From Eledone cirrhosa (lineage: Eukaryota), in contig OZ024741.1 in the NCBI GenBank assembly GCA_964016885.1, forward strand, positions 114,452,001 through 114,516,000: a stretch of DNA of 64,000 bases, read 5' to 3'. The notes under the pieces were generated by a model that saw nothing but the letters and a program-made list of their open reading frames with translations, had not been told where the DNA came from and made no database searches. The position numbers and the translations under genes are program-made. Of this stretch, positions 1 through 64,000 are shown one piece after another (the first letter of the stretch is position 1; the number at the start of each line of letters is the position of its first letter).

Positions 1-93
1 TCAATAATGTAGTGATAATATATTGTTACGTTAGAGATGAACAGCGTACGTGCAGGTTTGCTCAACGAGTATAAATTATATTCCGGAGAAAAT

Positions 94-948
94 GTAGAAA
101 GGATGAATATAAAATGAAAGTGCTTTTTTTAAAAAAGGAATTTATTAGGTATTGACATATGTTTCTGTAACAGACGGAATACCTATGTATCGCTGCTTGC
201 GTAATCATATGCTTGCGTAATCAAATGTAGATTTTAAGCGATGGTTACAGTATACTGTAACCATCGCTTAAAATCTACATTTTCATATTATAAATACTAC
301 CAGGATTGAACGCCTGTCTCTATCCCCGTTTGACTGTCAAAATAGATATTAACATTCTTTATTAGTCTTAATTCTATCAACTCTTCTATTATTTACCTTT
401 TAATACAAACTGCTATAGATAAAATGAGATTTCTGATTTCTTGATTCAATTCCCTAATGCATATACCAGCTGGCTACTAGCATTGATGTTATTTAGTAGC
501 AATCGAAATCTCCCCCTTCCCCAATTGACACTTTATAATTAATACTACTGCACCAAATGACCAGCCCTGCCCACTGTCCAGTTGGTCAAGTAGAGATTAA
601 AATTGGCACTCCCAAAATTCTTATTTAGATTTACTCATGGTATTCTCATTAGAAACCCATTATATACTTGTTTAGCAGTAAATTAATTTACCATCTGTCA
701 TATACTATCCCCTCTGTTTCTTCCTCTATTACTAATATAAATACTTCAATTTTTCTGATTTTATCCAATTTATCCAAAATCTCTGAAGAAGTGACAACTG
801 ATTATACATTTGCTATCGAATACTTGCTAACATTATATGATTACGCAAGCAGCGATACATAGGTATTCCGTCTGTTACAGAAACATATGTCAATACCTAA
901 TAAATTCCTTTTTAAAAAAAGCACTTTCATTTTATATTCATCCTTTCT
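94..948 (+). mobile_element. Non-coding Penelope-type remnant with inverted partial terminal repeat
   Basis: About 94-210 is the reverse complement of about 835-948. Perfect 60-bp palindrome at 223-282, hammerhead-like motif at 778-897, and (TA)n directly after. Confidence 0.55.
778..897 (+). ncRNA. Hammerhead-like motif with long stem II (stem I degenerate)
   Basis: CTGAAGA at 783-789; stem II GTGACA/TGTTAC enclosing a long hairpin; GAAAC at 880-884; palindromic ACATATGT then C (GUC site). Confidence 0.5.
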
Positions 949-1135
949 ATATATATATATATATAATATGTGTGTGTGTATCCATATATCCATATGTGGT
1001 TGACAGCTTTGACAGCTCAGAGAAAAGAGTACTCAATACCGAAGTAGAGTTTTAATATTCATTTATTAAGGCTAAATAGAGTCTTGTTACTCTGGAGTTT
1101 TGCTTATTTATCACAAGGTCATCAGACAAGAAAGT

Positions 1136-1185
1136 TCTTGTCTGATGACCCTGTGATAATCTGGCGAAACTCCAGAGTAACAAGA
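1136..1185 (+). ncRNA. Type I hammerhead ribozyme
   Basis: Stem I TCTTGT/ACAAGA, CTGATGA, short stem II, GAAAC, stem III ACTC/GAGT, GUA site. An inverted copy (GAAA>AAAA) lies at about 1081-1133. Confidence 0.75.
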
Positions 1186-1492
1186 CTCTCTATTTAGCCT
1201 TAATAAAATGAATATATATACATATATATAGTATAAATTATTATTTTTTTTTATTATCACAGTTTAATTTATTTTATTTCCAATTATGTTTTACTTTTTA
1301 ATCTATTTTCTTTTTTTATAAATTCTATTTACCTTTATTTTTTCATCATAAATTATTTCTCAAAGATGGACTCTAAATAGTTTTAGAAGCTGGATCAGGG
1401 TAAATACTTATTATTTGTATGTTTGTTATCTTATTCTTACAACTGTTACTTTGTTTAACAATATTGTTATATTTCTGTATAATATACACATA

Positions 1493-1559
<67 letters not shown>

Positions 1560-1908
1560 GAAAGTAATAAAATGTTTATGCATATCTACCCAAGACACTT
1601 TATGAATTTGTTTCATGTTTTCTTGAATTCTTTAAATTTCTTCCAAATCAGAAACAAAAGTGGTTTTGCCTTTTTTACAGAATATTTTATTGTTTATGTA
1701 TTTTTCAATGATGCCAATTATAATTTAGATCACATCATCATCATTAGTTTATAATTTGTTTTTTTCAGTCTTTAAAACATTGATATATACCCTCTTTCTC
1801 TTCTTTGACTGTTTTTCTGCTCATATGAGGTTATATTTTAACCTGATTTTTGCTATGCATAATAGCAGCTGGCTGTTTTACAGCTTCTGCGTTACAATTT
1901 TATGAAAA

Positions 1909-1965
<57 letters not shown>

Positions 1966-2268
1966 TGTATGTGTGTGTTCATGTCTGTGTTTGTTTTTGT
2001 CTCATAACTTAGTAGTTTGGTGAAATGGGTACCAGGCTTGGAAAAAATAATGCTGATGTTGATATGATCAACTAAATCCCTTGAAGGTGGTGCCCCAGTA
2101 TAGCAGCACTCCAATGGGTGAAACAAATAAAAGAATAAAAAAAGACTAGTGTGTTTAATTGTTTAATGGCTAATTATTCTTACAGAAAAATACAATCAGG
2201 TTAATCAGTATGTAAAGACGAGCATTTACTAAAATTATTATTAAAATTATCTTTATTATTCCTTCTTC

Positions 2269-2302
<34 letters not shown>

Positions 2303-2328
2303 CTTCTTCTTTATTATTATTATTATTA

Positions 2329-2535
2329 AGGGTGGTGGATTTGCAGAATCGGTAGACCGAAGGACAACATGCTTAGCGGCATATAGTTACGGTCCTTTAT
2401 GTTCTGAGTTCAAATCCTGCCGAGATTAGCTTTGTTTTACAACGTTACAGGGTCAATAAAATAAAGTACCAATAACACAATGGGGTCAATTTAATCAACT
2501 TTCCCCTCTCCCTTTGTGCCTATAGTAGAAATCAT
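2329..2535 (+). mobile_element. tRNA-derived SINE in (TTA)n
   Basis: B-box GAGTTCAAATCC, central ...gggtcaataaaataaagtacc, tail ttgtgcctatagtagaaatc; (TTA)n on both sides. Confidence 0.75.
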
Positions 2536-3445
2536 TATTATTATTAATAATAATAATAATATTAGTAGTAGTTGGGTGGTGAATGGTAGAAACAGTAGGC
2601 CATCAGATCAAATTTCTTGCAGTATTTAGTTATGTATCTTTACACACTCAGTTCAAATCCTGCCTGGCATTAAAATTTACAATTTATTTTTTCAGAGTTG
2701 ATAAAAATTTGTTCTGGGACTATGTAATTGAAAATCTATTCAGGTTTAGCTGGTCTTCTTTGTGGTTGCATCTCATAGGAGGTTTTGGGGGCATTTTAAT
2801 GATAGGAGCTCCAGCCCTATCAAAATATGTCACCAGTGGGGGATTATACAATCCAGCAAAACTAATAATCCAGTACAGGTCTAGAGCAAAGGTTGTTGTA
2901 AATTTGCTGTTGTATCTGTATAGCTTAATATTGGAGATAACTGTATTTGATTTAGATTTCATCTATGAATGAAATCAATATTATTATGTTTATAAAAAGC
3001 CTTAATCTTTATCATCATTGACATCTTTGCTAGTAAAATAAAAAGAAATAGGAAAAGTGGTGATCATGGAAGCTATGCTTCTATTAGACTTTCCATTAAC
3101 AACACTGTTGGTCACAAGTCCTGTCAGCAGCAGTACCAATTTTCTGATGACAGGAGGTGGGTTTTGAACACAAAGCCAGAACAGATACCATAAAGTATCC
3201 TATTTGATATTTTAACAATTCTCCTAATACATGACTTGTGGACTGGTAATTGATTTATCAACCCTAAAAGGATGACAAGCAAAATTGACCCCAGCAGGAT
3301 TTGAGTTGAGAGTGCAAAGAATCGGAACAAATACTAAAATATTTAATCCTATGCTTTAATGACTTTGCCAATTTTCCACACATAATAACAAAAACTTTTA
3401 TTTCTAAGTTGATAAAATAGAATGTTGGCTTGGTTTTGTGTTGTA

Positions 3446-3717
3446 TCAAATCATGTGAAGAGTTGTAGCAAAGATGTTAGAAAGACCTGTCTCAAAAGTT
3501 GCCATGATGGAAACATAAAATGTTTTGATCTCTGACTTAACTTGAAACACTAAACTAGTTTCATCAGTTTCAACTCTGTGTACAATATCTGAACTCCCCT
3601 CCTGACTGCCAATATTGACCATGTAAGTGTTTCTTTGGTGATTGTTCCTTTTAAAAACTTGCTCCCATGATATTTCCAAACTGGATTCACTTAATCTTTT
3701 CAAGCTGGCCAAGGAGC
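3446..3717 (-). CDS. Terminal coding exon of giant FN3-like repeat protein
   Basis: ttttccag| acceptor, phase 1 match. LEISWEQVF...YMVNIGSQEGSSDI...; TGA at 3446-3448. Confidence 0.85.
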
Positions 3718-6700
3718 CTGGAAAATAAGATTATAAAAAAAAAATGAGTGCATAAGTAACTTTTTTTTTTTCTGATATCATCACTAGTACACAACCCATT
3801 TGTTTATGGTTAGAATAAGTGATATTTGAAATTTGAAAATATAGTTGCCACAATGCAGACAATTATAATAATAATTGAACAAATCAGGTAAGCTCATGCT
3901 AAGGTTCACTGGCCAATAATTACTGTCTTTGTAGAAGATTCTAAGTGGTGCAGATAAGACTTTTTTTTAATTACGAAACATTAGGAAATTTGGAAATATA
4001 GTTGCTGTAATGTAAATAATTATAATAATAGTTCCTTATTTTAGATAATAGTTGAATCAAATCAGATAAAGTATCCCTGAAAATAGAAAAGAGTAGATAG
4101 AGATGTCACACATTTCTTGTATGCTTAGTGTTGTGCTTAACTATTATGCAAAATAATCCATAATCACATAAGGGTTAAATGCACTCACCTGGCACAGGAG
4201 AGATGCATGGTTTATTCTTCACAGGTGTTCACTCTTTTTCATCTCCAGGTATATTTCACCCGATTTATTCACATATTATCTATAGTTATTTGCAAAGCGG
4301 TGACTATATTTAAAAATTTCCTAATGTTTCATAAATCAACCAAGTATGTTTCAATATAATGAACAACATAATGTTGATGGCATAATAAAGTACACCCAGT
4401 ACATCCTGTAAGTGTTTGTGCTGATGTCCTGATAACATACATCCAGTACATTCTGTGAAGTGTTAGTGCCACAATGAAATGTACCTAGTTCATTCTGTAA
4501 AATTGTTGGCATTAAGAAGGATATCCTGCTATAGAACCATGCCAAAATTGGAACATATGAACCTGCTGTGATTCTTCAAGCATGGTAACTCAACATGGAA
4601 TACAGATGTAAAATGATGATAATGGTGAATGTTAATTTACCTGTTAGTTCTGGCCAGGTACTGTCTACCACAACTCTATTTGACTGGGATGTTTCAGTTT
4701 CTTTCATTGTGTGATTTCCCTTTATTTCTGCTTGATAGGTAGATCCATCTTTCAGATTGAGCTCTCTATAAGTCAGTTGTCGATGGTACCCTATAGATAC
4801 CCAGTTCATGTAAACATGACCATTTTCTGTGATTTTGCACATGTAATCATCTCGTTTTTCCTCGGCATGTTCGATGATAATCCTCAACTGACTGCGATCA
4901 CTTTGTACACAGCAAGAATTTGTGTGTGACCATTCATTTATTGGGATCATGTGAACTTTGGTATTATTATGTTTCGGAACAGTTGTTGGCCTGGATATCA
5001 AACCTAATGCAAGACCAGCATTATTTATGCAGTTTACATACATAATAAGCGATTTGCTTTCAATAGATTTGGCTGACAAAACTTTACTTATCTTGTTGCT
5101 TGCTGAAACTTCTGTCTTCTCAACAAAGGCTGTGTAGTCTTCATCAGTCCCTAAATTAGAATTGAACAACATTTTAAAGAAAAAATAATTTTCATAATTG
5201 TGTATTATGTATTTCATTTTATCCCATACAATACCAAACTGCCTCTAATTCTATGATATAAAGTTCTTTGCATTAAAACTTAATAATAAGGTTAGTTATA
5301 TTACTAAACCACTCAAAATTCTTAATGATTTTCAAATCATTTTGAAAATCATAGAAATGTGGTAACAAAAGAATTAGGAAAATCATAGAAATGTGGTAAC
5401 AAAAGAATTAGGATAATTTTAAATTCTTCCTTGGTTCTATCATAAACCAATCTTACCTCATTTATCATTTTGACATTATAGAGTAGAGAGAACTCTCCAG
5501 TCTTGCTGGAGACATGATAACTTCTCTAGTGCTGGTGCCAAGATAAAATGTACCCAGTACTGATGCCATGATAAAACGCACCCTGTACACTTAATAAAGT
5601 GGTAGTGTTGGTACCATAATAAAATGTACCCAGTACACTATAAAGTTGTTGGCATGAAGGAAAGACATCCAGCTGTAGAAAACATGTCAAAATATGGAAC
5701 TTATGAACAAGATGTGTTTATCTGATCCATCTAGTCTCAGACCATGATGACCATGGAAAGTAGATGTTAAATGATGATTCAACACCAGAGACAATTATTC
5801 TTTAATCTAATGATAACTTTCAACAGGGCTGAACTTTCACCTGCTGAGGCCCTCAACTATATGAAATATGAACACCTTCTCTAAATAATTTTGGGTAAAA
5901 AAATTAAAATAGTTATACATAATTATTATTTATTAATGATTAAAAAATCAAATCATATTAATGATAAAGAATAAATAATATATAATTTTTGATGATTTAG
6001 TGTTAAAGAATAAAAAACTAATAAAATAAAAAAAATATTCTTAAAAAAGGCCCCCGAGGGTGTTTGACCCTAAGCTATAGCTTATTTAACTTATAGATAA
6101 GTCCAGCATTGAAGACTTCATTATATATTACTGTTGAGGATGATAAATTGGTGGAATTAGTAGGTTGTTGGACTAAATACTTTTGTGGTATTTGTTCTGG
6201 TTCTTTACATTCTGAGATCAAACTTTGCCTTTCATCTTTCTGAAGTCAATAAAATAAAGTACCATTCAAGTACTGAGGTCGATATAATTAACTTTCCTCT
6301 CTCCCTTCTCCCCAAATTGTTTTCCTTGTGCCTAAAATAGAAACCATTATGTATTACTACTTACCTATGCTGTAATAACATTTAGAAATGCCTGATTCTT
6401 TGTCTTCTGATTTCCACTTTGCTTCAACTAGAATTTCTGTTAATTCACTATGTGATATTATGAAGTGCACAAAACTTATATCAGGTGGAGTATTATCAGT
6501 TGTAAGAGACTCTGTAAAGGTAGCAATTATTCCTGCTTCATTTTCTACCTGCACTGTCACGTAAATTTGCTGTGCATGGGGAAGAGATTCACTGTATATT
6601 GTATGAATGCTAGTGGGAGAAACTTGACTCAACTGATTAATTTGGAAGCCAAGTGGTGTAGTTCCAGCACCTACATATATATGCTTGATGTCGCTCTCTC

Positions 6701-9700
6701 GGTCTACTACTTGGAGGGAGAGCAATAATTCAGTTGGTGAAGTTTGCCATAGTTCTAAAGCACTATTTTTATCAGAACTAACTGAAATGCACTCATCTAA
6801 AGAGATTTGCAATTTTGGTGGTAAATCCCTGTTTGTGGTAAATTCAAGAGAAACATTTTTCCTTCCATTTTCTCTAGACGTAAAATGGAATTTGAAGTGA
6901 GTAGTGTCAGATATAACTTGAGGTGGAATACGGACTGAATAGTCTCCAATATATAGCACAATATTTTGTCTATATTTATAAAATGGAATTGTGAAATAAA
7001 TATAATAGATCTTGTGTAACTGGAGATGAAGTGGTGCGATAAAGAGTTGATCTTGACCTTGAAGAAGATTATTCTTGTTAATTTCAAATTCTGTTTGGAT
7101 GATATTCTTGGTAGATTCACACTTATAGCCTTCAGCGGGTGTCCTGTCTATGCAGACCTCTGGAGAACGAGAAATGGGGCTTCTGTGACCAGCAGCATCG
7201 ACTGCTTGGACATAACCGACGTAACACTTGTTGTGATCTAAAGTTGGCCCTTCAAACTTGTGGCTTGTTGCAATTCCAACAGAAGTAAATGGAGATGTGG
7301 CATTAGAGAGATTAGATGGGCCCATTGCCACAAGATATTCATATACAGCTGAGTGAGCATCTTCAAAACCATGCCAAGAGATTCCAAAAAACTTTTGCAA
7401 GTTCTGATGGTAAGTGTTGCGATAGTTCTCTGTGTTATACACAATGCCAGCCAAGGGAGATATATCATCAAAAACAAATCCATCAGAACTAAGGGATACA
7501 AAGAGACCAAGGTTGTTAACTGCCACCACTGTGAAATAATAGCTGCTCCCTTTCTCTAGTTTTATGCGGCTTACTTTCTCGGTAATGTTTGCTGGGAGGA
7601 TCTCTGCTGGTAAAAGGTCTCCATCTGTTAAAGAAAAGGGCATGAGTTAAACATAAATAATCAACATTTATACAGATATTATCACTAGTACATAATCCAT
7701 TGTTTTACGGATCAAATAAGTATTATTCAGCTTTCTTCACCAAACTTTAACAAAGCTATGTTTGTGGATTATATATATCTTCTTTAGTCCCTTTGCTCCA
7801 CATGGAGCAATGGGTAATGAGATATCTTGCTTTTGTGTGGTTACAAGCCTTGCTACAGGCCTGCTCATCATTTCTGTAGCAATAAACACACACACACATA
7901 TAAATATATATATATGCAGACTATGGGTACACAAGAGATTTAATGGGATCTCAGGAAGTTTAGTTAAGAATGTAGGCTTTCCATGTAGCAGTTGCACTGG
8001 GACAGTAAGCAGAAAACAGCCACAAGAAGCAAGCACTACTAAATTCTGGGAGGGCTCTGTAGAAAGAGTAGACAGCTTCTGCTGCCTAGGTGACCGAATT
8101 AGCAGCAGAGGTGGGAGTTCTGAAAGTACAGTCACAAGGGCAGGAACGGGATGGAAGAAGTTCAGGGAGCTACTACCACTGCTAGCTGCAAAAGGCTTTT
8201 CTCTCAAAATAAAAGACAGACTGTATGATGTGTACATACGAACAGCAATGTTACATGGTAGTGAGACCTGGGCGTTGTGCACAGAAGACTTGCATAAATT
8301 AGAAAGAAACAAAGCTAGCATGCTCCGATGGATGTGTAATAGGTAATATATGCGAATGGCAAAGCATAAACAAATTGAGAGAGCGACTAAGCATAAGAGG
8401 ATCAAACGCTGTGTGCAGGAGAGGAGATTACGTTGGTTCGGACATGTGGTGCATATGAAGGATGACAGCTGCATAAAAAGGTGCAGAGCACTAAAAGTTG
8501 ATGGAAGCCTTGGAGTGGGGACACCTGGCCCAATTGAACTTCTCAAAGGCGATGATACAGGACTGAGGCCGCTGTCATTACGCAGTAATACAGAAGACCC
8601 AACTTCCCATGGGTACAAGCCTAAGCTGAAGCATATAGACAGTATGGCCCCACCCTCCTACTGTAAAGTGGTCATGTAGGTGTCACAACAAAAAGCACCC
8701 AGTCCACACTGTAAAGTGGTCGTGTAGGCGCCACAGTAAAAAGCACCCAGTACTCACTGTAAATGAGGTTGGTGTTAAGAAGGGCATCCAGCTGTAGAAA
8801 TCAAGCCCAAATCAGTTCTGTATGAACAAGGCATGGTCACCTGACCTGGCATTGTCCACAACAGGACAACCCATCTAACCCATGCTAGCATGGAAGAATG
8901 GTTGTAAAACAGTGATGATGATGATGATATATATAGCTGGCGTTATGCAATAATACAGAAGACCTGCCTTCCCATGGGCACAAGCTGAAGCATACATATA
9001 GTATGCACCACCCCACTCTTCTATACATCTCCCATGTGGACAGGCTGAACCATACAACTAGTGAAGCTTCCAGCCCACACTGTAAAGTGGTTGTAATGGC
9101 GACATGAAAAAAGTGCCTGGCCCCTGCTGTAAAGTGGTCATGATGGTGAACACAATCCAAGAGGCTATAAGGAGAGAAGGCAGAGAAAAAAAGGAGAGAA
9201 GGCAATATACACCTGATGATGTCACCAGGATCTTACGGAACCTGGCCACTGAAATAAATCTTCGAAGGAATCTCAACAGTCCAGCCTCCTGTCATTTTAC
9301 CCAATAATATATATATATATATATATCATCATCATCATCGTTTAACGTCCATCTTCCACACTAGCATGGGTTAGATGGTTTTGTTCCATTTGATGCGGGA
9401 ATGGTCGGGAGATCATATCTCACATGCATGGAAGCATCTCTGGCAGGTTTTTCTTTTACAGCTGGATTCCCTTCCTAACACCAACCACATTTACAGTGTT
9501 TGACTGGGAGCCTTTTCACCGTGTTTTCTACACGGCCACCTTACAGTGTGGACTGTTGTGACATTGACATAGTGGACAGATATATACACACACATGCACA
9601 CACACATAGATAATGAGAGAGAGAGAAGAGACAGATATACAATACTATTGATAGAAAAAATTCATTTTAGAACATTTTTCTATTCTAGTTTTTTGTCTTC

Positions 9701-12700
9701 CATAAAATCTAAGTAACAGAATTTGTTTACCTATCCTAGCATTAATGTGAGAGATGGACAAAAAGGCTGTACAGTTATTATAATATAAATTTTGTTTAGT
9801 TTATAACATGAACATTCAAACATAGATTTACATATATATATATACATACACTTACACATACATTCACTTATACATATACACTCACACATATGACAAAAAT
9901 TCTATTAGCTGAATCAACAGCTGTGGGTTAACATCTGCTATGGACTGGTACCAGATCTAGTGGGGATTCTTTTGGTGAGAGGACTCGGACCCCTGTTATT
10001 AAAACATCCAAGAAAACTCATATGAGATGTAACCTCCTAGGAGATCAACTAAACCTACATAGGTAAGAGGTATAACACCGACATCTAGTATCAAGAAAAA
10101 TCAAGTGATCAGTTTTAATTCAAAATATGAAAACAAGAATATTTATTGGATTGAAACTATGACTTTACGATTGTGAGAGCAAACTCCTAAATGTTAGGCT
10201 ACACACCTTCACAGAATAGGTACACTGTATTTCCATATGTCGTAAGAGGGGACTAAAATGGTTGGCACAAGGAAAGGCATTTGACTGTAAAACATTGCTT
10301 TAAAAACAGACTTCATGATTAGTATGATTACTAAGCTTATGACAGACAGAAAATATTAACCCTTTCATTGCCATAATGAAATATACTGCATTTGAATTAG
10401 GAAATGAAGGATTGAGGGATTTCTTAAAATTATTAATTATTTCATTATTAAGATTTTTGAACATAAGTTTATAATCTTTTCTTAAGTTAGTAACCTAACT
10501 TAACAAAAGATTCTTATATCAAATTATGTGGGAATATTTTTTTACCATTTTGTAGCCATATTTCTGATGAAATACACTTTATTTATATTAATTAATGAAG
10601 GGATTTACTAAAATTGTTCATTATTTCATTACTAATATTATAAGTAAACATACAGTTCCTATACGAAATTATGTAGGAAGATTTTTATTTAAATAGATAC
10701 CCTTTAAAATGGGTAGTTGTATTTAATAAAACCAGAGCTGGTTTTGGCTGGGTTGATATCAATAGGTTAAATAGGAACCTTTTACAATGGGCCATTATAT
10801 TTCAAAAAGCAAAACTAGTTTTGGTGAGGCTGGTATCAAATGGGTTAAATAAGAACCCTTTACAATGGGTAGTTTTGTTTTACAGAACCAGAAGTGATTT
10901 TAGTCAGGTTGATATCAAAAGGATTAAAGTAATTTACTCACAACCAGGTTCTGTTCCTGCCATCACAATGAAATAGGTTAAAACACTTTGTTTCTCTGTG
11001 AAAACTCCCTTCCAACAAGCTGCAATTGTTGTCACTTTTGTCATGTAGTCAATATCTTCCTTCTCATCACATCCTTTTATTGTGTCTCGTACTGAGGCTC
11101 CTCTGCGGACAACAGGTGCAGACAGATCAAGCTTTATTGTCTCTGTAGATGTAAACACACGGAACTGGTCAGCAGAATACCATGCCTTGATATAAAACAC
11201 ATACTCTTCACTGGACTGAAGATTTTGTCCTTTAGGTAAGCAGTAAGACACATGGTCTTGCAAACCAATATCTCTCCAAGGGTTTTCTTCTAGAATATTA
11301 AAGATGCCATCTCCAACACTTGAACCCTTGATGCCAGCACTCCATTCAAAACGTTGAACAACAGCCGAGGAGTTACTCACTTTCCAATGTGCTGTGAGAC
11401 ATTTAGACGATACAATAAAACCTTTATTATTCAATACATCTATTGATAAAGAAGTGTTTTCTTTAGGTAGACTTTGACATTTTGTTGTGGCTTTCGACAT
11501 CACCTGACATTTTTTACCACTGGCAGCACAAGTACAGTCATTATTGCAATACTGTACTGAACAGGAGTGTTTCTGGATCTCAAGCAATCCATAGTCTTTT
11601 TGTTTAGAGCTACTCAACATTTCAACAGTCAATTTAAATACTTCACTATATAGACCAACTCCATTTTCTGCTAGAATCTCAATAATGAGTTGATCTGGAG
11701 GTGTAAGAAGTTTATTGAGTGTTGTACTGGTGGATTGGTATTTCATTCCACTTCTGTGTGGGACTATTATGGGATTGCACAACAGTTGGTTATTCAAGTG
11801 GCGTATTATAAGGTGATACCTAAGAATGAAAGAAACATAGTGAAGTTGAACATTATTATGAAAATATTACATGAATGCAACAACAACAAAATGCATTTTA
11901 AGGACACTTTCCCTACCAAAGCAAGGGTCTACTTGTAGGTTCTATGACAGCATAAATTCTACTCATCATTGAGTCCCTTTTGAGGCAATGTTTTGTAGCC
12001 ACATGCCCTTCCTGGCACCTTACTTTTTACAACACAATGTGGTGTACCTATAGTAAACTGGATACAAACTGTAGGAAAATGTCACATTGATGATGATAAA
12101 GATGATAATAATAATGGTTTCTGATTTTAAGGGAAGGGGAAAGTTGATTAAATCAACCCCAGTATGTTACTGGTACTTTATTTCATCGACCCTGTAAGGA
12201 TGAAAGGCAAAGCTAACCTTGGCAGGATTTAAAATCAGAATGTAAAGAGCTGTAACTATATACCACAAAGTATGTACCCTGACTCTATACCGATTCTGCC
12301 AATCCACCGCCCTAATAATAATTGCTTCTACTTTTGGCACAAAGCCAGCAATTGTACTAGTGCATTACTGGTTCTTTATTTTATCACCCCGTAAGGATGA
12401 AAGGCAAAGTTAACCTCGGCAGGATTTGAACCCAGAACGTAAAGGGCCATAACTCTATGCTGCAAAGCATGCATCTGACACTCTAACGATATTGCTAACC
12501 CACAGCTCTAATAATAATAATAATAGTCATTTCTAACAGAGGCACAAATCAAGAAATTTTGAGGCAGGGGTTAGTTCATTGATTGGTTATTTATTCACCT
12601 TTCAACCACAGAAGGATGATAGGCAAAGTTGACTTTGGCAGGATTTGAACTCAGACTACTGAGAACAAGTACTGCAAGATATTTTATCTGACACACTAAG

Positions 12701-13092
12701 GATTCTTTTCATTATTCTCAACAAAGGACCATCTATATAATAGAAAAGGTGTCATACAAAATGAATTACAAAACAAGTGAGGATGTATACATCATCATCA
12801 TCATCAGTTAACATCTATTTCCATACTTGCATGCTTTAGACAGGCTGTCATGTTATGAGTTCAAATAGATCAGGTGACCATGTCTTGCTCATACACTTGG
12901 TTTTGGGCTTGATTTTCTATAGTTGGATGCCCTTCCTAATGTCAACTATTTTCAACATTTACTGGGAGTTTCTTTTATGGTGCCAGCATAATCTTATAGG
13001 GTAAATTTGGTGCTTTTTGATGGTATGAACACGACCACCTTACAGGGTGGACTATGTACCTTTGTCATGGCAACAGCACTACCACTTTACAG

Positions 13093-13127
<35 letters not shown>

Positions 13128-13394
13128 CACACACACACAAAGTCAGCCACACATTGTTCCCTTCCCCAACTTACCTATTTCCTTTCAGAACCCCCCATGT
13201 CGATGGATGTGAAATCCAAAATATAGGGACCAATAAATTTCTTACAAGGTAACTCTTTCTCTGGTTTTCTTTTTATGCTTTTTTATGTCTCTTTTTACGT
13301 TTCTTTCTACGTTTCTCTTCCTTCTTCCTACTGTCACCTCATTTTGTTACTCAGAGATTTCCCCATCTGCATTGTAGAGGCTTCCTAAACGACC

Positions 13395-13438
<44 letters not shown>

Positions 13439-16400
13439 CATATACAGAACCAAGCCAAATCAGTTCTGTTTGAGCGAATCATGGTCCCCCGACCTGATCC
13501 CTCACAAAGGGACAGCCCGTCCTACCCATGCTAGCATAGAAGATGGATGACGTTAAATGATGATGATGAGGATGATGACACACTGCCTCGCAATCTTGAA
13601 CAGAAACAGGAGGTGTTCAAGATTGCGAGGCAGTGTGTCAGAGAGAATTGTGATGTCATTGGAGAGAAGTGTATCCGGAATGATAATGGTGAGCATGCCC
13701 TCACAAGTGTTGAGAAGAAAGATGCATGGAAGAGCCATTATGATAGATTACTAAATGAGGAGAATGCATGGGAAGAAGAGACCCTACCCCAAGTAGACCC
13801 TATAGAGGGGCCAGCAGTACAAGTCAGCAGCAGCATAGTAAGTAAGGCAATCAAAGATATGAAGATGGGGAAGGCAACCGGTCCATCGGGTATAGCTGCC
13901 GAGATGCTGAAGGCATCTGGGTCTGTAGATCACACTATAACCACACGTATTGTTAACCAGGTAATACTAGAAGGTGTCATACCAAAAGATTGGTGCAGTA
14001 GCATCATTGTCAACTGCTACAAAGGTAAAGGTGATGCATTAGATAGAGGAAACTATAGAGGTATAAAGCTGATGGACCAGGTCATGAAAGTAACAGAAAG
14101 AGTTATAGCACAGTTGATTAGGGACCGGGTGAAACTAGATGAGATGCAATTTGGGTTTGTACCAGGAAGAGGCACCACTGATGCCCTCTTCCTTGTGAGG
14201 CAGTTACAGGAAAAGTACCTAGCTAAAAGTAAGCCACTCTACCTGGCATTCGTCGATCTCGAGAAAGCCTTTGACAGAGTTCCACGTGCTGTAATCTGGT
14301 GGGCTCTTAGAAAACTAGGAGTAGATGAATGGCTTGTGAAAGCTGTACAAGCTATGTATAGGGGAGCAGTCAGCAAAGTTAGGATTAGCAATGAGTATAG
14401 CGAGGAATTTAGCGTACAGGTTGGTGTCCACCAGGGCTCTGTTCTTAGCCCTCTCCTGTTCATCATAGTCCTGCAGGCAATAACGGAGGAGTTTAAGACC
14501 AGATGCCCATGGGAACTCCTGTATGCTGATGACCTCGCACTTATTGCTGAATCTATGGTAGAACTAGAGAAGAAATTCCAAACTTGGAAGCAGGGACTAG
14601 AAAGAAAGGGTCTCAAAGTCAACATGACAAAGACTAAGGTCCTTGTAAGTAGACGAGAAAACAGAACCCAGATCCCCTCAGGGAAATGGCCTTGCTCAGT
14701 ATGTAGGAAAGGTGTAGGTAGCAACTCCATTCTCTGCCCCAAATGCAAACAATGGGTACACAAGAGATGTAGCGGGATCTCAGGAAGCTTAATTAAGAAT
14801 GTAGGCTTCACAACATGCAGCAGCTGTGCTGGGACAGCAAGCAGCAAACTGCCACAGGAAACAAGTACCACCAATCTCTGGGAGGGCTCTGTAGAAACAG
14901 TAGACAGCTTCTTCTACCTAGGTGACCGAATTAGCAGCGGAGGTGGGTGTTCAGAAAGTACAATAACTAGGGTAAGAACGGGATGGAAGAAGTTCAGGGA
15001 ACTACTGCCACTGCTAGCTGCAAAAGGCTTTTCCCTCAAAATGAAAGGCAGACTGTATGATGCGTGTATCCGAACAGCAATGTTACATGGTAGTGAGACC
15101 TGGGCGCTGAAGGTGGAAGACTTACGTAGATTAGAAAGAAACGAAGCCTGCATGCTCCAATGGATGTGTAATAGTAATATACGCGAACGACAAAGCATAA
15201 ATGAATTGAGAGAGAGACTGAGCATAAGAGGAATCAAATGCTGTGTGCAGGAGAGGTGGTTGCGTTGGTATGGACATGTGATGCGTATGAAGGATGACAG
15301 CTGCATAAAAAGGTGCAGAGCACTAGAAGTCAATGGAAACCGCGGAGTGGGGAGACCCAAGAAGACCTGGGATGAGGTGATAAAAGCCGACCTTACCCAA
15401 TTACACCTCTCAAAGGCGATGACACATGACCGTGACCTCTGGCGTCACGCAGTAATACAGAGTACCCGACCTCCCATGGGTACAAGCTGAAGCATATAGA
15501 CAATATGCCCCCACATCCTCCCACTGCAAGGTGGTCATGGAGGTGCCACAGCAAAAAAGCACCCAGCCCACACTGTAAAGTGGACGTGTAGGTGCCACGG
15601 AAAAAGTACCCAGCACTCGCTGTAAATGAGGTTGGTGTTAGGAAGGGCATCCAGCTGTAGAAATCAAGCCAAAATCAGTTCCTGTATGAGCAAGGCATGG
15701 TCAGCCAACCAGACACTGCCCACAACAAGACAACCCGTCTAACCCATGCTAGCATGGAAGAACGGACGTAAAACGGTGATGATGATGATGATGATGATAT
15801 TTATTTATTTATATAGTTGAAAAAGGGAGAACGTTTCATACAAATTGAAGATTATCAGTAAAAAGTGAAAAAGCACAGGGGTATATTTAAAGATTGTTTT
15901 TTTCTTTAATCTGACAGAATAAATATTTTTATTATTGCTATAGATCTGTTTGTATTAGCTACTCAACAACAACAGTACGACGAACACCACCAACAACAAG
16001 AAACATTTATAAGAACAATTTATCATAGAGTACACTTTGTAAAGGGATTGGTGATAACTGGGACAACCAATTATAGAAAACCTGCCAAACAAAGAGCCAA
16101 GAGTACTCTTCAGCTGTGTCAACTGTGTCAATGACGTTAACTTCCACAATTTTGGTGCCATGATAAAAATCCTCTTGCCCGAGTGCGGTATGATAAATCA
16201 GTTCAACTGAAGGTCAGTGACTTCATTTGAGTAGTGAATGGTGTGTGATGACACATCCAGCCTTTGCTAGCAGGGAAAACGACAGAAAACAATGATGAAA
16301 ATAATGATACTTCAAATGTCTCACCTATTGATGCCAGAATCACCATCTTCAAAATTATACCAAGTGAGGTTAAGCCTAGTGTAATTATTCCCCTTCTCTG

Positions 16401-19400
16401 AGACAGTGTCCCAGTTGAGCTTATCTGGTTTGAAGTGACCCATGGATGGTGCAGAACTGTCAACATAAATCTGCTGAAGCGCATCAACAAATGTGCAAAG
16501 TCCTGCAGCATTGCATGCTGCCATAGTAATATTATAAAGTGACCCATCCTGAAAAAAGCAGAAAATAGAGATTAATTTTTAGAAAGAACCACACAGTATT
16601 TGCATAAAATTATTAAATTTAAAAACAAAATTTGTTTTCTCTCAAACATAGTGGATATGTAAATACATTTGTGAGTTTTATATTGAATAATAATATTATT
16701 AATGTTTGACCCATTTGCAAGCAAATGGCCTCATAACACTATGTGTTTTAGATTACTATCGTCACCCTTTTGTTCTAGCGGTAGCAGAGAGAAGCAATCG
16801 ACAATTGTTTTAGGGTTATTGCCCCTTGTCAAGATTGTGTATCTCTCTCTCTCAGTATATATGAAATTTGTATAATGCATTCTACACATGTTAGAAAAAA
16901 GCTTTGCAAGATATAGCAGACAAATATCTCCTATCACACTCACTACCTTTTATATTTAAAAAAAAAAAAATCTGAGAGGAAACATTAGTTAAAAAAAAGA
17001 CTGGATAGTTATTGAAGGAATCATTGTGATGATATACCTATTTGATCAGAACTGATGTGATGAAAAGAAACTGATACAATAAATTTCAAACCTTAAAAAG
17101 AAAATGCTTGGGGTTGATATGATTAACTAATTCTCCAACAAGGCTACGATATGATTTAATGACTGAAACCAGTAAGAGAATAGAATAATATTTTACCTGG
17201 AGTCTGTCTTCTTCTTTGAGTACCAAAGTGGCATGTTTCATTGGTGGCAACTGGAACTCTTTAGAAAATGTTGTACCAGAATGATGGGGATATAACATGA
17301 GTAAATGGTCAACTATTGGACTCTCATTGTCTTCAAATGACCATTCCACTGAGAGAACACTGTTGTCTGTTGTATACAAGACATTATTTCCATTTGTGGT
17401 CAGTTTCTCTAAGTTTAGAACCTTTGGTGGCATCAGAGCTATTGGTGATGTTTTGTCAATGTAAAATCCAGCAGAAGAGCCTATTGACGTGAGTCCAACA
17501 TTGTTGTAACCTTTCACAGTTGAGTAAAGCAAAGTTTTCAGTGGAAGATTTAGATTGAGGGCAACAACAGAAGTTGTTAATAAAGCTGGTTGCCATTGCA
17601 ACATGTCACAAGTGAATGGCATTTTACCAATACAATATTCAAATTTCTTCATTGAAGAATGTGGGTCATAGAAGCCAGTCCATTGTATATTTAGTGTTGA
17701 TCTGAAGTGAGAAATTACACACAAAACTGTTTATTATCTTAAAAATAGAATTGTCTTCATAGGAAAGGAAGCCATAAAAATTTCATTCAAGTTAGACATG
17801 ACTTGGGCCAATACTGCCTGAAATGTATCAAAGTTATCAAAGTAACATCGTTTTTATGTCTGATTTTTCATACCGGTACATGTTGGACAAGATGTTTTTT
17901 TATTTATTCTGAGGCAATATTTTCTATGGCTGGATGCTCTTCCTGATGCCAATGTAACTTTATTCTTTAAGTATAGTATATATTTTAATTCTGTAAGCTC
18001 TGGAACATATTGTGTTATGCTTTTGATCATTGGAGGGGAGAACTAGGTCTAAACAATAATAATGGTTTCTGATTTAGGCACAAGACCAACAATTTTGGGG
18101 GATGTGAAAGTTGATTAAATCGACCCCAGTACATTCCCGGTACTTTATTTTATTGACCCCGTAAGGATGAAAGGCAAAGCTAACCTCAGAAGGATTTGAA
18201 CTCAAAACGTAAAGAGATGTTATTATATGCCGCAAAGAATGTCGTCTGATGCTCTCCTGATACTGCCAAGCTACTTCCCTCTAAACAACAATAACAACAA
18301 CAACTATAGTCTTTACTACTTTTAGTGCTTTTAATACCCTGAAACTGCCTGTGGTTCTACAATCTAAAGGTGTCTATTTTAAAATGTGTATCATCATCTT
18401 TGTCATTATCATCATCATCATTTAACATAGTCTGCTAGCAAGGAGATACCTGCCATTATAAATTTATGTAAGAATTTTTGTTGAATTTTTGTTGAATTTT
18501 TTGAATTTTTGTTGAATTTTTTTTCCCAAAGTAAAAGAAAGGGGCTGATTGTCAGATCGGATCAAGAGAACAATGGTTCTATTGCTGACACTATCTGCTG
18601 GTTACAACTCCTGGAAGAAGGAGGTAGGATTTGAACTCAGAATACACAGAGTTGGATCAGATATTACTAAGTATCCTGTCCAATTCTATAACAATTCCAC
18701 CAATTCTATGGCTGGTGCTTTATTTATCAATCCCCAATAGAATAAAAGGCAAAGTTGACCTTGGAGGAATCTGTGTACAGACAACTAAAATACTGTGGTA
18801 TTTAATGTAATATTCTAAAAACTCTACCCATCTACTTGGCGAATTGGCAGAATCGTTAGAACATCGGATAGAATGCTTTGTGGAATATGTTTCCACTCTC
18901 TGCTCTCTGAGTTCAAATCCCGCTGAGGTCAACTTTGTCTTTCATCTTTCTGAAGTCAATAAAAAAAGTACCAGTCTAGTTTTGGGGTCGATTCTTCCTC
19001 TATATCTCTTTCTCACTTTCTCTCTCTCTCACTCTCTCTATTCTTCTCTGGAAGAAATCTGCTGTATTCAGATCTGGAGAGGAATCGGGCACCGCCAGGT
19101 TTAAAAAAAGAAAAGCCCAAGAAATGCTGTATGCCAATATGGTGCCCCTACGACTCTCTTGGGAGTTATAGGTCCATACATACCCATCTACTGCCTGGGC
19201 TCCAAACATCAGCTTAGTAATGAGAAAGTTAATTATATTATTAACTCCTTTCATATTCTTGATTATTTTCAAGATGATTTGAAAATAATAGGCAGTGTCT
19301 TTCAATAGAAATAAAGTAAAGAAAGGGTTAAAGTGTCCATATTTATCTAAAATTCTTCCATCATAATTTTCTGTAAGAACTTTTGTTAAGTCATATCCCA

Positions 19401-22400
19401 AACAACAGCTTGATAATGAGAAACTTAGTTATATTATTAAATCTCTTCAAATTCTCGATTATTTTCAAAATGATTTGAAAATCATAAGCAATATCTTTCA
19501 TTAAAAATATTGTAAGGAAAAAGTTAAAGCATCCATCATCATCCTCACCATAATCATCATCATCACCATCATCATCGTTTTACCATCCACTTGCTTGCTA
19601 GCAAGGGTTGGATGGGTCTACATAAACTAAGTCAGTACTGAAGTGGAGCTACTGACCACATAGACAGGCCAGGATCTGCATCTCGCTTACATACGGTCTC
19701 ACATTCTATTGAGTGCAAAGGAGAGGTTACCATGTCTTTGACACAACTGAAGGATCCTTCCAACCTTTTGGTTAGTAAGCTCTCTATAGCTGAATACTCG
19801 TCCTATCACCAACTACTTTATAGCCTGTACTGGGTACATTTATTGAATTTCCATCATAATTTCCTGTAAGGACTTTTGTTGTCATATGCCGAACAGCAGC
19901 ATAATAATAAGAAACTTACTCTTGGGTCCCAAATGATAGGGGGTGGAATAAGCAGGCATGGGTGGTTGGAATAAATGCAGGAGTTGGAAATCAGTAATTG
20001 TATAGTGTACGTTCATAAATATGGCATTTCTTGTAGTGTTCTTTATTTGCCATAGATAATGTTTTTCACTTACAATAAAATTTTGCCAGAGATATATTAG
20101 CAAAATTTAATAAATGGGAGAGTTGGGAGAAAAGTAGGGGGTGTGGTGCAGGTGTGAGTCATTCAAGATCTGAGAGTAGTTACATTACTAAATCCCTGCA
20201 AATTCTTGATTATTTTCCAAATTATTAGAAAATTATATACAGTGTTTTCATTAGAAATATATTAGAAATATGGTAATGAAATGAGTTAACTTACTGGTGA
20301 GCTTGGTATGTATGGTGATATGCATCTGTACCCACCTCTACTATCCCAGTGAGTGGAGGGGAATTATCCATGATAACACCATTAGATGTACTGCGACTAC
20401 ACAGGAAGGCTTTATTACATGCTTCAACTGTTACATAGTATTTTATCCCCGGTATGTAGGATCTCTTCCAGTAGTGACCTGAAATATTATAGAACACAGT
20501 ATTGGGGTCTGTCTGTCAAAGTGATAGTGTCATTAACCTCATGCCTCCTCCTCCTTCTCCACATCATCATCATCATCATCATCATCATCAAGATTATTTC
20601 ATTAAATTACCACCACCTCCAGCAACATCAGCAGCAGCACCAACACCACCACCACCACCACCACAGCTGCTGACACCACCACCAGCACCAGAACCAGAAC
20701 CAACACCACCACCACCACCACCATTACAGCTGCCACCGGCATTATCATCATTATCATAATTATCACTACCACAAAAACCATCATCACCACCACCATCATT
20801 ACCATCATCATCACTATCATCATTAATATCCTCACATACCAGTTTTTTGTCCCATATTTGTCATTCTGATGACATCATCACGTAGAGGGGCTGTACCTAC
20901 ACCAGCACGGTAGAATAATATTCCAGTATGAGGATCAGTAAAGCCAAACCATTGAGCTTCCAATTTAGATATATCTCGTTGGTATTCAATATCACCCTAG
21001 AAGAGAAGTAATAAGTCAATTAATTGATTATTAAAATAATGTTGTCTCTGATTGAGATGAAGCAAGTGTGTATTTGAATAAATATAAAAATGAGAAAACT
21101 CATCGCTAGAACAGCTGTTAAAATAGTTAAATGCTGTCAAAGACAGCGATGGAAAAAGTGCCTCAGAGGACAGACCAGCGGCTAGTGGTCAACAGAAAAA
21201 CAATCCACAAGGTGGGTGACAGGCAGATGAAATATAGAAAAGATTGAAAGAGGAGAACAAGGAGAAGTGTGCTAGTGCACATAAGTGATTGGATTTTTAT
21301 ATGTAATTGATTATTAATTATTCACTTATATATTGATCAATCTCTGTAAACCTCAGTCAAATCTAGTCAACCTCAGTCAAACCTAGTCAATCTCAGTCAA
21401 ACCTAGTTAAACCTAGTCAACCTCATTCAAACCTAGTCAAACTCAGTCAAACCTAGTCAACCTCATTCAAACCTAGTCAAACCTAGTCAAACCTAGTAAA
21501 AATCAGTCAAACCTAGACAACCTCAGTCAAAACTAGTAAAACCTAGTTAACTTCATTCAAATCTAGTCAAACCTAGTCAAACTCAGTCAAATCTAGTCAA
21601 CCTCAGTCAAACCTAGTCAACCTCAATCAAACCTAGTCAAACTCAGTCAAACCTAGTCAACCTCAGTCAAACCTAGTCAAACTCAGTCAAACCTAGTTAA
21701 CCTCAGTCAAACCTAGTCAAACTCAGTCAAACCTAGTCAACCCCAGTCATTCCCAGGTCAACACCAGTCATCTCCAGTTAATCTTAGACAAACCAAGTGA
21801 ACACCAGTTAATTCCAGTTTTTACCAGTCAATCTTAATGTATTTCAATTTATTCCTGTCTCTGCCAGTTTATTCCAGTCAATCCATGTCTGTATCAGCTG
21901 ATCTCTAAATCTCTAACAGAATGTAATATTCACCTTCTCTGTGGTTGAAACCTCCATCACAATTCCTTCTATTGGTGGAGAAACATCAGTTATAAAGGCC
22001 TCAGTAACTGTCGTACTTTCCAGTCCTGCACCATTAGTTACCTAACAAAATAAAGAAATAACATTTAATCCTTTAGCATTTAAACCAGCCATATCTGGCC
22101 AGAATTCTCTCACCTCTTTCTATTCAAACCGGCCATAACTGGCCACTCATACTGACATTATTGTATTGTTCTCAAAATAAATGATAACATTATCAAAATC
22201 TTGTAGATTCCATATTATGTGAGATAATTATGTGGGATAAAGCCTTTACCATGAAAATATAATTGTTTCTACTTTTTGGCACAAGGTCAGCAATTACCCA
22301 GTGTATTACTGGTACTTTATTTTATCGACCCCGTAAGGATGAAAGGCAAAATTAACTTCGGCGGGATTTGAACTCATAATGGAAAAGGCCGTAACTCTTT

Positions 22401-24800
22401 GCATCAAAGCATGGCGTCCGACCCTCTACCAATACTGCCAATCCCCCACCTTTACCATGAAAATATAATAGTAGTGTATTATTGTTTCTAATTTAGGCAC
22501 AAGGTCAGAAATTTATGGGGAGAAGAAAGTCAATTAAATTGACTCCAGTACTTGACTGGTACTTTATTTTATCAACCTTGGAAAGATGAAAGACTGGAAA
22601 CAAATACTGCAAAGCATTTTGTTTGGACTTGTTACTAATTCTGTCAATACACCTCCCTCAGTGTGTTATAATTGTGATAATTTACCAGACTATATTCCAC
22701 CTATAAGACTAGGTAATGAGAAAGCCTTGGTGTGGTTGCTCAACTGGCTGGAAATAACAGTCAATCTCCTTTGAATTATACACCTTACATAACTCTTAAC
22801 ACCCTATGCCACGTGAAACCACATTAACAATTCATTCTTAAAAAAAAAATCAGTTCTATCATTGTTTCAAATTAAAATAAGTCTTTACAGTAATACTGCA
22901 ATTTTTCATAAAAATACTAGAGATATTTGAAATAACAACCACTTTTTAGATATTTTCTGTTAAATTATTACAGGATAGTAAGTTTAAAAAAGGAAGGGTA
23001 TATTGTAAATGTGCTGCTTGTAGATTATACTCCACTAGAGCCAAATAATTGTTTCTACTTTAGGCACAAGGCCAGCAATTACCCAGTTCATTACTGGTAC
23101 TTTATTTTATCGACCCCATAAGGATGAAAGGCAAAGTCAACCTCGGCGGGATTTGAACTCAGATCGTAAAGGGACGTAACTATGCTGGAAAGCACCAAAT
23201 AATGCAGGCATAGATAGGGCTGAAGTGAATTTGATCATAGATCAGCTGCTCAAAACTATAGTGATATTAAACCTTATTTCAAAAGTAAAATGTAGGCAAT
23301 TTATGTAAGTTTATATAGTCACAATCAATGTTCAATATGCTCCTGTTTGCAAGCATGATTTATTATGTTTCTTTAGGTAGTGGATTAGGTTAAATTATTT
23401 GAAAATCATAGGAAATATGTTTCATTAGAAATATGCTAATAAAAAGATTAAGTTATGTTCTGAACACCAAATAAATAATGGGAATAATGGGAATAATGGG
23501 AATCATCCCTAATTCTTGATTATTATCAAAATTATTTAAAAATCATAGGTAGTGATTTTCATTAGAAATATGGAACTGAAAAGATTAATCCATTAATTCT
23601 ATGTTACACAGAAAAAAATTATTTGATTCATGTTATATAGAGAAAACCACTTGATCCATTAATTCTCTTGAGAAAGTTATTTGATTAACATCAAGAAGAT
23701 GACTAGATCCATTTATTCTGTTACATTGAGAATTTGATTTGATTCATGTTGCACAGAGATGATGATTTTGATCCACACTTCATACAGCATTTTATTTGAT
23801 CCATATTAAATAGAGAAAATGACTTTATCCATCAATTTTATGTTACATTGAGAAAATTACTTGATTATAGAAAAATACCTGACACAACACAAATGAGTGA
23901 TACTTACTTTTAAAGTCCCATAATATCTGTGTCCATCTTGTAGAAGACTTTTATCTTGAATCTCAGAGAATTCCTTAAACTGTTCAGAAAAAGCTACAAC
24001 ATCATCTTGTAGTGGCAGAGTTCCAATTCCAAACATTTTGGAAATAATTCCACTTTCTTTGTCTGTGATGCCAGTCCAATAAATGGTCAGTTCATTAGTA
24101 TCAATATAATATGAGTGACTTGTGGCACTACCAATATTCAAGGTTCCATTTAATGGTGGACTTGTGTCAACAATGATTGCTTCAGATATGGCATTTACAA
24201 TGAGACCAGACATATCGTAAGCTAGAAATATATTGAGAAGAATAAGTTTAAATGCTTTATGATTTTTAAGGAATATGGATTATTAGAATTAATATGGTAT
24301 GGTCCCTTAACTCCTGATAGAGTCGTAGGGGTACCGTATTGATATACAATGTTTCTTGGGCATTTTAATCCTGGCGGAGCCCAACCCTCTCCAGGCCTGA
24401 GTACATGAGATTTCTTCCAGAGAAAGATAGAAAGTGAAAGAAAGGAAATGAGAAAGAGATATAGAGGAAGAATTTACCCCAGGCAAAGTTGATCCCTGGC
24501 AGGATTTGAACTCGGAGAGCAGAGAGCCGGAACAAATAACAAAAAGCATTCTATCCAACATTCTAACGACTCTGGCAATTCATTGCCTATAGAATTAATA
24601 TATTTATTTGATTAAAATTTAAATTTTAGGTATCAATATTTCTGCCTTTTTCATTTTCTCTGGGAATCATCAGTATACAAAACTTTCTCCCAATATGAAA
24701 CTGGTCTGTACTGATGATGACACCAAATAAATAAGACACAGAAATATTGATATCTACAATTTAGAGAAAATTTATCTTGTAAACAACACCAGCAAATGAA

Positions 24801-24833
<33 letters not shown>

Positions 24834-26799
24834 TTATATAGAGAAAGATGAGGGAGAGAGAGGCATTCATATAGAGAGAGTGGGGGAGAGATGAGAGATT
24901 GATGCATTTATGTTGTAAAGAATATGTTCCTTTTTTATTTGACCCTTTTGATACTAACCTGCCCATTGTTCAATGAGAGAATAACCCCCATTTTAACCAT
25001 TCTGATATCAAACTATCTGACCATGACCCTAGTTCTACGATTCAAAAGCTATTTGTTTTAATGCATTTATATAGATTTAGAATTTTCCATCATTATTTTA
25101 CATAAGAACATTTATTAACTTATATCCCAGACATGGACTTAATAATGGTTTCTGATTTAGGTACAAGGCCAAGAATCTTGGGGTAGGAGAAAGTTCATTA
25201 AATTGATTCCTCTGCATTACTGGTACTTTATTTTATTGACCCTGTAAGGACAAAATTCAAAGCTCACCTTAGTGCGATTTGAACTCAAAACGTAAAAGGA
25301 CATAACTATATGCTACAAAGCATGTTGTCTGACACCAATTTAATAATGAGAGAGTCAGTTATACTCCAGCTAGTCCCTCCTAAGTCTTGATTATGTTAAA
25401 AATTAATTGAAAATTATAGGCAGTGTTTTTCATAAGAAATATGGTAATGAAAGTGTTAAATAAAAAAAATATTTAAAAATGATAACTACCTGTGACAGTT
25501 ACAAAGATTTGTTGACCATCCTGGACAGGTGACATTTCACATACTGCTTGACTGGTTACACCAACATCAACAGGAGCAACAATATCCTGTGTTCCTGGAT
25601 AACTACCTAAAATATACAGGTAGGGAAAAAGTATTAATGGTCAGTTAATATTTCAAACTAGAATATCAAAGTAGGACTTTGAAACAGGTAATGTAGGGGC
25701 TGGGGAGCTGTTTGTAGGCGGGAGGCAGGAGATAATATAAAAAACACGAACATACAATATATATAAATATATATCAATTAAGAAGTTATTTGTCTCTAAT
25801 ACTTAAACATCTCAATGAAAGGATAAAAAGGATAAAATATATAGATAAAATATCACTCAGAGAAGGAATTTAATATATTAAACTTGTGTCAAAATCTCAA
25901 TGTTGGGGGATATAAGTCACACCAACTAAAATAAGCCAGTTTTACTCATATAATAGCCTCTTTACCATAGTTTCTAGAATAGAGAAACAATATTATTTCA
26001 AAAACATTTGAACAACCAGCATTGGAAGAACTATTCGGTCACCAGGGGAGATTTCTTTGGAACAAGAGGAGATACTGAATATAAAGTATACAGATGATAT
26101 TGGTGCCAAAACTGCATGGCGTCCAACACATTGTGTCATTGAACATAACTCTCTATATATATTAGGACAATACGACAGGCTTATAATGACACTAGAAATA
26201 GTAGCAAAAAAAAAATAATGTCTAAATGTACTCTACAATGAAGGAGTAGCTAATATCAATTAAACAGTTGTCTCTAATACTTAAACATCTCAATGAAAGG
26301 ATAACATATACAGATAAATGATCAAACTCAATCTGCATACTCCTATTGTTCCAACTAATTCTACCCTGATGACGGAATTATTCCAATGTTTTTCAAATAA
26401 TTAATAATTAATATTGTTTCTCTTTTCTACAAACCATGGTAGGGAGGCTATTATATATATAGCACGCATGACCAGCTTGAATGTAACCTGATCTCAACGC
26501 TGGCCTCTGTCTTTGACGGGGTGGTAGTAGTACACTATAAGCCTACACTCCTTCACCAGATGGGCATAAGTAGGCTTAATAATCACCACTTGAGGGCGAC
26601 CGAATGGGGTAGAAGCTGATAAATTTTCGGTCACCCTCATGTCTCTGATTTTCACCCCCATGGATTTTGTCTATTATGTTCCTTTGTTATATTTTGAATA
26701 CCTGATGATGTCACCGGATTCATACTGAACCCGGTCATTGAAATGATCATAGTATAATAAACCTTTCAAGGAATTACACCAGTCCAGCCTCCTGTTATT

Positions 26800-26863
<64 letters not shown>

Positions 26864-26947
26864 CAAAGACATATTTAATTTGCTGGTAATTCAACAAATT
26901 TATTTATAACAAATTCGAAGCTCTCGACAGGTTTCCTGGAGTATAAT

Positions 26948-27030
<83 letters not shown>

Positions 27031-30000
27031 ATACTTGGGGAGGGTCATATCTATGTAATAATATTGCCAAAATTAATAACAGAACACACTCATTGTTTGG
27101 TTGGTTTTCGCTTCTGTGTCTTTTATATCGGTTAATTTAATTTATTCAGTCCTCAATGTTACCATTGACTGATCAACGGTCAAAAATACAGATGCAATAT
27201 AGACACAAACACATATATATAGTCTAACAAAGTTCTTTCGTTGCACATCTGCAACATCGTCAGTGGTGCTATTATGTTTCCTCCCGTTGTATTGTATGCT
27301 TACGCCATCTTTATTTAGTCTGTTTATTTATTTATTTATTTGTTTATTTTGTTTTGTCTTCTTTGCGCATGCGTTTGCGTGTGTGTATAGTGTTTTGTAA
27401 TAGACAATAGCAGGAGAGTGAGAAATAGTAATAATAGTAATAATATTAACGATAGACAGAATAACAACAACCACAATAATAATAATAATAGAAACATTAA
27501 CTACAGACACAGCAGCAGCGACCACAGTAGTAATAACGGTAACAATACGAGTAACAACAATAACAACAACAACCACAGTGGTAATAATAGAAATAATATA
27601 TGTAGCAACATTAATGATAGACAACAACAACAAAAACAAGAAACATAATAAAAGTAACAACCACAATGGTAGAAATAACAGTAACAACAACAATAACGGT
27701 GGAGAAAACAACAACAATACATCTAATAATAATAATGCTAATGATAGGATCAACAACAACCACCATAATAACAATAATAGCAACACACAACTACGACGAT
27801 AGATATAATGACAACCCCTTAGAGAAACTATTCTTCAACCCAGCTGACAAAACATATAAGATGGGTAATATCTATACTACGAGGTTACCCTTTAATGAAA
27901 GAGTTTGCATACCACAACAAATAGATGATGAGACAGAGGCACAGTTCACCATAGCTAGAAATAAGATTAGACAAATAGTAGACCGGTATACTAAGAGACA
28001 GAGCAGACCAGAGGTCCAACAACTTGGGAGGAAACCTGTAGAAGGCTTGGTTAGCCTCAAGCAGCGCACAAGGGATGGTGAGGTAGTATGTCTACCCACG
28101 GATAAGTCTGGTAGGATGTCAATAGAGAGCATGCCGAACTACATTAAGGCTATGCAACCCCACATCACCAACATGAGCGAAATTGCACAGCAAATACATG
28201 ATGGGAGAGAGAAAATCCTCAACGCTCACATGATGTGGACCGACATCCTAAAGCCAAGCAGACGCACTGCCAACAACTTCCAGGCGTCTAACAATGACAT
28301 ACCACCCTTGTATGGGCTCCGCAAAGACCACAAGACAGTTGACGACCCGACAACAGGACCACCAACAAGACCCGTATGCGGAGCAAATATATCTAGCAAC
28401 TACAGGATCTCCTACTTCCTCTCAATGGTTATGCACCCCATAATCAAGATGTCGCCAGATGTATGTGACAGTACAGAGGACCTCCAGCAGAATCAGTGCG
28501 TGCAACAAAAACAGGAACCTATCCAACTGCATAATAGGCAGTATGGATGTGGTATCACTGTACCCATCCATTAACATTGATTTTGCTGTGGAAAAATGTG
28601 TGGAGATGATCATTGAGAGTGAGGTGGAGTTCTGCGACGTCAACACAGACGAACTGGGCCTCCTACTTAGACTTACCTACGACACTGACTACCTAGATAA
28701 CCATGACCTTAGATGTTTCTGCCCCAGTAGACCCATAAGAGGTAGACACCCCCACCATAACCTCAATGGCAAAAAAGACTCCCATGCGAAGGTGGATTGG
28801 GTGGACCAAAGCTATACGGACCTCCCAAAACAATGATCAGGTAAGAAAAATGGTCGCACATGCAATAGGGGCTAGTATCAAAACTACCCTAAAGGGCCAC
28901 ATATTCAAATTCAACGAGAAGATCTACACCCAAAATGAGGGAGCAGCCATTGGCGTTAGCATAGCTGGTGACGTTGCCAACCTATTTATGGTATGGTGGG
29001 AAAGGAGACTCAAATATCTCCTTGATGAGAGCTCCATAGACCTCATCATGTACTCTCGTTACGTAGATGACATCAATATAGTAATAAGGACATCCCAACA
29101 AGAGAGCACTAACAAGTTTGATTTAGAACGTAACACAATGGAAAGCATCCAGCAGATAGCTAATTCCATACACCAGAGTATAACTGTAACTATCGACTTC
29201 CCTTCCAAACACCCTAACAATAGACTACCTGTATTAGACACGGAACTCTGGATTAACACTATAGACGAGAGAGCCCAACTTATCCACTCACATTATGCTA
29301 AACCCATGGCCTCCAAATACCTGATACTAAAATCTCAGCAATATCCAGTAGTACTAAGTTTAATATTCTGATCGCAGACTTGGTATGAGTGATGAAGAAT
29401 GTGTCCCGCATGTGCGACCCAACCGAAATGGAAAGACACATCCAATACTTCATCAACCGCATGCAGTTCTCTGGCTACAACCAAAGAGACAGAATCAGAG
29501 TTTACGAAGGAGCCACGGAGGAGTATAAGACCCTCATAGAACTGGACATGAAAGGAATTTGCCCATTATACAGGAGCAAATCATGGAATAGCTTAGATAA
29601 GACTAGACATAAGATAGAGAAAGCCACCTCATGGTACGACAACAAGAGATACCAGAGTGTCATGTTTGTGGACGCTACCCCTGGAGGGAAATTAGCTAAC
29701 CAGTGTAGAAAGGCCCTGAGAAAGATCCACTTAAAGATTACGGTGGTAGAAAAGCCAGGAACCACCATAAAATCCCTGATCAGCAAAACCTACCCTTTTA
29801 AGAAAACCCACTGTACTAATAGGAAATGTATCATATGTAAAGTAAACCCCCGGATAAACTGTAAAACTAGAAACGTAGTCTATAGCATAAGATGTACAGA
29901 GGGTACTTGCAGAAACATTACAACAACATACATAGGCGACACAGCTCGTAACATAGGTGAAAGAATAGACCAACACTGGGGGGAACTAAAAGGACGAAAA

Positions 30001-33000
30001 AACGGTTCAGTACTATACGAACATGCCAGACAACAACACGACAGTAACATAGATAACATGGAAATTAGAATAATATCTAAACATAGAAGTGACCCAGCAG
30101 ATAGGCAAATCAGAGAGGCCAGCGAAATAGAACTTAGAAGGCCAAGGCTAAACAGAAAAAAATGAATGGAATAACAACAACACCCAAACAAACAACACTG
30201 ACCTAAGAGATGTATAAATAAATAAATAAATACATACACAAGCACAATAACAACAAACACATATAAACACACACTAGTAAACTAAGATAGAATACAATAA
30301 CCAATACACAGTCACCCAAACACGAACACACATCAAACAAAACACTATACACACACGCAAACGCATGCGCAGAGAAGACAAAAAAAACCAAAACAAATAA
30401 ATAAATAAATAAACAGACTAAATAAAGATGGCGTAAGCATACAATACAACGGGAAGAAACATAATAGCACCACTGACGATGTTGCAGATGTGCAACGAAA
30501 GAACTTTGTTAGACTATATATATGTGTTTGTGTCTATATTGTATCTGTATTTTTGACCGTTGGTCAGTCAATGGTAACATTGAGGATCGAATAAATTAAA
30601 TTAACCGATATAAAAGACACAAAAGCGAAAACCAACCAAACAGTGAGTGTGTTCTGTTATTAATTCTGGCAATATTATTACATAAATATGACCCTCCCCA
30701 AGTATAACAATATTTGTTTCGACACACGATTTCATAACAAAAACCTCGCAAAACTATATATATATATATATATAATATCATATTACATTATTTATTTATG
30801 TTCATAGGCAGGAGATTGGCAATATCGGTAGAGGGTCGGACGCCATGCTTTGACGCATAGAGTTTCGGCCCTTGCCATTCTGAGTTCAAATCCCGCCAAG
30901 GTTAACTTTGCCTTTCATCCTTACGGGGTCGATAAAATAAAGTACCAGTAATATACTGGATAATTGCTGGCCTTGTGCCAAAAGTAGAAACAATTATTTA
31001 TTTATGTTCATACATGGAACAAAGAGCTACCTAAGGTTACAAGGCCCAATATTGACTATATCTGCAGAATGTAAGAGGGATCAAAATTGTGACCTAATAT
31101 TCAGGTGCTTATACAATGAATTTATAAGATACCGTTAAAAGAAATGCATGATAAAAACGATAGTTTATGAAAAAAGTATTATAATAAAGAGAAATAACTC
31201 CAACATGCTAATTTGAAATAGCAAAATCGTACAAGTGTTAGAGTTCAAAGGCTATAGTAGAAGTATAGTATTATGTGGTGGTATGTAATATAAAGATAGA
31301 ATATTTATTAAGGTATGGAGTAGAATAGTATAGAAGGTGTACTGTATTATGTAAGTGTGGAAAAAGAAAGAAAAAAAGTTATTACGTTAATATATAAATC
31401 AAATTAAGGTGGCTGAAAATCATTTGTTGAGTATTTCCACTTAGGAAGCAGTTAGCTTTTGAGATGGAGGCATCCTCTAAATATTTCGCTCTTTGAGTTC
31501 AAATAATTATTGTTTGGAGATGACAAACCTTGTAATGTTATGAATTTGCATCTTGGAGTAATTTCTCTTTCTTATAATACATTTTTCGTAAACTAGAGTT
31601 TCTAGCATGCATTACTTTTAATGGTATCTTATAAACTTGTATAAGATTTGGTCACAATTTTGATCCCTCCAAATATAATTAATCCTAGCAAGGATATAAA
31701 GTTTTGATAATATGGATTTTAATAATAAAGTACACAGTGCCACTACCTCTGAAGGCAACAAAGGGATTGTATCTCTGAACAAAAGGTAGATTGTATGATG
31801 CTTGAATATGAAGAGCAATGTGGCATATTAATGAGATATGGCCACTGAATGCAGGTGATGTGCAAAAGCTAGGAAGAAATAAGGTGAGTATACTCCATTG
31901 AAAGTCTAATGTTAATGCATGAATGACTAAACATGGATGAGCAGAAAACATTTTTTTTCTTGTCCCTCTTCATAAAATAATTCTTAATTTTATATATATT
32001 ATATACACACACATAAACACTAACATACAATTATCTAATTAAAGTGAAGGCAGTTAACCCTTTAGCATTTAAATCGACCAGAATTCTCTCACCTCATTCT
32101 GTTCAAACTGGCTGTAACCAGCTGCTCATAATGATGTTCAGGTATTGTTCTCAAAATAAATAATTTCAAAATCTCATAGATTCAATATTACTGCGAAAAC
32201 ATAATAGTAAATATAGAGTAATGAAAATGCTAAAGGGTTAAACAAAAACTGAACTTACCTGCAGAATATGAATAAGAAGCAATCTGTGGGTAAAAAGGGT
32301 TAATAAATTCTGTGTTTTTATCATTGAATCCATCCCAGTGGAAAATAATGTTCTCAGAAGTAGTAAGAAAACCATTATATGAGTTATCAACTATGACTTT
32401 CCCTGCCAATGGTGGGTTACCATCTACTAAGAAGCCATCACCACATGACCCATATGGTTGGAAAATGTCTGGTGTTAATATCTTCTCTCCTTTAGCACAT
32501 ATGTAATATATTTTATTGGGTGACAAGTTTTTAATATCAAATATTATTGATTTCATGGTTCTTCTCAAAGTTTTCAAACAGTTGATGGTACTGGAACATT
32601 GATCTTCAGGTGGTTCTGCAACAGACATCAGGTACCAGTCAGAAACAATGATATTTGGCTTGGTGACAATGGCACCAACTTTGTCATTGATATATGAAAT
32701 GAAGTCTGTTTCATTGTGACTGCAGAACTGACTGATAACTTTGTGGTCAGTTACAGACAATAGACCAAAAGAAGTAGCAAAGTCAGCCCTGAATTCACAG
32801 ATCTCAAGATTGGTATTGTTAGTTTGACTATTGACCAGAAGTGGAACTTTGGTTTCTGTGGACAACCCAGACAAACAATAAGTTGTCAGAGTTATGGTTT
32901 CGGTCCCCTCTAAGGTATGGTTGAATATAATTTGGTCCTGAAAGAAAGAGAAGAAATAGTAATAATGGGGCTGATAATAATTGTTTCTACATTTGGCACA

Positions 33001-36000
33001 AGGCCAGCAATTATCCAGTACTTTATTTTATTGACCCCGTAAGGATCAAAAGCAAAGTTAACCTCGACGGGATTTGAACTCAGACTGTAAAGGGATATAA
33101 CTATGCTGGAAAGCATGGCGTCCGACCCTCTACCAATACTGCCAATTCGTAATAATGATCGTGATGATGATGATGATTATGATGAGTATGTATGATGATA
33201 ATGTCTATGTTGGTGATAATGATGATAATTAAATAGAAATTCTACTGATTTACATTAAATTCAATTTATTATGTAAAACAAATACATAAGAATGAATAGC
33301 ACATTTCCATTCCACTGCATTGTCAAAAAATGTCCCCTAACTCTGACTATAGGCGTTCTCTCCCTTGCTTACTACACTAAATTTGAAGTGTAGAAATTGC
33401 AAAAATAGTCTCAGATGATTAAAGCTTTTCCACCTGAAATAGTTAGAATGCAATAAAACTTTACATGCAATAAAAAAAGAAAAAAACAAATAAACAAAAA
33501 AAAACAGCTGATCATCCGATTTGTCTAAGAAAACTATGTTTCCATTGATCTTTGAACACAGAATACAACTGGATCAGATACCAAATGATTTATGATGCTG
33601 TCAATCCACCACTATTGGATTGCTACTTTTTTTGAAAGGATGAAAAGAAAACTTGACTCTTGTGGGACTTGAACTCATATGTAATAATAATAATAATTGT
33701 TTCTACAGCAATTACCCAGTGCATTACTGGTACTTTATTTTATGGACTCCTTAAGGATGAAAGGCAAAGTTAACCTCGGCGTGATTTGAACTCAGAATGG
33801 CAAGGGTCGTAACTCTATGCGTCAAAGCATGGCATCCGACCCTCTACCGATACTGCCAAATAATAATAATAATAATAATGGTTTCTTTATTAACCACAAG
33901 GGTTTACACAAAGTAGACATTAAGGACAGTACAGGACAATACAGGGCGGTACAAATGGGAATTTCTGCATGTAAAAAAACAAAAAAAAATCAGAGGATGT
34001 AACAAAAAAAAAAAGAACAATGAAAAATTCCCCAATAGTGAGGAGACTTCCAAGGGCAATCGTGGAGAAAGCCCATTAAAAAAAAGCCATGGCGACCCTG
34101 ACCACCAGGGCAAGTGCCCTCTCCCAGTTTTCCACCTTCAATTTATAGGCGTATACGCAGAGTAGGTCCATTCACTCGGGCCATTCTTGCCTCTCTCACC
34201 CATCTTTCAACAAAATGCTGGGAAGAGAGCACTTCCCTTTCTACCCTGATTTTCTTTTTCAAATGAAATTTGAAAAAGTTAATTAGGGCATCACTGAAGA
34301 GGTAAGTGCTCGTCTTCAGCCCTTTCAGACGTGTCCACCATACTATCTCTTTTACCATGGCCACCAGACAGATAAAAACTGCCTGCCCTTCTCAGCTAAA
34401 GAAAGGAGAGTGGGGCAATCCTCACGATGGACTCAACTGATAGCCAGATCTGTTCTACACGCGACAGCAGGTGTTCGACATAAACCCACAAGTCAGCAAT
34501 GCTCGGACACTGGACGAGTGCATGCAGGATGGTTTCGTCGCCCTGCGCGCATCTCGGACATGCCCGGCTGACGGCACTTCCGCGCCTATAGAGTTTATCC
34601 TGAACTGGCAAAGCTCCTCGGTAGCACTGCCAGGCTAGGGATTTCTGGAAATTGTCCATAGGCCCCAGCCTGAAAGTCCTTCCAAAGAGATTGGCTAGTT
34701 GATTTTCGTCAACGCCTAGAGTTTCCCCAAGTACGTCGTTGCTCTTCCCCTCCACTAATCCCCTATAGAACGCCAAGGTGGAGTTTCCACCGATCACATT
34801 GCCCAACTGGTCGAGGGCCGTGAGCGCCTGAAGACATTCCAGTCTCCAAGCGTTCCCTCTCGGTCTTCACTTGACCCAGGACTGCAGCTCCGTCAAGGAG
34901 ACGAGCTGGGGAAAGACGCGTCTAGCAAACAGCCCCACACCTGATCACCGTCGAGGAAGAGGTGGAGATGTCGTAGCCTGAGCACGTGTCTGCGCATCAT
35001 CAGTCACGGCATGGCCAGCCCTCCACGTAACGGGTGTTGACAGCAGATGGACTGCCTGACCATCGGAGCACGTCCCTTCCACAAAAAGCCAAAGAGCAAA
35101 CGCTCCAGTGCAGTCAGGCGAGGCTTAGGACAAGGCACGACGGTCAGCCGGTAGTAGATGATGGACGCGATGTACGCGTCAGCAACCTCCGCTGAACCTT
35201 TCAGGGATAGCTTACTCTCTGCCTATTTCTGGGTGAGAGAAGCCACCCTGCTCGTCACCTCATCCCAGTTTTTGTCGATCTGGAGGTCCGGACCGAACCA
35301 GACCCCTAGTTATTTAACAGGTCCGCCCGTCCAGCGCCCGACGACATGTTGGACGGCATGGACCTTCCTCTCCAGGTGCCGAGCTGCAGGCCCACCGACT
35401 TTTCCTGGTTGATCATTGCTCCTGTCACCACTTCGTATTCTCTTAGTGTAGTGTCGATCGCCTCGATGTGTTTGGCGTTCGACACCACTACGGTGACATC
35501 GTCCGCATATGCTGACACGGATCTTCCGCATCCTAGTTCACGCGAGACCCACCTCAACGTCTCCAGCTTGTGCAGTAATGGCTCTAGAGTCAATACTTAC
35601 AAGAGGGACAAGAGGGGACATCCTTGGCGGACCGAGCGCATGAAGTTGAATGGTTCCGAAAGGTAACCGTTCACTCTCACCACAGAGCAGATGTCGCTGT
35701 GCATGGCAGCGATCCAGCCTCTGAAGCCAGCCGCCCTCAGGACTGCCGCCAGATAACGATGGTCGACTCTATCGAAAGTTTTCGACTGATCTAAATTGAT
35801 CAAGGACCCACACGTGCCAGGTTCCCTAGCTACCCTCTCCACCATGTATCGCATGAGGTGGAGGTTGTCGTGAATGGATCTGTTTGGTATGGCGCATGTC
35901 TGCGCCTCTCCCACCAGACCACCAATGACAAGGGCCAACCTCTTTGCTAGCACCTTGGCCAACATCTTCAACTCTGTGTTTAGAAGAGTTATGGGCCTGA

Positions 36001-39000
36001 AATTATGTATGTTTATCACCCTTGTTCGGATCCTTTCTCAGCAGCGCCACAGCTCCTCGGCTCTCAGAGCTGGGAATTCTCCCGTTCTGTTGCCAGTTGC
36101 AGTAGACGTCCGCCAAGCGGCCCCTGAACAAGTCTGGCATCTGTACGTAAAGTTCATAGGGCAGACCATCCAAACCAGGCGATTTATTCCTTGTGCAGCC
36201 AGTGATTGCCTCCCGTACTTTAGCTGGGAATAGAACACTTCCCTCTCTACCCTGATTTTCCTTTTCAAATGAAATTTGAAAAAGTTAATCAGGGCATCAC
36301 CGAAGAGGTAAGTGCTCGTCTTCAGCCCTTTCAAACGTGTCCACCATACTATCTCTTTCGCCATGGCCACCAGACAGATAAAAACTGCCTGCCCTTCCCG
36401 GCTAAAGGAAGAGGGCGGGGAAATCCTCACGATGGACTCAGCTGATAGTTGGATCCGTCCTACACGTGACAGCAGGTGTTTGACATAAACCCACAAGTCA
36501 GCAATGCTTGGACACTGGACGAGTGCATGCAGGACGGCTTCGTTGCCCTGCGCGCATCTCGGACATACCCGGCTGACGGCACCTCCATCCCGAACTGGCA
36601 AAGCTCCTCGGTAGCATTGCCAGGCCAGGGATTTCTGGAAGTTGTCCATAGGCCCCGGCCCGGAAGTTCTTCCGAAGAGATTGGCTAGTTGATTTTCTTT
36701 GATGCCTTGAGTTTCCCCAAGTACGTCGCTGCTCTTCCCCTCCACTAATCCTCTATAGAACGCCAAGGTGGAGTTTCCACCGATCACATTGCCTGATTGG
36801 TCGAGGGCTGTGAGTGCCTGAAGACATTCCAGTCTCCAAGCGCTCCCTCTCGGTTTTCGCTTGACCCAGGACTGCAGCTCCGTCAAGGAGACGAGCTAGG
36901 TAAAGACGCGTCTAGCAAACGGTGACCACACTTGATCACCGTCGAGGAAGAGGTGGAGATGTCGTAGCCTGAGCGCGTGTCTGCGCATCATTAGCCACGG
37001 CATGCCCAACCCTCCACGTAGCGAGTGTTGACAGCAGATGGACCGCCTGACCATCGGAGCGCGGCCCTTCCACAAAAAGCGAAAGAGCAAACGCTCCAGC
37101 GCAGACGGGCGGGGCTTAGGACAAGGTACGACGGTCAGGCGGTAGTAGATGATGGACGCGATGTACGCGTTAGCCACCTCCGCTCAACCTTTCAGGGATA
37201 GCTTCCTCTCGGCCCATTTCTGGATGAGAGAAGCCCCCCTGCTCATCACCTCGTCCCAGTTTTTGTCCGTCTGGAGGTCCGGACCGAACCAGACCCCTAG
37301 CAATTTAACCGGTCCGTCCGTCCAGCGCCCGACGACGCTGTTGGACGGCATGGAACTTCCTCTCCAGGTGCCGAGCTGCAGGCCCACTGACTTTTCCTGG
37401 TTTATCATTGCGCCTGTCACCGCTTCGTATTCTGTTAGTGTTGTGCCGATCGCCTCGATGTATTTGGCGTTCGACACCACTACGGTGACATCGTCCGCAT
37501 ATGCTGACACGGATCTTCCGCATCCTAGTTCGCGCGGGACCCCCCTCAATGTCTCCAGTTTGTGCAGTAATGGGTCGAGAGTCAATACGTACAAGAGGGA
37601 TGAGAGGGGACATCTTTGGCATAATAATTGTTTCTAGTTTTGGCACAAGGCCAACAATTATCCCAGTGTATTACTGGTACTTTATTTTATCAAACCCGTA
37701 AGGATGAAAGGCAAAGTTAACCTCGGCAGGATTTGAACTCAGACCATAAAGGGCCGTATCTCTTTGCTGCAAAGCATGGCGTCCGACCCCCTACCGGTAC
37801 TGCCAAGAACAAAAAATCAGTGTTGCATCATATACATGTTTAATCACATATTACATGTTTCACTGCTGATCTGCTCGAGGAACAATCGATTATGTTCGTT
37901 CCTGACTCTGGAATCGAAAGCTCCTCAGATATGTGCTTTCACATGTACACTGACATCAAATATACATATATGTGTGTGTACTTTTGTGTGTCCATGCCTG
38001 TGTTTATGTTTACTGTTTGTTAATGTCTTCTAGCTTAGTGGTTTGGCAAATAGAGATTGATAAAATAACTACTAGACTTGGAAAAAGAAAAGCAAGCACT
38101 AGGCTCAATATGATCAACTAATTCACTTGAAGGTGGTGCCCCAGCATGGCCAAAGTCTAATGATTGAAACCAGTAAAAGAATATATCAGCATTTAGCACT
38201 TACCTTAAATACTTTTTGATTTTTAGGATTCATAATAAAGCGAGCAGGGTGAAGCAAAGATTGGTTTTTGTAAAAGGCATTCAGTTGAAATACTATAGGT
38301 TCTGTAACATAGTTGCCAGATATGCAGAGAAAACTTTCCCAATCGACTTTAATCAAAGAACCATTTCCAGAGGTCAATAGATGAGCTTGAAACTTTCCTT
38401 TAATTGGATTTTTATCAAGGACTATGGCCCCAGCTGACAAAACTGATTCTGTACAGCCAGCCTCCCCTGCACAGGCTTGTATTGAAAAGCTATATTTATG
38501 GCCACTTATTAAGTTCAAGTTCCTTTGGATAACATGAAACACTTTCTTCAAATGATGAGGATTCATCACTGAACATATTTTCCCGCCATTATTCAGACAC
38601 ATTCTGTCAACCAAGCTTAGTTTAAAGTGGGTCACATATTGTGAATAAGGTCCCTTTATTTCCCAGTTAGCTGTCATTTGGTGTTTTGATGTTTGGACAT
38701 TGACACTGATTGGACACAATCTCAATATTGGTTGAGGAATCTTGTTTCTGTTAGACAGTCCTGATCTGAATGCTATATGTAGTGTGGGCCTTGGATTAAG
38801 AGCAATGAAAGATCGGTACATTGTGTTATTGAAATGAACTGATTGATATGGCATAGTTTTGACCATATCACTGCTCATATTGAAATGTCCAGCAGTTTCT
38901 TTAAAGCCTATCATGTACAGATGTCCTACAACAGCATCCTGCAAGAACTCAGCCACAAACGTTTTGGTGCTGGTGTTATAATGGAATGATATTTTAATGG

Positions 39001-41964
39001 ACTCATTGTGTGAGCATCCATTCTGTCCATTGAAAATACTCATCTGCTTCTTAATTTTCTGTTGGTCAATGATAATAAATCCATCGGATGCAACAAGACG
39101 GGTCCGTGTTTGCAGTGTCATATTCACAATTGTGAAATATTTCTGGAAACTTCTAATGCCAGGATTGGATATACAGTGGCGCCTCCTATTGGTTACTGGT
39201 TGAAATGGCACCACATCTGCAGTGAATCTATTTGAACCAATTCCAATAAGCAAGTCCATACTGGGATGGAAATCTTCCAAACATATACAAGCTGAATTGA
39301 GGGTGCTGTGCATATGGATTAGTCTGTTTGATTTAGAAGCTGGATTTAAGTCTATGACTCTACCATGGTTGAATGGATGTTTCATTGGTAGCTGGAAGAA
39401 GGGAGAAGTTATTGTTGTGAAGAGACCAGCCATGTTAAAAATGTGAAGTTCAAAGAAATATGAAAGAGAAGTTTCTGGTTCTGCAATGCCAAGTTTATCA
39501 ATATTTAGCTTTATACAAGGAAGTCCTTCACTACATAAACTATGTCCAGGTGCATTTCTCCAAGGTGTCACAGCTTTTCCAGTTAAACTGTTTTCTGTGA
39601 AAATATAAAATATTATTATAAATTATTATTATAAATTATTATTAGGGTGGCTGATGGTTTGTTATGATGCATTTTTCTCAACACCATAGATAATTGATGG
39701 TACTTTTTTGAGTGTTTGAGAAAGCAAGCAACAATGTATCCTATACACACATACACACACACATGGACACAAGCACATACAGATAATATTAATAGATTCA
39801 AAAGGTCTATATACAATAATTACATATAGTCAGTAAAACCAATTATAGTATTTATAGGTTATACTTGTACAAATATACGCACATTTAAAGACTGAATTGA
39901 ATACAAAATATAACAAGAACAACAACAACAACAATAACAACAACAATAAAAATGCTTTCTTTATTAGCCACACAGAGCTCATATTAAGGAGACATTAAAG
40001 ACAGTACTGGGCGATGCAGTGTGGTTTTTTGTGTAAAATAGAATTTATAACAGGGATTAAGAAAATAAATATAAAAAAAAAAAATATAACAAATTCCCCA
40101 AAGGTGAGGAGACTCCAAGGGTTACTCGTGGAGAAAGCCCACAAAAGCCACAGTCACCCTCACCACTAGGGCAAGTGCCCTCTCCCAGTTGTCCTCCTTC
40201 AATACTACAGGCACATGTTCAGGGCAGGCCCATTCACACAGGCCATTCTTGCCTTTCTCACCCACCTTTCAATAAACTGACTGAAAAGCAGCACTTCCCT
40301 CTCCATCCTGATTTTCCTTTTCAGGTGAAACCTAAAAAAGTTAATGAGAGTGTCGCCAAAGAGGAAAGTGCTCATATTCAACCCTTTCAGATGCATCCAC
40401 CATATAACCTCTTTCGCCATGGTCACCAGACAGATAAAACTGCCTGCCCTTCCTGGTTAAAGGAGGGTGGCGGGGCAATCTTCATGATTGATTCAGCTGA
40501 TAGCCAGATCCATCTTACATGCAACAGTAGATATTCGACATAAACCCACAAGTCAGCAATACTTGGACACTGGATGAGTGTGTGCAGGACGGTCTTGTTG
40601 CCCTGTGCACATCTCAGACAGGCCCGGCTGATGGCACTTCCATGACTGTAAAGTTTATCTGAAACTGGCAATGCTCCCTGGCTGCACTGCCAGGCCAGGA
40701 ATTTCTGGAAGTTATCTATTGGCCCTGGACAAAAAGTCCTCCCAAAGAGAATAGCTAGTTGGCTTTCATCAAAACCCAGAGTTTCTCTGAGGATGTTGTT
40801 GCTCTTGCCCTCCACTAACCTTCTATAGAAAGACAATGTGGAGTTTCCCCTGATCACAAAGCCCGATTGGCAAATGGCAGTGAGCGCTTGGAGACATTTC
40901 AGTTTCCAAGCACTCCCTCTCAGTCTCTGCTTGACCTAGGACTGCAGCTCCATCAATAATAATAATAATAATAATAATGATAATAATAATAATAATAATT
41001 GTGACTGACAGTAAGGAGCCGATGCACAAAATTGTACTGAAGAAGACAATAGACCAGGGGATGTCCAAGGAGGAAATAACAACAAGGAGGAAGAGCAACC
41101 TTCATGAAAAATCCCTTCATAGTACCTTCTTTAAGAAAACTGAATTTAGAGATCCACAGACATGGAGCTGGTTAAAAAGAGGAGACCTTAAAAAAGCTAC
41201 AGAAGGAATGCTAATGGCTGCACAAGAGCAAGCCCTCAGAACGAAGTGGGTGAAACACTATATTGACAAGGAGGAGGCTAGCTCACTGTGTAGGATCTGT
41301 GGAGAGAGAGAGAGGAGACTGGCTCACATTGTATCTGAGTGTAAATACCTAGCCCAGACTCACTATAAAGGCTGGAGACATGATGTGATAGGCAGGGGGA
41401 TCCACTGGCACCTATGCAAAGTAAACAATTTACCCCATTCTGAGAAATGGTATGAGCATAAGCCAGAGTCGGTGATAGAAAACGATCAGGTGAAGGTGCT
41501 ATGGGATTTTAGGATACAGACGGACAAGAAATTAGAACACAATAGGCCTGACCTGGTGGTTTTGGACAAGGAAAAAAGATCGTGCCTGATTGCAGATGTA
41601 GCCTGCCCATTTGAGAGTGCAAGAAAATGAGCTTGAAATCCACAAGAGTGCAAGAAAAGGAGAGGGAGAAAATTAACCGATACCAGGACTTAAAGTGGGA
41701 GTTAAAAAGGATTTGGAGCTGCCATGAAATCAAGGTCGTCCCGATTGTCATAGGCGCACTAGGTACTATCTCAAAGAGTTTCCAAGGATGGTTAAAGAAG
41801 ATTAGTCCAGCCCCACTTCTTGGAACACTTCAAAAGGTATGCTTGCTTGGAACAGCAAGAACCCTCCGATACGTCCTGAATATCTGAGGCTGTAGGTAGC
41901 GGCTTGATATTCATTTCAACACACTTTCCAGTTAAATAACATCAATGACTGAGACTCAAAGAAT

Positions 41965-42022
<58 letters not shown>

Positions 42023-45000
42023 TATGCACTTTGGTATTAGTAAGTGTGGAGTCATTGTGATGAGGAGGAGTAAGTTGAGCAGAAGTAACGGAATCCAGAT
42101 ACCAACAGGTGAGATGATAAAGGAAATTGACTCTGAAGAAGGATACAAGTATTTGGGCGTTCTGGAGGCTGATGACATCAAGAACAAAAAAATGAAGGAA
42201 TTGATAAGAACTGAATACCTTCAGAGAGTAAGGAGCGTATTAAAGTCACATCTGAACAGTAGGAATGCCATAAGTGCAGTAAATTCCCGAGCTGTGTCTA
42301 TTATTAGGTACAGTGCGGGAATTCTGAGATGGAATGTTGCTGAACAAAAAGAAATGGATAGGAAGACTAGGAAGCTATTGACTATCTACAATATGTTCCA
42401 CAAGAGGAGTGATGTCGATAGACTCTACTTAAAGAGATCTGAGGGTGGAAGAGTGTATCCTACAGGTCTTATCAGCATAAAGGACTGTGTTCAGATGGAG
42501 AAAAACAACCTACACAAATACGTGACTGATAGTAAGGAGCCAATGCTCAGAACTGTACTGAAGGAGGGGACAATAGGCCAGGGGATGTCCAAGGAGGAAA
42601 TAACATCAAGGAGAAAGAGCAGCCTTCAGGAAAAATCCCTTCATAGTACCTTCTTTGAGAAAACTGAATTTAGAGATCCACAGACATGGAACTGGTTGAA
42701 AAGAGGAGACCTTAAAAAGGCTACAGAAGGAGTGTTAATGGCTGCGCAGGAGCAGGCCCTCAAAACGAAGTGGTTGAAACACCACATTTACAAGGAGGAG
42801 GCTAGCCCACTGTGCAGGATCTGTGGAGAGAGAGAGGAGACTGTGGCTCACATTGTATCCGAGTGTAAACACCTAGCCCAGACTCACTATAAGGGCTGGA
42901 GACATGATGTGATGGGCAGGGTGATCCACTGGCACCTATGCAAAGTAAACAATTTACCACATTCTGAGAAGTGGTATGAGCATAAACCAGAGGCGGTGAT
43001 AGAAAACGATCAGGTGAAGGTGCTGTGGGATTTTAGGATACAGACGGACAAGAAACTGGAACACAATAGACCTGACCTGGTGGTTTGGACAAAGAAAAAA
43101 GATTGTGCCTGATTGTAGATATAGCCTGCCCATTCGACACGAGAGTACAAGAGAAGGAGAGGGAGAAAATTAACCGATACCAGGACTTAAAATGGGAGGT
43201 AAAAAGGATTTGGAACTGCCATGAAGTCAAAGTGATCCCGATTGTCATAGGCGCACTAGGGACTATCTCAAAAAGTTTCCAGGGATGGTTAAAGAAAATT
43301 GGCCCCTTCACGCTTTTTGGAACGCTTCAAAAGGCATGCTTGCTTGGAACAGCAAGAACCCTCCGATACGTCCTGAATATCTGAGGCTGCAGGTAGTGGC
43401 TTGATATTCATTTCAACAAACTTTCCAGTTAACTAACATTAATGACTGAGACTCAAAGAGTAATAACAATAATAATAATAATAATGATAATTGTTTCTAC
43501 TTTAGGCACAAGGCCAGCATAACCCAGTACATTACTGGTACTTTATTTTATCGACCCCGTAAGGATGAAAGGCAAAGTTAACCTTAATAATGATAATGGT
43601 TTCTTTATTGGCCACAAGGGCTAACATGAAGAAAAACATTACAGACGGCACAGAATGGTACAGGACAATACAAAGTCTATCCTGTAACTTATTTTATCAA
43701 TCTCTGATGGTTGAACAACTAAGTACCAGATTTTTAAAAAGTACTGTTGTCAATATGATCGACTATATCTCTTCAATGCAGTGTCCAAGCAAGATCACAA
43801 TCTAATGACTGAAACCAGTAAAAGAATATAATATTAGATGAAAAAAATCAAAGAACTTACTTATTTGGTAACTGATAAGAAGATCAGTATTTTCTTCTGG
43901 GTCATAAAAGCTGTCATTTTGCCATACAATGTTGATAATGTCATTGTTCAAGCTTATATTTAAGCCTCCATTATAAACTGGAGGAGACTGGTCATAAACT
44001 ATGGGCCCAAGAACTGTTGTTTCACTATTCATAGCTTTGTTCACTGATTGAATGAAAATATAAAATCTGTCTCCTGGCTTAACACCCAGTCTATGCTTCT
44101 GAAATCGAGTCTTTTGGATAGTTGACGTGTATCCTACAATGTCAGGATGCTGTTTTAACTGAAGACTGCTACTTATGCCAACAAAAAAGTCAAGAATCTC
44201 GCTCTCATCTTCTGTATATTTCCAAGACAAGTGAACATTGTCAGAAGGAATACCAATTAGATTATTCTGTGATGGAGGAGTAAAATTGGTTGAACAAATG
44301 TTTGTTTTTAACATAGTGTCTCTAATCCTCTCCTTCAATATTGGTAGAATTGAATTGGAAGCAAAATTGGTACAGTTTTGGAAGCAAGATTCAGATGTGG
44401 TTAAACGCTTTTTGGTTAAATCAAAATTTATTCTCCACATTTTTCCATTATAACAAGCAATAGTTTCTTGTGTTTTAGCTCCAGCCAGTATAACATCCTT
44501 CAATTTAGGTGGGGTTTTATCATACTCCACTCCGTCTGAACATGCTGCATTAGATGGTTCCATAGCATAGTTGTAAGCAATAACTGTTGAAAAGTACTTT
44601 CCAGTTTTTCTAAGTGAAAACTGAGCAGAGGTTCTTGTTGTGTTTATAATGGTATTTGAGATATTACACAAAGAACATCGACTGGTCAGTTCTGATATGG
44701 TCAAACATCGTGAGGCAACCCCAACAACATAATAATATATATCAGATTCATGATCAACAAATCCTTCCCAGTTCACAGTTAGATTTTCACTTCCTGTGAA
44801 ATCTAAATCAGGGAATGCTTCTCTCCCTTCTTTAACAGAACCTGTGCTAGGTGAAGATTCATCCAAAACTATGTCCAGGTGTTCCTCATTGAAAAGTCCA
44901 GCCATATTTTCAACTCGGATGGCAGCAAAATAGCGTCGATTATGTTGACCTTTGTGAGTTTTTTTAGCTATAAGGGCATTGAGAGTTAGTGTAAAGTTCT

Positions 45001-46152
45001 TCATTTGACAAGGTCCATAGGATGGACAGTAACATGGGATTCCAGGGGGACATGAAACCTAGAAACAGAAAGTTTAAAAGGCAAGACTTCATAATAAAAC
45101 AGCATTTTAGAAAGTTATAGCAATGCAAATGAAATATTAAACATTATATAACAATAAAAAAACATTACATATTAAAAATAGCAATAATATCAAAGGTGTT
45201 GAAATGTGACCTTGGAAATATTTAATTGGTCATTTATATTTTGGGAAATATCCCCTTGTCAAATGATTTAAGGAACTAAGGCAAAATTTAAACAAATAAG
45301 ATTTCATAAAAAAAAAACGTAATACACATTAATCATTGTGTCAATAGTGACTTATGTTCGATAGAGAGCAAAAAAGAACTAAAGAAAAATAAATTTTATT
45401 TGAGAGTAATGAATCTAAATTTGGAGTGTCGGATGCCAATGTTTATTTTAAAATCATTAAAGAAAAATGAAAAAAATAATTATTTGAAAATCTTACAGAG
45501 TTGCCAAGTTTAACCACTGGAAGTGAGCCCATGCCAATATCATTGGAACCATCTTTTGTTCCCAAAATCCACTGGATCTTTTTCAAACCACTGTGACGAT
45601 CAAAAGCATCAAGACTGACAATCATAGATGATAAATCAGAAGAATTATGCATATACAACTGCTGATGCTGGTCTTTGGTCAATGAAAACTCTTCAGTAGA
45701 AGGAGCACTTCGATCAGTAAATATAGTTATATTTTTAGATAATGTGTGGTTCATGATATCTATTGCAGTCACCCATATGCTCAGAGAATCTCCATCCTGC
45801 ACAATATTTTGGAAACACTGTGTTTGGTTATTCTTTGAAGAAACCAAGTTTTCTCTAGAAATATTTCCATCATTCACTTGGAATTGATAAGTGAATTGAA
45901 TTATTCCTTGTATGTTTTTGGTGCCATTGATGTTGAGAAGCCCAGAAGTATGTTCATACTCTTCTGAAATAATATAAATAAAACATTTAGAATGACAATG
46001 GCAGGTAGTAGATGGTTAAACCTATTACTTTGACTGTCCAGCCTAGGGTAGAAACTACTCTCTTTTCTCTTTTATTTTTTTTGTTAAGTACTATCCAGCC
46101 CATGCTAGCATGATTGACATAAAAATACACATGAATGCACATAGGGATATAT

Positions 46153-46218
<66 letters not shown>

Positions 46219-49200
46219 CCACTAACCCTTACCTGCTTTCACAATAAATATAATTCTTCCCTTTCCACCATTATTTTATCTAGATAGGTCAGGATAGATA
46301 CACTTGACTGCACATATAGATGAACACATACATAGGAACAATCACTAAGCTAGATATTTATACACACCACCACCCACAGCCACTCCCTCAACAAACCAGA
46401 TACTTTTGTAAAGATTCTTTACAATTGGATAAATAATGTATAAATCCTTATTTGGATTAATTGATACCTCCTGATGAAACAGTTCTTTCACCATCAACAC
46501 ATCAGCAATTCAGCCTGGAATTAGCTGCTGAAATGGCAAGAGCTCAGTCATTGGGGTTCTAACTCTTTCATATATATATATAATGAAAGAGTGAAGAATA
46601 ACACGGATCGGCTATACAGTAGGGTATACTCCAAGTATTAACAAATGTTTCATTAGTCTGGTGTGTCTAAAAACCACTATCCACAGTGTGCCGTGGCACT
46701 CAATTTTAATTACAGTTTACACCAATCCAATTCTTAAAATATTAATTAAATATATATATATATTAGACCAATAGGAAGGGAGAACTTTGCTTGTAGAAGA
46801 TGCACAGGAGAAATTGAGATGAAGACTGCTAATGATATAAACCTTTTCCAGTTACAGGAAAGATCCATAAATGTGGTTGATAGCTTCTGCTATCTAGATG
46901 ATCTAATAAGCAGCAGAGGAGGCTGCACCGAGAGTATAATATCTAGAATAAGAATAGGATGGAAGAAGTTTAGAAAACTGTTCCCACTGCTGACAACAAA
47001 TGTTTCTCACTATGTACAAAAGGAAGGCTATATGATGTCTGTGAGCGGTGTGCGATGCTGCATGGTAGTGAAACATGGGCATGCATAGACTGTTGGATGT
47101 GCAATGTAAATGTGAGAAAAAGGCAGATTGGATGAGCTGAGAAAGAAGCTGGATTTAAGGGGAATCCAAGATGGGTGAAGAAATGTCAGGAAATCCCAGT
47201 GGAAAAAGTCGCAAAAAAGAGGACAACCAAGAAAGACCTGGGCAGAGGTTGTGAGAGTGGACTTCAAATCGCTAAGAGTGGCAGAGGAGAGATGCCGTGT
47301 TGAGAAGGACCTGTCTAACCCATGCAAGCATGGAAAAACGGATGTAAAAATGATGATGATGATGATGATATATATATATATCATCATCATCATTTTACGT
47401 CCGCTTTTCCCCGCTCATATATGTATGAAATTTTGCTTTTAGCTTGATTAACAAGTCTGATAAGCAGATCGATGTTGGAGTCAGGTCTATAACACAAATA
47501 TGGACCTTGAGCTAATCATCTGTGAAACTTACATAACTAGTTGATAACCAATAAAATCATTCATGCAAAACTTTATCCTGTTATACTTTACATATGTATA
47601 TATATGTGCGAAAAGTAAATGAACAAACAAGACATGGAAATGAATATGTATATTATATTTACTAACTATTTAATGATGGGTACTCCGACAGTTTCAATAA
47701 TGATAATTCAGTCATTTACTCAATTGAGCATCTGAAATGTGAATTAACATGTAATTGGATGAGTAATCCCTAAGCATATGAATGCCATAATATTCTTGTT
47801 TGAATGAATGGTGCTAAGCTGAAGCCATTCAATGTTGGAGTCAGACCAAGGATGGGTATTGTCACCTCTCCTGTTTACTTGTGCAAAGGAATAGCCTGTG
47901 GAGGTTATGAACCTCTGATTTATGACTCACAACTTCATATTTAACTTAAAACAGTTTATTGTCTCCTTGAGCTAACATATCCATCTCTTCACTGCATGCA
48001 AACTTCTAATTTTATTTTTAATTAAAATTTCAGAGTTATCTCCTCTTTCTATTGACCAGATTTAACAAATATTTAACCATTGAACCCCTTTCATTGTAAC
48101 AGTAATTTGAAAATTTGTTTGTATACTAGATTAAATATTTTAACATAACTGTATGTATGTGGTTTAGAATAGGTACCCCATATCATCACATTAAAAGGGT
48201 TGCAGCCTGGAGGGGCATCCAGTTGTAAAACATTACTGTAAAAAAGACTGCATGTCATGGGGCCTGCAAGGTTAACTCTTTCTTTAGCTGTGAAAATGAC
48301 CTTAAAACGTCTGTCATTGTTGTCCTTATATTAAGTTTGATAGAATTCCCTCAACTATTAATGTTTCATGCAGATGGCAACCATAGGTAATTTACCTCTC
48401 CCCGTCCACTTTTTATTATTAAAAGTTAAGTACCTGGTATAGTATTATCTCTCTTTATTGGTTTCAAATGTGTTTCAAGGAAAGTGTTCCTGAAAAGGTT
48501 GTACCATGTGATGCAGATATTTTCTTGATCTGAATACCAAGGGATATCACTTCGACCTGTCTTTGAAATAACTTTAGGTAGAGGAATATTTCTAGCTTCA
48601 ATTAAAGAGCTGTTGTCATAGAGGAAGAATCTACGGGCATATTGAGCATTGCCAGCAAAGTCTTTGACTGTAAGATATAATGCGTGAAGACCAGATCCAG
48701 CTCCATCTGGCAGGATAAACTCTAATGCCGTTTCATTAAAACTCTTGTGTTTGTAAAGTGTTTTAGTTTGATCTACTTGGAGTTGATCTCCTGCTAATGT
48801 CATCGGATGAACTACGACTTCATAAGATTCCACACCATTGTTCTTAGTTCTGTTGTTGTAGATGTCACCATCAAACCATCCATCAAATATGATTGTTATA
48901 TTTGCAGAACTGGAAAGAGTTGAGATCACTTTGATTGGCTCAAAACCACACTTTGATGTCTCACTGCAATGTTGAGGAGCTTCTATATCATATTGAAAAC
49001 ATCTAGTTTCTGTTGATGCTGTTGGCCTATAATATTGACGAGTTACTGGTAGTGTGGTTTGAGATTTAACTGTCAAATAGCCACCACCATTAGAGGAAAA
49101 ACTAGTACACAGTCTGTAAAAAAAAAATGATTAGAAAATTACAATGGATGAGTTATTAAATGCAATGCTCATCGTACCTCATCCTTATTTATTTCAACAC

Positions 49201-50760
49201 CCACCCTCCTTCTCTCCTCCTCCTCTCAACCATCATCATTTTCCCACCAGACCCTATGGTAAATGACACTTGCCCAAGATGTCATGCAATGGGATTGAGC
49301 CTGGAACCTTATGTTTATCAAGTGAACTTCTTAATTATTTGGCTAGGATGCCATTTTGTTTAGAGGAAATCATCCAGCAGCTATTACCATATGTTGTGCA
49401 GTGGTTGAATAAGCCTGCTGTCACCTCACCAGTGAGATTTAACATCATGAAATCCTATCTCAACACTTCTTTCTATATCTTTCTCTACTTTAGACACCGC
49501 ATTCTGGCAGTATACCTTACAATTCCACCATATTACTCACATCTGTTTGTCCATTCATCCATTCACATACTTCTAATATCCAGCTTCTTTTTTACCTCAT
49601 ATCTATTCCACCTTTCATACAAAATTAACAACAAGCTTTTAACTCTTTACATTTACATTACTCTATATATACTATTGTATTTTTTGTGGTAAAGGCTTTA
49701 CCTTACATAATTATCTCACATAATATCGAATCTATGAGATTTTAATATTATTTATTTTGAGATCAATACCTTAACATCAGTGTGAGTGGCTTGTTATAGC
49801 AGGTTTGAACAGAAAGAGGCAAGAGAATTTTTGCCGGATATGACTGGTTTAAATGCTAAAAGGTTAAGGTAATTTTCCCTGCTAAAGCAAAGGTTAACCT
49901 GGATTCTATAACAAGCTTCTCCATTTTACCCTATCATCTGCATTCATCCACATCAAGCCCCTGACATTAATTTTCTCCTCATTAACCATGTCTTTCTTGG
50001 TATTCTTCCTCTCCTTCCTTTCATATTCATTTCCATCACCCAGTCACAAGATTTATCAGTAGCTCTGTTTCTCTTTCCCAGTCACATACATCTTTCCCTC
50101 AACACATGACTCAACAATCTCATTCTATTTCTTTTCACAACATTCATCACTGGTTCTATTAACATCATCTTTTGCAATCAATTGTTTGCCTTCTTATTTC
50201 TCAGTGATACACTGCTCATCCACCTAACCATTCTTATTTCCATTCTTTCCAGCTTTCTGTATTACTTCATGATCATTTTCCATGTCTCATTCCCATAAAT
50301 CATGGCACTTCCCACACATGCAGTGTACACTTTTCCCTTCAGTTTCTTGAAAGTTAACATTACAAACCTATTTGATCTAATGAGGGCGTCTCTAAGTGGT
50401 TGCTTGACGTGAGCTAAATCTCTTTGCACCCAACCTAAAATCTTGAAACAGAAAAAGGACATATTGGATAATATAATCCTAGATAAATAAGATGGGTTGC
50501 AACGTTTTTGATCATGCGTTCACTCAATCAGGATTGAACTTAGGGTTAAACAACAGCAACAATAGATCATATTTGTCTGGTGTGTCTCTAGAATGACAAC
50601 AATTATTTCTCTCACCTGTCTCCATGTTTCATTGTAAAGTTCTTAAGCTGTAAGTCTCTAGAACAATGAACTTTTGACTTGGAAGGAAATATCTGATTGA
50701 AGTTTCCATTGCAATTTCCTTCTTCAGGTAGCTTCACCATTCCAATAGAAAACGTACTGC
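3446..50760 (-). CDS. Multi-exon gene (17 exons here, 5' end not found in the window) for an uncharacterised >3000-aa protein of tandem FN3/Ig-like modules
   Basis: Exons 50616-50760, 48434-49113, 45497-45963, 43861-45058, 38204-39594, 32259-32937, 25490-25606, 23908-24221, 21934-22041, 20840-20996, 20295-20478, 17197-17701, 16325-16548, 10942-11819, 6365-7624, 4641-5150, 3446-3717. All introns are GT-AG with matching phases. The sum is 9089 nt = 2 + 3029 codons including TGA. Recurrent motifs D-x-S/T-P-P-x-x-G-x-V, W-x-G-F-x-D-x-E/H-S-G-I and G-T-x-P-G-x-x-D. Confidence 0.9.
4641..5150 (-). CDS. Penultimate exon of giant FN3-like repeat protein
   Basis: aatttag| acceptor, CAG|gtaaat donor. 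GTDEDY...SNRVVVDSTWPELT. Confidence 0.85.
6148..6350 (+). mobile_element. tRNA-derived SINE (same family)
   Basis: aactttgcctttcatc...aataaaataaagtacc...ccttgtgcctaaaatagaaaccatt. Confidence 0.7.
6365..7624 (-). CDS. Exon of giant FN3-like repeat protein
   Basis: ttaacag| acceptor, TAG|gtaagt donor. 428-aa ORF with WHGFEDAHS and DKESGI motifs. Confidence 0.92.
7914..8927 (+). mobile_element. 5'-truncated, decayed RTE-clade LINE (same family as 13576-15797)
   Basis: ORFs 7762..8346 and 8350..8679 match the C-terminus of the 647-aa RTE ORF (WKKFRELLPLL, LHGSETW, LRWFGHV). Shared 3' UTR and (GAT)n tail. Confidence 0.88.
10356..10927. mobile_element. Decayed TTAA-flanked MITE with triplicated right end
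   Basis: Starts TTAACCCTTTC; three ~79-bp units end in atcaa..gg(t/a)ttaa at about 10770, 10848 and 10927. Confidence 0.4.
10942..11819 (-). CDS. Exon of giant FN3-like repeat protein (includes Cys-rich CSVQYCNNDCTCA segment)
   Basis: ttcttag| acceptor, |gtgagt donor; ORF 10934..11797. Confidence 0.9.
12110..12700 (-). mobile_element. Three tandem SINE copies separated by (TAA)n
   Basis: Repeated gtaaggatgaaaggcaaag..aacct.ggcaggatttgaac core at about 12190, 12390 and 12610. Confidence 0.75.
13576..15797 (+). mobile_element. 5'-truncated RTE-clade LINE: RT domain, PHD-like Zn finger, 3' UTR, (GAT)n tail
   Basis: ORF 13547..15490: QFGFVPGRGTTDA, FVDLEKAFDRV, GVHQGSVLSPLLF, LYADD, LHGSETW, GRPKKTW. 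No endonuclease domain present. Confidence 0.93.
16325..16548 (-). CDS. Exon of giant FN3-like repeat protein
   Basis: ttttcag| acceptor, TAG|gtgaga donor. DGSLYNITMAACNAAGLC...WYNFEDGDSGINR. Confidence 0.9.
17197..17701 (-). CDS. Exon of giant FN3-like repeat protein
   Basis: cttcag| acceptor, CAG|gtaaaa donor. WTGFYDPHSSM...DKTSP. Confidence 0.9.
18836..19185 (+). mobile_element. SINE with shared tRNA head but alternative 3' tail
   Basis: Head with GAGTTCAAATCC; tail ctggaagaaatc...ggagagg...gcccaagaaa...cccctacgactct is shared with 24295-24590 (-). Confidence 0.6.
20295..20478 (-). CDS. Exon of giant FN3-like repeat protein
   Basis: atttcag| acceptor, |gtaagt donor. YYVTVEACNKAFLC...SNGVIMDNSPPLTG. 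Confidence 0.9.
20540..20825. repeat. Compound (CAT)n/(CCA)n microsatellite filling a short intron
   Basis: Direct reading; lies between exons 20295-20478 and 20840-20996. Confidence 0.9.
20840..20996 (-). CDS. Small exon of giant FN3-like repeat protein
   Basis: cttctag| acceptor, CTG|gtatgt donor. GDIEYQRDISKLEAQWFGFTDPHTGILFYRAGVGTAP. Confidence 0.9.
21345..21830. repeat. 10-bp minisatellite (acctagtcaa / cctcagtcaa / actcagtcaa), about 40 units
   Basis: Exact 10-nt register over 21351-21740, decaying to ccagtcaa-like units to about 21830. Confidence 0.95.
21934..22041 (-). CDS. Small exon of giant FN3-like repeat protein
   Basis: ttgttag| acceptor, AAG|gtgaat donor. VTNGAGLESTTVTEAFITDVSPPIEGIVMEVSTTEK. 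Confidence 0.88.
23580..23870. repeat. Degenerate tandem repeat (ttgatccatt...atgttacat.gagaaaa)
   Basis: Recurrent ttgatcca/ttgattca motif roughly every 25-35 bp. Confidence 0.5.
23908..24221 (-). CDS. Exon of giant FN3-like repeat protein
   Basis: tttctag| acceptor, AAA|gtaagt donor. AYDMSGL...DTSPPLNG...WTGITDKESGI. Confidence 0.9.
24295..24590 (-). mobile_element. SINE with shared tRNA head but alternative 3' tail (second copy)
   Basis: Homologous to 18836-19185; B-box reverse complement ggatttgaactc at about 24502. Confidence 0.6.
24707..24758 (+). ncRNA. Minimal type I hammerhead motif
   Basis: TGTA-CTGATGA-(weak stem II)-GAAA-TATTGATATC-TACA: stem I TGTA/TACA, stem III ATAT/ATAT, AUC site. 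Confidence 0.55.
25490..25606 (-). CDS. Small exon of giant FN3-like repeat protein (absent from ORF track)
   Basis: ttttag| acceptor, ACAG|gtagtt donor. GSYPGTQDIVAPVDVG...QQIFVTVT; phase 1/1. Confidence 0.88.
25951..26455. mobile_element. Penelope-type remnant with two inverted hammerhead-bearing repeats
   Basis: 25951-26052 (-) and 26361-26455 (+) are homologous: CTG(A/G)TGA...(G/C)AAAC(C/T)ATGGTA...gaggctatta. Direct repeats at about 25775-25850 and 26255-26330. Confidence 0.55.
26698..26755 (+). ncRNA. Minimal type I hammerhead ribozyme with palindromic stem III
   Basis: ATAC-CTGATGA-stem II ACCGG/CCGGT-GAAA-TGATCAT-A-GTAT. A homologous copy lacking stem III is at about 9205-9305. Confidence 0.7.
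27026..30754 (+). mobile_element. Penelope-like element (RT + GIY-YIG), frameshifted, inverted 5' pLTR, inserted in (TA)n
   Basis: ORF pieces 27666..28574, 28459..28836, 28766..29371 and 29389..30165 carry TDKSGR, LYGLRKDHK, SMDVVSLYPSI, RYVDD, LPVLD and NVVYSIRC...YIGDTARN..ER..QH. 27026-27397 is the reverse complement of about 30337-30710. Confidence 0.92.
30465..30512 (+). ncRNA. Hammerhead-like motif in Penelope pLTR (mirror copy at about 27225-27272, minus)
   Basis: CTGACGA-T-GTTGCA(GATG)TGCAAC-GAAA. Stems I and III are weak. Confidence 0.55.
30808..30995 (+). mobile_element. tRNA-derived SINE, well-preserved copy
   Basis: A-box-like tggcaatatcggta, B-box gagttcaaatcc, tail ggccttgtgccaaaagtagaaacaattatt. 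Similar copies (-) at about 22260, 23047, 32980, 33697, 37627 and 43490. Confidence 0.8.
31735..31945 (+). mobile_element. Old RTE LINE fragment
   Basis: Decayed match to the LLPLLAAKG...GRLYDAC...ETW...LERN region (aaaaggtagattgtatgatgc). Confidence 0.55.
32058..32237. mobile_element. piggyBac-type MITE
   Basis: 13-bp TIR CCCTTTAGCATTT/AAATGCTAAAGGG with TTAA on both sides. One-ended copies at about 22066-22250 and 49690-49867. Confidence 0.8.
32259..32937 (-). CDS. Exon of giant FN3-like repeat protein
   Basis: tctttcag| acceptor, CAG|gtaagt donor. DGFLVDGNPPLAGKV...WDGFND. Confidence 0.9.
33880..37620 (-). mobile_element. Tx1/L1-clade LINE, 5'-truncated, with internal duplication (junction about 36223)
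   Basis: RT motifs NLDQSKTFDRV, SVRQGCPL and AYADD; AYADD and the CPRC..E...HALVQC zf-RVT region each occur twice; 3' end abuts (TTA)n. Confidence 0.9.
38030..38182 (+). mobile_element. 3' part of a further SINE family (...aaggtggtgccccagcatggcc...tgaaaccagtaaaaga)
   Basis: Homologous pieces at about 2005-2135, 17090-17180 and 43700-43825. Confidence 0.55.
38204..39594 (-). CDS. Exon of giant FN3-like repeat protein
   Basis: ttcacag| acceptor, AAG|gtaagt donor; 461-aa ORF 38186..39571. Confidence 0.9.
39954..40955 (-). mobile_element. Older 5'-truncated Tx1/L1-clade LINE
   Basis: ORFs 40423..40857 and 40205..40426 are homologous to the Tx1 C-terminus; (TAA)n at its 5' side and an (AAC/AAT)n run at its 3' side. 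Confidence 0.85.
41001..41965 (+). mobile_element. 5'-truncated R4/Dong-type RLE LINE (family B)
   Basis: AAQEQAL, CRIC..HIVSEC, RHD, RPDLVV, PIVIGALG; (TAA)n on both sides. Confidence 0.88.
42021..43461 (+). mobile_element. 5'-truncated R4/Dong-type RLE LINE (family B), tandem copy
   Basis: FGISKC, YKYLGV, RLYLKRSEGGR, CCHC and RPD motifs; one frameshift near 43090; (TAA)n on both sides. Confidence 0.9.
43861..45058 (-). CDS. Exon of giant FN3-like repeat protein
   Basis: tttctag| acceptor, |gtaagt donor. VSCPPGIPCYCPSYGPC...WEGFVDHESDI; matches ORF 43802..45004. Confidence 0.9.
45497..45963 (-). CDS. Exon of giant FN3-like repeat protein
   Basis: atttcag| acceptor, TCT|gtaaga donor. EYEHTSGLLNINGTKNIQGII...DRHSGLKKIQWILGTKDG. 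Confidence 0.88.
46466..46557 (+). ncRNA. Type I hammerhead motif in a (TA)n-flanked element (46213-46570)
   Basis: Stem I ACCTC/GGGGT, CTGATGA, branched stem II, GAAA, stem III ATGGC/GTCAT, AUU site. Confidence 0.55.
46780..47370 (+). mobile_element. Decayed RTE LINE 3' fragment
   Basis: VDSFCYLDDLISSRGGCTESIISRIRIGWKKFRKLFPLL; (GAT)n tail. Confidence 0.75.
48434..49113 (-). CDS. Exon of giant FN3-like repeat protein
   Basis: ttttacag| acceptor, CCAG|gtactt donor. LCTSFSSNGGGYLTVKSQ...DNTIP; matches ORF 48426..49076. Confidence 0.88.
49930..50380 (-). mobile_element. Decayed RTE LINE 3' fragment (different family)
   Basis: KLKGKVYTACVGSAMIYGNETW in ORF 50262..50462. Confidence 0.6.
50616..50760 (-). 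CDS. Exon (first seen in window) of giant FN3-like repeat protein
   Basis: tatatag|GC acceptor and ACAG|gtgag donor. Reads STFSIGMVKLPEEGNCNGNF...FTMKHGDR; phase-2 end matches the next exon. Confidence 0.75.
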
Positions 50761-50761
50761 C

Positions 50762-50807
<46 letters not shown>

Positions 50808-52928
50808 TTTCTTTATTAACCACAAGGGTTTACATAAAGTAGACATTAAGGACAGTGCAGGACAATACAGGACGGTACAAATGGGCATTTCTGCGTGTAA
50901 AAAACAAAAACAGAGGATGTAACAAAAAAATAACAATGAAAAAATTCCTCAATAGGGGGAGACTTCGGAGGGACATTTGTGGAGAAAGCCCAGTAAAAGG
51001 CCACAGTGACCCTGACCACCAAGGCAAGTGCCCTCTCCCAGTTTTCCACCTTTAATTTACAGATATATACTCAGAGTAGGCCCATTCACTCGGGCCATTC
51101 TTGCTTCTCTCACCCATCTTTCAACAAAATGCTGGGAAGAGAGCACTTCCCTCTCTACTCTGATTGTCCTTTTCAAATAAAATTTGAAAAAGTCAATCAG
51201 TGCATCACCGAAGAGGTAAGTGCTCGTCTTCAGCCCTTTCAAACGTGTCCACCATATTATCTCTTTCGCCATGGCCACCAGACAGATAAAAACTGCCTGC
51301 CCTTCCCGGCTAAAGGAGGAGGGCGGGGCAATCCTCACGATGGACTCAGATAATAGCCGGATCCGTCCTACACGCGACAGCAGGTGTTCGACATAAACCC
51401 ACAAGTTAGCAATTTTCGGACACTGGACGAGTGCGTGCAGGACGGTTTCGTCGCCATGCGCGCATCTCGGACATGCCCGGCTGACGGCACCTCCATGCCT
51501 ATAGAGTTTATCCCGAACTGGCAAGGCTCCTCGGTAGCACTGCCCGGCCAGAGATTTCTAGAAGTTGTCCATAGGCCCCGGCCCGAAAGTCCTTCCGAAG
51601 AGATTGGCTAGTTGATTTTCGTCGACGCCTAGAGTTTCCCCAAGTACGTCGTCACACTTCCCCTCCACTAATCCTCTATAGAACGCCGAGGTGGAGTTTC
51701 CACCGATCACATTGCCCGATTGGTCGAGGGATGTGAGCGCCTGAAGACATTCCAGTCTCCAGGCGCTCCCTCTCGGTCTTCGCTTGACTCTGGACTGCAG
51801 TTCCGTCAAGGAGACGAGCTGGGGAAAAACGTGTCTAGCAAACGGCTACCACACCTGATCACCGTCGAGGAAGAGGTGGAGATGTCATAGCCTGAGCGCG
51901 TGCCGGCGCATCATCAGCCACGGCATGCACAGCCCTCCACGTAGCGGGTGTTGACAACAGATGGTCCGCCTGCCATCGGAGCGCGTCCCTTCCACAAAAA
52001 GCGAAAGAGCAAACGCTCCAGCGCAGTCAGGCGAGGCTTAGGACAAGGTACGACGGTCAGGCGGTAGCAGATGACAGACGCGATGTACGCGTTAGCCACC
52101 TCCGTTCGACCTTTCAGGGATAGCTTCCCCTCCGCCCATTTCTGGGTGAGAGAAGCCACCCTGCTCGCCACCTCGTCCCAGTTTTTGTCCGTTTGGAGGT
52201 CCGGACCGAACCAGACCCCTAGCAATTTAACCGGTCCGTCCGTCCAGCGTCCGACGACGCTGTTGGACGGCATGGACCTGCCTCTCCAGGTGCCGAGCTG
52301 CAGGCCCACTGACTTTTCCTGGTTGATCATTGCGCGTGTCACCGCTTCGTATTCTCTTAGTGTAGTGCCGATCGCCTCGATGTGTTTGGCGTTCGACACC
52401 ACTACGGTGACATCGTCCGCATATGCTGAGACGGATCTTCCGCATCCTAGTTCGCGCGGGACGCCCCTCAACGTCTCCAGTTTGTGCAGTAATGGCTCGA
52501 GAATCAATACGTACAAGAGGGACGAGAGGGGACATCCTTGTCGGACCGAGCGCATGATGTTGAACGGTTCCGAAAGGTTACCGTTCACTCTCACCACAGA
52601 GCTGATGTCGCTGTGCATGGCAGCGATCCAGCCTCTGAAGACGGGCCCAAAGCCAGCCTCCCTCAGGACTGCCGCTAGGTAACGATGGTCGACCCTATCG
52701 AAAGCTTTCGACTGATCTAAATTGATCAAAGACCCACCCGTGCCAGGTTCCCTAGCTACCCTCTCTACGATGTATCGCATCAGGTGGAGGTTGTCGTGGA
52801 TGGATCTGTCGGGAATGGCGCATGTCTGCGCCTCTCCCACCAGACCACCAACGACAAGTGCCAACCTCTTTGCTAGCACCTTGGCCAAAATCTTGAACTC
52901 TGTGTTTAGCAGAGTTATGGGCTTGAAA

Positions 52929-54473
52929 TTATCTGTTCTCCCCCTTGTTCGGATCCTTTCTAAGCAGTGCCACTGCTCCTCGGCTCACAGAGCTGGGAAT
53001 TCTCCCGTTCTGTTGCCAGTTGCAGTAGACGTCCGCCAAGAGGCCTCCGAACAAGTCTGGCATCAGTACGTAAAGTTCATAGGGAAGACCATCCAAACCA
53101 GGAGATTTACCCGTTGTGCAGCCAGTCATTGCCTCCCGTACTTCAGCGGCTGTTATCGGATTTTCGCAACACTCCGCCTCAGTGGCCGAGAGCCGCGGCA
53201 GTCCGTCGAGGTAGACACTAAAGTCCATCCCTCGACCCGGCCCACCGCTGCCCCCGAACAGCTGAGCGAAGTGTCGCTGAAAAGCTTCACACATTTGCCC
53301 GGGATCGAGTAGCATGCGCCCATCGTGGTCCACTAAAGACCGGATCGTGGCTTTGTTGCCACGACGCGCCTCCGCCACTCGGGCCCATTGAACGGCTTTC
53401 GTCCCCTCGTGTCTGAGAGCACACACCCTAGCTCTGACAACGCAGCCTTCGTGCTTTGCATTGAAGAATTGGTCAAGGGCCAATTTCGCCTCAAGCACGT
53501 CGGTCGCGATGCCTTTGCTAAGCGCCTCGTCTAATTTTCTAACTAGTTCTCCCTCTGCTCTATTTTTCTCTATTGCTAAAGCCTTACTAAACTTAATGGA
53601 TTCTATTCTAATCGCTCTTTTCAGAGCAAACCACCACTTGTTGTTGACGATGGCCCCCGTCAACGCCCGCTTAACTAGTTCGCTAATCCGGTCTCTGTAG
53701 GCCTTGCGCGCTGGTAAGGACGCGTTTAGCTTCCAGTAGCCGGGCCCTCGTCTATGAAGCCTATCTAAGTCAAGCACACAGATCACGAATTTGTGGTCCG
53801 TGTAGCTGACTATCTTGAATTGTGGACAGCCTATGCTAGACCTATCTATTTCCCTACAAAATACTCTATCTAGATATGATCTGGATGATCCTATGCGATT
53901 TGTCCAAGTCCACATTGGCACATTCGGGAAATCCAATCGGTACCTGTCAGACAGTTCAAAACGCCTGAGCAGGTTGGTGAGGCTCTTGCACCCTCCGCCC
54001 CTATCCGCTAATACCACACAGTCCCAGCATGCATCTAAGATCCCATTCCAGTCGCCCACTAACACTAAAGAGCGGGACGTTCCAAGAAAGGTCTCCAGAC
54101 GCCGGAAGAAATCATGCCGCCCTGCTCCTGTCGGGGCATAGACGGCCACTAGCCTGAAAGCTTGCCCGTCTCCGCTGGTCACGTCCAGCACCACCAACTT
54201 ACCCTCTGGGTCCAGGAAGATGGCCCGTATGGCGAGATCCAAAGCTCTCCGAAAAAGCACAGCAACTCCTCCCTCCGATCCAGGACGGCTGGGAGATGCG
54301 TACACATCGTAGCCGCCGAAGATCGGTGCGAAGGTCCGTGCTTCGGAGATTCTGGTCTCGCTGATGGCCACTACATCTATGTTTAGTGAGCTGAGGTCGT
54401 TGAGCAGGTGACCCTGCTTCCATGACGACCCCAAGCCACGCGCATTTATGCTGCCTATTCTGAGTGAGGTCAT
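52929..54473 (-). pseudogene. Tx1 ORF2 N-terminal part: APE-type endonuclease and linker
   Basis: Exo/endo/phosphatase motifs, GYWKLN, KSPGLDGLPYE; continues by frameshift into RT ORF 51914..52888. Confidence 0.88.
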
Positions 54474-54508
54474 GTTTAAAATGGAGTGGAAAAGATGGGA
54501 AAGACCAC

Positions 54509-55585
54509 TTACCGTACTTTTCGTAGAGGAAGGATGGTTTCTCCATCCCTTTTCACTTGATCGTCTGGTGAAGGGACCGTTGAATCGTCCCTTCGGCTGG
54601 TCGTCGACTCTTCTATGAGTATGTCCGAATATACTCTCCGGTTGAGAGTCCCTCCTAGGTCTCTGAAATCACCAACTGCGTTGGGGAATTTCGTTTTAAT
54701 GTTTGTGTATTGTTTCTGTGCTATTTTTAGCAGTCTTATGTTCGTTGGCGTTTTGATTGGTGCTGGAATTATGTAGTCGTACTGTGAAATGTCTGTGTGT
54801 TCAATTATGTAAGTCATTAGTTTCTTGTTGTGTGTATTTATTGCCGTGCATTTGTTTTTCTGGGGGAGGGGTGTGGTTCTGCTATTTTCTTGTCGTTGTT
54901 GCTGGGTGTGTGTGTTTTGTTGTTGTGCTTGCGATGGTGGTGTTGAAGGTGTTGTTGTTGTTGACGGTGGGGTAGTCGCCGGTGGTGATGGTGGTGCTAG
55001 TGTGGGTGGTGATGGTGTTGGTGGTGTTGCTGCTGTGAGTCTCTTTGCAGTAGCCTTTACCCTTTTTTCATTTCTTTCCTCCCTTTTCGAAGGCGACGAT
55101 GCGCTGCTTCTGCGTTTGTGCCTTCTTACGACCTTTTGCCATCCCTCTCCCACCTCACACTCCATGTCTGATTCTGTGAGGTCGGGGAGGGGTACCATCC
55201 CCATTCTTTCATTTGTTGTTGTTGGTGATGTTTGCACTGGAGTCTCTGTTGCAGCTGCATTTGGTATTGCTGTTGTTGTTGTTAATACTTCCACTGCTGC
55301 TGCTGTTTTTGATTTCCGTGGCGTGGGTATGGGTGCCACGGACCTATCGTTCCTGGTTGCCGCTTGTCCTGTTGCTGGTAGCCGTGGAGCCGGTTTCGGA
55401 AGGAGGGGGGTTTTCTCCTTTCTCAGGGTCTTCTCGTTGCAGAAGGCCCTGAGGTGAGTCTTCGATCCACAGCGAAAGCATTTCGGGCGTTTGCCCTCAA
55501 CACTTATGGGCAGTTGAGTGCCGTTATCGAAGTCTATCACATCCGGGATAGCTTCGATGCACTCCTGGTTGGTTTGGATTAACAT
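54509..55585 (-). pseudogene. Tx1 ORF1 C-terminal part (gag-like CCHC knuckle)
   Basis: CX2CX4HX4C motif, GWQKVVRR, Pro/Thr-rich tail; ends 36 nt before the ORF2 ATG. Confidence 0.8.
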
Positions 55586-56816
55586 CTCAATGGAGGTGCC
55601 GACCCAATCTTCTTTTACTTTTTTCTGTACTTGCAGTACAGTTGTTTTATCCTCGATTCCGACGAGGACAGACGCGGCTAGCCAAGAAGGGGGGGGGGAC
55701 GACGACGTGGATCAGTTTGACCCTCACAATTTTTTGCCCGCAGTAGGAGGGCACCAACACCATTTCCTCGCTCCTTAGGGTCACTAAAGATTGAGCCTTT
55801 GCCTCCTGGGGTGTGACAAAAAGTACGTCTACGGTGGCATATTTCTTGCCTCGGGTGATGTGCGTTTTCCGCTGCCACACAGACCCCAAGGCTTTTTGTA
55901 TTTGAGCCTCTGTGGATCTTTCAACCCTACGGGTTTTGTACTTACTGGACGGTACGTGACCGTACAGTGCTGTTGGGTTTCGAAAAATTTTTCGGCTGCC
56001 TTGCAGATTGCTCCGTGTCCAGTTTTTGTCACCATCTTCTTCGCTTCCTCTAATTCCTCATTTGTTATGAGGATGGCTTCCAGGTTCTTTGCGATACCTG
56101 CAAACGAGATTGGTTTTTCTTTGCTGCTGTTGTTGTTGTTGTTGTTGTCAGAGCTGTTGTTACTTTTGTTGTTGCTGCAGGTATTACGACTACTGCCGCC
56201 GCTGTTGCTGTGGTTGTTGTTGTTGTTGCTGCTGCTGCTGTTGGTGTTGCTGCTAATGCTGTTGTTGTTTATGCTGCTGCTGATGCTGTTGCGGCTGCTA
56301 CTGTTGTTTTCCTTGTCACTGTTGCTGCTGTTATTACGGCTGCTACTGCTATTATTCCTGACGAATGAAATGGGTTTTCGTATTTCCCGCACACCTTTTT
56401 CGTTGTTGTCGTCGTCGTGGAGAAATCTTGCACGCTTTGCACGTGATTTTTCTTTTTTGGCGTCGCTTGCGAAAGAGAAGGGAGGGAGAGAGACAATCTT
56501 CTCTCTGCTGTAGTGACAATTGAGGAAGAAGAAGACGGAATGAGTGGCAGTGATCTATGAAAATTCTTTTTCGTAGCCATGTTATTTTTTTGTTTAAAAT
56601 AAATATTGAGCACAAAACCCCAATAAGCGGTTATTTGACCCCGAAGGGCCAAATAACAGGCAGAAAGACCCCTCTCACGAGGAGGAGGGTGTTTTTGTCT
56701 ATAAGTTGGTTAAAGTTTTAAACAATTTACAATTGTTATAGCGGTCAAAATTTACAATACCTTACAGAGCCGAGCCTCCGTCAACCATAGCATTCAATAA
56801 TAATAATAATAATAAT

Positions 56817-57722
56817 GATTTCTTTATTAACCACAAGGGTTTACATAAAGTAGACATTAAGGACAGTGCAGGACAATACAGGACGGTACAAATGGGCATT
56901 TCTGCGTGTAAAAAACAAAAACAGAGGATGTAACAAAAAAATAACAATGAAAAAATTCCTCAATAGGGGGAGACTTCGGAGGGACATTTGTGGAGAAAGC
57001 CCAGTAAAAGGCCACAGTGACCCTGACCACCAAGGCAAGTGCCCTCTCCCAGTTTTCCACCTTTAATTTACAGATATATACTCAGAGTAGGCCCATTCAC
57101 TCGGGCCATTCTTGCTTCTCTCACCCATCTTTCAACAAAATACTGGGAAGAGAGCACTTCCCTCTCTACTCTGATTGTCCTTTTCAAATAAAATTTGAAA
57201 AAGTCAATCAGGGCATCACCGAAGAGGTAAGTGCTCGTCTTCAGCCCTTTCAAACGTGTCCACCATATTATCTCTTTCGCCATGGCCACCAGACAGATAA
57301 AAACTGCCTGCCTTTCCCGGCTAAAGGAGGAGGGCGGGGCAATCCTCACGATGGACTCAGATAATAGCCGGATCCGTCCTACACGCGACAGCAGGTGTTC
57401 GACATAAACCCACAAGTCAGCAATTTCCGGACACTGGACGAGTGCGTGCAGGACGGTTTCGTCGCCATGCGCGCATCTCGGACATGCCCGGCTGACGGCA
57501 CCTCCATGCCTATAGAGTTTATCCCGAACTGGCAAGGCTCCTCGGTAGCACTGCCCGGCCAGAGATTTCTAGAAGTTGTCCATAGGCCCCGGCCCGAAAG
57601 TCCTTCCGAAGAGATTGGCTAGTTGATTTTCGTCGACGCCTAGAGTTTCCCCAAGTACGTCGTCACTCTTCCCCTCCACTAATCCTCTATAGAACGCCGA
57701 GGTGGAGTTTCCACCGATCACA
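56817..57722 (-). mobile_element. 5'-truncated Tx1 copy in tandem with the full-length element
   Basis: Nearly identical to 50806-51711; (TTA)n on both sides. Confidence 0.92.
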
Positions 57723-57751
57723 TAATAATAATAATAATAATACTAATAATA

Positions 57752-57998
57752 AACTGCCATGAAATCAAGGTCGTCCCGATTGTCATAGGCGCACTAGGTA
57801 CTATCTCAAAGAGTTTCCAAGGATGGTTAAAGAAGATTAGTCCAGCTCCGCTTTTTGGAACACTTCAAATGGCATGCTTGCTGGGAACAGTAAGAACCCT
57901 CCGATACATCCTGATTATTTGAGGCTGTAGGTAGCGGTTTGATATTCATTTTAACAAACTCCCCAGTTAAATAACATCAATGACTGACACTCAAAGAA
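57752..57998 (+). mobile_element. Short 3' fragment of R4/Dong-type family B
   Basis: Matches 41720-41965; (TAA)n on both sides. Confidence 0.85.
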
Positions 57999-58018
57999 CA
58001 ATAATAATAACAATAATG

Positions 58019-58052
<34 letters not shown>

Positions 58053-58063
58053 TAATAATAATA

Positions 58064-61000
58064 AAAACCCCGTGACCAAGAAATACCGGGATGGCGGCCG
58101 GCGGGGAATAGCCATGTCTCTAGGGGAGAACGACCCCTCTAGTCTTGGTTGACACTCGTTCTAGAAGTGGTAACACGAAAAGATTACCCCTTGGCGGATA
58201 AGGATAAAACGCGACAAAATAAAGTAGATGTCTAATGATGAAATCTCATACCGGATCGGCCGTCACCCGGGTAAAAAAGGGCCGCGTCCCTCAGAGAGGA
58301 ACCAGACTGGGGTCGAAAAATCAGCTAATGGTTCAAACCTTCCCATCACTTCGGAGCTGGAGACCTCCCATAACCGGAATACTCCTACTGTTGGCCCTCC
58401 ATGCTCACCACCAAGAAATCCAAAGAAAAAGAGAGAAAAATGGTCAAGGGAAGATAATAAAGAAGTCCTTGAGGCTTTCTACACTGCCATGTACTACCCA
58501 TCAAATACATCGAATACAGAGCAAACATATATCAACTGGAAAAAGAAACATCCCGAAAACAGAGGCTATATTGACAGTAACAAACTAGCCAATATACGAA
58601 GAAATATTGTAAGAAAAAAGTTACTAACTGATATAGAAATTGATCAGATCAAGCTAGTAGCACAAAGTCAGCGAAGGGAAAATGAAGCATGTGTCAGTGA
58701 AAACGAGGTAAACTGTAACACTTCGAATCCCAGAGTTGGGGCGGAATCACTGGCAACAGAACAAATTAAAGAAAGGAGCGAAAAAGTGGAGGGAGTGCAT
58801 GCTCAGGATGAAACTCCAAATGAAAATAATGAGATCGTAAATGATAAAGAAATGAATGAGAATGAACTTGCCAACTTGAAGGATGAAATTATGATCGAAT
58901 GGATGAAAATGAAAGAATCTGACATGGGGCAACGAGACACCCTCCCTAAGATCCAGAACTCCAAACAGAACCAAAAGATAATACACAAGACTAACATAAT
59001 TCTCAAAAACATTATCATCACAAACAAAATAAACATTACTGACTTAAATCATCTCTATTATGCATCGGCTAAAGTCACCACTCACTTATGTGGAGTGAAG
59101 ATGAAAAAACAAAGGAATTCCCACAAGAAATCTACTTGGCAAGATAACATCAATCGCCAAATAAACCTTCTCCGATCTGACATAGAAATTTTAACAAACT
59201 ATAAAGTAGGTGAACATGTTAAACAAACTAAACTTAGAAAATTGAAAAAAAAGTACAGTATAAGATCAACATGTGACATAGACATGCTGATAGAAACAAT
59301 CAAGCAAAAAGTGTCGGCCAAAGCTGCTCGTATAAGGCGCTTTGAAAAACGATCTAGATTCTATAAGGACAATAATATGTTCAAAAACAACCAAAGAAAC
59401 TTCTACAGAAAAATTGGTAAGTCAACAATAACTGCTAAATCAATACCACCCAAGGAGGAAGTGCAAGAATTCTGGGAAAAGATCTGGGCCGAAGAAAAAG
59501 TTCATAACATACATGCCCCATGGATAGACAGACAAATGAAAGAAACAGCTCACCTTGAGGAACAAACATGGGAAAATATAACAGTTGAACAGCTGCGCTT
59601 GGCTCTAAGAAAAACCAGCAAATGGAAATCCCCAGGAAAAGACAAAATACAAAACTTTTGGATAAATGCCTTCACAGAGTCTCATGAGCTGTTAGCCCAA
59701 CTTTACAATGAAATAGTTAAGGAGCCAGAAAAGATACCATCATGGCTAGTTAACGGCATTACATTCCTGCTACCGAAGAATGATGAGACAAACAATCCCA
59801 AAAATTACAGACCGATAACCTGCTTGACCACAATGTATAAAATTTTAACATCAGTCCTAACTGAATACACATATGACCACCTGATAACAAATGACCTATT
59901 TCCCATTGAGCAGAAAGGGTGTAAACGAGGCTCATATGGCTGTAAGGATCAGCTTCTGGTTAACAAAATGATACTGGAAGATTGTCATAATAGACACAAA
60001 AACCTATCGATTGCTTGGATAGATTATAAAAAAGCATTTGATAGTTTGCCACACAGTTGGATTGAAAAATGTTTAGAGATTTTCAAAATATCCCCCGTTG
60101 TCAGGAGGTTTTTGTCATTCAGTATGAGGACATGGAGAACGACACTCCTTTTGAATAGTGAAACAAAATCACTGGAAGCTGGAGAAGTTAACATTAATTG
60201 TGGAATTTTTCAGGGTGACTCTTTATCACCGCTTTTATTCTGCATCGCACTTATACCATTAAGTAAAATGCTCAATGAAACAAAACATGGATATAGAGTC
60301 TATGACAAAACCATTAATCACCTGTTCTACATGGATGACCTGAAACTATTTGCAAAAAATGATGAACAATTGCAAGGGCTATTATCCACTGTGAAGCAGT
60401 TCAGTGATGACATTAAAATGGAGTTTGGACTGGATAAATGCGCCAAAGCAACGTTCACCAGAGGAAAGCTGCTGAAGAGTTCAGACATTAATCTTGATCG
60501 GGGGAATGTGATAAGAGAGCTTGATCAAGAACAAACTTACAAATATCTAGGTGTTTGTGAAGGAGACGGAATCAAGCACTCGACAATGAGGGAAAGGATA
60601 AGGAAGGAATGTTACCGCAGAGTCAGAGCAATCTTAAGAACGGAATTGAATGCAAGGAATAGGATCGATGCCATAAACACGCTTGCCATACCAGTAGTAA
60701 CCTACAGTTACAATGTCATCAACTGGTCAAGCACAGAGATCCGTAGGCTCGATACAAAAATCCGAAAATTCTTAACCATGCACAGAATGCATCACCCTAA
60801 GGCAGACATAGATAGAATATATCTCCCTAGGAAAGAAGGAGGACGTGGGTTAATCCAGTTAGACATTGCGTTGAAAACTGCAACAATTGGATTATCCACA
60901 TATCTAAGGGAATCACATGATTGGATGATCAAACTCGTTTTGAAACACGAAAGCACCAAAAGATCATATTCCATTACAAAAGATGCACAAAGATACAGTA

Positions 61001-62018
61001 ATGGACTACAAATTTCAGAAGTCCCATTTACTGCTGAAATGGAAAACACAGAAAAAGCAAAGCAGGTAAAAGTAACTGCAAAGAAAGAACTGCTACAGAA
61101 ACTGGCTAAGAAATGGCAAGAAAAGCCTCTGTATGGAAAATACCCAGAGCGAGCTAACAATCCTGATGTTGACAAAACTTTAACCCATCAGTGGTTGGCA
61201 TCCTCTGGACTGAAATCGGAGACTGAAGGACTGATTATATCCGCACAAGATCAGTGTCTGCCAACAAAAAATTACCAAGCCAACATAATAAAAAATGGGT
61301 GCAGCCCATTATGCCGTGTATGCAAAAAACAACCAGAGACCATTGACCATATAATTTCAATGTGCAGTCCTATAGCTCCAACCGAATACCTAAACAGGCA
61401 TGACAGAGCTGCACAATACATACATTGGATAATGTGTAAGCATTTTGACCTGCCCCATCAAAAGAATTGGTGGGAGCATCAACCACCTCCCATACTTGTA
61501 AAAGATCACATCTCAATCTTGTGGAACTTTAGCATCCAAACAGACCGAAAAATAGATGCAAATAGACCTGATATAATATTGAAGGACTTTCAAAGTAGGG
61601 TATGCCTGCTAATTGATATGTCTGTTCCAATAGACAAGAATGTATCTATAAAAACATTTGAAAAATTGAGCAAGTATAAGGACCTGGAGATAGAAATTGG
61701 AAAAATGTGGAAATTGAGAACTAAAACAATACCAGTGGTTGTAGGCGCTCTGGGAATGATACCTAAGGGGTCTAACGACTACTTATCGCAAATCCCAGGA
61801 AACCCGCGTATAGGAGAAATACAAAAGATAGTACTAATGGGAACTGCCCATATACTAAGGAAGATCCTGTCAATATAAGTACATCACAAGTCTAAACACT
61901 AAGGATGCATGTGTGAATATGTATGTTCTTTCTTGAACATGGCGGACCTTGTTGTCTCTTGAGGTCACTGGTTGTGACTTGGTGATAACTCGTATAAACA
62001 TAAAGCAAGATAAATGCA
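58064..62018 (+). mobile_element. Apparently full-length R4/Dong-clade non-LTR retrotransposon (family A) in (TAA)n
   Basis: Single long ORF, about 165-nt 5' UTR, about 140-nt 3' UTR, (TAA)n on both sides. Confidence 0.92.
58228..61878 (+). CDS. R4/Dong-type polyprotein: RT + CCHC + restriction-like endonuclease (intact 1216 aa)
   Basis: WKSPGKD, NYRPITCL, WIDYKKAFDS, GIFQGDSLSPLLF, YMDD, CRVC..ETIDHIISMC, RHD, RPDII..IDMSVP..K..KY. Confidence 0.95.
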   Translation: MSNDEISYRIGRHPGKKGPRPSERNQTGVEKSANGSNLPITSELETSHNRNTPTVGPPCSPPRNPKKKREKWSREDNKEVLEAFYTAMYYPSNTSNTEQTYINWKKKHPENRGYIDSNKLANIRRNIVRKKLLTDIEIDQIKLVAQSQRRENEACVSENEVNCNTSNPRVGAESLATEQIKERSEKVEGVHAQDETPNENNEIVNDKEMNENELANLKDEIMIEWMKMKESDMGQRDTLPKIQNSKQNQKIIHKTNIILKNIIITNKINITDLNHLYYASAKVTTHLCGVKMKKQRNSHKKSTWQDNINRQINLLRSDIEILTNYKVGEHVKQTKLRKLKKKYSIRSTCDIDMLIETIKQKVSAKAARIRRFEKRSRFYKDNNMFKNNQRNFYRKIGKSTITAKSIPPKEEVQEFWEKIWAEEKVHNIHAPWIDRQMKETAHLEEQTWENITVEQLRLALRKTSKWKSPGKDKIQNFWINAFTESHELLAQLYNEIVKEPEKIPSWLVNGITFLLPKNDETNNPKNYRPITCLTTMYKILTSVLTEYTYDHLITNDLFPIEQKGCKRGSYGCKDQLLVNKMILEDCHNRHKNLSIAWIDYKKAFDSLPHSWIEKCLEIFKISPVVRRFLSFSMRTWRTTLLLNSETKSLEAGEVNINCGIFQGDSLSPLLFCIALIPLSKMLNETKHGYRVYDKTINHLFYMDDLKLFAKNDEQLQGLLSTVKQFSDDIKMEFGLDKCAKATFTRGKLLKSSDINLDRGNVIRELDQEQTYKYLGVCEGDGIKHSTMRERIRKECYRRVRAILRTELNARNRIDAINTLAIPVVTYSYNVINWSSTEIRRLDTKIRKFLTMHRMHHPKADIDRIYLPRKEGGRGLIQLDIALKTATIGLSTYLRESHDWMIKLVLKHESTKRSYSITKDAQRYSNGLQISEVPFTAEMENTEKAKQVKVTAKKELLQKLAKKWQEKPLYGKYPERANNPDVDKTLTHQWLASSGLKSETEGLIISAQDQCLPTKNYQANIIKNGCSPLCRVCKKQPETIDHIISMCSPIAPTEYLNRHDRAAQYIHWIMCKHFDLPHQKNWWEHQPPPILVKDHISILWNFSIQTDRKIDANRPDIILKDFQSRVCLLIDMSVPIDKNVSIKTFEKLSKYKDLEIEIGKMWKLRTKTIPVVVGALGMIPKGSNDYLSQIPGNPRIGEIQKIVLMGTAHILRKILSI

Positions 62019-62453
62019 AATAATAATAATAATAAGAAGAAGACACACATGGTGGATAGAAGGTCGAGAAATCGCTCCCGTAAGTTTTGATTTTTTTAAC
62101 ATATTTAAATCAATTGTGAAATAACAATTCTTAGTACAAATGTTGCATAAGACATCCAGCCTGAGTCCCAAAAAATTCGGATCCACAATATATTGTTATA
62201 TCGCTCAAATATTCAATTTTGTATTATACATTTTATATTCAAAAAGAAAATGGTTATAAATGGAAGGAAACCCCCTCTGTCTACACTATATAGAACAGCC
62301 AAATAACAGCAATTTCACCAACATCAGAAACTAGATACACCACCTACCCCATCACCCCTCTGTGTACACTAAACACAACAGCCCGATAACGGCAATTTCA
62401 CCACCACCACCACCAATCTCAGCATAATAATAATAATTACTATTACTATTGCC

Positions 62454-63620
62454 TCAAGTTTTAGTTTTAACAAAATGTTTAATTCCAATAAATGTCAACA
62501 CATACACGCGACTAACGATAATTTCACTAAAGATAATTTCACCACCAATACCACCACCACTACCACGATGAAAACTCTGGTCAAGTCGACTCAAATTTCT
62601 ACTCCAACTTCAACACCATCACTACAGTAATACGACCACATCACCACCACCGCTGCCTCACTATCGCTACCGCCGCTATTCTCTCACACTACCTCCTGCT
62701 AGTTGCTGCTAGCACAGCGCCGCCATCGGCGCCGCTGCCTCAATATCACTACCGCCGCTATTCTCTCCCACTACCCCCTGTTACATTGTAGAATTCTCAC
62801 TAAAAGAGGAAAACATCGAAATATATAAATAGACTGAATTGATGACCCGATCAAAATAAATATAAAAAAAAAACAAAAAAAACAATAATCAAAATCAAGT
62901 TTTAGTTTTAACAAAATGTTTAATTCCAATATTATGGGTAAATGTCAACGCATATACGCGACTAACGATAATTTCACTAAAGATAATTTCACCACCAATA
63001 CCACCACCACTACCACGATAAAAACTCTGGTCAAGTCGACTCAAATTTCTACTCCAACTTCAACACCATCACTACAGTAATACGACCACATCACCACCAC
63101 CGCTGCCTCACTATCGCTACCGCCACTATTCTCTCCCACTACCTTCTGCTAGTTGCTGCTAGCACAGCACCGCCACCGCCGCCGCTGCCTCAATATCACT
63201 ACCGCCGCTATTCTCTCCTGCTACCCCCTGCTACATTGTAGAATTCTCACTAAAAGAGGAAAACATCGAAATATATAAATAGACTGAATTGATGACCCGA
63301 TCAAAAAAAAAACAACAAAAAAACAATAATCAAAATCAAGTTTTAGTTTTAACAAAGTAATACGACCACATCACCACCACCGCTTCCTCACTATCGCTAC
63401 CGCCGCTATTCCCTCCCACTACCTCCTGCTAGTTGCTGCTAGCACAGCACCCCCCCCCCCCCGCCGCTGCCTCAGTATCACTACCGCTGCTATTCTCTCC
63501 CGCTATCCGCTGCTACATTGTAGAATTCCCACTAAAAGAGGAAAACATCAAAATATATAAATAGACTGAATTGATGACCCGGTCAAAATAAAAAAAAACA
63601 ACAAAAATCAAAATCAAAGC
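62454..63620. repeat. Tandem repeat of ~440-bp unit (two full copies plus one internally deleted copy)
   Basis: tcaagttttagttttaacaaa at about 62454, 62895 and 63335; each unit has two internal ccgctgcctca..atc.ctaccgccgctattct subrepeats. Confidence 0.9.
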
Positions 63621-63884
63621 AGCACAGCAACAACGAAAAACGTAAAGGAAATAAAAATAAAGAGAAAAACAAACGGACGGACAGAGAAGGGAAGGGAAAA
63701 ACTAAGTCAGACATTCAAACACTACATTACAATGAAACTTATGCTTATTCATTTTTGGGATTTTTTCTGCCTGTTTGTTTGGGTTAGTCTACAGCGTGAT
63801 AATGCCACACAAAAGTCACGTGGAGTGACGAAACCACCGGAGACAAGTAATTCACCGGTGGTTATGTAACCATACATTCGCCAA

Positions 63885-64000
63885 TCTATATATATAAAGC
63901 TGTGGTTGTCTGTCTGTCTATCGATTTTTGGCACACATCTCCTCTTAGAATCTCTGACGGAATTGCACCGAAATTGCTATACTTGTACATTGAGCCCTAG
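63885..64000 (+). mobile_element. Probable 5' end of a non-autonomous Helitron-like element
   Basis: A|TC start (TCTATATATATAAAG) followed by (GTCT)n and gacggaattgcaccgaaatt; the 3' end is outside the window. Confidence 0.45.

Follow-up and report, generated by a model that had tools for sequence, protein, structure and literature searches.

Tx1-like and R4/Dong-like LINEs facing opposite ways in shared (ATT)n repeats of an octopod genome

Stacked LINEs joined by TAA repeats

The window analysed here is a 64,000-nucleotide stretch of Eledone cirrhosa contig OZ024741.1. It holds an ~11-kb block (50763-62035) whose order, strands and junctions we re-read: two Tx1-like copies on the minus strand are followed by R4-B and then R4-A on the plus strand, with TAA between all of them. 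The block and its right flank comprise the following features.

50765-50805: (TAA)13 run, 3' tail or target remnant of the full Tx1-like copy and left edge of the stack
50806-56795, minus strand: Tx1-like (L1-group) LINE of 5990 nt with an A-type head and both ends; its APE-RT-zf ORF2 starts at 54473
56796-56816: (TAA)7 in register ATT|G, both the truncated copy's tail and the repeat that flanks its full neighbour on the 5' side
56817-57723, minus strand: 5'-truncated Tx1-like copy of 907 nt, matching the 3' end of the full copy
57722-57752: (TAA)7-CT-(TAA)3, separating the head-to-head 5'-truncated ends of Tx1 and R4-B
57752-58003, plus strand: 3' fragment of R4-B, a second R4/Dong-like family
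58000-58062: imperfect (TAA)n, tail of R4-B and 5' flank of R4-A
58065-62018, plus strand: R4-A (R4/Dong-like) with RT and C-terminal RLE region; intact ORF of 1216 aa at 58228-61878
62019-62035: (TAA)5, tail of R4-A, which also flanks the next R4 element on its 5' side
62036-64000, plus strand: leader of a further R4 element with internal duplications; 459 nt of it match the R4-A leader at 85%

A first-pass annotation of this DNA had the order, the strands and the TAA at each junction right, but it called R4-A full-length. Comparison with the other loci covering this region (L109, L200, L243 and L248) placed the start of the block's copy ~985 nt inside the 5' end in 4/4 cases, and because this leader is absent the copy is not full-length. 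The Tx1 copy described as full-length does have both ends, but two frameshifts (near 52934 and 51972) interrupt its ORF2, and its ORF1, which has a CCHC knuckle, is divided between two frames. Nor does the stack end at 62035 as annotated, since the next R4 leader begins at 62036; past the end of the window an R4-B body stops after ~2.9 kb and is followed by TAA, a diverged Tx1 piece (minus strand) and two SINEs. No SINE is present inside 50763-62035.

Two related stacks lie elsewhere in the window.

33706-37806, minus strand: SINE, Tx1 with an internal duplication (33880-37618) and SINE, joined by TTA
39946-43661: diverged Tx1 (39946-40950, minus), R4-B pieces (41001-41968 and 42022-43465, plus), a SINE piece and a short Tx1 end (minus)

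Of the window's Tx1 insertions, the four larger ones (5' ends at 37618, 40950, 56795 and 57723) each have TTA on the 5' side, which at 37618 amounts to about three units, and each has a 3' ATT run, which at 39945 is imperfect (ATT/GTT). The annotated rule that all Tx1 insertions of the window have both holds for these four but not for a fifth piece, a ~50-nt 3' fragment at 43611-43661 without 5' TTA. All R4 pieces in the window are oriented opposite to Tx1, as had been noted.

The 907-nt Tx1 copy is 99.3% identical to its full neighbour, compared with 98.2% for the best among 103 other copies, and the two have 10 variants in common, none of which occurs in more than 2 of the 103. Because of these rare variants the two copies are not independent witnesses, and the truncated one probably arose on the spot from its full-length neighbour, by duplication, conversion or local re-insertion, and not as an independent arrival. 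Locus L003, considered as a further sharer of these variants, has 0/10. The locus is ordinary for the family: such stacks are its usual setting, the system is genome-wide, and the term "hotspot" was overstated.

Identity of the elements

ORF2 of the Tx1-like family matched Exo_endo_phos, RVT_1 and zf-RVT in profile searches, and its closest solved structure is human L1 ORF2 (E 1e-52). Many copies have intact ORFs; an undamaged 1139-aa ORF2 is found at locus L148, and a separate ORF1, a 713-residue open frame with CX2CX4HX4C, at locus L175. A CCHC knuckle in ORF1 is typical of Tx1-type elements. We counted at least 6,200 exact 3' ends genome-wide, and the family is young, with thousands of copies. 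A second subfamily carries a different head (B) on an ORF2 near-identical to that of head A copies, and the endonuclease hairpin region is retained in subfamilies just 70-74% identical. No named Tx1 relative was among the matches in homologue searches, where the nearest named match was an Argonauta hians protein (74%) and further homologues were turtle proteins (~38-43%) without family names. We refer to the family as Tx1-like, its probable placement in the Tx1 clade of the L1 group being drawn from architecture and not from a tree.

The Tx1-like 3' end carries a CUUGU-loop hairpin and an AATAAA that directly precedes the tail; no poly(A) was seen after AATAAA in these copies. The hairpin and the ATT tail are also found at the end of a SINE, in which we recognised A and B boxes by eye, although ARAGORN found no tRNA in it. 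Among 245 Tx1-type and 108 SINE-type ends, 92-98% allow the hairpin's first three pairs, in which A-T/G-C and C-G/G-C swaps occur; the count is conditioned on the CTTGT loop, includes related copies and uses a crude Tx1/SINE split in which some ends are mislabelled.

R4-A is ~99.5% identical to its other copies and shares ~38% amino-acid identity with R4-B. RVT_1 is the sole domain match of its ORF, with no APE; CX2C..H..C and PD..D motifs are visible by eye, the protein matches R2 proteins over residues 449-1099, and its RT is nearest R2 among solved structures. TAA follows every 3' end inspected (R4-A 58/58, R4-B 72/72; 130/130 together) and was seen by eye within ~30 nt of 10/11 truncated R4-A 5' ends. 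By ORF layout, motifs and TAA ends, both families appear to be R4/Dong-like. A 5' HDV-like ribozyme is a trait of the R4 clade, including Dong (PMC3774820); at 6 loci the R4 5' ends and ~1-kb leader gave no Rfam ribozyme match at E<=1, in a search whose models may miss such ribozymes.

The target repeat and the growth of stacks

The 5' junctions of the Tx1-like family support the proposal in the first-pass annotation of a (TTA)n-targeting Tx1 family. Genome-wide, 785/818 exact A-type heads lie directly after TTATTATT in one register, all B-type heads examined are preceded by ATT (30/30), and the sampled full-length copies all have 5' TTA (54/54 and 31/31). Sampling for the analysis of both ends covered the first 85 Mb of a single contig. 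The register is ATT|G at full-length 5' ends and ATC|ATT at 3' ends. The 5' run seldom falls below about 15-18 nt (shortest 15 among 59 heads; at least 17 in 51/54), and its median is 37.5 nt at B heads (n=26) vs 24.5 nt (n=54; p=0.01), with no difference between the tails (p=0.34).

Truncated copies gave a less uniform picture. From a first batch, 5/33 were removed for internal rearrangements or other heads (L143, L157, L189, L193 and L208), together with 13 B-type copies; from a second, 7/29 were removed, of which L314, L315, L324, L328 and L335 were rearranged or head-bearing and L323 and L341 duplicated a counted event. The second batch is enriched for truncated copies, as 60 of its 61 places had been picked for having no exact head nearby. 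TTA stands at the 5' junction in 23/50 and TAA in 0/50, against a background of 1.1% (plus strand) and 2.0% (minus strand) of window positions with a run of at least 8 nt within 25 nt upstream. The annotation had set its target against the case in which most copies lack 5' (TTA)n: full-length copies have the run, whereas truncated copies have it in just under half of cases, yet 20- to 40-fold above background. Truncated copies are unable to carry an RNA leader, and their TTA supports targeting. Both proportions, for heads and for truncated copies, lie above the 20% of flanks used as Kojima's threshold (PMC4494074). At locus L356, which is extra to the 23, TTA immediately precedes an 84-nt 5' inversion.

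The remaining 27/50 truncated copies are without TTA at the 5' junction. By eye, four have (TTC)n- or (CTA)n-rich surroundings and several are in unique DNA, while (TTC)n adjoins the junction itself in only 2/50 (L134 and L319). Because of these copies, either the family is not strictly specific or deletions occur often. Target duplications marked by distinctive sequence were found at L022 (18 nt, with non-repeat bases) and at L178/L179, where an imperfect repeat is duplicated over up to 42 nt. No empty site was seen in public runs, in which contigs break at the repeats and no joint spanning an element was listed. No RNA run was among the matches listed, which has no bearing on expression.

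Another element lies immediately upstream of 48/54 full-length copies: a Tx1 tail in 24, an opposite-facing R4 5' end in 22 and a SINE tail in 2, with 6 in other settings. Downstream of 100 copies we found 29 R4 tails, 24 Tx1, 12 SINEs, one opposite-facing Tx1 and 34 others. Two labels of "same-orientation R4" proved to be SINE tails matching a SINE-like stretch in the R4-A leader, and are not exceptions to the polarity. Among 24 tandem pairs, similarity was no greater than between random copies, the upstream copy was its neighbour's best match in 0/24, and five upstream copies belong to older subfamilies (75-79% identity). Because tandem neighbours are not more alike, arrays grow by separate insertions into pre-existing repeats, in keeping with the self-renewing landing pad suggested at first pass. 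Template jumping or tandem duplication is thus rejected as a general source of arrays, though it is possible for the block's own pair. The SINE was said to share this pad, and its 5' side has TTA in 19/34 copies and TAA in 0/34, although none lies within the block.

Mechanism, alternatives and known systems

We conclude, with a probability of roughly 0.8, that young Tx1-like LINEs insert into (ATT)n and R4/Dong-like LINEs into the same repeats in reverse, probably by nicking opposite strands and renewing the pad. The two would face opposite ways because their endonucleases likely nick opposite strands, the Tx1 AP-type endonuclease cutting the (TAA)n strand, with its first nick at a T^A step, and the Dong restriction-like endonuclease cutting the (TTA)n strand. 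The Tx1 transcript may run beyond AAUAAA into (AUU)k, which would pair with the freed DNA end and prime reverse transcription; because priming would lie past AAUAAA, poly(A) would go uncopied. A second nick ~15-21 nt off on the (TTA)n strand could yield the 5-7-unit duplication, and every insertion probably adds copies of a few repeat units, leaving a fresh landing site on both sides. Truncated cDNAs may often join by microhomology farther upstream, which would delete the 5' run, and the Tx1 protein may mobilise the tRNA-type SINE via the common 3' CUUGU-loop hairpin.

A possible but doubtful alternative is that the RNA chooses the target. The endonuclease would be relaxed and AT-preferring, priming would succeed only where the (AUU)n end pairs, and a 5' (AUU)n leader transcribed from the upstream repeat would give ATT|G. 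Such a leader fits the single register of 96% of full-length 5' junctions, where truncated junctions have TTA in 46% and in mixed registers. It would also fit, as a partly RNA-encoded run, the fact that 5' runs are longer at head B than at head A despite near-identical ORF2, and the AATAAA just ahead of the tail, with no poly(A) seen after it, points the same way. There are precedents in R2, in which RNA with upstream target sequence gives uniform 5' junctions (PMC3774820), and in SART1, in which an RNA with an AGG end primes more accurately (PMC7265360). However, at L178/L179 the element's final base is joined directly to an imperfect GTT-ATT target that is duplicated upstream, the endonuclease hairpin is kept across diverged subfamilies, the 5' ends match no ribozyme family in Rfam, and a TRAS1/SART1 endonuclease swap shifts the target (PMC7265360).

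It is improbable that Tx1 and R4 nick the opposite strands of one repeat simultaneously and that their cDNAs fuse head to head, as in twin priming by two elements. Seven truncated Tx1 copies do stand head to head with truncated R4 without TTA (overlap of 0-3 nt or a 14-nt gap), and R4 5' ends upstream of full-length copies (22/54) outnumber R4 tails downstream (10/54). However, the TTA run is lost beside R4 in 7/14 cases and beside other neighbours in 20/36 (Fisher p=0.76), and R4 is no commoner upstream of truncated copies (9/28) than of full-length ones; without a surplus of TTA-less junctions beside R4, we rejected this model. Least probable of all, and largely refuted, is that there is no targeting and that the element makes both TTA runs, as tail and leader, with stacks arising later by unequal crossing-over or read-through: the variants common to the block's pair, three runs of 3-5 copies at ~6-7 kb spacing among 100 places and the missing run at half of truncated copies are what it would predict, but 24/24 tandem pairs are as dissimilar as random pairs, the adjoining elements are R4 and SINE ends, unrelated and of fixed polarity, truncated copies are enriched for TTA and never have TAA, and duplications are marked at L022 and L178/L179.

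Beyond opposite-strand insertion itself, we lean slightly toward a wider picture in which Dong and an undescribed Tx1 lineage specific for (ATT)n, whose endonuclease folds are unrelated, came by convergence to use opposite strands of a single repeat, each one's first nick being the other's second-strand site. The two would cross-feed their pads, carry the SINE and exchange 5' halves without a change of target, and octopod genomes would owe them a major share of their TAA repeats and multi-kilobase stacks. The targets known for APE-type site-specific LINEs would gain an AT-only triplet, and having two unrelated nucleases that naturally read opposite strands of one three-letter repeat makes target choice by enzyme or by RNA directly testable. 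Octopus counts Dong-R4 and L1-Tx1 among its most active LINEs (PMC13282606), and the pair offers a possible mechanism for clustered LINE/SINE build-up in octopus-type genomes.

Both groups are abundant and recently active in octopus, with 13 L1-Tx1 and 5 Dong-R4 active families in O. vulgaris (PMC13282606, PMC8967140). The word "target" is absent from the main text of PMC13282606, the text of PMC8967140 seen gives no target, and our literature search found no paper on a Tx1-type element with this ATT repeat as target. Microsatellite targeting itself is known from Kibi in (TC)n, Koshi in (TTC)n and crocodilian Tx1 families in (TTCC)n/(TTTC)n (PMC4494074, PMC3812793), and among the known microsatellite-specific Tx1 elements (Kibi, Koshi) the target variant appears to be new. 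Like them, the family described here is an APE-type L1-group LINE with a simple-repeat target, fixed polarity, two ORFs and an APE-RT-zinc motif. Unlike Kibi and Koshi, it lives in an octopod, targets AT-only (ATT)n with no TC-rich tract and holds that target in common with an RLE element.

Dong (Bombyx mori), DongAg and DongBg are TAA-specific members of the R4 clade (PMC3812793, PMC3774820). R4-A and R4-B have essentially the same target, with a single ORF and, read in the sense strand, TAA on either side, but here several R4 families coexist and have a ~1-kb leader. The SINE resembles SINEU with Tx1-Mar (PMC4494074) and stringent SINE/LINE pairs with a common 3' stem-loop (PMC3747384) in having its LINE's target, polarity and 3' end; SINEU, however, has an snRNA head and a Mariner target, whereas here the head is tRNA-type and the target a microsatellite. 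A parallel in arrangement is TRAS1 and SART1 of Bombyx mori (PMC7265360), two LINEs inserted into one short repeat in opposite directions through opposite-strand nicks, as we infer here. Those two are both APE elements in telomeric (TTAGG)n, whereas the E. cirrhosa pair combines APE and RLE in a dispersed microsatellite with thousands of sites.

The block at 50763-62035 and its surroundings

We confirmed in the window sequence that this block comprises the four elements named by the first-pass annotation, on the strands it gave (two Tx1-like LINEs on the minus strand, an R4-B fragment and an R4-A element on the plus strand), with a TAA run at every junction. The longer Tx1-like element had been called full-length:

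56795 to 50806 (5990 nt), minus strand: long Tx1-like element encoding APE, RT and zf-RVT domains

This description holds for its extent, but its ORF2 carries two frameshifts and its ORF1 is split. The R4-A copy encodes an intact 1216-aa ORF, for which R2 proteins are the best matches among solved structures; it is not full-length as had been claimed, because its start lies ~985 nt inside the 5' end shown by the four other loci covering that region. A 5' TTA run had been ascribed to all four Tx1 insertions then recognised in the window; a small fifth Tx1 end (43611-43661) lacks one. With these corrections, the earlier observation was largely right.

The stack extends rightward, a further R4 leader starting at 62036. 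Right of the block, the body of an R4-B element ends ~2.9 kb past the window end; TAA follows, then a Tx1 piece that has diverged, and two SINEs. The R4 leader sequence at 62454-63618 contains internal duplications of 450 nt and 282 nt, which are also present at L057 and L115 (L-numbers denote other sampled places in the same genome). A search with window 49500-64000 under a second organism label (run X4) returned the Tx1-like and R4-A families at 90-99% likeness, and the locus was absent.

Elsewhere in the window, a 20-nt minisatellite occupies 21349-21811. Weak fibronectin-III-like matches mark two long open frames (43802-45058 and 6357-7646, both minus strand), which are probably exons of a large minus-strand host gene, whose introns may house the stacks. 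At 13535-15490 (+) and 7914-8928, two places 83% alike, an RT is followed by a weak PHD-finger match; this is likely a different kind of retroelement with no tie to the TAA runs.

The Tx1-like family and its 5' junctions

Across the 3.0-Gb host genome, two exact 3'-end patterns of the Tx1-like family gave 3534 and 2668 matches. One ORF2 is joined at a single point to either of two 5' halves (UTR plus ORF1), and exact heads numbered 818 for head A and 1642 for head B. Head B, with its different 5' UTR and ORF1, is represented by L128:768-2878 (oriented) and by 12 others among 100 copies; L189 and perhaps L314 carry a third type. Both ORFs are still open in many copies, and several pairs of dispersed copies match each other perfectly over 907 nt. 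Among named sequences, an Argonauta hians protein (74% identity) comes closest to the reverse transcriptase, which fits a probable octopod host. Breakpoints recur at element positions 5072-5124 (window 57723; L003, L027, L228, L033, L133, L026 and L337), a possible truncation hotspot.

Genome-wide, TTATTATT directly precedes 785 of the 818 exact A heads; in the B subfamily, which retains the ATT|G junction, ATT precedes 30/30 heads scored. Since a leader of this sort could be part of the transcript, both ends were mapped, truncated copies included, in the first 100 listed 3' ends and 60 further places enriched for truncation. Each of the 85 full-length copies scored (54 + 31) had TTA at its 5' end. 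Among 50 independent truncated copies, a TTA run of at least 8 nt lay no more than 25 nt upstream of 23, and a TAA run upstream of none; as background, 1.1-2.0% of window positions satisfy this rule. The other 27 had the following junctions:

7 junctions: head to head with truncated R4
1 junction: joins a Tx1 end whose tail is gone
1 junction: TTA ahead of a short inversion
4 junctions: flanks rich in TTC or CTA
Remainder: other DNA

RNA-guided target choice with a relaxed nuclease predicts the same genomic pattern as endonuclease targeting, and we regard it as a less probable alternative. Twin priming involving two elements was unsupported (p=0.76) and is very improbable, and insertion with no targeting at all, which the data do not support, is likewise very improbable. 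The head, full-length and truncated counts together support the proposal of a (TTA)n-targeting Tx1-like family.

At L324, L335 and L208, no more than the opening 8-26 nt of the head remain, fused to far downstream sequence and still with TTA upstream. Short 5' inversions of the kind made by L1 twin priming occur at L343 (13 nt) and L356 (~84 nt); here TTA precedes the inverted piece.

Among full-length copies, 5' run length has a lower bound of ~15-18 nt. The duplication at L022 is 18 nt, nine of them non-repeat bases, and an imperfect repeat was duplicated at L178/L179. The registers ATC|ATT and ATT|G would place both nicks at T^A steps. Median 5' runs were longer for B heads (37.5 nt) than for A heads (24.5 nt; p=0.01, and for tails p=0.34); an RNA leader or an effect of age may underlie this difference.

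Stack growth, R4 elements and a putative SINE partner

Upstream of 54 full-length A copies we found a Tx1 tail in 24 cases, an R4 5' end facing away in 22, a SINE tail in 2 and other sequence in 6; in a second batch, an element lay upstream of 25/31 full-length copies. Downstream of 100 copies were R4 tails (29), Tx1 (24), SINEs (12), an opposite-facing Tx1 (1) and other sequence (34). In none of 24 tandem pairs was the upstream copy its neighbour's closest match, and older subfamilies were involved in five. Given these neighbour identities and this divergence, an element-made leader fails to account for the pattern, which is explained by elements inserting into repeats that their predecessors left behind. 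The upstream neighbours and tandem pairs support the self-renewing landing pad proposed earlier. The window pair departs from this and likely had a local origin: the truncated copy is 99.3% identical to its full-length block neighbour, with which it has 10 rare variants in common, and at best 98.2% identical to 103 other copies.

TAA follows 58/58 R4-A and 72/72 R4-B 3' ends and, by eye, lies close to 10 of 11 truncated R4-A 5' ends; the best 30 R4-A 3' ends are 98-100% identical. Of 34 near-complete SINEs, 19 were flanked 5' by TTA and 20 were flanked 3' by TTA; none had TAA. Tx1 and SINE ends have in common a hairpin of 3-4 pairs whose loop is CUUGU and whose stem shows swapped pairs, in a comparison conditioned on that loop and with a crude Tx1/SINE class split. 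This common hairpin points to a putative LINE-SINE partnership.

The R4-A leader (L243:2049-3037) contains, at leader positions ~854-920, a stretch resembling the SINE 3' end with the CUUGU hairpin plus ATT; it lies on the sense strand of R4, opposite to the polarity normally seen. Another 26 ends at several loci combine the same CUUGU hairpin with another stem, have a T-rich spacer ahead of ATT, and belong to a further repeat.

Comparison with known systems

Octopus L1-Tx1 and Dong-R4 elements are catalogued, with no targets given in the portions available to us (PMC13282606, PMC8967140). Dong is described as targeting TAA (PMC3812793, PMC3774820); the available text of PMC3812793 places it among APE-type elements, but that of PMC4640811 treats R4 as an RLE clade. 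An ATT/TTA target for Tx1 was not found in the titles, abstract openings and text passages of the literature covered, as distinct from Repbase, Dfam, Kojima and Fujiwara 2004, and the Fig. 3 target labels and supplements of PMC4494074. The text of PMC4494074 consulted reports (TC)n, (TTC)n, (TTCC)n and (TTTC)n as insertion sites of Tx1-clade families, whereas the Eledone family uses ATT/TTA, which appears to be a new target for an already known kind of microsatellite-inserting Tx1-type element. The opposite use of a single repeat by the Tx1-like and R4 elements has a precedent in TRAS1 and SART1, described as using one repeat in opposite directions in the part of PMC7265360 consulted.
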